NCBI GenBank assembly: GCA_964350885.1
Contig: CAYGKV010000006.1
Span: forward strand, 18-64,017
Direction of reading: 5' to 3'
Length of the DNA: 64,000 nt
Source: an uncultured Candidatus Saccharibacteria bacterium
GTDB taxonomy: Bacteria; Patescibacteriota; Minisyncoccia; Phycocordibacterales; UBA2100
Within the stretch, counting starts at the first letter, position 1. Every line of letters starts with the position of its first letter. Positions 1-64,000 of this stretch are shown here, piece by piece. The notes under the pieces were generated by a model. That model did not search any database and had not been told where the DNA came from. It was given only the letters and a program-made list of their open reading frames with translations. The translations under genes were made by a program, and so were the position numbers.

Positions 1-1579
1 CCATACGCATGGTCCATTTCTGTTGAAAGGGATGGACCGCGCCGTCGCGCGTGTACTTGCGGCGATTGCGACTGGGGAGCGGATCGCGGTCTACGCGGAT
101 TTTGATTGCGATGGTATCCCCGGGGCTGCGCTGCTCTCAGATTTTTTCAGGAAGATCGGTTACGAGAATTTTGAAGTATATCTTCCGCACCGTGACCGTG
201 AGGGATATGGGTTTCATACGGCTGCGATAGGAGCGCTCGCCTCACGAGGGGTCACGCTGATCATTACCGTCGACGTTGGCACGAAAGCTCTCGAGGCGGT
301 GCAATTTGCAAAAGAAAAAGGCGTTGATGTAATCGTCACTGATCACCATGAAGTTTCGGGTGTGCTGCCAGAGGCAGTTGCACTGCTCAATCCAAAGATA
401 GCGCCATACCCGTTTCCTCATTTGTGTGGGGCGGCGGTCGCATTCAAATTGGCGCAGGCACTTCTTATTGAGGGGAAGCGCAGTAGTATCGCGTGTTTCA
501 CATCCATCCCCGATGGTTGGGAAAAGTGGCTGCTCGATATGGTTGCTATTGCAACGATCGCCGACATGGTGCCGCTTATAGGAGAGAATCGTGTGTTCGC
601 GCATTGGGGTCTTGCTGTCCTGCGTAAATCACCGCGCCCAGGCATACGGGCACTGTGCAAAAAAACGCGTCTCACACAGCGAGATCTCACCGAAGACGAT
701 ATTGGGTTTTCAATCGCGCCGCGCATCAATGCGGCTTCTCGAATGGATGAGCCTGATCTCGCGCTCAAACTTCTGACGACCAACAATGTTGTTGAAGCGG
801 ATGCCCTTGCGGCGCAATTGGAAAAATTAAACGCGAGCCGCAAGGGAATAGTTGCAAGCGTTGTGCGGCAAGCACGAATACATGTTGCGGAGCGCTTTAC
901 TTCGGATGATCGAGTTGTTGTATTGGGAAGTCCAGATTGGAAACCAGCACTCCTCGGACTTGCGGCGAATTCGATCATGAATGATCGCGGGGGAGTCGTG
1001 TGTCTCTGGGGCAGGGATGTAAACGGCGCACTCAAAGGCTCGTGTCGCTCCGATGGAAATGTTTCTCTCACCGATCTTTTTGCGAACGCGGGGGATGTAT
1101 TTGAAGAGTGCGGTGGCCATGCGGCATCGGGAGGATTTACGGTTTCACATGAGCGCGTGCATCATCTACCGCAAGCTTTGCGTGTTGCGGCCGCGGTCGC
1201 CTCGCTTGCAGCCGCTCCGAGTCCAGTCGAGAGGCGAACGCATGACGCTCTTCTCACGCTCTCCGAGATGGGGACGGTACTCTACAAAGATGTTTCTAGG
1301 CTCGCGCCGTTTGGCATGGGTAATCCAAAGCCGGTGTTTCGGATTGATGGGATAACGATTACCGAGGTGCGTCGTTTCGGTAAAGAAAACAATCACGTTG
1401 AAGTGATGTTAGGATGTGCGACGGGAAGTACCGCGCGCGGGTTTGATTTTTTCAAATCTCCCGATGATTTTTCTCTCGTCCCTGTCGTGGGCCTTTCTGT
1501 AGGGTTGCTCGCTACCATCGAACGCGATTCTTTCCGCGGTGGTCTCGCGCTCCGAATTGTTGATATCGTCCCAGCGTAA
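1..1579 (+). CDS. recJ: single-stranded-DNA-specific exonuclease RecJ (DHH/DHHA1 family), 5' end probably outside window
   Basis: ORF 23..1579; motifs DFDCDGI and VTDHH typical of the DHH phosphoesterase/RecJ core; the N-terminus looks truncated at the window edge. Confidence 0.8.
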   Translation, partial: HTHGPFLLKGMDRAVARVLAAIATGERIAVYADFDCDGIPGAALLSDFFRKIGYENFEVYLPHRDREGYGFHTAAIGALASRGVTLIITVDVGTKALEAVQFAKEKGVDVIVTDHHEVSGVLPEAVALLNPKIAPYPFPHLCGAAVAFKLAQALLIEGKRSSIACFTSIPDGWEKWLLDMVAIATIADMVPLIGENRVFAHWGLAVLRKSPRPGIRALCKKTRLTQRDLTEDDIGFSIAPRINAASRMDEPDLALKLLTTNNVVEADALAAQLEKLNASRKGIVASVVRQARIHVAERFTSDDRVVVLGSPDWKPALLGLAANSIMNDRGGVVCLWGRDVNGALKGSCRSDGNVSLTDLFANAGDVFEECGGHAASGGFTVSHERVHHLPQALRVAAAVASLAAAPSPVERRTHDALLTLSEMGTVLYKDVSRLAPFGMGNPKPVFRIDGITITEVRRFGKENNHVEVMLGCATGSTARGFDFFKSPDDFSLVPVVGLSVGLLATIERDSFRGGLALRIVDIVPA

Positions 1580-1596
1580 TATAGTGGGTCCTTCAT

Positions 1597-2022
1597 ATGA
1601 GGAAAATAATAATCTATACCGACGGCGGCGCGCGTAACAACCCTGGGCCCGCTGGCGCTGGGGTGCTCATTATTGATGGAAAAAAGAAAATCGAACTAAA
1701 AAAATTCCTTGGCGATCAGACAAATAATTGGGCGGAGTATGAAGCAATCGCGCTTGCGCTTGCGGAGGCAAAGAAACACAAACTTGAGAAGTGTGAGATA
1801 GAAGTGCGTGCCGACAGTCTGCTCGTGGTCGAACAGCTTTCAGGGAATTGGAAAATAAAAGAGCCGGCGTTGAAAACGAAACATGAAAAAATAAATGCGA
1901 TGATTATTGCGCATTTCCCAAATATTCATTTTGTACACGTGCCACGCGAGGAGAACACAGAAGCGGATCGCCTTGTGAACGAGGCTATTGATGTGGCGCT
2001 CGGGCAAAGATTGGGTTTATAA
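1597..2022 (+). CDS. rnhA: ribonuclease HI
   Basis: 141 aa; N-terminal IYTDGGARNNPGPAGAGV and NNWAEYEAIALAL match the RNase H fold catalytic motifs. Confidence 0.85.
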   Translation: MRKIIIYTDGGARNNPGPAGAGVLIIDGKKKIELKKFLGDQTNNWAEYEAIALALAEAKKHKLEKCEIEVRADSLLVVEQLSGNWKIKEPALKTKHEKINAMIIAHFPNIHFVHVPREENTEADRLVNEAIDVALGQRLGL

Positions 2023-2032
2023 TGAAGCATAC

Positions 2033-3373
2033 ATGCTGCTTCCAAAGCCAGCTCGGCAAGGCGCAATAATTTCATACGTTTCTATTATTGTCGGGGTTCT
2101 TATTGTAGGAATCGCTGCGTCTGTCTATGTCTATGTTCGTTTTGATGAATCTGTAAAGAGTCGCTTGATCGATCGGGCGGCTACTATGGCGCTCTTAATT
2201 CCTGCCGGTGAAATTGAAATGCTCGAGGGCGCTTCTACAGACGAACAAAGTCCAACCTACCAGAATTTGAAGATGCTTCTCATGGATGTGCGTGCGGCGA
2301 ATCGCGATGTCCGTTTCGTCTATCTTATTGGGCAGCTGCAAGATGGTAATCTCTTTTTCTATCTAGACTCGGAAGATGCTGCGTCACCTGATGTATCCCC
2401 GCCGGGTCAAATATATGACGAAGCGCCTCTTCCGATGTATGACGTACTCTCGGATGGGCGAAGCCGCAGTGATTCATATGTAGATCGGTGGGGCTCGTGG
2501 GTGTCAGGCTATGCAGCGGTACGTGCAGACGACGGTCGTATAGTCGCGCTTTTAGGAATCGACACACCGTCGCGGCAGTATTTCATTGAAGCGCTTTCCT
2601 ATGCTCTTCTGCCACTTCTTTTAAGTTTGTTTCTGGTGCTTATCGGGTCTGTCGCGCTCTATATTCACATACGCGAATTACGTTACACCACAGAGAGAAT
2701 AGAGTTTCTTTCTATCGCGTCGCATGAGATTCGCACGCCGCTCACTGGTATGCGATGGGCACTCGGTACTCTTTTGGAACATAAAACAGCGTTCAATCAA
2801 CATGACTCCGAGATACTTACGCGGATTCAAACGCTGTGCGACAAGCTAATTTCACGTATCAACAATCTTCTGAACGTCTCAGCCATCGGATCGAGAAGAA
2901 AGATTATTCTCAATAAGAAACAGGTGCCCTTTAAGGCCCTCATCAGCGTCATTTGTGATGATCTTGCTCTGAGCGCACGCGCACGCGACGTGGCGCTCGT
3001 CGTGGACTCGACGCTACACGATGACTGCATCGTTGCGTGTGATCCGGAGTATTTGCAGCAGGTGTTTCTCAACCTACTTTCCAATAGTATTAAGTATACT
3101 AAAGAGCATACGAGTGTAACGATTTCGTATCGCGCTGGCGATCGCACGCACGCGTTTTGCGTCAGCGATCAGGGTAGCGGTATTAAAAAAGAGGATGTTG
3201 AAAAAATCTTCAGCGGATACCATAGGACATCCAGCGCACTCGACTCCGGAGAATATGGTACGGGAATTGGCCTCTATCTCACGCTGCAGATAGTAAGGCT
3301 TCACGGAGGAGACATCGCCATCGAATCACCTGAAGGGTCTGGTGCGACATTTGTTGTCACGTTGCCACGCTAG
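2033..3373 (+). CDS. membrane-bound sensor histidine kinase
   Basis: TM helix, extracytoplasmic domain, second TM; H-box SHEIRTPLTGM; HATPase_c motifs GSGIKKEDVEKIF and GTGIGLYL. Start is uncertain: the ORF opens at 1988 and overlaps rnhA, so the first non-overlapping ATG (2033) is taken. Confidence 0.8.
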   Translation: MLLPKPARQGAIISYVSIIVGVLIVGIAASVYVYVRFDESVKSRLIDRAATMALLIPAGEIEMLEGASTDEQSPTYQNLKMLLMDVRAANRDVRFVYLIGQLQDGNLFFYLDSEDAASPDVSPPGQIYDEAPLPMYDVLSDGRSRSDSYVDRWGSWVSGYAAVRADDGRIVALLGIDTPSRQYFIEALSYALLPLLLSLFLVLIGSVALYIHIRELRYTTERIEFLSIASHEIRTPLTGMRWALGTLLEHKTAFNQHDSEILTRIQTLCDKLISRINNLLNVSAIGSRRKIILNKKQVPFKALISVICDDLALSARARDVALVVDSTLHDDCIVACDPEYLQQVFLNLLSNSIKYTKEHTSVTISYRAGDRTHAFCVSDQGSGIKKEDVEKIFSGYHRTSSALDSGEYGTGIGLYLTLQIVRLHGGDIAIESPEGSGATFVVTLPR

Positions 3374-3430
3374 AGGGTTGGGTTTGTGCAGGGTATACTC
3401 GGGTTATCTAATAGTCGTTACAGTCAAACT

Positions 3431-3745
3431 ATGCGCGAATATTTCAAAGGTCAGGCGGTAGGGTTCGTCCAATTCATGCGTGAACAGGGAGTGATGGGCC
3501 TCGCTCTCGGTTTCATTCTCGGTACTTCGGTTTCGAAGGTCGTCGCATCTTTCTCAACCGACATCATCAACCCCGTTATCGCCTTTGTGCTTGGTTCGAC
3601 CGATCGCCTCGAGTCGCTCGCTTTTGGTTCGGTGCGTATCGGCAACTTTCTTTCTAATGTAATGGATTTCGTAATTATCGCGGGAGTCGTCTACCTGCTT
3701 TTCAAAATGCTCAGTCTCGACAAGCTCGACATCAAAAAATTGTAA
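3431..3745 (+). CDS. mscL: large-conductance mechanosensitive channel MscL
   Basis: MREYFKGQAVGFVQFMREQGVMGLALGFILGTS ... INPVIAFVLG matches the MscL N-terminus and TM1. Confidence 0.85.
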   Translation: MREYFKGQAVGFVQFMREQGVMGLALGFILGTSVSKVVASFSTDIINPVIAFVLGSTDRLESLAFGSVRIGNFLSNVMDFVIIAGVVYLLFKMLSLDKLDIKKL

Positions 3746-5259
3746 TGGCGACTCGGGTTCTCTGGGCGATCATCGCAGGATTTCTCGCAGGTGTTTTCAT
3801 TCGTTCGTTTGTTACTCTGGGGTGGGCTTCTGTGGGTTTTGTGGTGTTGCTTGGGGCGACGATCGCAGTGCTTTCGATTTTTGATCGCTCAAAGACTCAC
3901 GCATTTCTCGTTGTTGCGGTTGCGCTGCTCGCGTGTGTCGTGGGTATTGTGCGCACAGAAAGTGCGGCGCTTCGAGGTGATCCATTGTTCACAGAGCATC
4001 TCGGCTCTCATGTGGTACTTCGGGGAGTCGTCGTCTCCGAGCCGGATGTACGCGAAACAAGCATTCGTATTCATATTGATGCGGAAGAATTGATCGTGGG
4101 AAGTTCGACCCGCTCGGTGCACGCGGGGATTCTCGTCGTCGTACCCGCGCATACGAAAGTGGCATATGGGGATACGGTAAAAGCGGAAGGGGAGCTGGGA
4201 TTGCCCGAGCCTTTCGACACTACCCTCGGACGACAATTTAATTATCCCGCGTATCTTGCAAAAGACGGCATTGCGTATGTGCTGTCCTCTGCGCACATAG
4301 AATCCACTGGAGATAATCGTGGAAATATTTTGCAAGCCGGGGCGATATGGGTGAAGCATGAATTTCTGAAGGGGTTGCGGGCAGCGTTACCCGAGCCGGA
4401 AGCAGGGCTTGCGGGAGGAATTACCGTCGGAGACAAGCGCTCAATCGGGAAAGAGCTTGCCGATACATTCATTGCCGTCTCTCTCATTCACGTGGTCGTC
4501 TTGTCCGGATACAACATCACCATCGTAATAAATGCGATACGACGAATGGTGTATTTCTTGCCGCGGATGTTTCAGTACGGAGCGATCGCCTTCTCGGTAC
4601 TCTTCATCGTCCTTATGACCGGCGGCGCACCGAGCGCCACGCGTGCGGCCTCGATGTCTCTCATCGCGGTCTTTGCGCGCGCGAGTGCTCGCACATTTAT
4701 CGCGCTGCGTATTCTCGGAGTCGTCGTACTTGCGATGGTCGCATGGAATCCCTTGTATCTCGTATACGATCCCGGTTTTCAACTGTCGGTCTTGGCGACG
4801 CTCGGCCTCATTCTTTTCATACCACCCATCGCAGAGCGCATACAATGGATTACCGAAAAGTTTGGATTACGTGAGATAGTCGCCGCCACGCTCTCGACGC
4901 AGCTCATGGTCTTGCCGCTTCTCCTATATCAAAATGGTCTCTTTTCGGTAGTTTCTCTGCCCGCAAACCTTCTTGCGCTCATCGCGGTGCCGTATGCGAT
5001 GTTTGCCGCGATCATTGCAGCGATTGCGGGGATGATAGCGGGCCCATTCGCGCTCGTCATTGCGCTGCCAGCCCTTGCGCTCCTCAGCTATATCATCGCG
5101 GTCGCCAAGTTTTTCGCCGCACTCCCGTTTGCCACGCTTTCTATCCCCGCATTCAGCGCGTGGTGGATGCTTGCGGCGTACGCACTTATCCTCAGTTTGT
5201 TGTGGTATATGCAAAAAAGAAGAGGCGGCCGGGACGAGGTCCCGGCCGCTCGGAGGTAG
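3745..5259 (+). CDS. comEC: ComEC/Rec2 family competence protein: polytopic membrane competence domain only, no MBL domain
   Basis: 504 aa, about 10 TM helices; ComEC-type competence-domain region (SLIHVVVLSGYNI). The start ATG overlaps the mscL stop (TAATG). The C-terminal metallo-beta-lactamase domain is absent from this ORF. Confidence 0.7.
   Translation: MATRVLWAIIAGFLAGVFIRSFVTLGWASVGFVVLLGATIAVLSIFDRSKTHAFLVVAVALLACVVGIVRTESAALRGDPLFTEHLGSHVVLRGVVVSEPDVRETSIRIHIDAEELIVGSSTRSVHAGILVVVPAHTKVAYGDTVKAEGELGLPEPFDTTLGRQFNYPAYLAKDGIAYVLSSAHIESTGDNRGNILQAGAIWVKHEFLKGLRAALPEPEAGLAGGITVGDKRSIGKELADTFIAVSLIHVVVLSGYNITIVINAIRRMVYFLPRMFQYGAIAFSVLFIVLMTGGAPSATRAASMSLIAVFARASARTFIALRILGVVVLAMVAWNPLYLVYDPGFQLSVLATLGLILFIPPIAERIQWITEKFGLREIVAATLSTQLMVLPLLLYQNGLFSVVSLPANLLALIAVPYAMFAAIIAAIAGMIAGPFALVIALPALALLSYIIAVAKFFAALPFATLSIPAFSAWWMLAAYALILSLLWYMQKRRGGRDEVPAARR
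5222..5250. terminator. bidirectional rho-independent terminator hairpin
   Basis: ggcggccgggac-gag-gtcccggccgc perfect GC stem between the convergent comEC (+) and 5275..5634 (-). Confidence 0.6.
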
Positions 5260-5274
5260 GATTGCCGACCTCCG

Positions 5275-5634
5275 TTATTCCACGCGCAAGGGACTGAGTT
5301 CGTCTGCGGTAGGTGCGAAAGCACCATCAAGGACGAGTCTGCCGCCCTTGTAAGGCGGCCCTTCAAATCGCTCCTTCTCGGCCCCGATCCAATCCAGGAC
5401 CCGAAGGACGAGAGGGTCGGCTTGCATCTCGAGCGCCCTCGCGCACTTGATGATGGACCTTCCCAAATCGTCGTGCCCCTTCGGGATTGCCGTCCCGTGG
5501 AACATCATCAACGCTCCATGGAACCTCGCCGTGGCCACGTTCGCGTCGTACGCGGAAGAGCCTTTGTGTTCCGCCATCGCCGCGATGGCAGCGAATACAT
5601 CGATACGTTCATGAAATGGTCGGGCCTCAGCCAT
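5275..5634 (-). CDS. hypothetical protein (119 aa)
   Basis: Clean ORF convergent with comEC; no recognisable motifs. Confidence 0.4.
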   Translation of the reverse strand: MAEARPFHERIDVFAAIAAMAEHKGSSAYDANVATARFHGALMMFHGTAIPKGHDDLGRSIIKCARALEMQADPLVLRVLDWIGAEKERFEGPPYKGGRLVLDGAFAPTADELSPLRVE

Positions 5635-5731
5635 CTTTGTTCTCCCTAATGATCAACCCGCTGCTCAAAAGCAACGAGGCCCCACCTTTGTGGAGCCTCG
5701 GAAGCCTAACGTAAAAATCAGTTTAAGACAA

Positions 5732-6179
5732 TCACATTGATGAAGAAGCTGGCATTGCCTTTGGTTGCCTGTACCATCCCACCAAAGCCGCCGGGATTAT
5801 CCAGTAGCCGAGGAGGATGAGCGTGGTCCAGTTCCAGATGAAGGGCACGAAATTCGGCAACACATCGACGACCGAAGAGAAGGAGCCGCTCTGCGCCAAG
5901 ACGCCCGCGACACCGGTCACAAACGCCGTTACGATCGCGACCGCAAATCCTGTAACGCCAAAGATTACACCGCTTTGGAGGCTTCGCGGTGCCCCGCCCA
6001 TGTACCACCACGTTAGAGCTCCAACTACGATTGCGGCGAGAGCGACGAACACCATGTATTGTGGTGTGAGAATTCCTCCACCTGCGGCGGCCGGTACGAG
6101 CGCGACGACTGCGGCGACTACCGTGTTAATCAAATAATTTCCAAAGAATCCCACCAATACTGATCGTTCGACGTTCATA
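5732..6179 (-). CDS. hypothetical integral membrane protein
   Basis: ORF 5732..6268; start taken at MNVERSVLVG (6179); four hydrophobic helices. Confidence 0.45.
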
Positions 6180-6295
6180 TTGCAGTAATAATTATAAATA
6201 AGGGGTAACGGCATAAGGATACCATACCTTTTTTCGCAAATGATGGGGGAGAGGCGGCCTGTGGACACTGGTTCCGGGGCTTTCCTAGCTTGATG

Positions 6296-6889
6296 CTATC
6301 TCTGCGCGTCTGCAAACCGCTTTTCCACCACACTCCAATTGAGGTTTTTGAAGAAGGCGTCGATGTATTTTCCTTTGCCCGCAGCGCCGTAATCGAGGAT
6401 GAACGCGTGTTCCCACACATCGAGGGCGAGAATAATGGGGAGCGTGACGAAATGCCCCTGGTGCTGCTCACCCGAGAATCCAGTGAGGAATTGCTTAGCC
6501 TCGGGATCCCAATACAGGATTGCCCACCCCGGGCCGCGCATGAGGGCGATCGCACGGAACATCCCGAGAAAATACTCGAGTTTCTGATACTCCGATTCGA
6601 TTTGTTTTGCGAGAGTTCCGTTTGTGGGCATCGATGAAGAGCCTCCCTCGAATTGAGCGAAGTAGAGCTCGTGAAGTCGCATGCCATCGAATTCAAATGA
6701 GCGGCGACGGATCAATTCGGAGAGCGCGTGCGCGTTTTTCTCAGGATCTTTGGCATATTCCGGCAACAGGGCTGAAATTGCGTTGAAATTCTTCACATAT
6801 CCCGCATAGAGGCCGAGATGTTCTTCTACGGATTTCTTTGAAATTCCCTCAAGCTCGGGCAGGGTAAACTTCTTTTCTTGGTATTGCAT
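6296..6889 (-). CDS. Fe/Mn-family superoxide dismutase
   Basis: LDVWEHAFILDYG matches the Fe/Mn SOD signature DVWEHAYYLDY; N-terminal KFTLPELEG resembles the SOD N-terminus; about 198 aa. Confidence 0.8.
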   Translation of the reverse strand: MQYQEKKFTLPELEGISKKSVEEHLGLYAGYVKNFNAISALLPEYAKDPEKNAHALSELIRRRSFEFDGMRLHELYFAQFEGGSSSMPTNGTLAKQIESEYQKLEYFLGMFRAIALMRGPGWAILYWDPEAKQFLTGFSGEQHQGHFVTLPIILALDVWEHAFILDYGAAGKGKYIDAFFKNLNWSVVEKRFADAQR

Positions 6890-7009
6890 GCTCCGCATTA
6901 TACACGCCCGTCTTTGAGGTGTGCATGAACGACTTGCACAAACTAGCATGTAAGGAGTAGGCTTGTGTCGTGAAGCTCGCGGTGAGCTCCATAAAAGCGG
7001 GGATGACAG

Positions 7010-7258
7010 ATGAGAAGGTTCACTTTAACGTTACAGGCAGGGGTCCTGCTGATGTTAGTGGCGGTCATTGGCGTCAATTTCGGCGGGGCGATGATCAAGC
7101 GCCTCCAGAAAGCGTCCTCCAGTTCGGAGGGAGATCAAAAGGTCCCCATGTTGCTGGGATCGTTAGATGGGGGGGAGCCTCCCATCATTGTCTTCGAGCA
7201 CGTCGGGTGCGAGAAGAATCCATACTGTAGCGTCCTCTGGAAGGGGGACGAGATGTAA
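7010..7258 (+). CDS. small hypothetical membrane/secreted protein (82 aa)
   Basis: N-terminal TM helix (LQAGVLLMLVAVIGV); followed by a strong UUCG-tetraloop terminator. Confidence 0.35.
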   Translation: MRRFTLTLQAGVLLMLVAVIGVNFGGAMIKRLQKASSSSEGDQKVPMLLGSLDGGEPPIIVFEHVGCEKNPYCSVLWKGDEM

Positions 7259-7265
7259 TCTCTGG

Positions 7266-7300
7266 GGCGCGGCGACTTCGGTCGCCGCGCTCACGATTTT
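7266..7300 (+). terminator. rho-independent terminator
   Basis: ggggcgcggcgac-ttcg-gtcgccgcgctc stem-loop followed by acgattttt. Confidence 0.65.
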
Positions 7301-7353
7301 TAGAAATTCTCAATGAGCGCTGGAGATATCGTTTGTGAATGTAGAATGGCGCA

Positions 7354-8211
7354 ATGCGTCGAAGCGTACAGATTGTAGGGATCACGATACTCTTCTTTTT
7401 GTGCACCAACGGAATTATCTGGTACACGGTGTTGCGCGAAGACCGGAATGGACTTCTCACGGTCTCTTTTCTCGACGTAGGCCAAGGTGACGCGATTTTT
7501 ATCGAAGCGCCATCGGGGCGTCAAGTGCTTATCGACGGCGGGCCCGGCAGTAATGTCTTGCAAAGACTCGCCGCGGTGATCCCTTGATGGGATCGCTCTA
7601 TTGATGTCGTGATTGCGACGCATCCTGATGCGGATCACATCAGCGGCCTCATTGATGTGCTCGATCGCTATACGGTCGGGACGGTAGTGCATTCGAGTAT
7701 AGAAGGGGATACGAAAACCGCGAAGGCGCTTGTCGAAGCGATGAGGCAGGAAGAAGGCGCAAAACAAATTACGGCAATGCGCGGGCAGATTATCGATCTT
7801 GGTCGTGGCGCGTACCTCGAGGTGCTTTTCCCGGACAGACCGCTCCCCAATGTGGAAACAAATCTCGGGTGTGTAGTTGCGCGGCTTGTCTATGGCGAGA
7901 CAGCATTTATGTTCTCCTGCGATTCTCCTCAGGCGATTGAGAATTATTTGGTGCGATTGGATGGGAAGGGTTTGCGCTCGGATGTATTGAAAGCAGGGCA
8001 CCATGGCTCCAAGACATCCTCGTCGGAGCTATTTTTGGGTTTTGTAAACCCAGCATACGGGGTTTACTCGCGTGGCTGTGAAAATAAATACGGCCACCCA
8101 TCTCAAGAGACGGTGGAGCGCTTCGCGCAATTCGAAATCCCGACGTTTGATACTTGCACGGACGGCACGATCACGTTCGTGTCGGATGGAAAAACCGTGG
8201 AGAAGAATTAG
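7354..8211 (+). pseudogene. ComEC-type metallo-beta-lactamase domain protein, membrane-anchored, interrupted by an in-frame TGA at 7585-7587
   Basis: ORFs 7354..7587 and 7609..8211 share one frame. Translation reads VLIDGGPGSNVLQRLAAVIP*WDRSIDVVIATHPDADHISGL, which is contiguous through the ComEC C-terminal MBL motif (HxHxDH). KAGHHGSKTSS follows downstream. Confidence 0.7.
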
Positions 8212-8450
8212 ATGAGTCCCGCTTTCTTGAGGGTGAGAAACGCACCACGTTTTTGCATGGTTTTGAGCCCTTTTGCAGATACTGTGATCGTGACTTTCTT
8301 GCCAAGCTCGGGAATGAAAAGGGTCTTTTTCTGGAGGTTGACCTGGCGGCGGCGTTTGCCGGTCGGATTGAATTTGGTCGCGCGGACACGGTTGGAATAC
8401 CCGCCGCCGACCTGGGAGTGTTTACCTGTTATTGCACAAATGCGGGCCAT
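8208..8450 (-). CDS. rpmB: 50S ribosomal protein L28
   Basis: MARICAITGKHSQVGGGYSNRVRATKFNPTGKRRRQVNLQKK is a typical L28 sequence. Confidence 0.9.
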   Translation of the reverse strand: MARICAITGKHSQVGGGYSNRVRATKFNPTGKRRRQVNLQKKTLFIPELGKKVTITVSAKGLKTMQKRGAFLTLKKAGLI

Positions 8451-8537
8451 ATGTTCGGGCATCCTAGCATTCGTGCCCGACAAACGCAATAAAATTGATG
8501 AAGTCTATACGCATACACGCATCTCGATGCAGCATAC

Positions 8538-8786
8538 CTAGAGATTGCGATATGTCTGCTCGTTCCTGCGCTCGATTGTGAACAAAAACGGTACGCCCTT
8601 GGATAGGCGGTATACAACGCGTACAGATCCCTTACGCGCACGGTAGATGTCATCTCTGCCTCTGAGCTTTTTGATATCGAGTCTCGAGGTTTCTCCTGCA
8701 ACGATGGCCGCAAGGATATGTCGCACTTTCTCGCGATCTTTGAGAGACAGCTTCGCGAGCTCTTTGTCGATGCGGTCCATATGCAC
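8538..8786 (-). CDS. type II toxin, RelE/ParE superfamily
   Basis: 82 aa; its start ATG overlaps the stop of the upstream antitoxin (ATGA); C-terminal VRVVYRL...FLFTIERRNE resembles the RelE/ParE core. Confidence 0.65.
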   Translation of the reverse strand: MHMDRIDKELAKLSLKDREKVRHILAAIVAGETSRLDIKKLRGRDDIYRARKGSVRVVYRLSKGVPFLFTIERRNEQTYRNL

Positions 8787-9007
8787 TAGATTCTCGACAG
8801 TATGTCTGCGATAGCGACCCCGCCCTTGCGAATCTTGGTGAAATCAACGACGGTTTCCCACGCGTCTTCCTCATCAGCCGGGGCAATCCGAAAGACAGGC
8901 TCAGATCGTCGAAATACAACAAATGACTCGCCCTTCCCTATGCGAGAAATATATGCGTCGAGATTCTCCCGCAACTCCTTCACGTTAACAGTCTTCATGC
9001 GCTTCAA
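8786..9007 (-). CDS. type II antitoxin, Phd/YefM-like
   Basis: 73 aa, KTVNVKELRENLDAYISRI; immediately upstream of the toxin and translationally coupled to it. Confidence 0.6.
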   Translation of the reverse strand: MKRMKTVNVKELRENLDAYISRIGKGESFVVFRRSEPVFRIAPADEEDAWETVVDFTKIRKGGVAIADILSRI

Positions 9008-9109
9008 GATAATCTTAAGATAAACTTATGTCAAGGTCACGGAATGACGAGAACGTAGACGATCTCGCACAAGAGGATGACATGCATCGTTTTATGAATA
9101 TACGAATAA

Positions 9110-9140
9110 CAAAAACGGCGGAGCAAGCTCCGCCGTTCTA
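9110..9140 (-). terminator. rho-independent terminator (reads on the minus strand)
   Basis: Minus strand: gaacggcggagcttgctccgccgtttttgtt, a hairpin followed by a T-run. Confidence 0.6.
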
Positions 9141-9153
9141 ACGCTTTGTGCAG

Positions 9154-9381
9154 CTAGTCACCGCGCGCGAGCGCGGCGAGCCTCGACACGACCAGGTAAA
9201 GGTCGACAAGGCCGCATTCGGACCAGGGTTGCGTTCTGGTGCAGAAATCGTGACAGGGTTCGGCGAGTTTCTGCAGCTGCCAAGCTGTGTAGAGCAGCTT
9301 TTCCCTGTCCAGTCTGTCGGCCGTCCTGACCTCTTGGTCAGTCAGACGACAATGTCCAGCGGTTTGTCCAAAGGACTCCAC
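9154..9381 (-). CDS. hypothetical small Cys-containing protein (75 aa, GTG start)
   Basis: On the minus strand a perfect SD (AAGGAGGTG) sits at the ORF start and the terminator at 9110-9140 lies downstream. Very GC-rich and could instead be an ncRNA. Confidence 0.3.
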   Translation of the reverse strand: MESFGQTAGHCRLTDQEVRTADRLDREKLLYTAWQLQKLAEPCHDFCTRTQPWSECGLVDLYLVVSRLAALARGD

Positions 9382-9475
9382 CTCCTTTCTTGACCAAGGA
9401 TTGGGTCAGTGTGGATATATAGCATGCCCTTGAAAAAACAAAAGGAAATCGGTTTGTGTTACTATTCCTGCACGC

Positions 9476-10096
9476 ATGGACATCTTCAGCATTGTATTCA
9501 TCGCATCGGTTATCATATTTTCCGTCATCGTCCACGAAGTGATGCACGGGGTTGCCGCAGATTATCTTGGCGATCCGACCGCTCGCTACGCAGGCAGGCT
9601 CACCCTCAACCCAATCCCGCACATCGACTTCATCGGATCGATCGTCCTCCCGATTCTCTCCGCGCTCTCGCCGGGCGTCTTCCTTTTTGGGTGGGCGAAG
9701 CCGGTGCCGTACAACCCGTACAATTTACGGCGCGCCCCCTATTGGGGAGAGGCGATCGTCGCCATAGCTGGGCCTGCCTCAAACCTCGCGCTTGCGGTCG
9801 TGTTTGGTCTATTGATCCGCCTCCAGATTTTGCCTGGCGTTGCCGATCTGTTTATGTACGTTGTTGCGGTCAATGTCTCTCTCTTGATCCTCAACCTCAT
9901 TCCCGTGCCGCCGCTCGACGGATCAAAGATATTCTCTGCGATTCTTCCGAAGAGTTTCGGCTACGATCGTTTGCGGGACCAGATGGAACAGAACCCATTC
10001 CTCGGTTTTGGCGTGGTCATTCTCCTCATCGTTTTGTTTGGCAGTGCCCTCGGAAGTGCAGCATATGCCCTCGCGCGGATGATTGCGGGGGCCTAG
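9476..10096 (+). CDS. site-2 protease family (peptidase M50) membrane metalloprotease
   Basis: HEXXH zinc motif (VHEVMHG) in TM1, RLTLNPIPHIDFIGS, LDG in a later helix; 206 aa, polytopic. Confidence 0.8.
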   Translation: MDIFSIVFIASVIIFSVIVHEVMHGVAADYLGDPTARYAGRLTLNPIPHIDFIGSIVLPILSALSPGVFLFGWAKPVPYNPYNLRRAPYWGEAIVAIAGPASNLALAVVFGLLIRLQILPGVADLFMYVVAVNVSLLILNLIPVPPLDGSKIFSAILPKSFGYDRLRDQMEQNPFLGFGVVILLIVLFGSALGSAAYALARMIAGA

Positions 10097-10176
10097 AGAT
10101 TGGCCTAAGTTCTTGCATGTGTGTTCAATAGATAGTACACTCCCGCGTACCCCTTAGGGGATTTTTAATTGAAGGC

Positions 10177-10593
10177 ATGTCAACCATAAATCAACTTACG
10201 CGCAAAGCTCGGGTCAAGAAGACCTGGCGCACGAAGACTATCGCGCTTTCGCGCGGCTTCAACACGCTCAAAAACCGCCCCTCTTTCTATCCTGCCCCCT
10301 TCAAGCGCGGTGTGTGCACACGCGTGACGACCAAGACTCCCCGCAAACCGAACTCAGCTATCCGTAAGATCGCTCGCGTGCGTTTGACCAACGGAATGGA
10401 GGTCACCGCCTACATTCCCGGCGAAGGCCACAACCTTCAGGAGCACTCTGTCGTCCTCCTTCGTGGCGGCCGCGTGAAAGACATCGGCGTGCGCTACACA
10501 ATCGTGCGTGGCAAATTGGATGCGACAGGAGTCGAGAAGCGCCGCCGCGGCCGTTCATTGTACGGAGCTAAAAAACCCAAAGCAGCAAAATAG
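10177..10593 (+). CDS. rpsL: 30S ribosomal protein S12
   Basis: PTINQL..., [16 protein letters not shown] motifs; slightly longer than usual because of an insertion. Confidence 0.92.
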
Positions 10594-10596
10594 CAT

Positions 10597-11058
10597 ATGC
10601 GCCGTCCCGTAAAAAACAGAATGCAGCCTGCTCCGGATGAAGTGTACGGCTCTTTCAAGATTGCCAAGCTCATCAACTACGTAATGGAGCGTGGCAAGAA
10701 AGACACAGCACGCAAGATTGTCTACAAGGTGATGGATGAGCTCAAGAAAGAAGGGGATCCGGTCACCATTTTCGAAGAGGCGCTCGAGAAGGCCTCTCCT
10801 TCCGTCGAGGTGCGCTCACGCCGCGTCGGTGGGGCCAACTACCAGGTGCCGCGCGAAGTAAATCCAAATCGCAAACTCGCGCTCGGCATGCGCTGGATCG
10901 TTGAGGCGGCCGAAGGTACGAAGGGCAAGCCGATGCATGAATCATTGCTCGCCGAAATCAAAGCCGCACACAAAGGCGAAGGCGCCGCTGTCACCAAGAA
11001 AGAAACGACGCACCGCATGGCCGAAGCCAACAAAGCGTTTGCCCACTTCGCGTGGTAA
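10597..11058 (+). CDS. rpsG: 30S ribosomal protein S7
   Basis: Conserved S7 core (GGANYQVP, KLALGMRWIV). Confidence 0.92.
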   Translation: MRRPVKNRMQPAPDEVYGSFKIAKLINYVMERGKKDTARKIVYKVMDELKKEGDPVTIFEEALEKASPSVEVRSRRVGGANYQVPREVNPNRKLALGMRWIVEAAEGTKGKPMHESLLAEIKAAHKGEGAAVTKKETTHRMAEANKAFAHFAW

Positions 11059-11067
11059 TTTAGGAAT

Positions 11068-13209
11068 ATGGCTCGCGACTATCCTTTAGAGAAGGTTCGC
11101 AACTTCGGTATTGTCGCGCACGTGGACGCGGGGAAGACCACCACGTCGGAACGAATCCTTTATTACACCGGCGAGTCGCACAAAATTGGCGAAGTGCATG
11201 AAGGCAATACCGTTACCGACTGGATGGAACAGGAGCGCGAACGCGGCATCACCATCACTGCGGCCGCGATTACGTGTTTTTGGAACCCGAGCTACATGGG
11301 TGCAGACCTCTCACAGAAAGTGCGTTTCAATATTATCGATACTCCCGGCCACATCGACTTCACCTCCGAAGTGAAGCGATCCATGCGCGTGCTAGACGGT
11401 GCTGTCGTCGTGTTCGATGGCGTCGCTGGCGTGGAGCCACAGTCAGAAACCAACTGGCGCTACGCGGAAGAGGCAAATGTGCCGCGCATCTGCTACATCA
11501 ACAAGCTCGATCGCACCGGTGCCTCGTTTGAAAAGTCATACGCTTCCATCCTTGATCGTCTTTCCAACAAAGCCGTTCGTTTCCAAATTCCCATCGGCCT
11601 CGAGGATAAATTCGAAGGGATTATCAACTTGCTCTCGATGAAGGCCTACAAATTTGAGGGGGAGATGGGGAAGAACGTCATTGCATATGACATCCCAGAG
11701 CACATGATGGCGGAGGCGAAGAAATATCACGATGAGCTCATCGAGCGCATCGTGGAAAACGACGATGCCGTGATGTCTGATTTTCTCGAAGGCAAAGAAA
11801 TTCCGCTCGACGTTCTCCAAAAAACGCTTCGCAAAGGCGTAATCGCCAACAAAATTTTCCCGGTACTTACTGGTTCCTCGCTCAAGAATAAGGGAGTGCA
11901 ATTGGTGCTGGATGCAGTCGTTGATTATCTGCCGTGTCCAAAAGACATGCCCGAATCAAAGGGAATCAATACCGACACCGGTGAACCTGACACACGTCCG
12001 GCGTCGGACGAGGCTCCGTTTGCCGCGCTCGTCTTTAAAATTCAAACCGATCCTTTCGTCGGTCAACTTTCTTTCTTCCGCGTGTACTCTGGAAGCTTTA
12101 CCGCAGGGGAGACGGTGTATGATTCTGCCAACAACAAGAAAGAGCGCGTCGGTCGCATCGTCCGACTGCAGGCCGATAAACGCGAAGACGTAAAGACGGT
12201 CTACGCGGGTGAGATTGCCGCTGCAGTGGGTATGAAAGAGGTGAAGATAGGCCACACGCTCTGCGATGCAGATCACCCGATAGCCCTCGAATCCATCGTG
12301 TTTCCGGAGCCGGTCGTCTCTATGCGTGTCGAGCCCAATACAAAAGGCGACCAGGAGAGAATGGGCATGGCGCTCTCCAAACTCTCCGATGAGGACCCAA
12401 CGTTCCGCGTCAAATCTGATCCAGAAACAGGCGAAACTATCATTTCAGGCATGGGAGAATTGCACCTCGAGATCATCGTCGATCGTATGAAGCGCGAATT
12501 CAATGTGCAAGCATCGACCGGCAAGCCCCAAGTCGCATACCGCGAGACGATCCAAGGGAACGCAGACGTGGAATACAAACACATCAAGCAGACGGGTGGC
12601 CGGGGTCAGTACGGTCATGTGAAAATTCGCATCAAACCGCTTGAGCCACTCGACCCTGAGAAGAAGGTGAAAAACAACGTCGATCGAGAAGATCATTTCG
12701 AATTCACCAACAACATCAAGGGGGGTGTCATCCCGCAAGAGTTCATTCAGCCCGTGAAGAAGGGCCTCAAAGAGGCGATGGATCGCGGTGTCCTCGCCGG
12801 ATTCCCAGTCGTAGATATCTCGGTGGAATTGTACGACGGTTCCGCACACGACGTAGACTCTTCTGAAATCGCGTTCAAATTGGCGGCGATTAATGCTATG
12901 CAGGAGGCGATGCAGAAAGCGAGGCCTGTCATCCTCGAGCCGATCATGAAATTGGAAGTCGTCGTCCCCGAGAAATTCATGGGCGATGTGACTGGCATGA
13001 TCAACAGTAAGCGCGGAGCGATCGAAGCCATGGGTGAGCGTGGTCAGGCGCGCGTGATTACGGCGAAGGTCCCACTCTCCGAGCTTTTCGGATTCACCAC
13101 ACAGCTCCGCTCTCTCACCGAGGGCCGCGGAGTTCCGAACCTAGAATTCTCTCACTACGCGATTGTGCCAAAGACCGCCGCCGATTCCGTCATCGCCGCG
13201 AGAAAATAA
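11068..13209 (+). CDS. fusA: elongation factor G
   Basis: 713 aa; G domain AHVDAGKTT, DTPGHIDF, NKLD; full EF-G architecture. Confidence 0.95.
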   Translation: MARDYPLEKVRNFGIVAHVDAGKTTTSERILYYTGESHKIGEVHEGNTVTDWMEQERERGITITAAAITCFWNPSYMGADLSQKVRFNIIDTPGHIDFTSEVKRSMRVLDGAVVVFDGVAGVEPQSETNWRYAEEANVPRICYINKLDRTGASFEKSYASILDRLSNKAVRFQIPIGLEDKFEGIINLLSMKAYKFEGEMGKNVIAYDIPEHMMAEAKKYHDELIERIVENDDAVMSDFLEGKEIPLDVLQKTLRKGVIANKIFPVLTGSSLKNKGVQLVLDAVVDYLPCPKDMPESKGINTDTGEPDTRPASDEAPFAALVFKIQTDPFVGQLSFFRVYSGSFTAGETVYDSANNKKERVGRIVRLQADKREDVKTVYAGEIAAAVGMKEVKIGHTLCDADHPIALESIVFPEPVVSMRVEPNTKGDQERMGMALSKLSDEDPTFRVKSDPETGETIISGMGELHLEIIVDRMKREFNVQASTGKPQVAYRETIQGNADVEYKHIKQTGGRGQYGHVKIRIKPLEPLDPEKKVKNNVDREDHFEFTNNIKGGVIPQEFIQPVKKGLKEAMDRGVLAGFPVVDISVELYDGSAHDVDSSEIAFKLAAINAMQEAMQKARPVILEPIMKLEVVVPEKFMGDVTGMINSKRGAIEAMGERGQARVITAKVPLSELFGFTTQLRSLTEGRGVPNLEFSHYAIVPKTAADSVIAARK

Positions 13210-13210
13210 T

Positions 13211-13567
13211 TTACGCGAGGCTTGCGCCTCTGGGGTTTCCTTCTTCAAGCTGTGCTTCAGAGAGATACTCGGCTAATCGTAGCTTTGCGATGCTAATTGT
13301 TAGAGCAACCTCAGCAAGTTTCTCTTCAGTTAGCGGTTGGAAGAGGATTGCTTTGATGTATCCTCGGACGTACGATTGAAATTCCGAGAGTTGTTCGTGG
13401 TCGGCTTTCCCCATTACTTTTTGCAGTTCACCTTCACCAGCAAGAGCCGTCCGGATTCCCTTGAGGACATGTTCGAGGCCCTCCTTTATTGCCGATTTCT
13501 TCTGCAGCTCCGCTATGTCCGCAAAAGAAACGGTGCGGCCGCTCTCGCCACGATTCGTTTCTTTCAT
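13211..13567 (-). CDS. hypothetical helical protein (118 aa)
   Basis: Clean ORF convergent with fusA, with stop codons 2 nt apart; no known motifs. Confidence 0.4.
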   Translation of the reverse strand: MKETNRGESGRTVSFADIAELQKKSAIKEGLEHVLKGIRTALAGEGELQKVMGKADHEQLSEFQSYVRGYIKAILFQPLTEEKLAEVALTISIAKLRLAEYLSEAQLEEGNPRGASLA

Positions 13568-13632
13568 GAGAAAATTTTAGCACACTCAGAGAAATACGTC
13601 CCTTTCGGTGTCTCAACAACCAACAAATTAAT

Positions 13633-14050
13633 AATTTTGTGCACAACTTCCTTGCACCCACTCTCTGTGATGTACAATGAACCCCATGCTCGCACGCATT
13701 CCTCGCACTCTCCTCCAGCTCTTCTTTCTGGGTGTTGTGGTATCACTCGCGCTTAGTCTCGATTACGTCTACGCAACACACGGCGGCTGGCACGGCCCCA
13801 CCGCAGCACCACCGGGCAACAACGTCGCCGCTCCCCTCAACGTCGGGAACGCTCTCCAGGGAAAGGGTGGCGGCCTCACCATTGGGAGTACTCTCGATGT
13901 TGTAGCCAGCACAACCATGAGCGGCGGACTCGGCTTCAGGACTCGTGGCTCAGCCCTCACAAACCCCGCCTTCACCATAGACATGGGTCCACTCCCTGAA
14001 GGAGCCAATTATGGCATTCGTTTTGCTGACGGGTCGGTGCAGTTGACGGC
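13633..14050 (+). repeat. copy A of a ~418-bp direct repeat: promoter plus the first ~125 codons of a secreted protein
   Basis: Essentially identical to 14583..15001. Contains TTGCAC-N15-TACAAT and the shared N-terminus MNPMLARIPRTLLQLFF...FADGSVQLTA. Confidence 0.9.
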
Positions 14051-14447
14051 GTATGAACCAAGTGTTGCGAAGGGACCAGTTACCATCGATTTTGAATGTT
14101 GGAATTCCGATGATAACGACGGTTGTAAATCGACGGTTTCGTGTCCGGTGGGGATGACTATAAAGTCTTCGAAGTTGGCGATGAACTTGGAATATGGGTT
14201 TGTTGGGAGTGGACAACTTGGCCAAGTTGCACAGAATACAATGACCGTATTAGCACCATCTTCTAATGTTGGCGACGGAGAAGCTGAGGTATGGTTGTCA
14301 ATGAGTGAAGAAGAAAATCCAAGAATTTCGTCAGGTTCAGTTGATATTTCGGGCGTAATTGGTAAGTCGAAGCTCCGCTACTCTTGCAAAGAGAATGATA
14401 GCAATGGTGGAGACTGTCACGCTCTGGGGCAAATGGTGTGCAACTAA
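13677..14447 (+). CDS. secreted protein, variant 1: shared N-terminal module plus a Cys-containing C-terminal domain
   Basis: Signal peptide (LLQLFFLGVVVSLALSLDYVYA); residues 1-125 are identical to the paralog at 14628; unique C-terminus with 6 Cys. Confidence 0.7.
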   Translation: MNPMLARIPRTLLQLFFLGVVVSLALSLDYVYATHGGWHGPTAAPPGNNVAAPLNVGNALQGKGGGLTIGSTLDVVASTTMSGGLGFRTRGSALTNPAFTIDMGPLPEGANYGIRFADGSVQLTAYEPSVAKGPVTIDFECWNSDDNDGCKSTVSCPVGMTIKSSKLAMNLEYGFVGSGQLGQVAQNTMTVLAPSSNVGDGEAEVWLSMSEEENPRISSGSVDISGVIGKSKLRYSCKENDSNGGDCHALGQMVCN

Positions 14448-14582
14448 TTTTTTGTATCAGCTTGAGACAAAAGCTCGGTGACTCTGACTCAGTTTTCAGA
14501 CCCTACTACTATGTGGAGCAATGCACCAGGGAGTGTTTTTCTTTTTTTGGGTCGTTTAGAACCTCAAAGTTCTGGCGTGCGT

Positions 14583-15001
14583 TTTCTTTGTGCATAACCT
14601 CCTTGCACCCACTCTCTGTGATGTACAATGAACCCCATGCTCGCACGCATTCCTCGCACTCTCCTCCAGCTCTTCTTTCTGGGTGTTGTGGTATCACTCG
14701 CGCTTAGTCTCGATTACGTCTACGCAACACACGGCGGCTGGCACGGCCCCACCGCAGCACCACCGGGCAACAACGTCGCCGCTCCCCTCAACGTCGGGAA
14801 CGCTCTCCAGGGAAAGGGTGGCGGCCTCACCATTGGGAGTACTCTCGATGTTGTAGCCAGCACAACCATGAGCGGCGGACTCGGCTTCAGGACTCGTGGC
14901 TCAGCCCTCACAAACCCCGCCTTCACCATAGACATGGGTCCACTCCCTGAAGGAGCCAATTATGGCATTCGTTTTGCTGACGGGTCGGTGCAGTTGACGG
15001 C
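14583..15001 (+). repeat. copy B of the same ~418-bp direct repeat
   Basis: See copy A. The junction with unique sequence has a short tandem (gacggctgc)x2 at 14995-15012. Confidence 0.9.
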
Positions 15002-15491
15002 TGCGACGGCTGCGACGGGCGGACAGGTGCTTTCGTTTGATAAATATTTACATCTTCAACACCGTCCAGGAATTGGTGGTTACGCGGTGCCTCAAGGTTG
15101 GAATGTCCGACCATTTAATATCATCATTACTAACACAATTACGGGTGCGTCACTATCGTCAAATCGCGTAACACTCCCAGTCGGCACATACTACATCCAG
15201 GCAAAGGCGAATGCGTATAGTTCACGCACCTTTCAGTCCGCAATATATAACGTCACCGCAGGGAGTTACATACTGTTTGGCATTATGGGGTTTGCAAATG
15301 GGGGTACCGACGACCAAGGTGGGGGCAACTCTATTGTGAGCGGGGTGTTCACATTAGGCGCGCAGTCGCAACTCGAGGTACGTTTCGGTGCGTATGAAAC
15401 CGGATTGTGTTATCGCGCAGATCTTTTGATACCAGGCGGAAATGAAGCAAACTATGTGTGTACTGACGTAGAGATTTGGAAGTTGGATTAG
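14628..15491 (+). CDS. secreted protein, variant 2: shared N-terminal module plus a tail-fibre/C1q-like beta-rich C-terminal domain
   Basis: Same first ~125 aa, then a unique 160-aa C-terminal domain (GWNVRPFNIIITNT...VEIWKLD). Confidence 0.7.
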   Translation: MNPMLARIPRTLLQLFFLGVVVSLALSLDYVYATHGGWHGPTAAPPGNNVAAPLNVGNALQGKGGGLTIGSTLDVVASTTMSGGLGFRTRGSALTNPAFTIDMGPLPEGANYGIRFADGSVQLTAATAATGGQVLSFDKYLHLQHRPGIGGYAVPQGWNVRPFNIIITNTITGASLSSNRVTLPVGTYYIQAKANAYSSRTFQSAIYNVTAGSYILFGIMGFANGGTDDQGGGNSIVSGVFTLGAQSQLEVRFGAYETGLCYRADLLIPGGNEANYVCTDVEIWKLD

Positions 15492-15537
15492 TCGTGTGTG
15501 ATTTGCGCACTACTCATAAGAGTCTCCGCACAAAAAG

Positions 15538-15846
15538 ATGTATAATGAGCGCATGAACTTCTTTTCATCGACTTGGGCGCGCGTCGGGGGTGCACTCTTG
15601 CTTCTTGGCGCCTTCCTTTTTTGGTTCATCACGATGTACGCACCACCCACAGATGAATCTTTGCCAGTGATATCAATCTCGGCCAGCGACGATTCTTCTC
15701 TTTCTGCACGCGAGGCGATGCTCCAAGCCGTCACGTCTACCAGCACCACTACCCTTGAGGAACGTGAAGCGCTTCTCCGATTAATAGGCACTTCTACCGG
15801 CTCGACTGTGGAAGAACGAGAGGCGATGCTCAGGTCAGTGCAGTAA
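15538..15846 (+). CDS. small membrane protein with triplicated EEREA(M/L)L motif
   Basis: TM helix, then three copies of xxREAMLQAV / EEREALLRLI / EEREAMLRSV; extended -10 (tgtataatg) upstream. Confidence 0.5.
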   Translation: MYNERMNFFSSTWARVGGALLLLGAFLFWFITMYAPPTDESLPVISISASDDSSLSAREAMLQAVTSTSTTTLEEREALLRLIGTSTGSTVEEREAMLRSVQ

Positions 15847-16839
15847 TTGTCTATGGATCACGCGTACCAGACCGCCGCTGCGATTTTGTCGGCGCTCCTC
15901 TTGATTATCGCAGTGGCATTTTTCTCTCTGAATCCCCGTACCGCTTCTGCGGTGCACTCGAATGCCATAACAGGCTACGCATGGAGCGATACTATCGGCT
16001 GGATATCTCTCAACTGTGTAGACGGCGGGACGAACGGATCGGATATTTGCGGCACGTTCCCCTACGGTCTCATTGTGGACCCAGCAAATGGAAACATCTC
16101 AGGATACGCATGGAGCGACAACATCGGCTGGGTTTCTGCAAACGTAGCTACTGGATGTCCTTCGGGCACGTGCACTGCTCGAATCAATGGCAGTACAATA
16201 TCGGGGTGGCTAAAGGCGCTTGCCGGTGGTTCGGCGCAAAGCGGGGGATGGGACGGATGGATTAGCCTTTCCGGTAGTGGTATCGACTCGACAGGGCTTC
16301 CTTTTTCCTACGGCATCACCAAAAAAACCGACGGCACGTTTACCGGCTATGCATGGGGGAGCGCAGTCGTCGGGTGGGTTGATTTCAAAACACATGTTGT
16401 GCAAACGCACTATTCCGTATGCACCCCCTCAACTGTTTACACCTGTGTCGGTGTTGGCACAGTTCGTACTACCGTCACCGACCCCTATTGCGTGGTAACG
16501 ACAAGCGACGAGGTGTGCGATCCGCCCAAATATTGCTCCCCTGGTGTCTCTACTTGTCTCGAATCTCCCCCCACAATTACAAGGCACCTTGAGGCAATTC
16601 CGCAGCTAGTCAAAAAAGGCGGAACCACAAAGTTGTACTGGGACGTCAGCAACGTGAAGAGATGCACTGTGTCGGGTAACGGACAGACGTGGAACCTCAA
16701 GTCTTCGGGTACGGCCGGCCGGACCACCACCGCCATCAACCAACGTACCGTCTATACGATGACCTGCACCCAGATGAACAATACGACCTTCACCGAAACC
16801 GCAACCATTAGCGTCTCGCCGGTGTTTCAGGAAAGATGA
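15847..16839 (+). CDS. secreted/membrane-anchored GYAWS-IGWIS repeat protein with Cys-rich and Ig-like C-terminal domain
   Basis: N-terminal TM/signal; four repeats (ITGYAWSDTIGWISLNC, ISGYAWSDNIGWVSANV, GGWDGWISLSG, FTGYAWGSAVVGWVDF); paralog of 31588..32841. Confidence 0.7.
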   Translation: MSMDHAYQTAAAILSALLLIIAVAFFSLNPRTASAVHSNAITGYAWSDTIGWISLNCVDGGTNGSDICGTFPYGLIVDPANGNISGYAWSDNIGWVSANVATGCPSGTCTARINGSTISGWLKALAGGSAQSGGWDGWISLSGSGIDSTGLPFSYGITKKTDGTFTGYAWGSAVVGWVDFKTHVVQTHYSVCTPSTVYTCVGVGTVRTTVTDPYCVVTTSDEVCDPPKYCSPGVSTCLESPPTITRHLEAIPQLVKKGGTTKLYWDVSNVKRCTVSGNGQTWNLKSSGTAGRTTTAINQRTVYTMTCTQMNNTTFTETATISVSPVFQER

Positions 16840-16898
16840 TATTGGATTTTTAGACGATGTAGAAGGATATGACACAATTTCTCTGGTATCATTAGAAG

Positions 16899-19532
16899 TT
16901 GCCAATCGCGAACATGACAAAGATAATCACTTCAAGCAGTCTCGGTTTGCTTCTCATGCTCACTCCCTTTGTTTCTTTTGCCGATATCTTAAGCGATCTC
17001 CAAGCTCAAATACAGATGCTTCTCGCCCAGGTCGCGATTCTTGAGCGACAGGTGCAATTGCAAACCCCCGTACTACCGCTGGTTGTTTCTACGCCCCCTT
17101 CGGGTGGAAGTTGCCTCCTACTCTCACGCCCTCTTTCGCAAGGGATGAGCGGCTCTGACGTTACTGCCCTGCAGATATTTTTGTCCCAAGACAGGGTTGT
17201 GTATCCGGAGGCATCTGTCACGGGTTTTTTCGGGCCTCTCACCGAGCGTGCCTTGCAGCGATGGCAAAGCGCGCGCGGCATCGTCTCTTCTGGTAGTCCC
17301 GCCACTACCGGATGGGGGGTCGCTGGGCCACGGACACGCTCGATGATACAGCTCGTCTCGTGTTCAAGTGTGCCGACTCCGCCTGTCACGAATATTCCAC
17401 CGTATGTACCGCCTTCGATTCCTTGTACGATGGGCGGCATCACGGTACCCGCGGGGAGTTTGGTGCCGTTCTACGCGCACTCATCAATTGCAAACGGTCT
17501 GCGCTGCGAACAGTTTATGCAAATGCGGCAGTGCGTAAATGGCGTACTGACTGGCAACAACGAGTATCAATATCCTTCGTGTTCAGTGCGCACGCCGCTT
17601 TCCTGTAATGCAGGCGGCACGACAGTTCAGAACGGAACATCCCAGCTGTTCTACTCGCAGGCCTCGGTCGCATTTGGCGGGTCGTGCAGTGCGGTATCGC
17701 AAATGCGCACCTGTGCCGATGGCGTGCTCTCGGGCTCTTCTCAATACACCTCTGCGTCCTGCTCGGTCGCAGCGGCACAAGCGTGTAGGGTGGATGGTGT
17801 CGAGTTGGCGCACAACACATCCCGCGCGTTCTATTCCAGAGCGTTGGTTGGCTTCGGAGAGAACTGCTTGCCCCATGTGCAGACGCGCGCGTGTACCAAC
17901 GGCACGCTCTCAGGGAGCAGTGATTTCAATAAGACATCCTGCACGAGTGCGACGAGTACCTCGTGCTCGTTGGGTGGTGCCAGTGTCGCCAATACTGCTT
18001 CGAGGCTGTTTTATTCGGTCGAATCTGTCGCCTTCGGGAGCACCTGTACTCCGCATAGCTTGTCCCGCACCTGTACAAACGGCATTTTGAGCGGCACTTC
18101 GACGCATCCATTCCCCACGTGCACTGTCGCGGCGGCTTCATCGTGTGTACTTGATGGAGCCGTTGTCGCGCACAATGCGTCGAGAACCTTCTACACGAGT
18201 GACACGGTTCCATTCGGACAGTCGTGCAGCGCGACTACCGTGGCCAAATCACGTACGTGCACGAATGGGGTATTGGGTGGAGACACTGCGGCCAACAAGG
18301 CATCATGCTCTGTCGGATCGCAGCCAGCCCCCACGTGTTCCATGAGCGTTAACAATCCGATTATTAGGCCGAATCCTCCGACGAACGGTTCGGTGACTGC
18401 GACGTGGGCAAGCCAGAACGCAACGACAGGCAGTTTGTCGTGGGTATCTGGCCAGAATATTTCTGTTGCACCAGCAAGTGGTTCGCGGACGGTCACCTAC
18501 GATTCGATAGGGCAAAAGACGATCACACTTTCTCTCACGGGCCCTGGCGGTTCGGGGCAGTGTAGTACACAAGTGACGGTACAAAATGATTTGCCGCCGA
18601 CCTGCAATCTGAGAGTGACCCGTATCGGGGCGACGACAGCGAGCACGACCGCTGTCACCAATCTCACATACGGTACGTCGATCACGCTTTCCTGGAATAG
18701 CACACGAGCGACCGACTATGCGTCGTCCACTTCCGCGACGACGACTGCGCAAGTCTCATCCGGCTCATCCACTTTTGTGCCCACCGCTTCTGGAGCGATC
18801 ACCTATACATTCAACGGACCTGGCGGACAGTGTCAGAAGAGCGTGACGGTCGGGTATGTCGCACCGACATGCTCAGTAACAGCCGTACCCTCGACGGTAA
18901 TCTATGGAGATTCCGTGACACTCAATTGGACGAGTGCAAACGCCGATTACCTCACCGCGACATCCTCCGATCGCATCGCGATTGCAGGCTCTGTCGTCTT
19001 TCCGAATCAAACATCAACGACCGACTACGTATTCCAGGCATTTGGGAGGGGAGGACAGCGTCAGTGTACGACGCGCGTGACGGTTCCGCAGCGAATTGCT
19101 GTGGATGCCCCAGCCGGGGGTGTCGTCGTCCAGACCGGGAACCAGCTTGCAATCGCTCTGCGTAGCGTCGGCACGCTCCCCACATCTCCGGGCGCCTACC
19201 TAGAGCTCCGCAAATCCGACAACACAAATCTTGGAATTATTGCCACTCGGGTCAATCCAAACGGAAGTCTAGGATGGACCGTGCCAACGACCGTGGGCAA
19301 CAACACGATCACGAGCGGCAGCTACTTCATTCGAGCTACACTCTATCATCCTATGAGTGCATGCTCGGGCACCACGTGTACCGGCTCGGCGATTGTAGAC
19401 GGTAGAGCGGATAGCAGCATCTTCACGATCTCAACAACAACAGTCGCCGCGGGGACGTCTCGGAATCTCGCGAATGCATTGGCCGCACTTGAATCCGCAC
19501 TTAAAGCACTTATCGATCAGTTGAAGCAATAA
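16899..19532 (+). CDS. large secreted surface protein: signal peptide, coiled coil, peptidoglycan-binding-like domain, ~6 Cys-containing ~55-aa repeats, Ig-like repeats, conserved C-terminal helix
   Basis: 877 aa; LSQGMSGSDVTALQIFLS...GFFGPLTERALQRWQ resembles PG_binding_1; repeated C..GG..V.NG.S..FY....V.FG.SC......RTC.NG.LSG......SC modules; C-terminus RNLANALAALESALKALIDQLKQ. Confidence 0.75.
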   Translation: MPIANMTKIITSSSLGLLLMLTPFVSFADILSDLQAQIQMLLAQVAILERQVQLQTPVLPLVVSTPPSGGSCLLLSRPLSQGMSGSDVTALQIFLSQDRVVYPEASVTGFFGPLTERALQRWQSARGIVSSGSPATTGWGVAGPRTRSMIQLVSCSSVPTPPVTNIPPYVPPSIPCTMGGITVPAGSLVPFYAHSSIANGLRCEQFMQMRQCVNGVLTGNNEYQYPSCSVRTPLSCNAGGTTVQNGTSQLFYSQASVAFGGSCSAVSQMRTCADGVLSGSSQYTSASCSVAAAQACRVDGVELAHNTSRAFYSRALVGFGENCLPHVQTRACTNGTLSGSSDFNKTSCTSATSTSCSLGGASVANTASRLFYSVESVAFGSTCTPHSLSRTCTNGILSGTSTHPFPTCTVAAASSCVLDGAVVAHNASRTFYTSDTVPFGQSCSATTVAKSRTCTNGVLGGDTAANKASCSVGSQPAPTCSMSVNNPIIRPNPPTNGSVTATWASQNATTGSLSWVSGQNISVAPASGSRTVTYDSIGQKTITLSLTGPGGSGQCSTQVTVQNDLPPTCNLRVTRIGATTASTTAVTNLTYGTSITLSWNSTRATDYASSTSATTTAQVSSGSSTFVPTASGAITYTFNGPGGQCQKSVTVGYVAPTCSVTAVPSTVIYGDSVTLNWTSANADYLTATSSDRIAIAGSVVFPNQTSTTDYVFQAFGRGGQRQCTTRVTVPQRIAVDAPAGGVVVQTGNQLAIALRSVGTLPTSPGAYLELRKSDNTNLGIIATRVNPNGSLGWTVPTTVGNNTITSGSYFIRATLYHPMSACSGTTCTGSAIVDGRADSSIFTISTTTVAAGTSRNLANALAALESALKALIDQLKQ

Positions 19533-19576
19533 ACTGAACTGGCCTACACGCGCTTGACGTCTTGTGTTCTTGGAGA

Positions 19577-19598
19577 TAAGGTTGATGTATATTAATCA
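19577..19598. promoter_or_regulatory. perfect 9-bp inverted repeat (ATGTATATT-N4-AATATACAT), candidate TA operator
   Basis: Lies directly upstream of the Phd/YefM-RelE operon start (ATG 19605) in an AT-rich promoter region. Confidence 0.5.
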
Positions 19599-19604
19599 AT
19601 ATAC

Positions 19605-19847
19605 ATGCATATGACGAAGACAATTCCCATTTCCAAAGCGCGCGTTAATCTCGGGGCTGTCGTGCGGGGTGTACGTGAGAAGGGTGACGTGATAGTGCTA
19701 GAAAAAGACGGTATACCGGTTGCCTCTATCGTTGGCGTTGACGCTATAGAAGATCTTCGCGACGCATTAGATCTGGCAACAGCGCGCATGAAGACGCAAA
19801 AAGACGCGCTCGTAGACTGGGCAGACGTGCGCGCGAAGTATGTATAA
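19605..19847 (+). CDS. type II antitoxin, Phd/YefM family
   Basis: 80 aa, ISKARVNLGAVVRGVREKGDVIVLEKDGIPVASIV; overlaps the toxin start by 8 nt. Confidence 0.7.
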   Translation: MHMTKTIPISKARVNLGAVVRGVREKGDVIVLEKDGIPVASIVGVDAIEDLRDALDLATARMKTQKDALVDWADVRAKYV

Positions 19848-20088
19848 AGTGCTTCTCAAGACTTCTGCCAAGAAAGAACTCGATTCACTTCCAGCGAGCG
19901 TACAGAAAAGAATTTCTGCTGCCATCGACGAATTGAGACGCATGGGTATTCATGCGAAACATACTATAAAACCTCAAGCCCCGATCGGCGGGTATCGTAA
20001 GCGAGTGGGCGAGTATCGGATTCTCTTCGATCGAGATGCAGAAATCATTCTTGTTCATCAGATTTCGAAACGCTCTGAGGCATACTAA
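19840..20088 (+). CDS. type II toxin, RelE/ParE family
   Basis: 82 aa; KKELDSLPASVQKRISAAIDEL...YRKRVGEYRILFDRDAEIILVHQISKRSEAY is a classic RelE/ParE-like core. Confidence 0.7.
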   Translation: MYKVLLKTSAKKELDSLPASVQKRISAAIDELRRMGIHAKHTIKPQAPIGGYRKRVGEYRILFDRDAEIILVHQISKRSEAY

Positions 20089-20160
20089 ATCCTGAATGAT
20101 GAGCATGGATAACGTTATCCACACGACGTCATATCTAAAAAGGGGGGGTGTGGCATTGTA

Positions 20161-23100
20161 ATGACATTACTTGTAAAACTTTTTTCTTACGTCACGAAAA
20201 ATCGCGTTTGGAAGCGTCGGATTACTCCTCCTCATCCTGCCTTTCACCGTCTCGGCACAATCGCTCACCGATCTCCAAGCCCAAATCCAAGCGCTTCTAG
20301 CTCAGATTGCTGCACTCCAGAATCAACAAACACCAATTACTGATCCACCAACCGACGACTATCCCGGCGATACCCCTTCCTCCTCCTGCCCTCAGCTCTC
20401 CTCCACCCTTCAGAGAGGCGCTCGTGACGCTTCAACAGGTGGACAGGTTTCCGAGCTCCAGATATGGCTTTCCAGCTACTACAACCTCAACGAAGAAGAT
20501 GTCGTCACCGGCTACTTCGGAAGAACGACTGAGCGCTACGTAAAGAAATTCCAGACAGAGCAAGGCCTCCCCTCCTTCGGTATCGTGGACTCCCTTACGC
20601 GCGCCAAAATTGCGCAGGTGTGTGGGGGAAATGTTCCGATCCCTCCATCGTCAGCGAGTCTCTCTGCCTCGCCAATATCCGGTCCTGCACCGCTCACAGT
20701 ATATTTTCAGGGAAGCGGTTCGGCACTGGACCAGGGTGCGTTCATTAATTTCGGTGATGGAACGAATAGTGGTAACGGAATAGTAAACGTGAATCACGCA
20801 TACAACTATCCCGGCACGTATACCGCAACCTTGCATAAAAACGGGGCCAAAGGTGAAATTGTCGCCAGAGCGACCATAACGGTTACCGGAGGCACCGTGG
20901 GAGGCATCACCGTCACAGCCCCCAACGGCGGAAAAAGTTACTGCGTGGGGGACACAATAGATATAAAGTGGGCGCATCCAAGCAACATGAGTTCGGTGAC
21001 GCTACAGTTGTTTACTCCGGGAGTCGGGTTGAATGGCGGAACTATCGGAAGTTACTCAACCCAAGGAACAGGAGTCGGCGGCATACAGTGGCAGTTGAAA
21101 CAGGCCGGGCGATACACTGTCGCGCCGGGACCCCATAAGATCAGCGTACACGGAAATAGCGGTGGCGTTGGGATGTCTGATGAAAGTGATGCGTGGTTTA
21201 CCGTTAAACAATGCGATCAGCCAGGATCGCCCATTTCTGTCACCGCCCCCAACGGGGGTGAGCAGTGGGAGATTGGGCAGCTCAACACAATCACGTGGAA
21301 TCCCTATAACCCGACTGGCACTAACGCATCGAATCAAGTCATCGTTTATCTTGAAAAGTGTGCAGTTGACGGAGGATGTGAGACGGTTGGACGTGTCATA
21401 GAAGCTGGCAAGGCCTCGCTCCATACGTATTTCAACATCAACGATTACCAAACATTTGCGAAGCCAGGCATCTATTATGTACGCGCGGTCAACAACGTAA
21501 CGGGCGCTTGGGATCGAAGTGACAAACCGTTTACACTACTTCCTCGGAGAGCTGATCTGAAGGTAAATGGATCCGACGGCCCAATTACCTTGACTGACAA
21601 CCAAAAAATCACTGTCACATGGTCTGTAAGCGACGCAGATAAGTGTAGCTTGCACAGCGTTCGAGAGTCCTATGGGGCCAATGATGCTGCAATTCATGAT
21701 CTCCCCCCTACTGGAAATCGCGAACTGTACGCATATGTCAATTCGTACAGCTCCAATTTTATCTGGCTGAATTGCTCAAAAGGAGGTTCCGCTTATGCAG
21801 CTGAAGATAAAGTATATGTGAATATTGGCAATGCTCCGGCGAGTCTTCAGGTTAAAAGTCCTAATGGTGGTGAACAGCTTGATCCCAAAAAAGAAATGAT
21901 GATCACATACCTTCCGTCAGGCCTGAAGTCAGTTTCGGTCGCATTATACAAAAATGACCAGTGGAAAACGTGGATTCAGAAAGATGCTGTAATGCTACCC
22001 GATTTTAATTCCCCAGTAGGACCTACGCTGGTTCCGTCCGAATGGATTCAGGGACTAGGGGAAGGCGATAACGCTGGTGCGATTTGGAAGGTCTATGTTA
22101 CCGGGCAAAAAGTCGATGGTAGCGGATACGTCGACGACAAGAGCGACGCGGCGTTTAGTTTTGTCACTTCGCCAACAGTCTCGCGCGGGGTGCACGTCGT
22201 CGGTGTCTACGAGGGCACCTACCCCTCTGGAGTGTTTCATTCCTCCAACAACCATCCGGAAGGAACGGTTAATGTTGCGATTACCGGATTTGCGACCCCT
22301 CCTTCGGTTCTCGTGCTTTCGTCCTACGAACCAATGCACTGGGTCATTAACAATCCGTCCGGGGCCGCCTTTGAGAAAGTCGTCACACTCGGCTATCACG
22401 ATCAACGCGTCAGCGGGCTTCCTACGGGCACTGTGGTAGAGAGTCACACGGTAGCGAAAGACGGAAACTACGCATGGAGCTGCGCGTATGCAAATTACGA
22501 GACGGACGGCGGATGTAGCTATAACAGTCTGAAAAACTGGCTGAGCGCTCGCGGGATGCCGGTCACTACATTTACCGGTAGCTACGCTGGTAAAGCCTTT
22601 ACAGTCTCACTCGGTGGTGCAACGAGTACACCAACAATCTTCGCGGCAAAGAACTCTAGTTTCGGAAATCAGACTCACTTAGCGGGGACGAACAACGCAA
22701 AAATCGGCTCGTTCACACTTTCGGGAACTGGGATCACGCTTCAGAGAATCGTAATAGAACACTCCGCAGAAGCAGTGGCGGCGTTCAGGAGCCTTAAGTT
22801 AGTGGATGCCGTAACGGGAGCACAGATTGGTAATGTTATTGCTACTCCATCGGGAGCCAACACCTTCGCGTTCGGAACCACTACATTACTTTCCGGAACA
22901 AAGACATTCGATGTCTACGCAAACATAATCTCAAGCGCCACGCCTAGAACGCACATTGTGAGCGTTGATGCATCTACAGGAGGTATCATCACGTCAACAG
23001 GTGCGTCAGTGAATATCGGTGCGGATGTAGGACTCCAGACAATTAACGTTCTTGGAAGCGGAGGCGGCACGCTTACAGTCACTCGTGACGTAGGAACGCC

Positions 23101-24928
23101 CATCAACTCAAATGTGATAGCGGGTGCTACGGGTGTACTCGTCGGCAGGTTTGATTTTATGGCACAGAACTCTGCGTACACCGTGCAGGAGCTAAAAGTA
23201 AAAATTCCATCGGATGCGTCAACCTCCGTCTCCAGTGTGACGTTGAAGTACAAAAACTCTGCTGGTGTTGTACAAACAATATCGCAAGCTCTTGCGCTCC
23301 CTTCGGGTACGCAGACGCACGCAATCGCCACATTCACGGGCCTCTCGATGTACGTACCACTCAATGACTCGCGTGACATTGATGTCTACGTAGATGTCCC
23401 AACGATGTCGAATGGTACAAAATCAGGCGCCGCCATTTCCGTAGGTCTCGATGCGGACGAAGGATTCAAGGCATATGACTCTGCGGGCGCTATCGATACC
23501 TCGCTTGCCGCTTCAGACCTCTTCTCCAACTCGTCTCCCGGCTATGGCACCATGTATGTTCGCAAGACCAAGCCGGTCCTTGCAATAGTGGCTCTCGATT
23601 CGACAACGCTAGTCGTCGGATCCAATCAGGTACTTGGTCGCTTCTCGGTCGCAGCTGATGCAGCAGGCATGGTTGATTGGGGGTCGGTGATCTTCACTGT
23701 CGACAAAACTGCGGCTATCACACTCGATTCATTTACAATGTGGAGCGGCTCGAATCAAATCGCGGGTAGTTTCATCGGCGCTGCTTCGTGTCTGAACCAG
23801 ACGACATGCTTCTTGCATTTCCGTCCTACGACTGTCGAGACGATTTCGGCCGGGGTCTCGAAAACATACGAACTCCGTGGGACTGTCGGAAGTATTACTA
23901 TGGGCGGTAACAGCGTTACTGTATCCATCGCAAACCCACAATTATCTGCATCGGCAACGACTAACTTTGCGGCGGTCGCCGGTACGCAAGGCGTGAGCAC
24001 AGCGCCGTCCTTCGTATGGTCTGACTGGTCTGATATTTCCGACCACTCTTCCAACCCAACAGGAGCCTCCACCTCTGACTGGATGGGCGAATATCTTGTA
24101 AAGACACTTCCATTGATTATCGGTAATAAGTTCGTCGCCTTCGACACACTCTCTCCTCTCCCGGGAACACAATCCTGCACCTTCAACGGTCAAACAGTTG
24201 CTCACGGCGCATCGGTGATTGCCCACCAGAGCGCCACGGTACCCTTTGGCCAAACATGCGTCTCACAATCTCGCGCATGCACCAACGGAGTATTGAGTGG
24301 GACGTATACCAACAGTTCGTGCTCCGTCACTCCTGCCCTTGCTCCTACGGGAACAAACGTGTCCCTCGGCACATGGGTAGGCGTGGGTGCCCAAGTCACT
24401 CAGTCCGGCACTACAGCAACGCTGACTGAAAGCACCACCAACGCTCAGCACTTCATCCACAGCTACATCACGGTGCCAGCTGCTTCCACGTGGAAGTTTT
24501 CGTTTGACGCACGTGCAACGGCAGCAGACAGGATAGTGCGTATGCTGGTTATGAATACCGACAACCCGTCTGGTAACCACATAGCGATGCAGTGCACACT
24601 CACTGGCGTAGGCGGTGTCAAAAATAAATGGGGTACTGCGTCAGCGTCAGGTATCGAGGCTTCAGGGACCCAGACCGGTGACGGCTGGTACACTTGCGCA
24701 CTCTCGGGGACACTGAGCTCTGCCTCGATTAGCAAATTAAGACTCGTGATTTTAAGTGAAAACGGAGCTTTGAAGACCTACCAAGGAGACGGTGAGAGCA
24801 AAATCGAATTAAGAAACCTGAAGCTAGAATCATTCTCCTCATCCAGCGCCTCGGCAGAGAGGAATCTTGCATCCGCGCTTGCCGGTCTGGAATCAGCGCT
24901 CCAGTCTCTATTGCAGTTGTTGCGATAG
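20161..24928 (+). CDS. giant (~1,580 aa) secreted surface protein with a frameshift in a T6 tract near the 5' end
   Basis: ATG at 20161 is in frame 1. The frame-2 ORF opens at 20177 and encodes ...RKIAFGSVGLLLLILPFTVSAQSLTDLQAQIQALLAQIAAL, then a PG-binding-like segment, beta-rich repeats and a Cys module, ending RNLASALAGLESALQSLLQLLR. Removing one T from T6 (20180-20185) fuses M-T-L-L-V-K-L-F to this signal peptide. Confidence 0.7.
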
Positions 24929-24968
24929 ATTTTTTTCGTAGGGCTTGAAAAGGTCGGTCTCTCTCTTG

Positions 24969-24997
24969 ACGCAAATGAGAGGTTTGCTATTATCCCT
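24969..24997 (+). promoter_or_regulatory. sigma70-type promoter (TTGACG-17-TATTAT) for tuf
   Basis: cttgacgcaaatgagaggtttgctattatccc; about 180-nt leader containing the palindrome GATCCTGCAGGATC. Confidence 0.5.
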
Positions 24998-25177
24998 TTA
25001 CGCACAAGGCGGTCTTCTTTTTGCCCCTAATCGGTGGCAGAACCTCACAAAGGCGTTGGTATTAAAATTAGTAGTTTATTAAATCAAAGAAAGAGCGCCG
25101 CGAGGTCGCCTCATAAGGACAAAAGGCGACACGATCCTGCAGGATCGGACCTACGCGACATGATTTCGCAAAATCAT

Positions 25178-26377
25178 ATGGCAGAAGAATTTAATCGAAG
25201 CAAGCCACACGTAAACGTCGGCACCATCGGCCACGTCGACCACGGCAAGACCACGCTCACCGCAGCTATTTTGAACGTCCTCTCAAAGGCGGGCAACGGA
25301 TACACCGCGACAGTGAAGGGAGTCGATGATATCGACAAGGCACCGGAAGAGAAGGCGCGCGGTATTACCATCTCGCTCTCGCACTCCGAGTACGAGACGC
25401 CGGCTCGTCACTACGCGCACGTCGATGCTCCTGGCCACGCCGACTACATCAAAAACATGATCACCGGCGCCGCTCAGATGGACGGCGCAATTCTCGTGGT
25501 TGCGGCATCCGACGGTGTTATGCCTCAGACTCGCGAGCACATTCTCCTTGCGAAACAGGTGGGCGTGCCAAAGGTCATCGTATTCTTGAACAAGATTGAT
25601 CAAGTAGATGACAAGGACCTCATCGACCTCGTCGAAGAGGAGGTCCGCGAGCTTCTCGAGAAGCAGGGCTTTGACGGTAAGAACACTCCGGTCATCCGCG
25701 GTTCTGGCCTTAAGGCGCTTGAATCTCCAGAGCCAGGCAATGAGTGGAGCGCGAAGGTCATGGAGCTTGTGAAAGCGCTCGATGAATACATCCCACAGCC
25801 CGTTCGCGAACTCGACAAGCCATTCCTCATGCCAATCGAAGACGTGTTCTCGATCGAAGGTCGAGGTACTGTCGTTACGGGCCGCATTGAGCGCGGTGTT
25901 GTAAAAGTCGGCGAGGAAATCGAAATCGTCGGTATCAAGGACACTGCGAAGACCACAGTTACCGGTGTCGAAATGTTCAACAAATCACTCCAGCAAGGTC
26001 AGGCAGGCGACAACGCGGGCGTGCTTCTCCGCGGCACAAAGAAAGAAGATGTGCACCGCGGACAAGTGCTCTGCAAGCCAGCCTCAGTGAAGCCGCACAC
26101 CGAATTCGAATCCGAAGTCTACATTTTGACCAAGGAAGAGGGCGGTCGTCACACACCGTTCTTCACTGGCTACAAACCACAATTCTACGTTCGCACCACA
26201 GACGTTACCGGAGAGGTAACGCTCAAGGAGGGAGTGGAGATGGTTATGCCAGGCGACACCGTCACCTTCAAAGTGAAATTGGTTGCTCCAATCGCACTCG
26301 AAGATCAAATGCGTTTTGCTATCCGCGAGGGCGGTAAGACCGTGGGAGCAGGTGTTGTTACAAAAGTGGTTGCTTAA
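25178..26377 (+). CDS. tuf: elongation factor Tu
   Basis: [31 protein letters not shown]...; the ORF opens at 25034 but the conserved start is at 25178. Confidence 0.95.
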
Positions 26378-26394
26378 TTCACTCTTGAACTAAG

Positions 26395-26425
26395 TAGAGA
26401 AAACCCGCCGTTCGGCGGGTTTTCT
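26395..26425. terminator. bidirectional rho-independent terminator
   Basis: gagaaaacccgccgttcggcgggttttcttg, a perfect hairpin flanked by A and T runs, between tuf (+) and the convergent 26449 (-). Confidence 0.75.
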
Positions 26426-26448
26426 TGTGCTTGGAATACGGATGGTTT

Positions 26449-28587
26449 CTACGCTCCACACTTGCCGAGGAGTGAGAGGAAGAGCGAGCAGGTCTTTTGC
26501 GGCACGGGAGCTGCTGGTTGTTCTGGGGCGAAGAGGGACTTCAGCACGCCCCATATATTTTTGACGACGCGCGCCACTATCGTTTCGCCGCTCACTGTTC
26601 CAGAAGCGTTTGGAGTTTCTTGTGCGGCAAGGTGCACCGGCGTCGTTGGGCGGTTTGAAATCGTTGCGCTCTCCGTGCCGTATATGTACACGGGGATCGA
26701 GCCCTCGATGATTCGGTTGGTCTGCGCAATCGTGGGCGGGGGAGTGGTGAGACTCGGCGCTGTATCTTTCTTCACCACAGCGTCCAGTTCCTCGATCTGT
26801 GCGCGCCTGATCGGGAGTTGATCTTGGAGCGAGTCTATTGAGAGCATGCACTGTTCATCACAAAGGCCAGCGTTGATTGCTTCTCGGAGGGCATCGATGT
26901 GTGCCTGGATCGCGTCGTAGGTTGCCTTGGCTTTGGCAAGCTCGATTTTGTTGTCGCGCGCCGTATTTGGTTGCTGCGTCCAGTAGACGCTGTCGTGTTC
27001 GAGGATCGATCCAGTACCCGGAGTCTCATCATCTTTCGCGATGACGCCGAGTTTACTCAACGTTTCTTCGAGCCAATCGGGGGTGGAGGTACCGACCGCA
27101 TTATATACATCAAGAATATCTGCAAGCCGCGTCGACGTTGCTGTTTGCATAGTAATTTTGATGCGTTCCCCTGTGTCTGTTGTAGTTGTGGTGGCGGCGT
27201 TGTTTGCAGGAGCGGGAGAGGGGGTAGTGGGCGCAAGCAAATCACGCAACTGCGTCGGCTTCTGAGACGGAGATGTGTCGATCGAAGCGCTTACCGGCTT
27301 CACTCCGCCTTTTGGAGGAAGCGAGGTTACTGTGCTGGTAGTGGTAATGATGTTGCCGTGCGGATCGGTGCTAATGATTATTATGTTGGTTACCGGAGTT
27401 GGAGGAGTGGCCGAAGAGCCTTGGGAAGGCGTGGTGGTCCCATACGATACGAGCGGTCGCGTCGGCTCGAAGGTCTGGGGCGTTCGAGGTGCCGAGACAG
27501 TGGGCCTGGTGTCTTGCTCGGATCCGCGGGATGCGAATGGTTGGAAAAGGTTCGTTATAAAATTGAACGGTGTTGCGACGAGGTTAAATAAGAGTGATGC
27601 AGTAGCAGCAATCAGCTTGGCTCCGGTCGCGGCGACAGAGGTGGTTTTGGGCTTCAGGTTTCCGTACTCATCGTATGAATTTCCTGAAGATGAAGTGTCT
27701 GTGGGAGGGGTCGGTTGCCCAAACGTTGTGTTCGTATCTTGGGGAAGCGGAGCACCCGCGTCGTTCGGAAGTGGAAGGGGAGTCCCTACTACCGGAGACA
27801 CTGGATTGGCAATAGGCGCAACGGGCGCTGATGGGTCTAGAGTAGTCCATTGACCTTGTTGTTCCACGGGCGCTCCCTCAGGGACAGCCCAGTCTGCGGG
27901 ATTTTGGATTTGAGATCCTGTCGCTGAAGTGGCAGGAGCTTCTGGAATTTGGGGCTCCGTAAGTTGTGTAATCGGCTGTACGGTACCATCTTGTGGTGTG
28001 ATGACAGTGTTAGGCTCTTGAGGAGATGGCAATGGATCTTGCGCGGACGTTTCGCCAAGTTCGGGATTAATAGGAGAAGGGCTCGCATCTGGAGGCGGTG
28101 GAGAGTCTGGTTGTGTAAACGTACAATCAGCTTCATTCAAACAAGCAACCTGGATTTCTGGTTGTTGCGCACACGGAGCCCACTTGTCTTCAATGAGACA
28201 CGTAGTGTTTTCCATCTTCCCATCGCAATAATTCTCCTTTGAGCAAAATGCTTTAATAAGAGGGCCCTCACAAGGTTTGCCGTAAAGATTAAAATATATT
28301 TTATCGTTCTCCGAAAATGTTTGGTTTCGAGGCTTGTCGCTTCTGTAGACCTCGGTCCCATTTTGAGGTTTCGGGCATTTCTTGTTCGCTATGTCTGCGA
28401 GGGACTCACTTATCTTTGGGGTTGTTCCAAGGATGGGAGAGCCCCCGCTCGCGGCTGGATCAGGTTCGCTACCCGCTGCAGCTGTTTGCGATGACCGCGC
28501 TGCTTTTGTGTATGACTGGAAATCTAGATACAGAGCGCCGCAAAATACAGCCGCGAGTACCATAGCACCAATCCACCTGCCTTCCAT
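26449..28587 (-). CDS. large secreted Pro/Thr/Ser-rich protein with a coiled-coil and Cys-rich N-terminal region
   Basis: Start taken at MEGRWIGAMVLAAVFCGALYL (TM/signal); long low-complexity P/T/S-rich linker; conserved coiled-coil domain towards the C-terminus. Confidence 0.6.
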   Translation of the reverse strand: MEGRWIGAMVLAAVFCGALYLDFQSYTKAARSSQTAAAGSEPDPAASGGSPILGTTPKISESLADIANKKCPKPQNGTEVYRSDKPRNQTFSENDKIYFNLYGKPCEGPLIKAFCSKENYCDGKMENTTCLIEDKWAPCAQQPEIQVACLNEADCTFTQPDSPPPPDASPSPINPELGETSAQDPLPSPQEPNTVITPQDGTVQPITQLTEPQIPEAPATSATGSQIQNPADWAVPEGAPVEQQGQWTTLDPSAPVAPIANPVSPVVGTPLPLPNDAGAPLPQDTNTTFGQPTPPTDTSSSGNSYDEYGNLKPKTTSVAATGAKLIAATASLLFNLVATPFNFITNLFQPFASRGSEQDTRPTVSAPRTPQTFEPTRPLVSYGTTTPSQGSSATPPTPVTNIIIISTDPHGNIITTTSTVTSLPPKGGVKPVSASIDTSPSQKPTQLRDLLAPTTPSPAPANNAATTTTTDTGERIKITMQTATSTRLADILDVYNAVGTSTPDWLEETLSKLGVIAKDDETPGTGSILEHDSVYWTQQPNTARDNKIELAKAKATYDAIQAHIDALREAINAGLCDEQCMLSIDSLQDQLPIRRAQIEELDAVVKKDTAPSLTTPPPTIAQTNRIIEGSIPVYIYGTESATISNRPTTPVHLAAQETPNASGTVSGETIVARVVKNIWGVLKSLFAPEQPAAPVPQKTCSLFLSLLGKCGA

Positions 28588-28745
28588 GGGGACATGATAA
28601 CAGTCTTCTTGCTGGTTCCCACCGGAACTGTGCATTGATGTCTGTGCCGTTCTTCGCGCACACACACTTGACGAAAATCATTATCGTGAGACAATTTCGG
28701 GAGGATATAGCCTCGCATGAGGCCGGGCTAGACAAGGAGAACCCA

Positions 28746-29162
28746 ATGAAGACCCAGGCCATCGGACTTATCGGCGCATCTCTCCTCGCAATTGCTGCCC
28801 CTGCCCAAGGGGCTGGCCAGTGGGAGGATTGGGCGGCTGCCCTCCGTGAGACGGCAATCGCCAAAGAGCGGAACATCGTGGTGGCTCTCAAGGCCTCGAA
28901 CACTTTTTGTCCCTTTCAGGGTACAGAAAGTCTCAAGTTGAGGTGTCAGAGTGCTTTCGACGTAGTGGTGACTCGGCTGACCGTCGAGCGAATGGAGCTC
29001 GAACTCCTGGCCAATTCCGTGGAGCTTGATCCCAAGACAAGGGGCAAGCTCATTGCGGCGATACCGACCATCCTTCTCAAAGGAGAAGGAGCGGCCACCG
29101 TGGTCATGTTTGAAGAGCTCAAGGCGACCTTTGCGCTTTCAAAGCAATCGGCACTGGAATGA
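28746..29162 (+). CDS. small secreted hypothetical protein
   Basis: Signal peptide MKTQAIGLIGASLLAIAAPAQGA with an RBS ggagaa upstream; about 138 aa. Confidence 0.5.
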   Translation: MKTQAIGLIGASLLAIAAPAQGAGQWEDWAAALRETAIAKERNIVVALKASNTFCPFQGTESLKLRCQSAFDVVVTRLTVERMELELLANSVELDPKTRGKLIAAIPTILLKGEGAATVVMFEELKATFALSKQSALE

Positions 29163-29232
29163 GGCTTTTCCCAGCCTCACCGACGCTCAATCAGACTCGT
29201 ACCCTCGCGGTACGGGTCTGAACTTTTCATAT

Positions 29233-30441
29233 TTACGCAAGCGGGAATTCGGCAAAGAATTGCGAGCCGGTCTTGGGGCCGTTGGAGAGTGCCCACATGC
29301 GGCCGCCGTGTTTTTCCACCACCTGTTTGGCGATGAAGAGTCCGTAGCCTGTTGAATCGGCGTTTATATCTTTTGAATGTTCGCCGTGCCCACCCTGCGT
29401 GAAAAGCTTATCAATGTCGCCTGCGGCGATGCCGACACCGGTGTCGGACACCGAGAGGCGCAGAGCCCCGGGTACTTTCTGGAGATTTATTTCGATGTGC
29501 CCAGCGGGAGTGTACTTGATCGCGTTTTCAATGAGGTTGCGAATGACGTGCCGCTCTATTTTGTTTTCATCTCCGACCATGAAGCACGGGGGATCGAGGT
29601 ATACCTGGAGCGCGAGCCCTTTGCTCTGCGCCTGCTCGTGGATTTCTTGCACTACACGATTGATGGTCGCGGAAAGATCAAATGATGTTTTGTTGAAGCG
29701 CACAGTACCTTCCTTGAGGTCGGAGTTGTCGAGAATGGACATCACGGTATCGACGCCCTTCTGTGAGTCGGCGAGGGCACGATGCGCAAGTGTGTCGAGA
29801 GGTGCATTTATGGCACCGAAGTCGCCCTCGACGATAGCCGCGAATGCCGCTTTACTCTTGGCGAGGTGGCCCTTTACTTCATGGCTCAAGAAGTGCAATA
29901 ATTCGCGCTGTTTACGTGCCGTCTCTCGGAGGTCTCCATAGCGGTTGTCTTGTTTCAAGATCACCGCAGAGACGTGTTGCGGATCGGGAATACCGTCGAT
30001 TTTTATCGGCTCCGCTTCTCCCTCGACGCTGATCTCGAGAGAGCCGTAGTTGAAGTAGGACTCAAAGATGTTTCCAAGGTGGACGTTGACCTGCCGCACA
30101 TCGGGGATGTTCCACTGTTGAATTGATCGCTGCGCGAAGTTGATTTGTTTCGTGTAAAAGATGCGTCGATCTGAGACGACGAGCATGTCGAGATAATAAT
30201 TAGTCCACTGAATCGCAAGGATTGTCCAGATGATGAGGAAGCACAGGGGTACGAGGAAGGTGGCAATCGCCTGTATTGGTATGTCTACAGACGATTGCGG
30301 TACGCCACGGAAGAGAAAAAGAAGCCCTAGTATCGTGAAGCCGGGGATGAGCGTGAGAATGGCGTCACCCACAAGAGTCGCCCAATGCTTGTGCGCCACG
30401 AGGAGCATTTGCTCGTCTTCTTGGTCGTTCTCGATCATATC
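29233..30441 (-). CDS. membrane sensor histidine kinase
   Basis: Two TM helices; H-box LSHEVKGHL; HATPase_c (GYGLFIAKQVVEKHGGRMW). Start MIENDQ overlaps the stop of the upstream small ORF (ATGA). Confidence 0.8.
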   Translation of the reverse strand, partial: DMIENDQEDEQMLLVAHKHWATLVGDAILTLIPGFTILGLLFLFRGVPQSSVDIPIQAIATFLVPLCFLIIWTILAIQWTNYYLDMLVVSDRRIFYTKQINFAQRSIQQWNIPDVRQVNVHLGNIFESYFNYGSLEISVEGEAEPIKIDGIPDPQHVSAVILKQDNRYGDLRETARKQRELLHFLSHEVKGHLAKSKAAFAAIVEGDFGAINAPLDTLAHRALADSQKGVDTVMSILDNSDLKEGTVRFNKTSFDLSATINRVVQEIHEQAQSKGLALQVYLDPPCFMVGDENKIERHVIRNLIENAIKYTPAGHIEINLQKVPGALRLSVSDTGVGIAAGDIDKLFTQGGHGEHSKDINADSTGYGLFIAKQVVEKHGGRMWALSNGPKTGSQFFAEFPLA

Positions 30442-30623
30442 GGCATTGGCATAAAGAACATGAGAAGAAGAAAGGCAGTGCACCCCAGGGCGTATATGAG
30501 GAACGCGCGGATAGCGACCGAGCGCTTCATCGCAGAGCGGCTCCAGAAGTGCCAGAAAACAAAGCAGAAAAAGATTGAGAAGATAACTTCGATACCAAGA
30601 ATCATCCACCCTATTTCAAGCAT
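30435..30623 (-). CDS. small two-TM membrane protein translationally coupled to the histidine kinase
   Basis: 63 aa, MLEIGWMILGIEVIFSIFFCFVFW...; its stop overlaps the HK start. Confidence 0.4.
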   Translation of the reverse strand: MLEIGWMILGIEVIFSIFFCFVFWHFWSRSAMKRSVAIRAFLIYALGCTAFLLLMFFMPMPI

Positions 30624-30812
30624 AGGGGTAGTATGTGGCTCTCTTCCCCTCCATGCAACGAACCACCTGTGTGCACCTACGTTTTCTGTGGCCGCCGAAT
30701 GGCTTACGTATAGCAAGAAGAAAATCGAAGGTTCAACCTTCAAGCTTGGAGTACCTGCGGTCATACACGCTATTGCGGAATCTAACGAGATAGTGCATAC
30801 TCTGCGGGTTCT

Positions 30813-31232
30813 ATGACAGCAGAAGAGACAGCAAAGAAGGTGCGCGCTCCGCGCGCAAAGGCCGTCAAAAAGACGGACACCTCTGCTGTTTCGGCTGCCT
30901 CCACGCGTGCTTCCAAGAAAGACACAACCCATCGTCTACGCATCAAAGTGCGTGCGTATGAGCACGGCGTCTTGGACGGCGCAGTGAAACAAATCATTGA
31001 TGTCGCGGCGCGGCACAATGCCGAAGTAGTTGGTCCCGTCCCGCTCCCTATCGATATCAAGAAATACACCGTCAATCGCGCTGCTTTCATCGACAAAGAT
31101 TCGCGCGAGCAATTCGAAATGCGTATTCACAAGCGCATGATCGACATTCTCAACCCCGCTCCCAAAGTCATCGAAGCGCTAACGAACATAGATTTACCTT
31201 CCGGAGTTTCAATAGACGTGAAGATGATGTGA
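30813..31232 (+). CDS. rpsJ: 30S ribosomal protein S10 with a ~40-aa Lys/Ala-rich N-terminal extension
   Basis: HRLRIKVRAYEHGVLDGAVKQIIDVAARHNAEVVGPVPLP is the S10 core. Confidence 0.9.
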   Translation: MTAEETAKKVRAPRAKAVKKTDTSAVSAASTRASKKDTTHRLRIKVRAYEHGVLDGAVKQIIDVAARHNAEVVGPVPLPIDIKKYTVNRAAFIDKDSREQFEMRIHKRMIDILNPAPKVIEALTNIDLPSGVSIDVKMM

Positions 31233-31380
31233 TTTACCGAATCCCATCCAATGGGATTCGGTAAATCACGGGGCATTTTTCCAAAAAATGCACCGTAAGC
31301 TGACCTCCCATCCAATAGGATTTACCAAATCATGCAGAGCATTTCCAAAATGCTCTGATTGCATATCCCCACTTACAGAA
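31232..31380. repeat. two ~55-bp tandem units, each with an 18-bp-stem palindrome and ttt-cca-aaa hairpins
   Basis: Unit 1: tgatttaccgaatcccat-cca-atgggattcggtaaatca (perfect 18-bp stem) followed by gcattttt-cca-aaaaatgc. Unit 2: cccatccaataggatttaccaaatca followed by gagcattt-cca-aaatgctc. Confidence 0.7.
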
Positions 31381-31587
31381 AATACAGGGGATCTCATAGT
31401 ATACTTGTGTACATGCAGACTAGACTATCGTACCCTCGTTTGCACTCGGTATTAATTACATTCCCCTCTGGGTCGAGTCGGAGTTAGGCTCACCAGGTAA
31501 AAATGTACCGACACCAGTCAACTGCATAGCTTGAAATGAGCAGAGGTATCTAGGGTTTTGCGTTTCTGAGAAATATACAACGTCGAT

Positions 31588-32841
31588 ATGAAACCGAGAG
31601 CATACAATCCCTTTTTAGAGAATATATTCTGGATAATCATCGTGCTGTCTCTTGGCGCAGCTTTAGGAGCTACTCTCATCGGAAGACATGCGTACTCTGC
31701 GGCCATTCCAACGGCTGATCTCCATGGATACGCATGGACTGAAACGGTAGGTTGGATATCAATGAATTGTGCGAATGCGTCATGCGACAAGCCCTATAAA
31801 GTGACGATCAATGGAGATGGGACCCTCACTGGTTATGGGTGGAGCGAGAATATTGGCTGGATAAAGTTTGGCGGGCTGAGCGATTTTCCCGGCCCCGGAG
31901 GAAACGCATACCTTTCAGGAAGTGAAATTTTCGGATGGGCGCGTGCATGCGCTGGAACGAAAATAACTGATCTTGCGGAAAGGACAAGCGACTGTAGCTC
32001 GATGGAAAATCAGGGAGATGGTTGGGATGGGTGGATTAGTTTGAATTGTGCCAATACCAATACGTGCGTCGACTTTGACTATCGTCTTACCGTGCGTTCC
32101 GACGGATGGATTGGCTCGGATGATACTTCCAAATTTGCTTGGGGAAGTGATGTGGTTGGATGGGTTGACTTTAGTGGCGTTCGCGCTGATCCTTCCGGCA
32201 AGACGACGGCTTCACTCACAGCGGATCCCGAGGTTCGAAGTGGTAGTAGATCGCTTCTAAGATGGTCGTCGACAAACGCTGATAGATGCGTGGGAGATGT
32301 TTTCAATACTGGCAACGCCATCTCGGGCTCCGTCTGGTCGAACGCGCTTACCCAAGAAACGACGTTTACCGTCACGTGTAGCAAAGATGCCGACTCCGCG
32401 CAAGCGAGCGCAACCGTCAAAATAAGTCCCGACTCGTGTATTCCAAAGCAGCCCTACTGCGACATTGACGGCAAGACACTCCTCTGGCAAGACTCGCAGT
32501 GTCGTGACTTTTCGCAGGTATGCCCATACCAATGCGTGGACGGCGCGTGTGTCGACGCAGACGAGATGTCAATTACCGTCAACCCAAGCCTCGTACGCAA
32601 AGGGGAGACAACGTTTGTCAAATGGAGCGCTCTCGGTGTTACCAATTGCACTGTAAGGGGATCCAACGATGACGGGGGGAGTGCGTGGGCGTGCAGTGGA
32701 CTCGCTTGCGGTCCGCAACACACCAATCAATCAAGAGCTATTCACTCAAGAGTTACCTACACACTCTCTTGTTTGATTGGAGGTCAAACCCAAAACAAAC
32801 AAGCGATTGTCGACGTCATTCCCACATTCCAGGAGATATGA
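31588..32841 (+). CDS. secreted GYAWS-IGWIS repeat protein with Cys-rich and Ig-like C-terminus (paralog of 15847..16839)
   Basis: LHGYAWTETVGWISMNC, LTGYGWSENIGWIKFGG, GDGWDGWISLNC, KFAWGSDVVGWVDFSG; same four-repeat architecture as the paralog. Confidence 0.7.
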   Translation: MKPRAYNPFLENIFWIIIVLSLGAALGATLIGRHAYSAAIPTADLHGYAWTETVGWISMNCANASCDKPYKVTINGDGTLTGYGWSENIGWIKFGGLSDFPGPGGNAYLSGSEIFGWARACAGTKITDLAERTSDCSSMENQGDGWDGWISLNCANTNTCVDFDYRLTVRSDGWIGSDDTSKFAWGSDVVGWVDFSGVRADPSGKTTASLTADPEVRSGSRSLLRWSSTNADRCVGDVFNTGNAISGSVWSNALTQETTFTVTCSKDADSAQASATVKISPDSCIPKQPYCDIDGKTLLWQDSQCRDFSQVCPYQCVDGACVDADEMSITVNPSLVRKGETTFVKWSALGVTNCTVRGSNDDGGSAWACSGLACGPQHTNQSRAIHSRVTYTLSCLIGGQTQNKQAIVDVIPTFQEI

Positions 32842-32935
32842 TTCGCCCCACTCTTTTCGATGTTACAACGGTTGTTCACACAAGACTATGGTCAACACCG
32901 GGGATTCTTTGTCGATTGATGTACAATTAACTTTA

Positions 32936-33403
32936 ATGGATCGAATTCAGCGACATACGAAAAGTGCAAATGCGGCGCTCCTCCTCGCCTTCCTCTTTGT
33001 GTGTGTCGTGGTTGTACCAACCATTTCTTTAGCTCAAGAGCAAGACGAATTACGCGCGACAATCCGCTCTGCAATACTTTCGGATCCTCGCACATCGGGG
33101 TTTTCGTCGGAGCAAATCCAGGCAATTGTCGAGATCATCACGGCGGAGGCTCAAAAAGATGCCTTAACACCGGGAGATATTACCTGGCATCCCCAGGATG
33201 CAGACACATTGGCTGCGCAAGACAGCATCCAGAGTGGGGTCGTTTCGATTGAGTGCGAGCGATCTGATGTGCCGTGTCTTTTCAACGATGCTTTTGGTTT
33301 GATTGGCTCCGACACCACGATCCCCTTTACGTTAGGCGCGTCTTCAATGGCGCTAATCTGGATTTTTGCAGAAATGATACACCGTCGACGAATGCGCGTG
33401 TAA
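32936..33403 (+). CDS. hypothetical secreted protein with a C-terminal membrane anchor
   Basis: Start at MDRIQRHTKSANAALLLAFLFVCVVVVPTISLAQEQ (signal); C-terminal hydrophobic segment plus RRRMRV. Confidence 0.45.
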   Translation: MDRIQRHTKSANAALLLAFLFVCVVVVPTISLAQEQDELRATIRSAILSDPRTSGFSSEQIQAIVEIITAEAQKDALTPGDITWHPQDADTLAAQDSIQSGVVSIECERSDVPCLFNDAFGLIGSDTTIPFTLGASSMALIWIFAEMIHRRRMRV

Positions 33404-33542
33404 TTTCGAGTACCCCAGTTTGTCTCTTGTTGTCTCCTTGCAAAAGGTAGGCGCGTGAGTATACTGCTCTCCACGCTACGTCGGCCCTGGGCCGACCAAT
33501 GGTATTTCGCGCAAGCGTCTTACCGTTGCGCGATTTTTCATT

Positions 33543-34151
33543 ATGAAATATATGCTCGGCACCAAAGGTCGCATGACGCAGGTCTTCGATGAGAAGGGTG
33601 TCGTCAGCGCTGCGACGATACTCACCGCCGGCCCGCTCACGGTGACACAGGTAAAAGGCAAGGAGAAGGAAGGGTACGATGCTGCTCAGATCGGATTTGG
33701 ATCTCGCAAAGAGAAAAATACCAACGCCGCGCAAAAAGGCCACCTGAAAGACCTTGCGATGTTTCGGCATCTCCGAGAGTTTCCCATTGAAGGCGAGATG
33801 AAGCGCGGGGACACGATTGACGTCTCGATTTTCACTCCGGGCGACGTGGTCAGCGTCTCGGCTGTGTCTAAGGGCAAAGGCTTTCAGGGCGTCGTAAAGC
33901 GCCATGGCTTTAGCGGTGGCCCACGAAGCCACGGCCAGAAAAATAAAGAGCGCTCTCCCGGTTCTATTGGAGGTGGCGGTCGCGCTGGTGGGCGCGTTGT
34001 CCCTGGTATGCGCATGGCTGGTCGTATGGGAGGAGATCGTGTTACGGTAAAGAATCTCAAGGTCTTGCAAGTCGATCTCGCCACGAATACACTCGTCATT
34101 TCGGGTGCTATCCCAGGAAAACCAGGTACGCTCGTCGAAATCCGCGGATAA
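33543..34151 (+). CDS. rplC: 50S ribosomal protein L3
   Basis: KGRMTQVFDEKG..., characteristic L3 sequence. Confidence 0.92.
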   Translation: MKYMLGTKGRMTQVFDEKGVVSAATILTAGPLTVTQVKGKEKEGYDAAQIGFGSRKEKNTNAAQKGHLKDLAMFRHLREFPIEGEMKRGDTIDVSIFTPGDVVSVSAVSKGKGFQGVVKRHGFSGGPRSHGQKNKERSPGSIGGGGRAGGRVVPGMRMAGRMGGDRVTVKNLKVLQVDLATNTLVISGAIPGKPGTLVEIRG

Positions 34152-34157
34152 AATCAT

Positions 34158-34853
34158 ATGGAAGCAATAATCTACAATGCGCAGGGGAAAAAGAGTGGTT
34201 CAATCACCGTGCCCGACAATGTCTTCGGCGTTGCCTGGAACGATAGCTTGATGCATCAAATCGTGACTGGGATGCAATCGAATGCGCGGCCGACGGTCGC
34301 CCATACGAAAAATCGCGGAGACGTGCGCGGTGGTGGCAAGAAACCATGGGCTCAAAAAGGCACCGGCCGCGCGCGGCACGGATCAAGCCGCTCTCCGATT
34401 TGGAGGGGAGGAGGCGTTACGCATGGCCCTCGATCGGACAAGAACTATACGAAAACACTTCCAAAAAAGATGCGCGCGAAGGCGCTCTTCATGGCGCTGT
34501 CACGGAAATTTAAGGATGGGGAAATTATCTTTGTCGATTCTTTCGGATTGAGTGAACCTAAGACCGCGACAGCACGCAAGGCGCTCGTCATGCTCTCGAA
34601 GGTCTCTGGATTCGAGAAGATTGCAACAAAGCGCAAGAATGCGGCCCTCATTGCGCTTGCTGACCCTACGGTCGCTGCCCAAAAGAGTTTTCGAAACATT
34701 GGAAATGTGGCGTGTATTGCCATGCGCAACTTGAACCCAGTCGCTGTTTTGGGAAATTCCTACCTTATCATCGAAAACCCCGAAGCTGCGGTCGCGATTG
34801 TTGGCGTTCGCGCGCACAACCAATCTTCTGCAAAAGCAATCGCTACAAAATAA
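34158..34853 (+). CDS. rplD: 50S ribosomal protein L4
   Basis: Position and sequence are typical of L4. Confidence 0.9.
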   Translation: MEAIIYNAQGKKSGSITVPDNVFGVAWNDSLMHQIVTGMQSNARPTVAHTKNRGDVRGGGKKPWAQKGTGRARHGSSRSPIWRGGGVTHGPRSDKNYTKTLPKKMRAKALFMALSRKFKDGEIIFVDSFGLSEPKTATARKALVMLSKVSGFEKIATKRKNAALIALADPTVAAQKSFRNIGNVACIAMRNLNPVAVLGNSYLIIENPEAAVAIVGVRAHNQSSAKAIATK

Positions 34854-34864
34854 CTCAAATCCGT

Positions 34865-35236
34865 ATGGCAATTTTCAAAAACAAGAAAACCGCAAAAGAG
34901 AATTCCGTCTCGGAAGGAGTGCAGAGTGTGGGCGGCACACAACAGGGAGGTGCACGCGACCTCTCGTTTGTCCTAAAAAACGCGCGAATCACCGAAAAGG
35001 CGACTATGCATTCGGCCGATGGTGTCTACACATTCGATATCGCCGGGGTTTCTACGAAACGCGATGTAAAGCAGGCTATTCGAGCCCTCTACAAAGTAGA
35101 GCCGCGCATGGTGCGGATTGTCTCGGTCCCTACAAAGATGAAGCGCAATGCTCGCACAGGAAAGCTCGGGCAGACGCGCGGAGGGAAGAAGGCATATGTG
35201 TACCTTAAAAAAGGAGAGACCATAACTATCGGATAA
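34865..35236 (+). CDS. rplW: 50S ribosomal protein L23
   Basis: MAIFKNKK...; core YTFDIAGVSTKRDVKQAIRALYKV. Confidence 0.85.
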   Translation: MAIFKNKKTAKENSVSEGVQSVGGTQQGGARDLSFVLKNARITEKATMHSADGVYTFDIAGVSTKRDVKQAIRALYKVEPRMVRIVSVPTKMKRNARTGKLGQTRGGKKAYVYLKKGETITIG

Positions 35237-35246
35237 CAAAACGCAT

Positions 35247-36095
35247 ATGGCAATGAAAGAATACAAACCAACATCTCCCTCGCAGCGTGCGCGCGTCTCG
35301 ATCAACTACCGCGCCGTCCTTTCGGGGGACAAGCCGGAGAAATCGCTCATGAAAGGAGCAAAAAGCCACGCTGGCCGCAACTCGTTTGGCCGCATCACGG
35401 TGCGACACCAGGGTGGCGGACACAAAAAAACCTATCGGCAGGTGGACTTTCGGTACGAAAAGAAGAATATTCCTGCAAAGATCGCCTCTATCGAATACGA
35501 TCCGTTTCGCAGCGGCTTCATCGGTCTTGCTGTGTATGCCGATGGCGAGAAGCGCTATGTCGTACTCCCGCAGCGTGTAAAAGTAGGCGACACCTTCCTC
35601 GTGTCCGACAAAGCTCCTGTCACGCTCGGCAATCGCCTTCCGCTCGGGAACATGCCTGTCGGCACGTTTGTCTATAACATCGAATTGAAGCCGGGCGCGG
35701 GCGGCGTACTCGCGCGTTCGGCCGGAAATTATTGTGAAGTCGTTGCCCAGGATGCTGGGTACACACATCTTAAAATGCCTTCCACAGAAGTGCGTCGTGT
35801 CATTGCGACCGCGTGGGCATCGGTGGGCGAAGTTTCCAATGAAGAACATCGCCTCGTAAATCTTGGAAAAGCAGGACGAAGCCGCTGGATGGGAGTGAGG
35901 CCTACGGTACGCGGCTCAGCCATGAACCCGGTAGATCACCCGCATGGTGGAGGCGAAGGCAAGCAAGGCCGCGGCTCGCGCCGCCAGAAGACTCTGTGGG
36001 GCAAACCCGCAGGCAAGGGTCAGAAAACTCGCCGCCCAAAGAAGTATTCAAACGTATTCCTGGTCAGCCGCCGCAGGGTGGGGAAGAGGAAATAA
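35247..36095 (+). CDS. rplB: 50S ribosomal protein L2
   Basis: GRNSFGRITVRHQGGGHKK, VDHPHGGGEGK. Confidence 0.95.
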   Translation: MAMKEYKPTSPSQRARVSINYRAVLSGDKPEKSLMKGAKSHAGRNSFGRITVRHQGGGHKKTYRQVDFRYEKKNIPAKIASIEYDPFRSGFIGLAVYADGEKRYVVLPQRVKVGDTFLVSDKAPVTLGNRLPLGNMPVGTFVYNIELKPGAGGVLARSAGNYCEVVAQDAGYTHLKMPSTEVRRVIATAWASVGEVSNEEHRLVNLGKAGRSRWMGVRPTVRGSAMNPVDHPHGGGEGKQGRGSRRQKTLWGKPAGKGQKTRRPKKYSNVFLVSRRRVGKRK

Positions 36096-36188
36096 TCAGA
36101 GAGTCCGCGCAGAGCGGACTTTTTGTTGACATCACGTCGTGTTTCCTATACATTGTGCCAATCCCGCCGAGGCGGGATTTCAATTGCT

Positions 36189-36539
36189 ATGACACGATCA
36201 CTAAAAAAAGGTCCGTACGTGGACGTTAAACTGATGAAAAAGGTCTCTACCCGAAAAAGCGGGCAAGGGTCTATCAAGACGTGGGCGCGTGCCAGCCAAA
36301 TTGCGCCTGAATTTGTGGGCTACACATTTTCAGTTCACACGGGGAAGAATTTTGACGAAGTGTTTGTAACCGAAGACATGGTAGGACACCGATTGGGCGA
36401 ATTTGCCCCGACGACGAAATTCATTAAGCACGGTGGTCGTATGCAGAAGGAGACTGAAATGGCTGCGAAAGCGGCTGAGATCGCTGCGGCAACTGCCGCG
36501 AAGGCGACTTCAGCTTCAGCGGCTGCGACGAAGAAGTAA
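36189..36539 (+). CDS. rpsS: 30S ribosomal protein S19 with an Ala-rich C-terminal extension
   Basis: [19 protein letters not shown]... Confidence 0.9.
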
Positions 36540-36543
36540 AAAT

Positions 36544-36915
36544 ATGAAAGCATTGTTAACTAATTACCACCAATCGCCCCGCAAGGTACGTCTCGTTGCG
36601 GATTTGATTCGTGGGAAGAGTATTGCGGCTGCACGCGCGGCGCTCCTCTACTTGCCAAAGAAATCCTCTCCAGCAATCGAGAAGCTTTTGGATTCAGCGA
36701 TCGCAAACGCAGGAGCACAAGGCGCTTCTGTCGAGAATTTGTTTGTAAAGACGATCACGGTAGATAAAGGGCTGGTGATGCGCCGCTCAAGGCCCTACGC
36801 ACGCGGCCGCGCAGGCACCCTTCGAAAGACGATGAGCATCATCAAAATCGAACTGAGTCCGATTTTGAAGTCAAAAGGCAAAAATCAAAAGGCAAAAGTC
36901 GCCGAAACAAAGTAA
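36544..36915 (+). CDS. rplV: 50S ribosomal protein L22
   Basis: KVRLVADLIRGKSIAAARAALLY. Confidence 0.9.
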   Translation: MKALLTNYHQSPRKVRLVADLIRGKSIAAARAALLYLPKKSSPAIEKLLDSAIANAGAQGASVENLFVKTITVDKGLVMRRSRPYARGRAGTLRKTMSIIKIELSPILKSKGKNQKAKVAETK

Positions 36916-36964
36916 TCCATGTACGCACCTTTACCTTTTACCTTCTAACTTTTACATTACTTTT

Positions 36965-37663
36965 ATGACACACACCGTACATCCATACGCACATCGCCTC
37001 GGCATCATCCGCGACTGGAAGTCGCGCTGGTTTGCAAAAACCCCGGCCAAATACCGTCAGAATGTCTGTGTCGATGCCGCGATTCGCCGTTTTCTCAAGA
37101 AGCGTTTGCGCGGTAGCTATGTCACGGCCGTTGATATAGAGCGCAACGAGAAATCCATTCGCATTATCGTGAAGACCTCTCGCCCAGGCCTCGTGATAGG
37201 TCGCGGAGGTGAAGGATCGGTCAAGCTCACAAAAGAGATCGAAGCGGTCATTCGTACGGTACCGCGCGCCGAGCGTAAGGCTGTCCGACTCGATGTCGAG
37301 GAAATCCGTTCGCCTGAATCACAGTCTCCTGTTGTTGCGTACATGGTTGCAGAAGGTTTGGAGAAACGCCAGACATTCCGCCGCGTCTTGAAGCAAACCG
37401 TTGAGAAGGTGATGGCGAATCGTGATGTCCAGGGAGTACGCATTGCGATTGCAGGCCGTCTTGGGGGGGCGGAAATGTCGCGCACCGAGGAAATTAAGCG
37501 TGGTCGTGTACCTCTTCAGACACTGCGTGCCGATATCGATTTTGCGCGCGAGCAGGCGTATCTGCCGTACGGTGTCATCGGAGTTAAGGTTTGGATTTAC
37601 CGCGGTGACATATTTGAAAAAGAAACCAAGTCCGCTCAAGTAGGGTCGACTTCAAAACGATAA
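36965..37663 (+). CDS. rpsC: 30S ribosomal protein S3
   Basis: KH domain and S3 C-terminal domain; GIIRDWKSRWFA. Confidence 0.92.
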   Translation: MTHTVHPYAHRLGIIRDWKSRWFAKTPAKYRQNVCVDAAIRRFLKKRLRGSYVTAVDIERNEKSIRIIVKTSRPGLVIGRGGEGSVKLTKEIEAVIRTVPRAERKAVRLDVEEIRSPESQSPVVAYMVAEGLEKRQTFRRVLKQTVEKVMANRDVQGVRIAIAGRLGGAEMSRTEEIKRGRVPLQTLRADIDFAREQAYLPYGVIGVKVWIYRGDIFEKETKSAQVGSTSKR

Positions 37664-37666
37664 CGT

Positions 37667-38089
37667 ATGCTTGCACCAAAGAAAGCGAAATATCGAAAGT
37701 GGCAGACTGGACGACGTCGCGGCAGACGCGTTGATTCTGCTGAAACACGCGGCATAACCGTCGCCTTCGGCTCGTTTGGCCTCAAGGCTCTCACGCAGGC
37801 TCGTGTCACATCGAATCAGCTCGAGGCAGCTCGTCGCGCGCTTACGCGCGCTGGAGGGAAGAGCGCGAAGATCTGGACGCGGATATTTCCTGACAGGCCG
37901 TTCACTCAAAAGGCCGCAGAAGTAGGCATGGGAAGCGGAAAGGGTGATGTCGCAGGGTATGTGTTCGATGTGCGGCCAGGTCGGGTGATTTTCGAGATTG
38001 ACGGCGCTACCGAGCCGATTTCACGCGAGGCCCTGCGGAAAGCGGGTACGAAATTGCCACTCAGAGCGCGAGTCGTAGCTCGTATATAG
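37667..38089 (+). CDS. rplP: 50S ribosomal protein L16
   Basis: MLAPKKAKYRKWQTGRRRG. Confidence 0.92.
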   Translation: MLAPKKAKYRKWQTGRRRGRRVDSAETRGITVAFGSFGLKALTQARVTSNQLEAARRALTRAGGKSAKIWTRIFPDRPFTQKAAEVGMGSGKGDVAGYVFDVRPGRVIFEIDGATEPISREALRKAGTKLPLRARVVARI

Positions 38090-38115
38090 ATCGTAACTTG
38101 CTTCATACAATACCT

Positions 38116-38319
38116 ATGTCTGATTTTTCAAAACAAGATATCGCAGAGCTTCAAAAGCTCGTTGCCGACAAGCGCGAGAGCTTGCGCGTGTTTCGATTTG
38201 GTGGCGCAGGTTCGCGCACCCGCAATGTTCGAGCTGGTCGCAACGTTCGCCGCGAGATCGCGCAGATATTGACAGAGTTGCAGGCCCGAAAACTTGCTTT
38301 GGTCAAGAAGACAGCATAG
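38116..38319 (+). CDS. rpmC: 50S ribosomal protein L29
   Basis: Small, helical, in the conserved position after rplP. Confidence 0.8.
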   Translation: MSDFSKQDIAELQKLVADKRESLRVFRFGGAGSRTRNVRAGRNVRREIAQILTELQARKLALVKKTA

Positions 38320-38334
38320 TATCCACCACTCGTT

Positions 38335-38574
38335 ATGGAACAGAACAAAACAGGCAAAACATTTGAGGGCGTCGTCGTGAAGGCGGCCATGACCGACACC
38401 TGCACCGTGCAGGTGGAGCGCTACGTCAAACACCCGAAGTACAAGAAGTACATTCGCCACAGCAAGAAATTCCTTGTACACAATCCTGGCAATACCGCTC
38501 AAGTAGGAGAGAAGGTCGTAATCAAAGAGACCCGTCCGATTTCGAAGCGCAAGCGATTCATCATCGTTACGTAA
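38335..38574 (+). CDS. rpsQ: 30S ribosomal protein S17
   Basis: GVVVKAAMTDTCTVQVERYVKHPKYKKY. Confidence 0.9.
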   Translation: MEQNKTGKTFEGVVVKAAMTDTCTVQVERYVKHPKYKKYIRHSKKFLVHNPGNTAQVGEKVVIKETRPISKRKRFIIVT

Positions 38575-38578
38575 ATGT

Positions 38579-38959
38579 ATGATACAAGATCGAACACTCG
38601 TGAAAATTGCAGACAACTCTGGCGGCATCATCGGCCGAGTGTTTAAAATTCTGGGCGGCTCAAAGCGGCGCTATGCCGGGATTGGCGATGAGATCGTGAT
38701 TTCAATACAAACCGCGCAGCCGCGTAAGAGCGTGAAGAAAAAAGAAGTGCATCGCGCAGTGGTCGTCCGGCAGAAGAACGCATTCCGTCGCGCCGATGGC
38801 TCATACGTACGCTTCGATGAGAATGCCGTCGTGCTCATCACAGGCTCCGGCAAGGAGCCGAAAGAGCCGAAGGCGAATCGCGTATTCGGGCCCATTCCGC
38901 GTGAGGTCGTTGATCGTGGGTATCAAAGGATTGGTTCGCTCGCACCGGAGATCGTGTAA
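38579..38959 (+). CDS. rplN: 50S ribosomal protein L14
   Basis: MIQDRTLVKIADNSGG. Confidence 0.92.
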   Translation: MIQDRTLVKIADNSGGIIGRVFKILGGSKRRYAGIGDEIVISIQTAQPRKSVKKKEVHRAVVVRQKNAFRRADGSYVRFDENAVVLITGSGKEPKEPKANRVFGPIPREVVDRGYQRIGSLAPEIV

Positions 38960-38986
38960 TTGTTCGAGGCACAGAATACATAATAT

Positions 38987-39298
38987 ATGAAACTCAAAAA
39001 AGGAGACAAAGTAATCGTAATCGCGGGGAAAAATAAAGGCCAAAGTGGCACCATCGCGCGCGTGCTCCCCAAGAATACGATGGTATTGCTCGATGGCATT
39101 AACCTGGTGAAGAAGCATCGCAAACCCTCGGCGCAAAACCGCAAAGGGCAGATCATAGAGAAGCCTATGCCTCTCCATGCTTCGAATGTGATGCTCATGG
39201 ATCCGCAATCAGGCAAGCCAACGCGCATCAAGATTACACGCGACAAGGAGGGGAATCGAGGGCGTGTGGCCGTTAAGAGCGGACAAGAACTGAAGTAA
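38987..39298 (+). CDS. rplX: 50S ribosomal protein L24
   Basis: MKLKKGDKVIVIAGKNKGQSG (KOW). Confidence 0.9.
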   Translation: MKLKKGDKVIVIAGKNKGQSGTIARVLPKNTMVLLDGINLVKKHRKPSAQNRKGQIIEKPMPLHASNVMLMDPQSGKPTRIKITRDKEGNRGRVAVKSGQELK

Positions 39299-39335
39299 CC
39301 CGACGGTTCAATACAATCTCACAAATACCTATTAT

Positions 39336-39869
39336 ATGAATACCACAGATCAAAAAAACACCTTCAGCGCGCTCAAAAGCGAGTTTGGATACAAGAGCGT
39401 CATGCAGGCGCCACGCCTCGTCAAGATCGTCGTTTCTACGGGCGTCGGCTCGCTAAAAGACAAAAAGAAACTCGAGCTCATCGTCGATCGATTGGCACAG
39501 ATCACGGGTCAGGCTGCGGCTGTGCGCGGAGCGAAGAAATCAATCGCTAATTTTAAGATTCGTGTCGGAGACGTCGCGGGATATCAGACAACACTCCGCG
39601 GAGCCCGCATGCAGACTTTTTTCGACAAGTTGATCCACATTGTATTTCCGCGAGTAAAAGACTTTCGTGGCATAAAGCCGAGCGCAATTGATGAAATGGG
39701 CAATATCTCAATCGGCCTCAAGGAGCACACCGTTTTCCCCGAAACATCCGACGAGGATTCAAAAGATATTTTCGGTCTTGCGATCACCATCGTCACTACT
39801 GCCAAGGGTAAGAAGGAGGCGGAAGCATATCTGCGCTACCTCGGCGTGCCTCTGCAGGAGAAAAAGTAG
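39336..39869 (+). CDS. rplE: 50S ribosomal protein L5
   Basis: Sequence and position are typical of L5. Confidence 0.9.
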   Translation: MNTTDQKNTFSALKSEFGYKSVMQAPRLVKIVVSTGVGSLKDKKKLELIVDRLAQITGQAAAVRGAKKSIANFKIRVGDVAGYQTTLRGARMQTFFDKLIHIVFPRVKDFRGIKPSAIDEMGNISIGLKEHTVFPETSDEDSKDIFGLAITIVTTAKGKKEAEAYLRYLGVPLQEKK

Positions 39870-40081
39870 TATTTTTGAGGCGAAAGAGTCGGTTTGACTT
39901 CTCGTCTCACCTCGCGTATATTTCACGGGCCTCGTAGGGGGCTTTGTTTTTAGAGTGATCCCTGATCCACTGGGTTAGGAGATATCGCAAGAACGAAGTC
40001 ACGCACGAAGCTTCCGTAACCCAACATCCGAAAGGTGGGGTGCAAGAGCTTCAAGCTACTCCTTTTCAAGGTACAACTTTC

Positions 40082-40267
40082 ATGGCAAAGAAATCAATGA
40101 TCATAAAGGCGAATCGAGTGCCTAAATTCTCGAGCCGCACGGTGCGGCGCTGTTTCAAGTGCGGTCGTCCGCGTGGTTTTATACGCGATTTCAATCTGTG
40201 CCGTATCTGTTTCCGCGAGGAGGCTCTGGAGGGGAATATCCCCGGCATCAAAAAATCTTCATGGTAA
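40082..40267 (+). CDS. rpsN: 30S ribosomal protein S14, type Z (zinc-binding)
   Basis: [12 protein letters not shown]...[23 protein letters not shown], 61 aa. Confidence 0.9.
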
Positions 40268-40400
40268 ATACTTGCACACTTGGCGCATTTCATCGTTGCG
40301 GAGCCTCTACGTCGCGCTCGTCGTATATTTCATACGCCTCACGCGCCGCTTTCTCCGCGCCTCGAACTGCGCACAAGTCTGTAAGTCTATGCAATCTAGT

Positions 40401-40793
40401 ATGGTAAACGATCCTGTCGGCGACTTCATAGTTTCCCTGAAGAATGCAGGCGCTATTCGTAAGGTGTCGGTATCTGTGCCATACTCCGCCTTCAAGATGG
40501 CTATTGCTGAGAAATTGAAGGAAGCGGGTTTTGTGTCGGCGGTAGAAAGAAAAGGAAAAAAGATCAGGAAAAATCTCGACATCACCCTTAAATACAAAGA
40601 CGGCGAGCACGCGATTGCGGGTGTTAAGAGGATATCGAAGCCGGGTCGTCGCTTGTACAAAAACTCGCGCGAGATAATCCCAGTTCGATACGGCTATGGC
40701 GCTCTCATACTTTCAACCCCGAAGGGAGTTCTCACGGATAAAGAAGCGCGGAAAGAAAAGGTCGGCGGTGAGGCATTGTTTGAAATCTGGTAG
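40401..40793 (+). CDS. rpsH: 30S ribosomal protein S8
   Basis: MVNDPVGDFIVSLKNA... Confidence 0.9.
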   Translation: MVNDPVGDFIVSLKNAGAIRKVSVSVPYSAFKMAIAEKLKEAGFVSAVERKGKKIRKNLDITLKYKDGEHAIAGVKRISKPGRRLYKNSREIIPVRYGYGALILSTPKGVLTDKEARKEKVGGEALFEIW

Positions 40794-40819
40794 TTATCCT
40801 ACGTGCACCATATATACCT

Positions 40820-41365
40820 ATGTCAAGAATTGGAAAAAGAACGATAACGATTCCCGCAGGCACCGAAGTGTCTATTGCTTCCCATGAAATCACGGTCAAG
40901 GGGAAGGGGGGCACCTTGAAGCGTGCACTGCATCCCGCGATCTCTGTTGTCGTGGAGAAGGGTATGGCATCCGTTTCCCCGAAAGAAACATCTCGACTCG
41001 CACGTGCTCTGTGGGGGACGTACGCGGCACACGTACGCAATATGATTGAAGGTGTAAATACACCCTTCATAAAGAAACTTCAGATTGAGGGTATCGGATT
41101 TCGCGCGGAACTCTCCGGAAAACAACTCAAACTTGCCGTTGGGTTTTCGCACCCTGTAGTCTTGGCTGTCCCCGCAGGCATTACGGCTGCTGTAGAAAAG
41201 AACATCATTACTGTCTCTGGAGCTGATAAAGAGCAGGTGGGGGAATTTGCTGCTTCCGTTCGATCGATCAAGAAGCCGGAGCCGTACAAAGGAAAGGGTA
41301 TTCGATACGAAAACGAGGTCGTTCGCCAGAAGCAGGGTAAGAAGGCTGCAGCTGCAGCCGCATAA
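40820..41365 (+). CDS. rplF: 50S ribosomal protein L6
   Basis: MSRIGKRTITIPAGTEVSI... Confidence 0.92.
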   Translation: MSRIGKRTITIPAGTEVSIASHEITVKGKGGTLKRALHPAISVVVEKGMASVSPKETSRLARALWGTYAAHVRNMIEGVNTPFIKKLQIEGIGFRAELSGKQLKLAVGFSHPVVLAVPAGITAAVEKNIITVSGADKEQVGEFAASVRSIKKPEPYKGKGIRYENEVVRQKQGKKAAAAAA

Positions 41366-41392
41366 TCCGCAGATCACACGCATTCAATTTTT

Positions 41393-41737
41393 ATGGAACT
41401 CACAAAATCACAGCAACGAAATCGAAGACACCGTCGGGTGCGCGCTAAGGTCGTCGGAAGCTCGACACGCCCGCGCCTCTCGATTCACAAATCCAACACG
41501 CGCCTTACTGCCCAGATTATTGACGATGCAAAAGGTATGACAATCGCAGCCGTCTCTTCCGCGGGAGAGAAAGGGAAGACCCCTCGTGAACGAGCCGAGT
41601 CCGCTGCTGTCACTCTCGCAAAACGTGCGAGCGAGAAAGGTGTAAAGGCGGTGGTTTTTGATCGAGGTGGATTTAAATATCAGGGAACAGTAAAGACATT
41701 TGCTGACGCTGCGCGAGCTGCGGGATTAGAATTTTAA
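41393..41737 (+). CDS. rplR: 50S ribosomal protein L18
   Basis: Position and the RPRLSIHKSNTRLTAQIID pattern. Confidence 0.88.
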   Translation: MELTKSQQRNRRHRRVRAKVVGSSTRPRLSIHKSNTRLTAQIIDDAKGMTIAAVSSAGEKGKTPRERAESAAVTLAKRASEKGVKAVVFDRGGFKYQGTVKTFADAARAAGLEF

Positions 41738-41747
41738 TGAACCACGT

Positions 41748-42365
41748 ATGACTGATAATCAAACAGAAGAGAAGGTCTTGGGTGAAGTGGTGGTAGATGC
41801 TCCTGCCGTAGTCAAAGATGATGTCGCGCAAAAACCTGGCTTTGGTAATGCTCGCGGTAATCGTGATCGTCGAAGTGGGGGTCGCGGTGGTCGCCCAAGT
41901 CGAGGGGGAAGAGGAGGCGATGAGCGCCGCAGTGAATTTGCCCAAAAACTGATCGGCATTAGGCGTGTTGCTCGTGTGATGGCCGGTGGTCGTCGATTTA
42001 ATTTTAGCGCTGCGCTCGTCATCGGAGACAAGAAGGGGCGTGTGGGGGTTGGTTTGGGTAAGGCGGCAGATACCGCACAAGCAATAGATAAGGCGACACG
42101 AGCCGCTAAGCGGAGCATGATCAATTTGAATCTGACGAAGAATCGCAGCCTCACACGCAACGTTGAGGCGAAGTATTGCGCATCGCGCGTCGAGATTCGT
42201 CCGAGTCCCGGTCGCGGGCTCGTCGCAGGCTCATCGGTGCGCACCGTGCTTGAGCTCGCTGGTGTCTCGGATGTAACGGCAAAGCTTCTTTCGCGCAGCA
42301 AAAATCCGGTCAATAATGCACGCGCTGCCATAGAAGCCCTCAAGAGTCTTACACTTCTGAAATAG
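41748..42365 (+). CDS. rpsE: 30S ribosomal protein S5 with a Gly/Arg-rich N-terminal extension
   Basis: [38 protein letters not shown]. Confidence 0.9.
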   Translation: [205 protein letters not shown]

Positions 42366-42392
42366 TCGCATTACACTCACCACAAGTAATTT

Positions 42393-42836
42393 ATGGCATC
42401 ACTACATTCATTGAAACGTACGACTGCGCGCGCGAGCAGACGCGTGGGTCGTGGAGGTAAACGCGGTAAGACCTCGGGGCGCGGTACCAAAGGACAAAAC
42501 GCGCGCTCTGGCCGCAAGAAGCGACCAGAAATGCGCGACATCATTAAGAAATTGCCCAAGCGACGAGGATACGGAAAGAATCGGGGGCGCACTGTAGACG
42601 GCACAAAGCTGGATGCGATGGCGGTTTCTATCGAACGTCTCGAGACCCTGTTTGATTCCGGAAGCGAGATCACCGTGCAGACGCTCGTAGGAAAGGGAGT
42701 CATTCGCAATCGGGCGATGACGCCGGTAAAAATCGTTGGCGGTGGTACTATAACGAAGAAGTTCACCCTCAAGGGTCTTCCCGTTTCGGCGTCGGCTCGT
42801 GGAGCGATCGAGAAAGCTGGTGGTGTAATCTTGTAA
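42393..42836 (+). CDS. rplO: 50S ribosomal protein L15 (follows S5 directly; no L30 gene)
   Basis: Gly/Arg-rich N-terminus typical of L15. Confidence 0.88.
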   Translation: MASLHSLKRTTARASRRVGRGGKRGKTSGRGTKGQNARSGRKKRPEMRDIIKKLPKRRGYGKNRGRTVDGTKLDAMAVSIERLETLFDSGSEITVQTLVGKGVIRNRAMTPVKIVGGGTITKKFTLKGLPVSASARGAIEKAGGVIL

Positions 42837-42840
42837 GCGT

Positions 42841-44115
42841 ATGTGGGAACAATTTGTCAGGAAAGTGAAGCTTGTTGTCCAGGATGAGGTGTTGCGCACG
42901 CGCGTACTCTTTGTACTCTCCGCGCTCGTCGTCTTCCGCTTGCTTGCGGTCATCCCTATTCCTGGCATCAATTCTGCGCAGCTCGAAGCATTTTTGAGTA
43001 ACAACCAATTCCTTGGCCTTCTCAATGTATTTTCCGGAGGTGGTTTCTCCAATCTATCCATCATGATGATCGGTGTTTCGCCCTACATTACGGCTTCGAT
43101 TGTGATGCAGCTCATGACCATCCTCGTCCCAAAATTGAAGGAGATGTACCAGGAGGAGGGAGACGCTGGGCGCATGCGCTTCATGCAATACTCACGCTAC
43201 CTCTCGGTTCCGTTGGCGTTCATTCAGGCGTTCGGTTTTCTTCTCCTTCTGCAGCAAAATGGCATTGTGTCGCAACTCACCACGCTCGCGTTTGTCACCA
43301 ACGTCATTGTGATAGCGGCCGGCGCGATACTCCTCATGTGGATTGGAGAGCTCATTTCTGAATTTGGTGTGGGCAACGGAGTTTCTCTCATTATTTTCGC
43401 CGGTATCGTTTCTAGTCTTCCTTCGGCAGCGGCTCAGCTCGTCTTCGCGTTTGATGTTTCTCAGGTCCCCATGTACATCGCTTTCACCGCAGCGGCAGCA
43501 GCGATTATCGCGGGGGTCGTGTTTGTAACAGAAGCGGAACGTCCGATTCCGGTCACCTATGCGCGACGGGTGCGAGGCACGAAAGTATTGGGGGGTGTTT
43601 CTACATATCTTCCTCTTCGCGTGAATCAGGCCGGTGTTATCCCTATAATCTTCGCTCTTTCGATTCTGCTCTTCCCGCAGATGATCGCGACGTTTCTCAC
43701 GAAAAGCTCGATCACGCTTGTTGCATCTATTGGGAATGCCGTCGTTGCCGCTCTCGCGAATCAATGGGTCTATGGTGCCCTCTACTTCTTTTTGGTCTTT
43801 GTCTTTACGTATTTCTATACCGCAATTACGTTTGAGCCCAATCAGATAGCGAAAAATCTGCAGAAAAACGGTGCGTTCATTCCCGGCGTGCGACCAGGTA
43901 TCACGACTGCAGAGTATCTTGGCAATATCATTACGCGGATCACGCTGGTGGGAGCGCTCTTTCTCGGTGTGCTCGCGGTCTTGCCGCTCATCCTCCAAGG
44001 CATCACGGGCATTACGGCAATTACGATCGGCGGCACCGCGCTTCTCATTGTCGTCTCAGTGGTACTCGATGTTGTGAAAAAGGTTGACGCGCAGACTTCT
44101 ATTCGAGAGTATTAA
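42841..44115 (+). CDS. secY: preprotein translocase subunit SecY
   Basis: 424 aa, 10 TM helices, conserved SecY plug and hinge sequences. Confidence 0.93.
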   Translation: MWEQFVRKVKLVVQDEVLRTRVLFVLSALVVFRLLAVIPIPGINSAQLEAFLSNNQFLGLLNVFSGGGFSNLSIMMIGVSPYITASIVMQLMTILVPKLKEMYQEEGDAGRMRFMQYSRYLSVPLAFIQAFGFLLLLQQNGIVSQLTTLAFVTNVIVIAAGAILLMWIGELISEFGVGNGVSLIIFAGIVSSLPSAAAQLVFAFDVSQVPMYIAFTAAAAAIIAGVVFVTEAERPIPVTYARRVRGTKVLGGVSTYLPLRVNQAGVIPIIFALSILLFPQMIATFLTKSSITLVASIGNAVVAALANQWVYGALYFFLVFVFTYFYTAITFEPNQIAKNLQKNGAFIPGVRPGITTAEYLGNIITRITLVGALFLGVLAVLPLILQGITGITAITIGGTALLIVVSVVLDVVKKVDAQTSIREY

Positions 44116-44122
44116 CCGCATG

Positions 44123-44716
44123 AAGGAGCGACACGTCGTTGTTATCGCAGGTCCTACGGGAAGCGGCGAAACGACGGTTACGAATGAGATTGTAAAGCGT
44201 TTTTCCCATCGGGTGAAGCGGCTTGTTACCGCGACCACGCGCCCACCGCGTGCGGGAGAAAAGAGCGGCACAGACTACTACTTTTTCACCAAGGAAGAAT
44301 TCGCACGGCGGAAGGAGGCGGGTGATATTCTCGAATCAACTTATATTCCAAACAGAGATACCTACTATGGAACCTACGCGCCTGATCTGAAGGACAAAAT
44401 TGACTCGGGTTTTATCGTGATCGTGAATCCCGATATCGTAGGAGCGCGGTACTACAAGGAAAAATACAATGCAGTAACTATTTTCATAGTCCCCGAAAGT
44501 ATTGATGCGCTCACGCGCCGTATTCGAGAAAGAAACCCGGAATTGCCGGAGTCCGAAGTAGTAAAACGGCAAGCCAATGCCGAGGCCGAGATCCAGAACG
44601 AGCAATCGTTTTATGATTATGCGGTGGCGAACGTAGACGGAAAGTTGGAGGAGACTGTACAAGGGGTCATAGATATTATGCACAAGGAAGGCTATAATTT
44701 TGGGGCTGCGTCTTAA
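44123..44716 (+). CDS. gmk: guanylate kinase
   Basis: P-loop GPTGSGETT; TTRPPRAGEKSGTDYYFF matches the GMP-kinase motif (TTRxPRxGExxGxDYxFV). Confidence 0.8.
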   Translation, partial: KERHVVVIAGPTGSGETTVTNEIVKRFSHRVKRLVTATTRPPRAGEKSGTDYYFFTKEEFARRKEAGDILESTYIPNRDTYYGTYAPDLKDKIDSGFIVIVNPDIVGARYYKEKYNAVTIFIVPESIDALTRRIRERNPELPESEVVKRQANAEAEIQNEQSFYDYAVANVDGKLEETVQGVIDIMHKEGYNFGAAS

Positions 44717-44750
44717 TTGACGCCAACGCAGCATGATTTCGCAAAATCAC

Positions 44751-45341
44751 ATGAACCCCTTAACCGTTCTTTTTTTCGGCCCCCAGGGCGCAGGGAAGGG
44801 CACGCAGGTGAAACTTCTCATCGAAGTTCTCCAGAAAAAATCCGATCGAGGCATTATTCATATCGACATGGGGCAGCTCTTGCGCAACATGATTGCATCG
44901 GGAAGTTATAGCGGCGTGCTTACGAATGAAATTGTCGGCATCGGCTCGCGCATGCCGGATTTTATGCCCATCTATCTGACGACCGATGCTCTCGTCCGAC
45001 AATGTACCGGAGAAGAGCACATTATTGCCGATGGCCTTGCGCGGGGCCCTGATCAAACGCGAGGATGGGATGATGCGATGACCTTTTACAAGCGTCCGGA
45101 TTACCAGATTGTTTCTCTTGAGCTATCCGAACAAGAGAGTATCAAGCGGCTTCTCATTCGTGGAAGGAGCGATGACACTGAAGATGCCATAAAAAAACGT
45201 TTGGCATGGCATACGGCTGAGGTGAAGCCGCAGTTGGAGTTTCTCGCGAGTCGGGGGCGCTCAATTCATGTCGTGGATGGCGGCGCGAATGCGGAGACTG
45301 TTCATCAGAACATTCTCTCGGTACTTGGATTAAAACAATGA
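44751..45341 (+). CDS. adk: adenylate kinase
   Basis: GPQGAGKGTQ P-loop; LID and core are typical. Confidence 0.9.
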   Translation: MNPLTVLFFGPQGAGKGTQVKLLIEVLQKKSDRGIIHIDMGQLLRNMIASGSYSGVLTNEIVGIGSRMPDFMPIYLTTDALVRQCTGEEHIIADGLARGPDQTRGWDDAMTFYKRPDYQIVSLELSEQESIKRLLIRGRSDDTEDAIKKRLAWHTAEVKPQLEFLASRGRSIHVVDGGANAETVHQNILSVLGLKQ

Positions 45342-46108
45342 TTGCGAAAACGAAAGAAGAGATCGAAATACTACGCGAAGGAGGGCGGCGGCTCGCGCGG
45401 CACGTGCGGATTTTGAGCGGGATGGTCGTGCCCGGAGTGACACCTCGTGCACTCGAGGATAAGGCGAGAGAGATGGTGAAGGCAGAAGGCGATACACTCG
45501 CGTTTTTCGGGCATACCGAGCGCAAGCGCGATACGCCATACCCCTCAGGTCTCTGTGTCTCGATCAATGATGTGATCGTGCATTCTCCTGCAAGCGATAA
45601 CAGTGGCATCATTCGCGAAGGCGATGTGGTATGCCTTGATTTCGGCATCAAACACAAGGGTCTCTACACCGATCATGCCGTCACGGTGATCGCGGGGACG
45701 AGACGTGATCCGCATGATGAGGAGTTGGTTCGCGGTACCGTTGAAGCGCTTGCCGCGGGGATTAAGGAGGCGCGCATAGGGAATACGACGGGCGACATTG
45801 GATATGCGGTCGAGCAGATCGCGCACAAATATAATTTCGGGTTTCCCCGCAACCTTTCGGGGCATGGCGTGGGGCAGAAGGTCCACGAAGAGCCGCATGT
45901 GCCCAACTACGGTGAGCCGGGTAAGGGGGTGGAGCTGGTGGAAGGGCTTGTGATCGCGATCGAGCCCATGATGACGCTCGGAAGCGGAGATTTATATATT
46001 GATGACGACGGGTATTCGTATCGAACAAAAGACGGTTCGCGGACGGCGCATTTCGAGCACACAGTGCTCATCGCAAAAGACGGCCCGGAGATACTCACCG
46101 AAGAATAA
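45338..46108 (+). CDS. map: type I methionine aminopeptidase
   Basis: Pita-bread fold motifs; conserved position after adk. Confidence 0.9.
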   Translation: MIAKTKEEIEILREGGRRLARHVRILSGMVVPGVTPRALEDKAREMVKAEGDTLAFFGHTERKRDTPYPSGLCVSINDVIVHSPASDNSGIIREGDVVCLDFGIKHKGLYTDHAVTVIAGTRRDPHDEELVRGTVEALAAGIKEARIGNTTGDIGYAVEQIAHKYNFGFPRNLSGHGVGQKVHEEPHVPNYGEPGKGVELVEGLVIAIEPMMTLGSGDLYIDDDGYSYRTKDGSRTAHFEHTVLIAKDGPEILTEE

Positions 46109-46225
46109 AGGTTCCTCGCAGCAAGCTGCGAGGCATTAACCTGTGTTGGCTCCTCGGCTCGGAAATGTGAAATGGTACTTCCACATTTCTCTCGCCCTAC
46201 GTCGCCAATAAGCTACAATACATCG

Positions 46226-47512
46226 ATGGTAGTTGATGTGCTCGTCATAGGAAGCGGTGCACGGGAGCACGCGCTCGCATGGAAGCTTGCGCAGTCGCCA
46301 CGTATAGGGAAGCTATATGTCGCGCCAGGGAATAGTGGCACCGCGGGTATTGCAGAGAACGTGCCGATCGAAGCATCCGACCTTGAGGGTCTCGCAAAAT
46401 TCGCGCGCGCTAAAAATATTGGACTCACTGTGGTGGGTCCCGACGATGTCCTCGCGATGGGGGTAGTGGGTCTATTCACTGCACGCGGATTACGAATATT
46501 CGGCCCGACCAAAGAGGCCGCGCAGATCGAGAGCTCGAAAGCGTTTTCAAAAGTACTCATGCAGGAGGGGAATATCCCGACAGCGAAATTTGCCGTCTTC
46601 AATAGCGCCGCACCTGCTCTTGCATACATTCGCACGGCCGGGGTACCGATTGTTGTGAAGGCGAGCGGTCTTGCGCTAGGAAAGGGCGTCTACGTCTGCA
46701 AAACGATGGCTGAGGCCGAGCAGGCAGTGAAAGAGGTCATGATAGATCGTGTGCACAAAGATGCGGGTAGTGAGGTGGTTGTAGAGGAATACCTAGATGG
46801 GTCCGAAGTATCGATTCATGCGCTCTCCGACGGAATTACGTACATGCTGTTTCCGCCCGCGCAGGATCATAAGCGCGCGCTTGATGGAGACAGGGGGAAC
46901 AACACCGGGGGGATGGGCACTATTGCGCCCGTGCCGTGGGTCACCCTTCCAATGATGTCGGGCATTGAAAGCCAAGTTGTTACGCCGACATTTGACGCAT
47001 TCAGAAAGAGGGGCGCCCAGTTTAAGGGGGTCTTATTCCCGGGCATTATGATGACGGAAGATGGTCCGAAAGTCTTGGAATACAACGCTCGTTTTGGAGA
47101 TCCCGAGACCCAAGTGTATATGCGGTTGTTAAGTAGTGATCTTCTCGACCTTCTAGAGGCCTGTGTTGACGGAACTTTGTTTACGATACGCAGTGGGGTG
47201 GAGTGGAATCGTGGTTTTGCAGCGAATGTTGTTATTGCCTCCGGTGGATATCCGAATTCATACGAGAAAGGATTTCCAATTACCGGAATAGAAGATGCCG
47301 AAAAGGTTCAGGATGTCATCGTATTTCATGCAGGGACAAAAATCGAAAACGGCCAACTCGTAACCTCTGGCGGTCGTGTGCTAAGTATCTCAGCAACGGG
47401 AGGAACGCTAAAACAGGCTCTCGACCGTGCGTACAAGGCCGTCGAGAGGATTCATTTCAAGGGCATGCAATTTCGTACGGATATTGGTGCGGGAGCACTC
47501 GGTTCGGAGTGA
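46226..47512 (+). CDS. purD: phosphoribosylamine--glycine ligase
   Basis: VLVIGSGAREHALAWKL N-terminus and ATP-grasp domain. Confidence 0.88.
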   Translation: MVVDVLVIGSGAREHALAWKLAQSPRIGKLYVAPGNSGTAGIAENVPIEASDLEGLAKFARAKNIGLTVVGPDDVLAMGVVGLFTARGLRIFGPTKEAAQIESSKAFSKVLMQEGNIPTAKFAVFNSAAPALAYIRTAGVPIVVKASGLALGKGVYVCKTMAEAEQAVKEVMIDRVHKDAGSEVVVEEYLDGSEVSIHALSDGITYMLFPPAQDHKRALDGDRGNNTGGMGTIAPVPWVTLPMMSGIESQVVTPTFDAFRKRGAQFKGVLFPGIMMTEDGPKVLEYNARFGDPETQVYMRLLSSDLLDLLEACVDGTLFTIRSGVEWNRGFAANVVIASGGYPNSYEKGFPITGIEDAEKVQDVIVFHAGTKIENGQLVTSGGRVLSISATGGTLKQALDRAYKAVERIHFKGMQFRTDIGAGALGSE

Positions 47513-47566
47513 TATACCCCGTGGGATGGCGGCTTTTGGTCTACTCAATAGGGTATACTTTCTCTC

Positions 47567-50380
47567 ATGCCCCCGATGATGGAGAAGCCGCGTGGTGCGG
47601 TTCCTGAGAAATTCAAATCTCCCGAGGAGGAGTTGGCTTATTTGCGGGAGCGGGTAAAAGAGAAAGAGGCCGAGATGGAAGCGCCCGACAACCGATTTGA
47701 GAGTGATCGTATCGCAAAGCGCGAAGTCGCAGCATACGCTGATACTCCCGCGACGACGATTTTGCATGAGGAGGTGGTAATGGCGGAGCACGATATTCTC
47801 AAAAACATCCTCAAGCTCGAACCGGAGCCGCATGACAAACAGGTAGACGAGATTCTAAGGCTTGTCACTGAGCGTGGAATTCGCAACGCTCTATCGATTG
47901 CCGCGCGTATGAAAAATCCGCACCTTGAAGACGATGTGCACCGAGCGCTAGTTCGCTACATCGCCGAGGGACTTCCCGACAAGGGGATGGGTGTTGCCGA
48001 GAGGGTGAAGCGATCGCTCAATATGGTTCTCTTCGAGATTCAGCCTCAGGCACATGGCGAAGGTGATAAACAAGAGAACCAGCAACATAAATTAGAGCAA
48101 CTACTCTCGTCCTCGGAGCAATTGTACGCGGGCCTCACATCACTCATCGATTCCCGCGAAGGTTTCTCACTTGAAATTGCTGTCGCCGAAGGTACCGAAG
48201 AGGCATTCTTGTATTTGGCGGTACCTCGTGCAAAGAAAGTCCTTGCAGAGCGCCTCATTGCATCAGTATTTCCCAACGCGCGGATGTCCGAATCGCGCGG
48301 CGACTACAATATCTTCAACTACGATGGCGAGCACGCGGCCGCCTACGCCACGCTCGCCGACCACCCGTCACTCCCTCTTAAGACTCCGGAGATGTTTGAG
48401 CACGATCCGATGAACATTCTCCTTGCGGCGTTTGCGAAAATCGCAAAGCATGGCGAAGGAGCCGCCCTCCAAATCACGGTCTCGACTGAGGGTGATCGCT
48501 ACAACCACCATTACAAAAAAATCGTTCGGGAGCTCGAGAAGGGGAAACCCTTTCGCAAGGCGCTCAAGGTACCGGAGAGCGAAATTGGGGAGGCGGTGTA
48601 TACAATGGCAAAGGATCTTTTCATGTCCGAGCAGCAAAAGAAAGAGCTTGATCAACAATTTCGAAAAACGTCGGATCAAGTGGTGACCGAAGTGATTACC
48701 AGGAAGCTGAAGACGCGAATCGCTCCGGTCTCGATACGACTCGTTACCTCTGCGCCCACCAGTGAGCGTGCGCACGAGCTCCTCAGCAATCTGAAAGCGC
48801 CGTTTAGTCAGTATGACGACTCAAAAGGCAATCGTCTCGTATTTAAGGATGTGGGGAGATGGGGCGTATCCGAATTCATCCGTAATTTTACGTACCGTTC
48901 TTTTGATCCATCAATCGCGATGCCTCTCTCGCTTGCCGAAGTCACTTCGATCTTTCACTTTACCGCGGAGCGTGTAACGACCTCTCGCGAACTGAAACGT
49001 AGTTTTGCGAAGCAGGCACCTGCGCCCGTCGAGACCCCCGCCGAAGGCATCACGATTGGGATCAATACGTATGGGGCAGATGAGACACCAGTACGCTTCG
49101 GACCTTCCGATCGTCTACGACACGCGTATGTGATCGGGCAGACGGGTACAGGAAAGACGGGTCTTATCAAGAATATGATTATCCAGGACATCAAGAATGG
49201 GGAAGGTGTGGCATTCATTGATCCTCACGGCAACGACATCGAGGACGTGCTCGCGTGCATTCCGCCCGAGCGTATGCAGGATGTCATTTATTTCGATCCC
49301 GCATACACAGCGCGACCAATGGGACTCAATATGCTCGAGTACGATCGATCCAAGCCCGAGATGAAGACCTTTGTTGTCGATGAAGTCTATGGCATCTTTC
49401 GCAAACTCTATGCCGACGTGCCTGAGGCGTTCGGGCCGATGTTTGAGCAGTACTACCGCAATGCCGTGCAGCTCGTCGTCGAAGATCCTGATACGGGGAG
49501 CACGTTTGTGGAGATTCCTCGGGTATTTGCTGACACTGCGTTCCGAAATCTGAAGCTTAGTCACTGCAATAATCCCATCATTGTGCAATTTTGGCGCAAG
49601 ATTGCCGAGCAAGCGCAGGGCGATCCGTCTCTTGAGAATGTCGCGCCATACATCACGAGCAAATTTGACGTCTTCTTGACCAACGACATCATGCGACCGA
49701 TAGTTTCGCAAGAAAAATCAGCGTTCAATTTCCGTGAAATTATGGACAAGAAGAAGATTTTTCTTGCGAATCTCTCCAAGGGCCGTTTGGGGGATCGCAA
49801 CACAGCCCTTTTGGGGCTCATTCTCGTCTCGAAGTTCTTACAGGCCGCGTTTTCACGTGTCGATACGCGCGGTGATTTGCTCCCCGTTTTTTACCTCTAC
49901 ATCGACGAGTTCCAGAATTTCGCGACCCCTTCGATCGCAACTATCCTATCCGAGGCGCGAAAATACAAGCTTTCACTTACGATCGCACACCAATTTATCG
50001 CTCAATTGGAAGAAGACATTCGCGACGCAGTCATCGGCAACGTAGGCACGAAAGCTTCTTTCCGCATCGGGACACAAGATGCTGAATTCTTGGAGAAACA
50101 ATTCACACCCATCTTTACCGCGCAAGATCTGGAGAATCTCCCCAACAGAAATGCAGTACTCTCACTTCTTGTGAATGGTGTGCCCGCACGGCCTTTCACC
50201 ATTCACACGCAAGATCTTCCGCATATGGATTACAGCAAGGTAGAAGCCCTGAAAGAGCTTTCGTATCGCACCTACGGCGTGGATAGGGAAGAGGTGGAAG
50301 CCGAAACCCGCCGCAAGTTCGACGCAAGTTATGGCAAACCAGCCCCAGCCTTGCCAGACCCTTCGTCCTTGTACCAATAA
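47567..50380 (+). CDS. VirD4/TraD-like coupling-protein-family P-loop NTPase (FtsK/HerA superfamily)
   Basis: 937 aa; Walker A VIGQTGTGKTG, Walker B LYIDEFQNF; large helical N-terminal region. Family assignment is from motifs only. Confidence 0.6.
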   Translation: MPPMMEKPRGAVPEKFKSPEEELAYLRERVKEKEAEMEAPDNRFESDRIAKREVAAYADTPATTILHEEVVMAEHDILKNILKLEPEPHDKQVDEILRLVTERGIRNALSIAARMKNPHLEDDVHRALVRYIAEGLPDKGMGVAERVKRSLNMVLFEIQPQAHGEGDKQENQQHKLEQLLSSSEQLYAGLTSLIDSREGFSLEIAVAEGTEEAFLYLAVPRAKKVLAERLIASVFPNARMSESRGDYNIFNYDGEHAAAYATLADHPSLPLKTPEMFEHDPMNILLAAFAKIAKHGEGAALQITVSTEGDRYNHHYKKIVRELEKGKPFRKALKVPESEIGEAVYTMAKDLFMSEQQKKELDQQFRKTSDQVVTEVITRKLKTRIAPVSIRLVTSAPTSERAHELLSNLKAPFSQYDDSKGNRLVFKDVGRWGVSEFIRNFTYRSFDPSIAMPLSLAEVTSIFHFTAERVTTSRELKRSFAKQAPAPVETPAEGITIGINTYGADETPVRFGPSDRLRHAYVIGQTGTGKTGLIKNMIIQDIKNGEGVAFIDPHGNDIEDVLACIPPERMQDVIYFDPAYTARPMGLNMLEYDRSKPEMKTFVVDEVYGIFRKLYADVPEAFGPMFEQYYRNAVQLVVEDPDTGSTFVEIPRVFADTAFRNLKLSHCNNPIIVQFWRKIAEQAQGDPSLENVAPYITSKFDVFLTNDIMRPIVSQEKSAFNFREIMDKKKIFLANLSKGRLGDRNTALLGLILVSKFLQAAFSRVDTRGDLLPVFYLYIDEFQNFATPSIATILSEARKYKLSLTIAHQFIAQLEEDIRDAVIGNVGTKASFRIGTQDAEFLEKQFTPIFTAQDLENLPNRNAVLSLLVNGVPARPFTIHTQDLPHMDYSKVEALKELSYRTYGVDREEVEAETRRKFDASYGKPAPALPDPSSLYQ

Positions 50381-50452
50381 GCACTCGACATCGAGGGGGG
50401 GGGTGTTACCATTCTCTTATTATTCGCCCCATTTTCATTTATAGTAGTTACC

Positions 50453-52132
50453 ATGATTAAAAAAATCACTCTGTCAGGTATCGGGTTGCTGTTTCTTCTC
50501 TCTCCTTTATCTGTTTCCGCGCAGACGATTATTGCAACCAAGTACTCTGGTTACGGTAACCAAGCGGTAGTTCCTGGAACAGTGGATGCACGCATTGGCT
50601 CGTTCATACTCTCGAGCGGTCCTACGGAGGGTGTGAACGTGAGAGACATCATCATTGATTTATCTTCTGAAGAGGCAGCGAAACTCACGAACCTTCGACT
50701 TGTCGATAGCGCAACGGGTGCGGCGATTGGTACGGCAAAACCCACTCCTTCAATATCTAACTCATTCATAGCGAACATAAAGATGCCGGCTTCGAGTACA
50801 AAGAGGATTAATGTCATTGCGAATATCAAGATTGGAGTGAGTAGCAGTTCTGTGATTGCGACTGTTGATGCCGCGACAGGAGGCACGGGTCTCTCATCTG
50901 GTAGCGCAACGACGATCGGGGACGACCTTGATTTGCAGACGATTACAATCAGCCCTGGAACTCTTACCATCACGCGCGGTGCAGGCACACCAGTTAACTC
51001 AAACGTAATTGCGGGTACGTCAATGATTCACGTCGGTAAGTTCGATTTCACTGGGATAAATTCCAGCTACACCGTGCAAGAGTTGAAAGTTAAGGTACCA
51101 TCGGGCGCTGCGACCTCGGTTTCTTCTGTAACTCTCAAGTACAAGAACTCTACTGGTGTTGAGCAGACTGTCTCACAAGCGCTTTCGCTTCCATCGAGTG
51201 CACAGACGCACGCAACGGCGACTTTCTCAGGTCTCACTATGTACGTACCGTTGAACTCCTCGGCTGATGTTGACGTCTACGTTGACACTTCGACCATTGT
51301 CTCTGGTGCAACATCCGGTGCAGCAATATCGGTCATACTTGATCGTAATGAAGGGTTCAAAGCAGTTGATTCGGCAGGTGGTTCAGACACATCGCTTGCG
51401 ACGATTGACGTTCGATCGAATGCGACTGCGGGGTATGGCACCAAGTACGTTAAGAAGTCACTCCCAACCCTCACAAGACTTACAACCGGCTACACTCCGA
51501 ATATCGTGGCTCCCGGCGTCGGCTTCTACCGGTTCATGATCGTCGCTGATGATGCGGGTGATATTGAATGGCGCAGACTTACATTCAAAGTTACTGCAAC
51601 CGGCGTTACGGCTTCACAATGGACTCTCTATGACGTTACAGCGAGCATGATGAGGCCAGTTAACTCAAGACCAGTGAATGTCGGTGTGAATGGCTTCCTT
51701 ACGATCTGTCCAGGCACTTCATGCACCATTGGTGAGGCGGAAGAAATCGGTGCGGGCTCGTCGAAAATATACGAGCTTCGTCCAGGCGTAGTTACGGATT
51801 GGGGTCAGGCAGTTGACAGTATCGTAATTTATTTTGCAGAAGACAAGCGGCCGGTTCCTAATGCAGCTGCGCTCGTTCAGAGAGGCAGGATGATCTGGTC
51901 TGACCGCTCGGCTTTGAGTCACTCGACGACTACATCTGATTGGACCAACGGCTATCTCGTGAAGGACACGGACAACGATACTCGTCAGTGTGTATTCGTT
52001 ACGGAGACTACGTGCACACCAGGTACCGTAGCAAGTGTTGATCGGGAAGATGTAATAGCAAACATAGCAGCTTCGCTCGTGTCTTTTGAATCAATACTTA
52101 AAGAGTGGTTGAGCGTGCTCTTAAGTCACTAA
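50453..52132 (+). CDS. secreted surface protein paralogous to the central region of the 20161..24928 giant protein
   Basis: Signal peptide MIKKITLSGIGLLFLLSPLSVSA; a long region aligns with the giant protein (e.g. YTVQELKVKVPSGAATSVSSVTLKYKNSTGV vs YTVQELKVKIPSDASTSVSSVTLKYKNSAGV). Confidence 0.75.
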   Translation: MIKKITLSGIGLLFLLSPLSVSAQTIIATKYSGYGNQAVVPGTVDARIGSFILSSGPTEGVNVRDIIIDLSSEEAAKLTNLRLVDSATGAAIGTAKPTPSISNSFIANIKMPASSTKRINVIANIKIGVSSSSVIATVDAATGGTGLSSGSATTIGDDLDLQTITISPGTLTITRGAGTPVNSNVIAGTSMIHVGKFDFTGINSSYTVQELKVKVPSGAATSVSSVTLKYKNSTGVEQTVSQALSLPSSAQTHATATFSGLTMYVPLNSSADVDVYVDTSTIVSGATSGAAISVILDRNEGFKAVDSAGGSDTSLATIDVRSNATAGYGTKYVKKSLPTLTRLTTGYTPNIVAPGVGFYRFMIVADDAGDIEWRRLTFKVTATGVTASQWTLYDVTASMMRPVNSRPVNVGVNGFLTICPGTSCTIGEAEEIGAGSSKIYELRPGVVTDWGQAVDSIVIYFAEDKRPVPNAAALVQRGRMIWSDRSALSHSTTTSDWTNGYLVKDTDNDTRQCVFVTETTCTPGTVASVDREDVIANIAASLVSFESILKEWLSVLLSH

Positions 52133-52349
52133 TGTTTGGCGATTCTTGAGTGATGTTGCATTGGAGAAGACGATTAAGCTTTTTTAGAAGGTGGTATAAT
52201 GCCACACATGGTAAAAAAGAGTAGAAAGATCTGAACTCCGGAGGTTAAACCTCTCCGCCGGGATGAGATCGGCAAGGTGCGGTTGAGTTTTTGGACAACA
52301 GGTGTCGGGAACCTTTTTAGTAGGATTTTTATACTATATGATATAGTAC

Positions 52350-52610
52350 ATGGAGGTTCGGTTTACGGTGCATGCACTTCGGAAATTCCTTGTCTTGAAA
52401 CGGCACGGTGTTTCAGTATCAAAACGCCACATCACTGAAACCGTTGAAAAGCCAGAGAGGATTGATCACAGTCGGTTGCCCCTTCTCATTGCTCAAACTA
52501 GCTTTGATGAGCGGCGGGTGTTGCGCGTCGTGTATAGAATCGAACAGGGCACAAAAGTCATCATTACATTTTATCCGGGAAGAAAATCACAATATGAAAA
52601 AGAAGACTAA
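52350..52610 (+). CDS. putative type II toxin (DUF4258-like)
   Basis: 86 aa; extended -10 (tggtataatg) upstream; paired with the overlapping downstream small gene. Confidence 0.45.
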   Translation: MEVRFTVHALRKFLVLKRHGVSVSKRHITETVEKPERIDHSRLPLLIAQTSFDERRVLRVVYRIEQGTKVIITFYPGRKSQYEKED

Positions 52611-52827
52611 CACAAAAATCTCGTACGATTCCGATGCGGATGTTTTGAGTGTGGAAAGTGCGGGGCGGACTATCATTGATCACGCCGAGGAGATGGGAAA
52701 TCTTGTCGTGCACTTCACCAAGCAGAATAAACCGGTACTCGTCGAGATACTCGAAGCGTCGAGTCTTTTCAAGGGCCAGTCGAAGTCGCTGCGTACAGAG
52801 ATTCGCAAGAACTTTGTTGCGGCGTAG
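52594..52827 (+). CDS. putative antitoxin (DUF2283-like)
   Basis: MKKKTNTKISYDSDADVLSVE... resembles DUF2283; overlaps the upstream gene by 17 nt. Confidence 0.45.
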   Translation: MKKKTNTKISYDSDADVLSVESAGRTIIDHAEEMGNLVVHFTKQNKPVLVEILEASSLFKGQSKSLRTEIRKNFVAA

Positions 52828-52839
52828 TACAGTCCCGCC

Positions 52840-53442
52840 ATGGAACACCCAAAAAAGGAACGCACGTTTGTCATCATTAAGCCCGATGGGGTACAACGCG
52901 GTCTTGTGGGCGAGATCATCAAACGCTATGAGCGCACGGGTCTCAAGCTTGTCGGAATGAAATTTGGCGTAGCCGACGAGAAGAAATTTTGGGAACATTA
53001 CAACAAGGACGATGCATGGTTTTTGAAGAAGGGCACGAAGATTGCCGAAGATAAGAAAGCGAATAATCTGCCATTCGATAAAGAGCCGATGGAGTATGGC
53101 AAAGACATTATTCGTCAGCTTGTGAAATTCATGACGTGCGGACCGGTCTTAATGATGGCATGGGAAGGGAATCAGGCGGCGGCCGTTATCAAGAAATTGA
53201 CCGGGGACACTGAACCATCGACATCGGATGTTGGAACGATCCGCGGGGACCTCACGATAGATTCATACAATATTTCAGCGGTTGATGATCGCGCGGTGCG
53301 CAATCTTATACACTGCTCCGAATCGGCGGATGAGGCAAAACGCGAGATCGCTATTTGGTTTACCGACGTTGAAATGACCGAATATCGCCTCGTGAATGAA
53401 CAAATCCTCTACGACGTGAACCTTGACGGAATCCTCGAGTAG
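52840..53442 (+). CDS. ndk: nucleoside-diphosphate kinase with a ~50-aa insertion
   Basis: ERTFVIIKPDGVQRGLVGEII; NLIHCSES active-site His region. Confidence 0.85.
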   Translation: MEHPKKERTFVIIKPDGVQRGLVGEIIKRYERTGLKLVGMKFGVADEKKFWEHYNKDDAWFLKKGTKIAEDKKANNLPFDKEPMEYGKDIIRQLVKFMTCGPVLMMAWEGNQAAAVIKKLTGDTEPSTSDVGTIRGDLTIDSYNISAVDDRAVRNLIHCSESADEAKREIAIWFTDVEMTEYRLVNEQILYDVNLDGILE

Positions 53443-53624
53443 AATCTTATACAGTTCCTCACATATCCTTCGCTGTCGAAAGGTGTATACTTTTTGTAGC
53501 GGTCAGTACGAAAACCTGCTGGTGCGAATAAGGGTAATCCAACATCGCTCTGCGCCTTGGCGTAGATGCTGAGGACTCCCACCTGGCTCCAATACCAGGC
53601 TCACCGTACTTGCCGCCTCCAAGA

Positions 53625-53650
53625 AACCCTGCTCCGCGCAGGGTTTTTGG
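53625..53650 (+). terminator. rho-independent terminator
   Basis: aaaccctgctccgcgcagggttttt, about 180 nt downstream of ndk. Confidence 0.6.
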
Positions 53651-53666
53651 GTGCTAGAATCGTTCG

Positions 53667-55037
53667 GTGAGTGCACGCATACTATTTTATGGAGGTGTGG
53701 GTACCGTGACAGGGGCGAATTTTCTTTTGGATACAGGGAATGAAAAAATCCTTATCGATTGCGGCATGCTCCAGCGTGAGTATCCGCCGACGGGAGGGTG
53801 CGATCTGGCGAATTTTGCACAGTTTCCCTATGACCCCAGTACCATCGACGGGCTTTTAGTGACTCACGCGCACGCTGATCACATCGGCCGCATCCCCAAG
53901 CTGATACGCGATGGCTTGAGAAGTCCTATTTATTCTACCGCTGCGACATATGATCTTGCGGCGCTTATGTTTGATGATGCGCTCGGCATTATGCAGCAAG
54001 ACGCGCTCCGCCGCGGATGTGAGATGTTGTATGAAAAAGAGGATGTGGATCGCGCGCTTGCGCTCTGGCAAACGCATGAGTATCACGAATCGTTTGATGT
54101 GGGAGGCGGCACGGCCGAATTTCTCGACGCGGGGCACATCTTAGGATCAGGGATGGTGAGGCTCTCTCGTGGTAGCAGGAAGATTATTTTTACCGGAGAC
54201 ATCGGCAATTCTCCCGAGCCGATTTTGAATGACACCGAGAGTTCGGAAGGCGTGCACTATCTTGTGATGGAGAGTGTCTATGGGGATCGTGTGCATGAAG
54301 CGCGCGAGGAGCGTCGAGAGCACCTTCGAGAGTTTGTAGAAGACATCCGAAGACGCAAAGGCACCCTCCTCATTCCGTCGTTCTCGATCGAGCGGACCCA
54401 GGTATTGCTCCACGAACTCAGCACGATGATCGAAGAGGAGGGTATGCAGCCAATTCCCGTGTATTTGGACGCGCCGCTTGCGATCCAGGTTACCGATATA
54501 TTTCGGAAGCATAAAAAGCTCCTGAATCCGAAGACGCAGACACATTTTGAGCAAGGGAGCGACCCTTTTTCTTTCAAAGGCCTTACACTCACCGTAAACA
54601 CGAGTGAATCAAGCGCGATCCACAAAGCGACGAACCCAAAGATAATCATAGCTGGCGCTGGGATGTCGAGTGGAGGTAGGATTCGTGCACATGAGAAATA
54701 TTATTTGGGCGACAAGCACGCGACGCTTCTCTTTGTCGGCTATCAGACTCCCGGCTCCCTCGGTCGTCGTATTCAAGATGGAGAGAAGAGGATTCTGATT
54801 GATGGAGAGCATGTGCGCGTCTACGCACGTATCGCTTCTTTGAGCGGTTATTCGGGACATGCCGATCGGGATCAACTGCTTAACTTTGTAGATAGAGCCG
54901 GAGAATCAATCGAACGCGCCTTTGTGACGATGGGCGAACCGCGCGCATCGCTTTTTTTTGCACAGCGCGTCCGCGATTTTCTGGGAGTGGACGCGGTAGT
55001 GCCACAGACGGGGGAGTCATACGAAATCGACTGGTGA
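53667..55037 (+). CDS. MBL-fold beta-CASP ribonuclease (RNase J/CPSF-like)
   Basis: HAHADHIGRIP and the beta-CASP region; 456 aa. Confidence 0.75.
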   Translation: MSARILFYGGVGTVTGANFLLDTGNEKILIDCGMLQREYPPTGGCDLANFAQFPYDPSTIDGLLVTHAHADHIGRIPKLIRDGLRSPIYSTAATYDLAALMFDDALGIMQQDALRRGCEMLYEKEDVDRALALWQTHEYHESFDVGGGTAEFLDAGHILGSGMVRLSRGSRKIIFTGDIGNSPEPILNDTESSEGVHYLVMESVYGDRVHEAREERREHLREFVEDIRRRKGTLLIPSFSIERTQVLLHELSTMIEEEGMQPIPVYLDAPLAIQVTDIFRKHKKLLNPKTQTHFEQGSDPFSFKGLTLTVNTSESSAIHKATNPKIIIAGAGMSSGGRIRAHEKYYLGDKHATLLFVGYQTPGSLGRRIQDGEKRILIDGEHVRVYARIASLSGYSGHADRDQLLNFVDRAGESIERAFVTMGEPRASLFFAQRVRDFLGVDAVVPQTGESYEIDW

Positions 55038-55203
55038 GAAAAGTTTGACAATCATGTATTCATGTAGTACAAATGTTAATCTTTGTTCTTTGAGAAAAGG
55101 CGTGTTTTGCCATGGCGGAAAGCGGCTTGCAACGAGACCCTTTTCCGCTCTGGCAAACTCTGAATCCTCTGAGAACCAGTAGCGCCTGAAAAGGAAACAG
55201 ACC

Positions 55204-55809
55204 ATGTCAAGGAACGACATGCTCGCCCCAATCACCCGGGCTCTTGTTGGGGTGAACGAGAAACACCACGGCCTTATTCTCGATATCGCCAACAAGCTCG
55301 GCGGCGAGAACGCGGACGCGATACACCAAAGTCTCGCAACGGCGCTCCGCGAGAAACCGAAGCCAACCGAGCAAGAGCCGACACTGACCTTTTTCAAGAA
55401 GACGGCGCTCGGCTCGACCTCGGTGACGACCTACGACCTCGGCAAGCGGCTCATGATCGCGCAGATGCTTCGCGCGCTCATGAAGATTGCCGACGATGCG
55501 CCACTCGGCGTGATTGAAAAGCTTGCCAAAGAGCGCAAGCATCCGATCTCGTCCGAGCAGCTCAAAGTCATCCTCGACAAGCAAGCCAAGTTCTTCCTGA
55601 GGGAGGAAGGCGACGAGAACTTCGGCTTGCGTGGTGACGGCTGGGCCAATCTGATTCTGGTCCAGGACGCCGGCGGCTCAGTCTCCGTCGTGAGCGCGGT
55701 CTGGGACGGCTACAGGTGGTACCGCGATCGGGACTCGCTCGACTACGGCTACGTCTGGGGCGTCGACCGTCGCCTTGTCGTCAGCAACTCGGACACTGCG
55801 AATCTTTGA
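55204..55809 (+). CDS. DGR target protein (variable protein); its C-terminus is the variable repeat
   Basis: 201 aa; the last ~43 codons (55681-55809) are homologous to the template repeat at 56048-56166, with mismatches at template adenines. Confidence 0.7.
   Translation: MSRNDMLAPITRALVGVNEKHHGLILDIANKLGGENADAIHQSLATALREKPKPTEQEPTLTFFKKTALGSTSVTTYDLGKRLMIAQMLRALMKIADDAPLGVIEKLAKERKHPISSEQLKVILDKQAKFFLREEGDENFGLRGDGWANLILVQDAGGSVSVVSAVWDGYRWYRDRDSLDYGYVWGVDRRLVVSNSDTANL
55681..55809 (+). repeat. DGR variable repeat (VR)
   Basis: Matches the TR at about 88% identity; 14 of 16 substitutions are at positions where the TR has A. Confidence 0.75.
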
Positions 55810-56047
55810 CGCTTTGTCACTGTATTCGTGTGTTCCGTACCCCCATCTGCAATCGCGCGGGTGGGGGTATAATCTTTTTGAACACGCTGGCATTCGCGTC
55901 TCCGGATTCGAATGGCGAGGTTTGGGGTGCAATTCCCCTAAAAAAGAAACGAGTTGGTGCCGCACGCTATCGAGCGGAGGCTCGGAATTCGATACAGCCT
56001 ATTTGAGCATTCATACGGCAGTGCAAAGGAAGGCGCGCGGCACAAGA

Positions 56048-56166
56048 GTCTCCGTCGTGAACGCGAACTGGAACGGCAACAGGTGGAACCGCTATCGGTA
56101 CTCGCTCGACAACGGCAACGTCTGGAACGTCGACAATCGCCTTGTCGTCAGAAACTCGCATCTTTC
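56048..56166 (+). repeat. DGR template repeat (TR)
   Basis: Non-coding copy carrying 7 AAC and 1 AAT codon in the VR frame (encodes VVNANWNGNRWNRYRYSLDNGNVWNVDNRL). Confidence 0.75.
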
Positions 56167-56181
56167 TCTCGTTCAACGCTT

Positions 56182-56544
56182 TCAGTTGGCGGGAGTTTTC
56201 TTTTCAAGATAGCTTCTCCATCCAACCAACATTTTGCTTGCCTCGACAAGATATTCCGATAGTTGGGCGTATTGCGAATGCGTCAGCATTTTCATCTCCC
56301 AACCAATAACGAGAAAGAATTTTGCGAGGTCGAGCCGTGCAAGTGCGGTTTCAATCGAAACTATCTTTCGTTCGTCTTTTAGATATGCGGCGCGGAATGA
56401 GCAGGCTAACGTTTCCAGCAATTCAGTATCAATTCTCTGTGCCAGCGTTTGTCGTCGTGCTTTATCTACATGTGGCAGAAAACTCTGCCAGATAAGATAC
56501 GCGTCTTTCAGCTTTGATACGACAAGCACGAATTGCTGTTGCAA
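56182..56544 (-). CDS. avd: Avd-like four-helix-bundle protein (23S rRNA IVS protein family), TTG start
   Basis: 120 aa; IWQ in helix 1 and the C-terminal helix SQYAQLSEYLVEASKMLVGWRSYLEKK match the four-helix-bundle family consensus; sits between TR and RT. Confidence 0.65.
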   Translation of the reverse strand: MQQQFVLVVSKLKDAYLIWQSFLPHVDKARRQTLAQRIDTELLETLACSFRAAYLKDERKIVSIETALARLDLAKFFLVIGWEMKMLTHSQYAQLSEYLVEASKMLVGWRSYLEKKTPAN

Positions 56545-56551
56545 AATAGTC

Positions 56552-56562
56552 GGGGGGGGGGG
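56552..56562. repeat. G11 homopolymer between the divergent avd and RT starts
   Basis: gtcggggggggggg tacg; simple-sequence tract in the presumptive promoter region. Confidence 0.9.
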
Positions 56563-56575
56563 TACGTTTTTGGGA

Positions 56576-57074
56576 ATGGGACGTGTTCAGTTCAGTCATA
56601 GCTACGAGGATATCATCTCGACAGAAAATTTGCTTGGCGCGTGGCGTGAATTCGTGCGAGGTAAACGCAAGAAGGCCGACGTGCAAGAATTCCAGTACGC
56701 TCTGATGGACAACATTCTCGCGCTTCATCGCGATTTGCGAGAGGGAAGATACAAGCATGGCGGGTACAAGGCCTTCAAGATATCCGACCCGAAGCCCCGC
56801 GACATCCACAAGGCGAGCGTGCGTGACCGGCTTTTACATCTCACTTCATCCCAACAAAATATTCATCAAAAGGCTCGCATCTGGCGTTGATTTTCTCGGA
56901 TGGGTACACTTCTCCAACCATCGTGTTCTGCGGACGAGCACGAAATGGCGTATATTACGCAATCTCGGCGATGATCCGAAGCGTGCGAGTGTCGAATCGT
57001 ACCTCGGACTTCTTTTGCACGGGAACGCGCGTACGCTTGCGACGGAGATCAGTCGGTCATCGAAAGCAGCGTGA
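56576..57074 (+). pseudogene. DGR/retron-type reverse transcriptase remnant (internal deletion of catalytic core plus frameshift)
   Basis: Frame A: LLGAWREFVRGKRKK...YKHGGYKAFKISDPKPRDIHKASVRDRLLHL (RT domain 0/1). It then switches frame into HPNKIFIKRLASGVDFLGWVHFSNHRVLRTSTKWRILRNL (thumb region). Motifs 2-7 including YxDD are absent. Confidence 0.7.
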
Positions 57075-57088
57075 TATAATTCGACGTC

Positions 57089-57772
57089 ATGGTGAAAAGA
57101 ATGCTCAATCCCAATCACACCGCAGTGCCGCAAAATTTCTGTCGTTTGCCCGATGGTTACGGTGTCGTGAAGATTGGTGTCTCAGGCGCTGCTGAGACAG
57201 GCGCATGCGGCCTCGATGCATACGAAAAGGCAAAAGAACTGGGCCGAGAGATTGCAAAGCAAGGCGGAATTATCACAACGGGCGCAACGACGGGGTTTCC
57301 GATGTACTCGGCGATGGGCGCAAAAGATGAGTGTGGTTTTTCGATAGGATTTTCACCGGCGGCAAATGAGCGTGAGCATGTCGAGACGTATAAACTCCCG
57401 CTCGATTATATGGATGTGATTGTCTACACGGGATTTGGGTATGCCGGCCGTGATCTACTCTTCGTGCGATCGTCGGACGCGATGGTGATCGGATGCGGTC
57501 GCATCGGGACTATCAATGAGTTTGCGGTTGCGTTTGAAGACCATCGGCCTATTGGAGTCCTCGAGGGCTCATGGGAGACCGACGAAATACTAAAACGCAT
57601 AATCGAAGCCGCGCACCGACCGAATTCGAAGATTATTTTCGACTCCGATCCGAAGGGGCTGGTTGAACGTTTGATCGAAATGGTACAAAAGGACAAGCAA
57701 ACCGCGATGCTCGTGTACAACAACCACGATGGGTGGAGCGCGACCGGGAAGAATCAGGAGGTGATCTTGTAG
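57089..57772 (+). CDS. TIGR00725/LOG-like Rossmann-fold nucleotide-binding protein
   Basis: GVSGAAETG...GGIITTGATTG...DAMVIGCGRIGT pattern. Confidence 0.6.
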   Translation: MVKRMLNPNHTAVPQNFCRLPDGYGVVKIGVSGAAETGACGLDAYEKAKELGREIAKQGGIITTGATTGFPMYSAMGAKDECGFSIGFSPAANEREHVETYKLPLDYMDVIVYTGFGYAGRDLLFVRSSDAMVIGCGRIGTINEFAVAFEDHRPIGVLEGSWETDEILKRIIEAAHRPNSKIIFDSDPKGLVERLIEMVQKDKQTAMLVYNNHDGWSATGKNQEVIL

Positions 57773-57854
57773 CCGTAGATCTACACAATAGGAGGATCAG
57801 TATAAGTAGAACACCGGGTAACGCAGTCTCCTGATTTTATGTTAAAGTTACCGT

Positions 57855-59006
57855 ATGAAAATTGAACAGAAAAAGTGGACCCCCGAGCATGGTTGGAGAG
57901 TTCTTTCTGCAGGCTCTTTCACAGAGCCACCCGAGCTCGTGCTCTGCTTCGGCGGGAACGCGCCGCTCAGGGACAGAGCTCGATTTGAAGAGATTCGTTC
58001 GTGGTATCCCAAATCCCATATAGTCACCGCCTCGACGGCAGGAGAAATCATTGGAACAGAAGTTTCTGACGACACTTTGGTTTTGACGGCTATTAAATTT
58101 GAAAAGACCGCACTTCAATTTGCCGAGTCAGATATTAGAGAATCTGGAGAAAGCGAAAATGCTGGTAAGAGTCTCGCCGCCACCCTCCCTAAAGAAGGAT
58201 TGGCCCATGTGATGATTCTCTCGGACGGCCTTTCTGTAAACGGGACCGCTCTCGTGAGAGGACTTCTTTCAGAATTACCTACAAGCGTCTCGGTAACGGG
58301 GGGGCTCACAGGAGACGGCTCTCGTTTTAAAGAAACGCTTCTGGGACTTGATAAAATGCCAGAACCAAAGAAACTTGTCTGTGTTGGTTTTTACGGTTCA
58401 AGCATCAAAATAGGATACGGGTCGCTTGGGGGGTGGGACTCGTTTGGTGTTGATCGAACCATTACCAAAGCAAAAGGGAACGTGCTCTATGAACTTGACG
58501 GGAAGCCCGCACTTCCGCTTTACAAGGAATATCTTGGTGAGTTGGCCAAAGAGCTTCCCGGCAGTGGCCTTCTCTTCCCGCTTGGCCTAAGAGTAAAAAC
58601 AGATAATGGAGAAGAGGTCGAAGTGGTGCGTACGCTACTTGCGGTAGATGAAGGTGCGCAATCAATAACATTTGCCGGCGATATGCCAGAGGGGACTATT
58701 GCTCGGTTGATGAAGGCAAACTTCGACCGTCTCATTGACGGTGCTTCTGGGGCTGCTGGCATGAGCATTGAATCTTTAGACAAAGGGAAGGCGGAACTTG
58801 CCATCTTGATAAGCTGTGTCGGTAGAAAACTTGTACTCAAAGAGCGAAGCGAAGACGAAGTAAAGGCAGTTCAAGAAAAAATTGGACCCCAAGCGGCAAT
58901 TGTCGGTTTTTATTCCTACGGTGAGATTAGCCCCACTGCCCCCACCGAGCGCCAGTGCCAACTCCATAATCAGACAATGACCATTACCACCTTTCGAGAG
59001 ACATAA
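57855..59006 (+). CDS. FIST-domain sensory protein
   Basis: 383 aa with N and C FIST segments; precedes the HK and RR. Confidence 0.65.
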   Translation: MKIEQKKWTPEHGWRVLSAGSFTEPPELVLCFGGNAPLRDRARFEEIRSWYPKSHIVTASTAGEIIGTEVSDDTLVLTAIKFEKTALQFAESDIRESGESENAGKSLAATLPKEGLAHVMILSDGLSVNGTALVRGLLSELPTSVSVTGGLTGDGSRFKETLLGLDKMPEPKKLVCVGFYGSSIKIGYGSLGGWDSFGVDRTITKAKGNVLYELDGKPALPLYKEYLGELAKELPGSGLLFPLGLRVKTDNGEEVEVVRTLLAVDEGAQSITFAGDMPEGTIARLMKANFDRLIDGASGAAGMSIESLDKGKAELAILISCVGRKLVLKERSEDEVKAVQEKIGPQAAIVGFYSYGEISPTAPTERQCQLHNQTMTITTFRET

Positions 59007-59012
59007 AGATAA

Positions 59013-60092
59013 ATGCATTATCTTCTAGAACGACAGCTTAAAAAGGTTTTCAATGGCACGTTTCAACTATCTCCGGAATTGGAAGCTTTTTTGAATGTTG
59101 TGAGCGGTACATATGACAACTATGATAAAGACCGTAAGTTTCTGGATCGCTCATTTGCTATTAGCTCAAAAGAGTTCTTGGAGCTTAACAACAAAGTCGT
59201 AAAACTTCTCGAAGAGATAAAAATTGAAAAGGAAAGCGTTGAGCAAAAAGTCATTGAGCGAACGCGGGAGCTCAGGCAAAAAGCCGAGGAGCTAGATAGA
59301 GCCAATCAGCTCCTTACAAAGCGTGAACACGAACTTACGTTGACGAATGAACGCCTTTTAGAGCTCGATAAGGTAAAAACGGAATTCATTTCCGTCGCGG
59401 CACACCAGCTCCGTACACCGCTAGCTGCGATTAAGTGGACGCTCGCGCTTTTGGTCGACGAGCATTCAGATACTCTCACTGCCAAACAAAGCAGTTATCT
59501 TGTGAAGGCATATGAGAGCAACGAACGCATGCTTCGCCTCATCAACGATATGCTTGTCGTAACGCGTATCGAATCCGGGAAAATGCAATATAGTTTTTCG
59601 TCCATCCATATTGAGGATCTCGTCGACAGCGTACTCGTTGACTTCTCCGGTCAAGCGCGTGCACGCGATATCATTCTCACATTTGAGAGGCCAGAAACTG
59701 CATTGCCGTACGTTACTGCCGATCCAGAAAAAATCCACTTGGTCCTTCAGAATCTGATCGAGAATGCGCTTTACTACACAAAAGACAAGGGGGCTATATC
59801 CTTATTCGCGAAACGCGAGGGCGACTTAATCAAAGTTCTTGTGAAAGACAACGGGATCGGCATACCTCCGCATCAGCAGTCAAGCATTTTTAACAAATTT
59901 TTCCGTGCCGACAATGCGCTTAAGGTAAAAACGGACGGCTCGGGACTTGGTCTCTTTGTCGCAAAAAGTATCGTGGATGCACATAGAGGAGAGATCGGGT
60001 TCGAAAGTACGGAGGGCGTGGGGAGCACTTTCTATTTCACTATTCCGTGCAGCGGTCGCACAGAGGTCGCCACCTCGGGGCATGCTGTATAA
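59013..60092 (+). CDS. cytoplasmic histidine kinase (coiled coil-HisKA-HATPase)
   Basis: H-box AAHQLRTPLAAIKW; N, G1, G2 boxes (DNGIGIP, GSGLGLFVAKSIV). Confidence 0.85.
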   Translation: MHYLLERQLKKVFNGTFQLSPELEAFLNVVSGTYDNYDKDRKFLDRSFAISSKEFLELNNKVVKLLEEIKIEKESVEQKVIERTRELRQKAEELDRANQLLTKREHELTLTNERLLELDKVKTEFISVAAHQLRTPLAAIKWTLALLVDEHSDTLTAKQSSYLVKAYESNERMLRLINDMLVVTRIESGKMQYSFSSIHIEDLVDSVLVDFSGQARARDIILTFERPETALPYVTADPEKIHLVLQNLIENALYYTKDKGAISLFAKREGDLIKVLVKDNGIGIPPHQQSSIFNKFFRADNALKVKTDGSGLGLFVAKSIVDAHRGEIGFESTEGVGSTFYFTIPCSGRTEVATSGHAV

Positions 60093-60106
60093 TGCCACCA
60101 TATCTC

Positions 60107-60919
60107 ATGAACCGTGAAAACGACGAAACAAAAAAGATTCTCCTCGTAGAAGATGACCAGATCTTGGGAGGTCTTATCTCCGAAAAGCTCGGCGCTGAAG
60201 GGTACGAGGTTTCCTGGGAACTTGACGGTGAAAAGGGGATACAAAAAATGCGTGCGACGCTGCCGGATCTTGTGCTTCTTGATCTGGGAATGCCAAAGAA
60301 AGATGGCTTTGAGGTGCTCGAAGAGGTCGGGAAGGATGATGTGTTAAAGAAGATTCCAGTAGTAATCATTTCGAACTCCGGACAGCCCGTTGAACTTTCG
60401 AGAGCTCTCAAGCTTGGCGTGAAGGATTACATTATTAAGGCGGAGTTTAGCCCTGACGACGTACTTAAAAAGGTGCACAAGTATCTCAACCTCGAACATG
60501 CAACCGATGCGGGTCCGAAAAAGGGCGCTCCCGGCATAAAAATACTGGTAACGGAGGATGATCAGTTCCTTCACGCGCTTATCGTGGAGCGACTCGCGAA
60601 GGAAGGGTATACGCTCTTGGCCGCAATGGACGGCACCGAAGCGCTTAAAATACTTGAGACAGAGCTTCCCGATGTTTTAATTCTTGACATTGTTATGCCG
60701 GGGATAAACGGTTTTGAGGTGCTGAAGAAAGTAAGATCGGATCCAAAGTACAAGGATATGTCGGTTATTATTTTCTCGAACCTCGGACAAGAACATGAAA
60801 TCGAAGAGGCGCGAACGTTGGGCGCGGATGAGTTTTTGGTCAAGGCAAAATTTACGCTCAAAGAAGTAGTAGAAAAGATTGACGCACTCCTGAAAAAGAA
60901 AGGCAGAATAAGCGCTTGA
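60107..60919 (+). CDS. response regulator with tandem receiver domains
   Basis: Two REC domains (KILLVEDDQ...DLGMP...K; KILVTEDDQ...DIVMPG...K); no output domain. Confidence 0.85.
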   Translation: MNRENDETKKILLVEDDQILGGLISEKLGAEGYEVSWELDGEKGIQKMRATLPDLVLLDLGMPKKDGFEVLEEVGKDDVLKKIPVVIISNSGQPVELSRALKLGVKDYIIKAEFSPDDVLKKVHKYLNLEHATDAGPKKGAPGIKILVTEDDQFLHALIVERLAKEGYTLLAAMDGTEALKILETELPDVLILDIVMPGINGFEVLKKVRSDPKYKDMSVIIFSNLGQEHEIEEARTLGADEFLVKAKFTLKEVVEKIDALLKKKGRISA

Positions 60920-61053
60920 GCGTTCGTCCAGACAAGTGATCACCACTATACGGGTATATGGGGCGTGGCCTGTTACGGCAACCAACAGGTGGTTGGAATG
61001 CGACCGGGAAGAATCAAGGGGTGATTCTTTAGAGGGGTCGGCGGAGAAGAGGG

Positions 61054-61401
61054 CTATCCTTTCAAATGCTTAGCGAGCCGCTCGAGCGCTTCTGGGTGCT
61101 CTCCTGCGAGTGTCGAAAGGGATTTTCTATCGAGCGCGATGCCGTGTTTCTTGATGGCATCGATAAAGCGTGAGTACGAAAATCCGAGAGGTCGCACTGC
61201 AGCATTGATGCGGAGCGTCCAGAGATTACGAAATTCGCGCTTCTTCGCACGGCGGTGACGAAAAGCGTGCGCGCCGGCGTGGCGGATTGCTTCTTTGGCT
61301 GTTCGTTCTTTGGTGGATCGGCCAAAACGATACCCCTTGGTCTGTGCCAAGACATTGCGCCTTCGCTTCAGCTTTGTTGTTCCTCGTTTGACGCGTGACA
61401 T
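61054..61401 (-). CDS. rplT: 50S ribosomal protein L20
   Basis: MSRVKRGTTKLKRRRNVLAQTKGYRFGRST... Confidence 0.92.
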   Translation of the reverse strand: MSRVKRGTTKLKRRRNVLAQTKGYRFGRSTKERTAKEAIRHAGAHAFRHRRAKKREFRNLWTLRINAAVRPLGFSYSRFIDAIKKHGIALDRKSLSTLAGEHPEALERLAKHLKG

Positions 61402-61407
61402 AGTATT

Positions 61408-61596
61408 TTAATGAGGCAGGAAACGGCTCTTATCAGTGTTCGTCATGATGCCATGAAAGGTCATTGCTCGACGACGGCGCATCCGGCCAGTGCCGCTTTC
61501 CTTGGCGTTGAAGTGGTTCTGGCCAGGAACACGGGCAATGATCTTGCCGTTCTTTGTTACCCGCAGACGCTTTCCGTAAGATTTGTTATTTTTCAT
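61408..61596 (-). CDS. rpmI: 50S ribosomal protein L35
   Basis: 62 aa, basic; lies between infC and rplT. Confidence 0.8.
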   Translation of the reverse strand: MKNNKSYGKRLRVTKNGKIIARVPGQNHFNAKESGTGRMRRRRAMTFHGIMTNTDKSRFLPH

Positions 61597-61741
61597 AAGC
61601 TAAAGCTTTTTGCCAGCGCTCGCTCGGAAGTCCAAAAGCAAGCTTCTGGACTTCTCTCGCCTCGCTTGGCAATGAGAAACCGCGCTCTTGCGCAGTGGGG
61701 CCATTATGCCCGAAATAGGGGAAAACGCAAACTACTTTTTC

Positions 61742-62302
61742 TTAGGCTTCTTCTGCGGGAGTCGGCGTGGGGGTATCCTTCAGAGGCTTAGGGGCCGGAC
61801 TTTTCTTCGACAAATCTCGTTCGAGAGATACGGAGAGACCCTTTGGTCCTTTTTGGACGTCTTCGGCGATTTTGAATGGTTCGGGGATAACGGAGAGAAA
61901 GCGCTCAAGGCGTTCTTTGAGGAACGAGAATTCCATATATTTGTAGCGACCCCAAAGAAAAAGATCGACACGCACGCGGTGTCCTTCCCTGAGCCATGCA
62001 GCCGCTTTGGCTGCTTTGATTTGCATATCACGTTCTGAGGTGCCGATCTTTACCTGTGTGACTTTGGTCTCCGTCACGTGCGCCTTGGATTTTATTTCCT
62101 TGTCCTTTTTCTTTTGTTCGTATTTAAATTTTCCGTAGTCGGTGATTCGCGCTACAGGCGGTTGAGCATTGGGGGATATTTCGATGAGGTCGTACCCCAG
62201 GCTTTGTGCCTTTCCCAGCGCTTCGCGGATTGGAAGTATCCCGAAATTCTCGCCTAGGGGGCCAATCACTCGTACTTCTGGCGCGCGGATGCCCTCATTC
62301 AT
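61742..62302 (-). CDS. infC: translation initiation factor IF-3 (with Pro/Thr-rich C-terminal tail)
   Basis: MNEGIRAPEVRVIGPLGENFGILPIREALGKAQSLGYDLIEISPNAQPPVARI. Confidence 0.9.
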   Translation of the reverse strand: MNEGIRAPEVRVIGPLGENFGILPIREALGKAQSLGYDLIEISPNAQPPVARITDYGKFKYEQKKKDKEIKSKAHVTETKVTQVKIGTSERDMQIKAAKAAAWLREGHRVRVDLFLWGRYKYMEFSFLKERLERFLSVIPEPFKIAEDVQKGPKGLSVSLERDLSKKSPAPKPLKDTPTPTPAEEA

Positions 62303-62399
62303 CCGGGCACGCTCCTTCTCAGCTTGCGATGTGTACTTAGTGAATCCCATTTGTTGGAGAGACTATACCACGGAGTCAATCTTTACTCCATAGAGTCAT

Positions 62400-63770
62400 C
62401 TATATCGGTGTTACTGGCTCGCTCCTGCCAAAAGGCCGGAGGTAGCTGAGTGCATTGAGCAAGGTGTTTCGCATAGACTCGAGTATTTGGAATACGAATC
62501 CCTGTTCTTGCTGTTGCCCGACGAAGCCACGCAATGTATCACTCGCGAGGTCACCCGAAGTGAACGTTTGCAAAGATCCTCCCGGTTGCGCGAATGCGAT
62601 GCTTCCCGTCGCGTAGATAGTCCGAGGAGAGGTGGTGGGGCTGAGCATCGCGATGTCGCTTGTGTCTGGATTTAGCATAGGGCCTGTTGTCCCAACACTT
62701 TCTACTCTATTGATGATGTAGTCACTCACCGGCGGAGAATCAATATCCGACGTGTATCCGGGATCGGGATTGTTTGTGCCCGCGGGCGCGCTGCCCCCGG
62801 AAGAGGTATTTTGGCCACTTTGTTGACCGCCTCCACTTGAGCCGCCCATTGGTGGGGAGGTTTGAGAAGATTGCTTTGGTGGGGGAGGGGGAGGTGGTGG
62901 AGGCGGGAAATTTTGACCTTGGTTGTCGACTATACATTGAGACTGTGGCACCGTTCCGGCTGGGGCAATGGAAGGCGGCTCTATGCTGGTGAAGCATGTA
63001 GTGGAATTCATTGGTTCGCCAAACACCCCACGAATGAAGTCGGAAATTCTCGAAGACGGTGCTGACGGCTGCTCATAATACTGTGGGTAATCGTAGAATT
63101 CATCAGGCTGAATTACTCCACCACCGCTGCAGCTCGAATCTTTTTTCGGGACGAAATGGAATGCATCCTTGCATCCAAGATAAAACGTAACTCCAAATGA
63201 TGCGGCACTGTCGTGAAGCCGTTTGTAGCTTGGACAGGTCGTTGGATTGGGGAAAACATTCACATCTATCGCGATACCGCGAGGATGTTCACACCGCGCT
63301 CCCTTCTTACATGCGATGATGCCTCTCCGCACGTATTCATTTTGTTTCTCGACTGATCGCGCGCCCTCTCTCACACAAACGTTGATGCCACTCGCTCTAG
63401 CTGATTTGAGGAGCTTTGCGGCACAAACAGAGAATTGGGCATCCAATCCTTGAATGGTTCCATCCGGACCCTTTCCTCCGTAATTGTCTTTATCAGGTGA
63501 GCAGAGAATACTGCGGAGGTATTGTTTTGCCTCTCCACTCTGAGGAGTTACTCCTGATTGTTGGTAATCGTTCGGGCACACCAGCGAACCCTCAGGATAA
63601 CCAGCGGCGATATCCGCTGCAGTTGCGGTATGTGGGTTATCACATGGCAGGTTATTTGCTGCATGTGTCGCGATGGGAAGACCGACGAAAGCGACTGCTA
63701 TGAAAATGCTCGCGAGAACAGGAGTGCATATTCCTTCACACATGTCTCCAAGTATACCTAGAAAAAACAT
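62400..63770 (-). CDS. secreted peptidase M15 (VanY-like D-Ala-D-Ala carboxypeptidase) with a poly-Pro linker and C-terminal domain
   Basis: Signal peptide; CEHPRGIAIDVN (HxxGxAxD) and DAFHF zinc-ligand motifs; PPPPPPPPPP linker. Confidence 0.6.
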   Translation of the reverse strand: MFFLGILGDMCEGICTPVLASIFIAVAFVGLPIATHAANNLPCDNPHTATAADIAAGYPEGSLVCPNDYQQSGVTPQSGEAKQYLRSILCSPDKDNYGGKGPDGTIQGLDAQFSVCAAKLLKSARASGINVCVREGARSVEKQNEYVRRGIIACKKGARCEHPRGIAIDVNVFPNPTTCPSYKRLHDSAASFGVTFYLGCKDAFHFVPKKDSSCSGGGVIQPDEFYDYPQYYEQPSAPSSRISDFIRGVFGEPMNSTTCFTSIEPPSIAPAGTVPQSQCIVDNQGQNFPPPPPPPPPPKQSSQTSPPMGGSSGGGQQSGQNTSSGGSAPAGTNNPDPGYTSDIDSPPVSDYIINRVESVGTTGPMLNPDTSDIAMLSPTTSPRTIYATGSIAFAQPGGSLQTFTSGDLASDTLRGFVGQQQEQGFVFQILESMRNTLLNALSYLRPFGRSEPVTPI

Positions 63771-63867
63771 ATGCCGCGCATGTTTTTGCACAGACTATGT
63801 AAAGGCTTGCGCCAGCGCATGCATGGTGTAACACTGGAAGGAATTAGCAACGTAAAAATATTTTTTA

Positions 63868-64000
63868 TGCCAGAGGGAAACACAAGCACGCCTACGTCGG
63901 GCTCAGGAAACAAGATGTGGTACATTATCGGCGCAATTGCAGCGGTTGTTCTCATCGGCGGGTTTTTGACTCGCGGAGCCAGCTTTATGGGAATGCGCGC
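63868..64000 (+). CDS. 5' fragment of a membrane protein gene (runs off the window)
   Basis: MPEGNTSTPTSGSGNKMWYIIGAIAAVVLIGGFL... Confidence 0.25.

Follow-up and report, generated by a model that had tools for sequence, protein, structure and literature searches.

How do two neighbouring genes come to share their DNA, from upstream of the start codon through 125 codons, and then run into C-terminal domains with no detectable similarity? The question is raised by a locus in a 64,000-nucleotide stretch of DNA (the window), which derives from a metagenome-assembled contig. We consider it likely that the two genes, here called A and B, are adjacent, separately started genes for small secreted fibres or adhesins of a probable member of the Patescibacteria (CPR), and that their common 5' unit stems from a very recent recombination. 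The locus is built as follows:

13636..14050, + strand: repeat copy 1, comprising promoter-proximal DNA and the first 125 codons of gene A; it differs from copy 2 at 2 positions
13677..14447, + strand (probable start 13686): gene A (P0003), 256 aa, with putative signal peptide, stalk and Cys-rich head
14448..14586, + strand: unique spacer between A and B, present in two contigs from other samples (L104 and L105)
14587..15001, + strand: repeat copy 2, comprising promoter-proximal DNA and codons 1-125 of gene B; L104 and L105 run into it, with its two private variants
14628..15491, + strand (probable start 14637): gene B (P0001), 287 aa, with putative signal peptide, stalk and TNF/C1q-like head

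The two copies are direct repeats with an offset of 951 nt. They differ over 415 nt at only two positions, 13644 (C vs. T) and 13648 (T vs. C), beyond which the identity is perfect for 402 nt (13649-14050 = 14600-15001), and the similarity ends abruptly at both edges. An earlier note on this DNA had described a near-identical duplication of about 418 bp. This was confirmed, except that its coordinates were about 3 nt too long at the left, and its reading of the near-100% identity as a very recent duplication or as homogenised copies was also upheld. The 64 kb window contained no second long near-identical repeat. The earlier note set the identity against otherwise diverged paralogs, a comparison confined to this window. 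Both mismatches lie within the first 13 nt of the repeat, which would have a chance of about 0.001 under random mutation after a simple duplication. Hence, a conversion tract or regulatory divergence fits better than plain duplication.

We have also inspected the sequences bordering the repeats. The consensus scan found no terminator-like site in the spacer (14448..14586), the predicted RNA fold of the spacer was not better than that of shuffles (z = +1.19), and the Rfam search of the window gave zero matches. At the breakpoint of copy B, the reported 9-bp tandem, (gacggctgc)x2, was present as GACGGCTGC x2.6 (TRF; 14996..15018, + strand), encoding the linker TAATAAT. The idea that it represents a recombination scar was abandoned, as the tandem simply doubles the "TAA" of a linker found in homologs too. 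Because the homologs' linkers at this position already read TTAA(T)GGG, the tandem looks like a small slippage expansion of a pre-existing linker. A target of a diversity-generating retroelement (DGR), whose repeat pair would differ at template adenines, was discarded as well, the mismatches being C/T and T/C and a reverse transcriptase not being found near the locus. A separate DGR-like pair lies 40 kb from the A/B locus.

The upstream part of the repeat carries two elements:

13638..13645, no strand assigned: palindrome TGTGCACA, with the probable start codon 48 nt downstream; the copy 2 counterpart (14589-14596) reads TGTGCATA
13673..13678, + strand (copy 2: 14624-14629): -10 box TACAAT, 7 nt before the ATG at 13686 (copy 2: 14637)

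The -35/-10 promoter proposed in the earlier note, TTGCAC-N15-TACAAT, is there as written (13652-57 and 13673-78), and only its -10 half gained support. The -35 element is weak: TTGCAC agrees with TTGACA at 3/6 positions, the spacer measures 15 nt compared with the 16-18 nt of the sigma-70 type, and the consensus promoter scan made no call at this site and returned nothing relevant at the locus. The -10 box is credible because of its distance to the second in-frame ATG, the start layouts of homologs (TACAAT-N6-ATG in L003, TATACT-N7-ATG in L005 and TATAAT-N8-ATG in L097b) and the pattern across the window, where TAnnnT stands 5-9 nt before the start codon in 15/35 genes vs. a 4.6% background. 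Together with the near absence of Shine-Dalgarno motifs in the window, this layout suggests that the A and B mRNAs are probably leaderless. The true start would then probably be the second in-frame ATG (13686/14637), with the first ATG, which overlaps the -10 box, probably unused.

The repeat begins 2 nt before the palindrome. The same 8-mer is found 47-50 nt upstream of family gene starts in L003, L090 and L095, and one of the only two differences between A and B sits inside it. The palindrome may be functional, and selection on it could account for the clustering of the mismatches.

The coding part of the repeat specifies two segments that are common to both proteins:

13677..13775, + strand (copy 2: 14628-14726): putative signal peptide, residues 1-33, a hydrophobic helix with putative cleavage
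13776..14048, + strand (copy 2: 14727-14999): shared stalk/anchor module, residues 34-124, starting with WHGPTAAPPGNNVAAPLNVG and ending with YGIRFADGSVQLTA

A and B have their first 125 residues in common, and from there on no similarity can be detected. A putative Sec signal peptide occupies residues 1-33: the AlphaFold model shows a hydrophobic helix at 10-34, the segment ends in ...VYA, and homologs keep the boundary between ...A and W just before the motif WxxPTAAPPGNN. The strongly conserved motif after this boundary is WTGPTAAPPGNNVAAPLNVG..Q.K.GGL. The stalk that follows (91 residues) contains 19.6% Gly and 10.9% Thr and keeps seven invariant positions in 18 homologs (W38, P41, N49, P53, N55, Q61 and K63), so that the earlier description of each copy as a signal peptide plus a Gly/Thr-rich N-terminal module of about 125 codons agrees with what we found. 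No Pfam, NCBIfam or PHROG model matched the shared module, and gene A had no match in these collections. When modelled as a monomer the stalk received low pLDDT values, as expected for a fibrous trimer.

The stalk ends in the motif FADGSVQLTA. Searching PDB sequences with the N-module profile gave a weak best match (E = 0.017) to Bd2133, a Bdellovibrio fibre. The aligned stretch, GNVGIGATAPTAKLEVAGTIHSTSGGIKFPDGSVQTTAASGAA, covers residues about 867-911 of that protein, just before its tip; its junction motif GGIKFPDGSVQTTAA matches the end motif of the module, and the published tip-only construct of Bd2133 starts at residue 910. Since the Bd2133 motif directly precedes its tip, the point at which A and B diverge would correspond to a conserved shaft-to-tip junction.

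Beyond this junction lie the two heads:

14079..14444, + strand: head A, disulfide-rich beta-sandwich, residues about 135-256
15033..15488, + strand: head B, TNF/C1q-like jelly roll, residues about 136-287

The C-termini had been described as unrelated, one Cys-rich and the other tail-fibre/C1q-like, and both the family searches and the predicted structures of the two domains (a beta-sandwich for A, a TNF/C1q jelly roll for B) bear this out. Head A has 6 Cys and a confident model, with no close solved structure. An exhaustive HMMER search placed it in an uncurated family of C-terminal domains (206 clusters) that normally caps cellular beta-helix adhesins and in which viral relatives were not detected. 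Searches of PDB sequences with the head A and head B profiles returned nothing significant. Head B was modelled, as a monomer, as a ten-strand jelly roll that can be superposed on TNF, C1q or BclA. Its residues 150-253 matched the PHROG family phrog_24210 (tail fiber protein; E 6.7e-16) over profile positions 171-272 of 303, that is, the tip part only, and it also matched 204 IMG/VR stretches. Head B is thus homologous to phage tail-fibre tips, a TNF/C1q jelly roll of the trimer type with phage tail-fibre ancestry, and it may trimerise.

We have then asked how the module and the heads are combined elsewhere. The N-module was found mainly in Patescibacteria (Falkow-, Kaiser-, Sacchari-, Staskawicz- and Portnoybacteria, Paceibacterota) and in a few MAGs labelled proteobacterial. 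The profile search with it gave only short fragments, some of which belonged to named Patescibacteria, and the metagenome scan gave distant relatives only. In several genomes the module is present in tandem arrays:

L088, Kaiserbacteria: 4 N-module genes, 71-78% nt identity over short (69-279 nt) stretches
L090 and L095, Saccharibacteria: 3 and 4 N-module genes, 66-75% nt identity
L107, JGI contig: 3 N-module genes, 80-87% nt identity
L093 and L097, Paceibacterota (one genome): 3 N-module genes, about 92% nt identity over 390 nt, from the start codon

In these arrays, module nt identities are 66-92%, and the C-termini that follow are unrelated and often rich in Cys; the window pair forms the extreme of the series, at 100% module identity. 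The full-length architecture of B recurs in P0002, P0004, P0005 and P0006, in which heads and modules are unequally related: B shares 73% of the head and 35% of the N-module with P0002, and 40% and 49%, respectively, with P0004, while the heads of P0005 and P0006 are 54-58% identical to phage-type heads vs. 37% to that of B. The composition differs as well, with a genome-like GC3 of 0.637 in the module (0.644 in EF-G) and lower values of 0.424 and 0.466 in the heads. These mosaic identities, the head phylogeny and the composition suggest that heads have been exchanged repeatedly, phage being among the partners. In this evolutionary sense, the proposal of the earlier note that a constant anchor carries exchangeable specificity cassettes holds across the family; evidence for programmed switching was not found.

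Based on these data, each protein would consist of a Sec signal peptide, a Gly-rich, tail-fibre-like stalk or anchor of about 90 residues and a C-terminal binding head. A very recent recombination would have produced the identical 5' unit, which runs from the palindrome through the -10 box, the start and the signal peptide to the end of the stalk at FADGSVQLTA. With equivalent start signals both proteins would be made, so that A and B may be co-expressed, dock alike through their common part and present two different binding specificities, presumably directed at the surfaces of partner or host cells. As to the order of events, we put at about even the chance that B represents the ancestral architecture and that a copied 5' module was joined to a foreign head, taken from the pool of cellular adhesins, to give A. 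This order is favoured because the architecture of B is present in four other proteins, whereas the combination of N-module and head A was unique among the 149 proteins inspected.

The main alternative, to which we assign a distinctly lower probability than to this order of events, is that A and B represent an old tandem pair of paralogs, homogenised repeatedly in their 5' parts by gene conversion, the conversion tract being bounded at the right where homology stops, at the shaft-to-tip junction. Tandem arrays are common in the family, with paralog N-module identities of 66% to 92% in other genomes, and the position of both mismatches at the extreme left edge (p about 0.001) is as expected outside a conversion tract. 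However, the N-module was absent from all 149 other head-A-bearing representatives (the best 150 of 206 relatives were inspected), which would leave an old A paralog without visible relatives. Moreover, the shared segment of the Paceibacterota genes starts at the start codon, whereas here it takes in upstream DNA.

The genomic setting bears on two further explanations. A secreted-protein island spanning about 11.8 kb separates rpsL-rpsG-fusA, on one side, from tuf and the operons for ribosomal proteins on the other. Besides A and B, the island encodes a membrane protein of 102 aa, a repeat protein of 330 aa, a PG_binding protein of 877 aa and a PKD protein of 1447 aa, and neither a recombinase, invertase or integrase nor a phage gene or reverse transcriptase was found near A and B. 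Orthologs of B occur in cellular contexts, with DNA polymerase III, a tRNA synthetase and a sortase as neighbours. The locus is part of the core chromosome.

Perfect direct repeats 951 bp apart are good substrates for RecA. Hence, the 402-bp perfect repeats could serve a programmed or high-frequency head switching, by reversible deletion and amplification or by cassette exchange, that generates subpopulations; we regard this as improbable. Protein look-ups led to contigs from the assemblies of other samples (MEGAHIT k141, Logan). Seven contigs, each 100% identical to the window, together cover every junction:

6068-13789 (L099/L101): upstream DNA into repeat 1, stopping exactly 140 nt (k-1) inside the perfect repeat
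12573-13678 (L103): upstream DNA into repeat 1
13090-14251 (L102): from upstream DNA across the complete repeat 1 into head A
13910-14740 (L104): from the final 141 nt of repeat 1 through head A and the spacer to the start of repeat 2, whose private variants it includes
13910-14727 (L105): the same joins as in L104
14600-19491 (L001): repeat 2, head B and downstream DNA
14600-15520 (L002): repeat 2 and head B

L104 and L105 were found by predicting the partial product of a k=141 graph (13911-14447); the k=31 analogue of the predicted partial A product was not found in the look-up, and an exact look-up of full-length A (P0003) in other assemblies had no match. When each junction is used once, the tandem of the window is the only linear path through these contigs. 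L001 and L002, from two samples, run from the repeat into head B, and L102, from another, runs from upstream DNA through the repeat into head A, which fits an unequal abundance of the junctions, but low coverage is also compatible. A deletion allele makes no new k-mers and is therefore invisible in assemblies; such an allele may coexist with the tandem, or a 951-bp circle may. Against switching, silent head copies, which the earlier note had suggested might exist as C-terminal cassettes, were not found anywhere in the 64 kb window, the neighbourhood of the locus showed neither a recombinase nor an invertase or reverse transcriptase, and A and B are both complete genes with their own start signals. 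The programmed form of the cassette idea was thus dropped. We give equally little credence to the broader idea that the identical promoter-plus-stalk repeats are actively maintained and that deletion, re-amplification and conversion driven by RecA vary the heads within a Patescibacteria population.

It is very improbable that A and B are the tail-fibre genes of a prophage remnant. The matches of head B to phrog_24210 and to the 204 IMG/VR stretches would agree with such an origin, but the N-terminal signal peptide is unlike a phage tail fibre, the core-chromosomal site is flanked by fusA and tuf, phage genes were not found nearby, the orthologs adjoin the cellular genes named above (DNA polymerase III, tRNA synthetase, sortase), and head A lacks viral relatives. 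An assembly artefact, namely alleles of one gene from two strains joined into a false tandem, a concern of the earlier note that suits a metagenome-assembled record and short-read contigs breaking at the repeat edges, is hardly credible, as the contigs of other samples support all junctions (L102 runs from upstream DNA over the full repeat 1 to head A, and L104/L105 link head A, spacer and repeat 2 including its private variants), the spacer (14448-14586) is unlike the DNA downstream of B, and the contigs end k-1 = 140 nt inside the repeat, as a true repeat in a k=141 graph predicts.

According to PMC12206443, it is largely unknown how partner cells are recognised by ultra-small episymbiotic bacteria. 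The locus points to an uncurated Patescibacteria family whose members are miniature, tail-fibre-like surface proteins, with heads exchanged at a conserved junction that Bdellovibrio MAT fibres have too, and with one exchange so recent that the promoter and stalk DNA remain identical. It offers as leads two domains that are candidates for binding specificity, an uncurated family of Cys-rich heads, confidently modelled and lacking a close solved structure, and a promoter layout of palindrome, -10 box and leaderless start. If recombination driven by the repeats did occur in the population, this would amount to homology-driven head switching that draws on phage and cellular domain pools.

Several known systems resemble this arrangement in part. 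In polymorphic toxin loci (Rhs/CdiA), the conserved N-terminal part provides the homology for gaining new C-terminal domains, and the N-terminal part of A and B would serve in the same way. However, Rhs/CdiA loci have displaced orphan C-terminal modules, whereas A and B each keep a complete 5' end with start signals and neither is an orphan; toxin or immunity genes are absent at A/B, again unlike in those loci. The fibres of the BclA type (the tip of the Bacillus exosporium or F-ENA) and the collagen-like adhesins of Pasteuria are closer, but A and B are devoid of GXY collagen repeats, and no sequence-level relation to these adhesins was found. Phage tail-fibre tips (phrog_24210) are homologous to head B, and exchange takes place at a conserved shaft/tip junction in both; unlike phage tail fibres, A and B are cellular, carry putative signal peptides and lie outside any virion module.

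The closest known system is the MAT (mosaic adhesive trimer) family of Bdellovibrio bacteriovorus, with phage tail fibres and the BclA/Pasteuria-type fibres next. The MAT family comprises 21 paralogs, in each of which a signal peptide and a conserved N-domain are combined with a variable tip; TNF-like and S74 types are among the tips, and tip swapping was proposed by its authors (PMC10769870). A and B share with MAT fibres the variable, independent C-terminal tip. In MAT proteins, the signal peptide precedes a conserved, beta-rich N-domain of about 130 residues; A and B start with a helix resembling a signal peptide, followed by a conserved module that is about 90 residues long, and the sole sequence link between the two families is the E = 0.017 match over the junction motif. 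Of the capping-loop motif V-G-G/N-pi-x-x-P-x-x-x-L, which goes with the trimeric beta-helix or prism shaft of MAT fibres, just a degenerate form (ALTNPAFTI) occurs in the window protein; the homologs P0005, P0030 and L088c carry GIGTxxPxxxLxV. MAT proteins are about 1000 aa in size and have a long shaft, whereas A and B, at 256-287 aa, reach about a quarter of this size, and their beta-helix shaft is nearly absent. The organism also differs, being the predator Bdellovibrio in one case and a probable Patescibacterium, not a predator, in the other. Modular fibres with swapped tips are thus known in principle; what is new is the Patescibacteria family and a tip replacement in which, unlike in MAT, the paralogs A and B still carry 100% identical shared DNA.

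The pattern of genes A and B, the neighbouring genes for putative secreted fibre-type proteins with a nearly identical 5' repeat, recurs at lower identity in other Patescibacteria genomes. One Paceibacterota genome carries three paralogs of the N-module (the putative signal peptide and stalk shared by A and B), which have 390 nt in common at ~92%, beginning at the start codon:

L097 2862-3563, Paceibacterota paralog
L097 5004-5576, Paceibacterota paralog
L093 4962-5711, Paceibacterota paralog

Three tandem paralogs on a JGI contig (L107, 1739-4774) have ~180 nt in common at 80-87%, and in both sets the C-terminus differs in each paralog.

Upstream of the N-module genes, the palindrome TGTGCACA was found 47-50 nt 5' of the probable starts in four separate lineages:

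Window 13638-13645, palindrome site
L003 5951, palindrome site
L090 6392, palindrome site
L095 6359, palindrome site

The entire window holds three occurrences, against 0.9 expected. The palindrome may be a regulator site common to N-module genes.

Shine-Dalgarno motifs were nearly missing throughout the window, and a TAnnnT box was present 5-9 nt 5' of a start codon in 15 of 35 genes (background, 4.6%). Together, these two observations suggest that leaderless mRNAs are widespread in the window. Example sites of this start-signal pattern are:

15544-15549, example site
47554-47559, example site
57075-57080, example site

The start of the 102-aa ORF is probably at 15553 rather than at 15538.

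A and B belong to an ~11.8-kb island of secreted/surface protein genes between fusA and tuf (13211-24928), apart from which the str/S10/spc gene order is conserved. The island also encodes the 102-aa membrane protein and three larger products: a repeat protein (330 aa), a PG_binding_1 protein (877 aa) and a PKD protein (1447 aa). A further ORF lies next to gene A:

13211-13567, minus strand, 118-aa ORF, reading towards fusA (convergent) and away from gene A (divergent)

This ORF gave no family match and is also called as a gene in several assemblies from other samples.

Units of the form GYAWSDxIGW(I/V)S are repeated in two proteins (15847-16839 and 31588-32841) that matched no Pfam family; at the DNA level, they appear as 43-nt repeats. 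A 43-nt direct repeat of 81% identity was also seen, with one copy (57730-57772) at the 3' end of a SLOG-family gene and the other (60990-61032) ~70 nt beyond the stop of ORF 60047-60919. Immediately following purD, in the core chromosome, a gene (47567-50380) encodes a 937-aa protein with weakly matching TraG/VirD4-type coupling-protein domains.

About 40 kb from A and B, the window contains features resembling a diversity-generating retroelement (DGR):

55204-57074, DGR-like element
56182-56544, minus strand, bAvd-like ORF, weak match (E 6.9e-5, below the Pfam cut-off)

A 201-aa gene has its 3' end (55680-55791) repeated at 87% in a second copy (56047-56158), and 13 of the 15 mismatches fall at adenines of this AAC-codon-rich second copy. 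Peptide fragments resembling reverse transcriptase were recognized by eye at ~56.6-57.07 kb, spread over two frames, and Pfam returned no reverse-transcriptase match for them. The element may be a decayed DGR.

Follow-up and report, generated by a model that had tools for sequence, protein, structure and literature searches.

Attachment to other cells is the presumed way of life of CPR/Patescibacteria, and to our knowledge almost nothing is known of their surface proteins and of how these are retained. The stretch of DNA analysed here (64,000 nt, "the window") carries two large genes, g1 and g2, whose products resemble each other at both ends and differ in between, and a third related gene, g3. 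A preliminary description took them for a family of giant surface proteins, a generous term for 872 and about 1580 aa, and regarded the conserved termini as a dedicated signal for export, anchoring or assembly. The question raised by this locus is what these termini do.

Genes and domains

g1 and g2 are paralogs, arranged in tandem or clustered, and occupy a variable island with fusA and tuf as its borders. The features of the left border and of g1 are as follows.

11068..13209, + strand: fusA (EF-G), left border of the g1/g2 island
16914..19532, + strand: g1, putative secreted PG-binding surface protein (ORF listed from TTG 16899)
16914..16982, + strand: signal peptide of the family type, from sequence features, MTKIITSSSLGLLLMLTPFVSFA
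16983..17063, + strand: N-terminal three-heptad helix, starting at the predicted mature N-terminus, DILSDLQAQIQMLLAQVAILERQ
17148..17294, + strand: PG_binding_1 domain (25.5 bits, cut-off 23)
17424..18308, + strand: five tandem four-Cys modules of 53-55 aa each, outside any Pfam family
18324..19085, + strand: three Ig-like repeats of ~85-90 aa with one Cys pair each (35-37% identity, E 1.5e-4 and 0.009)
19461..19529, + strand: C-terminal helix running up to the stop codon, RNLANALAALESALKALIDQLKQ

ATG 16914, not TTG 16899, is likely to be the start of g1, whose product has 872 aa. The modules had been described as 55-aa double-Cys units; each contains four Cys instead of two. In the structure model of the homolog P0050 these modules are predicted at pLDDT >90, and a comparison of the module model with the PDB gave no match at E<=1e-3. 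The interior of g2 is different, as the preliminary description had noted: it has a PKD domain and further beta domains.

20177..24928, + strand: g2, long open frame of 1583 codons
20186..20329, + strand: signal-peptide-like segment LTSRKIAFGSVGLLLLILPFTVSA, then the N-terminal helix QSLTDLQAQIQALLAQIAALQNQQ
20438..20611, + strand: PG_binding_1 domain (45.5 bits, cut-off 23)
20654..20887, + strand: PKD domain (PKD_4, 31.2 bits)
22619..24103, + strand: tandem beta-sandwich region homologous to the g3 interior (45% identity, E 3e-116)
24176..24322, + strand: single four-Cys module of the g1 type
24860..24925, + strand: C-terminal helix RNLASALAGLESALQSLLQLLR
24907..24936, + strand: terminator-like hairpin with a T7 run, overlapping the g2 end
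25034..26377, + strand: tuf (EF-Tu), right border of the g1/g2 island

The original placement of g2 at 20161..24928 cannot be kept, because this span of 4768 nt is not divisible by 3 and ATG 20161 is out of frame with the g2 ORF. The first ATG, GTG or TTG in the frame that is open from 20177 is GTG 20585, and by this point the signal peptide, the coil and most of the PG-binding domain have already been passed. An ACG (20189-91) occupies the place of the family start Met, and the sequence of the start region is the same in three independent assemblies. Since a canonical start codon is absent, g2 may be translated without its signal peptide altogether.

50453..52132, + strand: g3, with a signal peptide of the family type, then three beta-sandwich domains, flexible linker and C-terminal helix
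52043..52129, + strand: g3 C-terminal helix (model residues 531-558, after a low-confidence linker of residues 513-530)

g3 had been thought to carry only the beta-rich interior. That interior is indeed shared (g2 aa 820-1314 align with g3 aa 20-504), but the ends of g3 had been overlooked: it starts with a signal peptide of the family type, MIKKITLSGIGLLFLLSPLSVSA, and finishes with the C-terminal helix ANIAASLVSFESILKEWLSVLLSH (40 bits with a small profile that includes the g3 helix itself). Neither the coil nor the PG-binding domain is present in g3, and there is no PG_binding_1 match. Its structure model (pLDDT 83.5) contains three beta-sandwiches, and the top PDB matches by Foldseek (E 3e-11 to 4e-7) are stalks of Gram-positive adhesins, namely the PrgB Ig-like domains (E 3e-11), the C-terminal domains of SpaP and BspA, and Bap. 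These tandem Ig-fold stalks (PrgB, AgI/II SpaP/BspA, Bap) are the closest structural likeness of the g3 interior, a generic likeness at the fold level with low TM-scores (0.1-0.3) and 7-12% identity. Unlike g3, these adhesins have a C-terminal LPXTG anchor.

Interior parts are shuffled among the paralogs: g2, for example, contains both a g3-like region and a four-Cys module. In one database protein, two tandem genes are fused.

The N-terminal frame

Four elements recur in both g1 and g2 (signal peptide, three-heptad helix, PG_binding_1 and the C-terminal helix of ~22 residues); here alignments and Pfam agree with the preliminary description. The N-terminus (g1 aa 10-247) is 33% identical over 245 aa (E 5.5e-24), and identity over the final 32 aa is 50% (E 2e-4). 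The helix itself had been called nearly identical in the two genes, which is overstated, since 14 of 22 residues match. PG_binding_1 (PF01471) exceeds the Pfam gathering score in both proteins. In the P0050 model, where an equivalent of the g1 N-terminal helix is also found, the three-helix PG-binding fold superposes on the N-terminal domain of SleB (6tci; TM 0.85, rmsd 2.0 A) and aligns as well to PG-binding domains of endolysin and DD-peptidase. Beyond PG_binding_1, PKD and a weak Kre9_KNH, the Pfam search gave no match, and no SLH, CWB2 or comparable S-layer anchoring domain was detected by Pfam. The proposed anchoring function is supported for the N-terminal frame, through a bona fide PG_binding_1 domain with putative binding to peptidoglycan.

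The signal peptide of the family follows the pattern M-x-K-K-I-A-F-x-G-x-G-x-x-L-L-x-S-P-L-x-x-S-A. Among 14,428 ORFs it has 29 matches, and 23 of the 25 3'-complete ORFs with this peptide also have the C-terminal helix. The columns of the signal peptide and the C-terminal helix are more conserved than those of the globular PG-binding domain.

The two ends do not behave as one coupled frame, as had been assumed. The N-terminal module is distributed across Parcubacteria, whereas the C-terminal helix is found only in a Kaiserbacteria-like subset, together with one particular signal peptide. In 80 Parcubacteria loci, 66 ORFs have the N-terminal module and only 13 have the C-terminal helix, 11 of these 13 with the N-terminal coil. 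Conversely, the C-terminal helix occurs without coil or PG-binding domain in g3, P0004, P0120 and L102. Obligatory pairing of the N- and C-terminal helices is excluded by this independent occurrence. The profiles of the two helices are also dissimilar (hhalign probability 4%).

The C-terminal helix is strictly terminal

The helix was found on 83 distinct sequences. The distance to the stop is 0-7 residues (at most 10) in all 96 matches, and no internal copy at E<=1e-3 occurs among the ~14,400 ORFs. It is terminal in 39/39 matches in g1 homologs, in 13/13 from genome loci, and in all 29 metagenome-locus ORFs at E<=1e-3. Among 1.84 billion representatives there are 16 matches at E<=1e-3, of which the 15 non-repetitive ones all run to the last or the second-last residue. 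The domains that precede it are unrelated to each other: Gly_rich_2, PKD/CARDB, Beta_helix with SASA, Ig-like domains, four-Cys modules and g3-like domains. Absence of the terminal motifs beyond the g1/g2 pair had been named as a refutation of the preliminary description; the motifs are instead present in many genomes besides this one, and conserved, function-bearing ends frame interchangeable interiors in secreted proteins of Kaiserbacteria/Parcubacteria, much as had been proposed for CPR proteins.

Could the shared termini be functionless, left from a recent paralog duplication or from gene conversion for cassette swapping as in antigenic variation? The tandem or clustered arrangement in the variable fusA-tuf island, the shuffled interiors and the fused database protein would all suit such an origin. 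However, the DNA of the shared termini in g1 and g2 is only 56-67% identical (37/66 nt in the C-terminal helix and 40/60 nt), synonymous codons differ, and the longest exact match is 12 nt. The near-identical DNA at paralog ends that is expected of antigenic-variation cassettes was not found for g1/g2. Since the DNA has diverged while the motif is kept across many genomes with EF-G 84-93% identical, and is never internal, the peptide is under purifying selection at a fixed position. A functionless origin is highly improbable and largely refuted by these data.

Sorting signal, membrane anchor or coiled coil?

In the models, the helices (residues 24-47 and 477-502 of P0050, 531-558 of g3) are each delimited by a low-confidence linker, and the linker upstream of the C-terminal helix is flexible and rich in S/T/N. 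Large hydrophobic residues occupy positions 2-6-9-13-16(-20) in both the N- and C-terminal helices; position 20 of the g2 N-terminal coil is Gln. Both are predicted helices whose a/d heptad periodicity extends for 3 heptads or more, as is required of a coiled coil. A coiled coil of three heptads is short and marginally stable. The mean Kyte-Doolittle value of the two helices is 0.1-1.0, too polar to span a membrane; for the C-terminal helix it is 0.4-1.0, with a net charge of ~0. Over the 83 unique sequences, Ala5, Leu8, Ala10, Glu12 and Leu15 are near-invariant, and the information content by heptad position is 3.9 bits at a, 3.8 at e, 3.0 at d, 2.6 at b and 2.1 at f.

One explanation is that the C-terminal helix, perhaps with the family signal peptide, is a true sorting signal for a dedicated enzyme or machinery, which would recognise and possibly remove it before anchoring or assembly. 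In CPR bacteria it would play the part that a YSIRK signal peptide plus LPXTG/sortase, or PEP-CTERM/exosortase, plays elsewhere. Its strictly C-terminal position on unrelated passenger domains, the flexible linker ahead of it, its link to one type of signal peptide, the conservation of both elements above that of the PG-binding domain, and the near-invariant Glu12 all point in this direction. However, the helix does not form a hydrophobic transmembrane segment with a basic tail, no LPXTG-, PEP- or GlyGly-like cleavage motif is found in the 83 aligned C-termini, and the ends vary (..LKQ, ..LLR, ..LSH, ..KLGQ, ..DSWF). NCBIfam and Pfam sorting-signal models do not match the family. A co-conserved sorting enzyme had been suggested as a check: across 36 loci, out to a distance of 8 kb, no sortase, exosortase, rhombosortase or peptidase is recurrent, the only recurrent neighbours being EF-G, EF-Tu and housekeeping genes, and none is encoded in the 64-kb window. 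To judge from its sequence, the helix is not a classical sorting signal, since it has no hydrophobic span, basic tail, cleavage motif or neighbouring sortase. Moreover, its conservation tracks the heptads, as expected of helix-helix packing. We therefore consider a processed sorting signal unlikely, and of the functions first proposed for the termini, export or sorting features are missing from the C-terminal helix, while heptad-specific conservation fits assembly.

Alternatively, the C-terminal helix might be amphipathic and anchor the protein in the plane of the membrane, as the C-terminal helix of low-molecular-weight penicillin-binding proteins does, so that the protein would bridge the cytoplasmic membrane (C-terminus) and peptidoglycan (N-terminal domain). 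The helices are amphipathic, with a hydrophobic moment of 0.28-0.42 and moderate mean hydrophobicity, the C-terminal one sits at the end of a flexible linker, and one of its subtypes has aromatic ends (..LDSWF, ..LGF). On the other hand, its net charge is near zero and the common subtype has few or no aromatics. The near-invariant small Ala residues, the single Glu and the heptad-specific conservation suit protein packing better than lipid, and long Ig-like stalks would be expected to point outward, not to lie between membrane and wall. Membrane anchoring is quite improbable on these grounds.

A model for the family

The reading we prefer, to which we give roughly an even chance, is that g1, g2 and g3 encode Sec-exported, PG-tethered modular adhesins with terminal helices as coiled-coil association or docking tags. 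The products are candidate surface proteins of Kaiserbacteria-like ultra-small bacteria, and the family would be a set of adhesin-like proteins on the cell surface, specific to the lineage of Kaiserbacteria-like Parcubacteria. The N-terminal frame, made of a conserved SPase-I-type signal peptide, a Leu/Ile helix of three heptads at the start of the mature chain, and PG_binding_1, would provide export and then a non-covalent tether to the cell's own peptidoglycan. The variable interior would project outward from the wall, with Ig-like/PKD beta-sandwiches and four-Cys modules, and in relatives with enzymes or Gly-rich domains. In the C-terminal frame, a flexible linker rich in Ser/Thr/Asn leads into the ~22-residue Ala/Leu helix, which carries one near-invariant Glu and in every case sits at the very end of the protein. 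Most likely this helix acts as a protein-protein association tag forming a short coiled coil, which may bundle copies of the protein, or dock in trans on a partner helix, perhaps one of the N-terminal coils on wall-bound members of the family.

A dedicated export or sorting route would be compatible, too, with the tight co-occurrence of signal peptide and C-terminal helix. A fibrillar or S-layer-like coat is seen on ultra-small bacteria. It is conceivable, although rather unlikely, that signal peptide and C-terminal helix form a two-part address of a new surface-display or self-assembly system, one possibility being that the proteins dock on the N-terminal coils of PG-bound members, or polymerise with them head-to-tail, and so build such a coat. 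If true, this would be a new display route on a monoderm cell wall.

Comparison with known systems

Highly expressed secreted proteins with PGBD, Ig-like and PKD domains are known in Paceibacteria, and in cultured Paceibacteria relatives sharing the N-terminal module rank among the top secreted proteins by expression level (PMC10936435). They share with the g1/g2 family the Sec signal, the N-terminal PG_binding_1, the Ig-like/PKD interiors, the CPR host and a proposed role in attachment; the differences are the family signal peptide, the coil that opens the mature chain and above all the strictly C-terminal helix, which are undescribed for them (PMC10936435) and unmodelled in Pfam/NCBIfam. PG_binding_1 surface proteins of monoderm bacteria bind the wall non-covalently, as proposed for g1/g2.

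In YSIRK-G/S plus LPXTG proteins of Gram-positive bacteria, a conserved signal-peptide motif and a C-terminal element likewise co-occur around a variable adhesin interior. Unlike them, the present family has no YSIRK, LPXTG, hydrophobic span, basic tail or nearby sortase, and its wall attachment is presumably non-covalent through the N-terminal PG-binding domain. In the dockerin-cohesin system of the cellulosome type, diverse passengers have a C-terminal tag by which they dock to a scaffold anchored in the wall. The C-terminal helix is similarly a small C-terminal module on unrelated domains, and separate wall-anchored members could be its receptors; however, it is a single ~22-residue helix and not the Ca-binding dockerin fold, it has no known cohesin-like partner, and docking is here a hypothesis. 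Flagellins also have helical ends around a hypervariable middle, and these conserved N- and C-terminal helices pair in the polymer. In contrast to flagellin, the family has Sec signal peptides, far shorter helices (~20 aa) and two helices that occur independently, and no Pfam match to Flagellin_N or Flagellin_C was found in it.

Significance

The 22-residue strictly C-terminal helix and the co-occurring signal peptide are searchable handles, which mark secreted, putatively wall-binding, adhesin-like proteins with freely exchanged interiors. If the helix is a mere oligomerisation helix, it gives a useful, modest annotation of a lineage-specific protein family. If it is a docking or assembly tag, it would represent a new display mechanism, and the surface proteome of these bacteria could be listed from sequence alone.

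Three genes with common ends and different interiors

The window comes from a CPR genome, and the genes on it include rpsG, fusA, tuf, the S10/spc ribosomal-protein cluster, secY, adk and map. Its EF-G is 84-93% identical to that of Kaiserbacteria-labelled MAG contigs, and homologs of three genes for putatively exported, adhesin-like surface proteins (g1, g2 and g3) carry Candidatus Kaiserbacteria and Parcubacteria annotations.

16899..19532, g1, listed as an ORF of 877 aa counted from TTG
17424..18308, repeats of about 55 aa in g1 with four Cys each (four-Cys modules)
20177..24928, g2, an uninterrupted frame whose earliest in-frame ATG, GTG or TTG is at 20585
24176..24322, one g1-type four-Cys module near the end of g2, missed in the preliminary description
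50453..52132, g3, 559 aa

By BLASTP, g1 aa 10-247 align with g2 aa 14-238 (33% identity, E 5.5e-24), the final 32 residues of g1 with those of g2 (50% identity, E 2e-4), and g2 aa 820-1314 with g3 aa 20-504 (45% identity, E 3e-116). In Pfam, PG_binding_1 exceeds the cut-off in g1 and g2 and PKD is found in g2, while g3 has no domain match there. The common beginning of g1 and g2 (N-module) consists of a signal peptide, a three-heptad coil (N-coil) and the PG_binding_1 domain. g3 had been thought to carry only the beta-rich interior, but it also has the family-type signal peptide and the helix of about 22 residues at the extreme C-terminus (C-helix). The double-Cys modules described for g1 do exist, but with four Cys each instead of two. 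Neither N-coil nor C-helix was found in any other ORF of the window.

AlphaFold2 models of g3 (pLDDT 83.5) and of P0050, a compact database homolog (pLDDT 87.7), show what the interiors may look like. That of g3 is modelled as three beta-sandwich domains, and its best matches among solved structures are the Ig-like stalks of PrgB, SpaP, BspA and Bap, and integrin alpha legs. Since the E-values are significant but the TM-scores low, this likeness to adhesin stalks is generic. In the P0050 model, the PG-binding domain superposes on the N-terminal domain of SleB, and the model confidence for the four-Cys modules is very high (residues 177-476, pLDDT >90). These modules belong to no Pfam family, and nothing in the PDB matches them at E<=1e-3. 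They are widespread, with 302 database matches including proteins labelled Bdellovibrio and Moraxellaceae.

For g1, the ATG at 16914 is the likelier start, giving a typical signal peptide. The start of g2 had been placed at ATG 20161, but the resulting interval of 4768 nt is indivisible by three, and 20161 is out of frame. Where aligned relatives start with M-[LF]-K-K-I-A-F, g2 reads T-S-R-K-I-A-F, with ACG (20189-91) at the position of Met. The region is identical in three independent assemblies from other samples, so that the missing start codon is not an assembly slip. Without a canonical start for its signal-peptide part, g2 may be a fresh pseudogene, use a non-canonical start or depend on a recoding event. 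ATG 20161 is preceded by AAGGGGGGG, and reaching the g2 frame from it needs a +1 slip on CTT_TTT_T (20179-85). A G7 run lies upstream of g2 (20142..20148) and a G9 run upstream of g3 (50395..50403); the + strand of the window has six runs of seven or more G and none of seven or more C. The G runs have equal lengths in all assemblies compared, which leaves phase variation without support.

A helix confined to the end of the protein

The terminal motifs recur in many genomes beyond this one, so that the refutation foreseen in the preliminary description fails. A C-helix HMM matched 39 of the 120 best g1 homologs, always within 10 residues of the end and never internally; in 49 of the 120, the N-coil directly follows the signal peptide. 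When a 26-position helix profile was compared with 1.84 billion cluster representatives, a search that informs the position of the helix and not the family size, 16 matches were obtained at E<=1e-3. Leaving aside one repetitive protein, the match runs to the last or second-last residue in each of the remaining 15. With a 42-aa C-terminal profile, too short a query for the word-indexed search of 5.8 billion proteins, there was one match. The C-helix was also found in 13 ORFs of 80 loci from named Parcubacteria/Paceibacterota genomes (1.17 Mb, 10,594 ORFs), terminal in all 13, and in 27 metagenome loci, where the distance from the helix match to the stop is 0-7 residues in 29/29 ORFs matching at E<=1e-3. 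This makes 96 matches in total, with 83 distinct helix sequences among them. The interiors of the carriers are unrelated, namely Gly_rich_2, PKD/CARDB, Beta_helix with SASA esterase, four-Cys modules and g3-like beta-sandwiches. The viral contigs scanned gave no confirmed match.

In the database protein P0039, residues ~690-720 consist of a truncated C-helix directly followed by a signal-peptide end and N-coil (..SLRQNLANAFLASAQTASEIQARIQ..); two tandem genes of the family are fused in it.

In both AlphaFold2 models a single terminal helix stands behind a low-confidence linker, and P0050 has an additional helix at the mature N-terminus. N-coil and C-helix each have large hydrophobic residues at 2-6-9-13-16(-20), a spacing that covers three heptads; neither has a basic tail, and both are too polar to span a membrane. 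They were also compared as possible homologous copies of one another, which was rejected (hhalign probability 4%). Across the 83 distinct C-helices, the information content by heptad position is a 3.9, e 3.8, d 3.0, c 3.0, g 2.9, b 2.6 and f 2.1 bits, with the near-invariant signature L-A-x-A-L-x-A-L-E-x-x-L. Such a pattern is predicted if helices pack against each other with small flanking Ala. A site recognised by a protease or transpeptidase would be less likely to show it, as would a lipid-binding helix. An amphipathic membrane anchor is an unlikely role for the C-helix.

The C-helices of g1 and g2 share 14 of 22 residues and 37 of 66 nucleotides. Because residues are shared while synonymous codons differ, selection acts on the peptide; that the shared termini are a functionless paralog remnant is very improbable. 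That gene conversion keeps the termini alike was rejected on the same DNA comparison, which excludes a recent event: the longest exact word common to the two genes is <=12 nt.

The two ends are separable

The preliminary description took the N- and C-terminal frames to belong together. However, they can be separated. The N-module is far wider: the N-coil is present in 66 ORFs of the 80 genome loci, under the labels Ryan-, Taylor-, Giovannoni-, Sungii-, Niyogi-, Harrison-, Staskawicz- and Zambryskibacteria as well as Kaiserbacteria. Most of these ORFs end otherwise, often right behind a g3-type domain (..WSDRS..H..DWTNGYLVK..). The C-helix was found only in a Kaiserbacteria-like subset of the material examined, and it occurs without N-coil in g3, in the homologs P0004 and P0120, and at loci L102 and L105. 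Among 31 g3 homologs, the sole carrier of a canonical C-helix is g3 itself, so that the helix has been added behind a domain with which such proteins normally end.

Within the C-helix clade, the helix also goes with a particular signal peptide. The motif MLKKIAFAGxGIALLASPLxxSAD matches only 29 of 14,428 ORFs, and 23 of the 25 matches with a complete 3' end have the C-helix. In 15 non-redundant family members, the columns of the signal peptide and C-helix are more conserved than the globular PG-binding domain. This co-occurrence, together with the strict terminal position, keeps alive the main rival explanation, that the C-helix is a true sorting signal, which hypothetical machinery would read along with the special signal peptide; we give this explanation a rather small probability. 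A co-conserved sorting enzyme, suggested as something to look for, was not found within 8 kb of the C-helix genes at 36 loci. The neighbour clusters there are EF-G/EF-Tu, ComEC, RecJ, SOD, DoxX, an MBL-fold protein and a collagen-repeat protein, of which only EF-G and EF-Tu recur widely (14 loci), with a few housekeeping genes next in frequency. Pfam annotation of the other large ORFs of the window gave no sortase or peptidase.

A TraG/VirD4-like coupling-protein ATPase (47567..50380; TraG-D_C, TrwB_AAD_bind, DUF8128) lies directly upstream of g3. It was considered as a reader of the C-terminal signal and set aside, since g1 and g2 are not beside such a gene and all three proteins have Sec-type signal peptides; no link to the C-helix was found.

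The fusA-tuf island

fusA and tuf normally stand side by side in the str operon. The window has them split, and the following features lie in or near the gap.

13210..25033, island of about 11.8 kb with g1 and g2
14628..15491, small secreted protein with the N-terminal motif W-x-GPTAAPP-x-NV-x-AP-x-NVG
19605..20088, PhdYeFM antitoxin / ParE-RelE toxin pair between g1 and g2
within 24907..24993, terminator-like hairpin and T7 run overlapping the last codons and stop of g2
24966-24993, sigma-70-like promoter TTGACG-16-TATTAT with TG, a good match, directly before tuf
26449..28665, - strand, 738-aa Pro/Thr/Ser-rich protein just past tuf, with an N-terminal membrane segment

The hairpin and T7 run, followed by the promoter, suggest that tuf is transcribed apart from the island. 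EF-G and/or EF-Tu adjoin C-helix genes, with differing gene content, in 14 other loci (L012, L016, L024, L027, L029, L093, L094, L099, L100, L102-L104, L106 and L110). Variable surface-protein genes appear to have a conserved hot spot here. A relative of the small secreted protein (L111 5128..6285) has collagen triple-helix repeats and adjoins another C-helix gene; this protein type may be a further surface-fibre family in the same island. The minus-strand product past tuf, which has no Pfam match, may be another envelope protein.

A possible role of the shared ends

Judging from the signal peptides, the proteins would be exported through Sec. PG_binding_1 would then hold them on the cell's own wall, and the variable, adhesin-like interiors would be displayed, as their folds and a proposal on expression and attachment of such proteins suggest (PMC10936435). 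The terminal helices are most likely short coiled-coil association elements. The C-helix could be a modular tag that gathers copies into a bundle or attaches tagged proteins to a partner. The N-coils of relatives bound to the wall may be this partner, with docking in the manner of a dockerin or head to tail. Taken as one package, Sec export, wall tether, adhesin-like interiors and an association or docking tag have, in our estimate, an about even chance of being correct.

PG-binding, Ig/PKD-rich secreted proteins of Parcubacteria are already known and annotated as 'peptidoglycan-binding protein'. Pfam and NCBIfam have no model for the C-helix or the signal-peptide motif, and no account of either was found in the literature searched. 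No earlier description seems to exist of the strictly C-terminal helix, of its coupling to the signal peptide or of its occurrence on unrelated passengers. The finding would gain considerably in interest if the C-helix turned out to be an address for docking or assembly.
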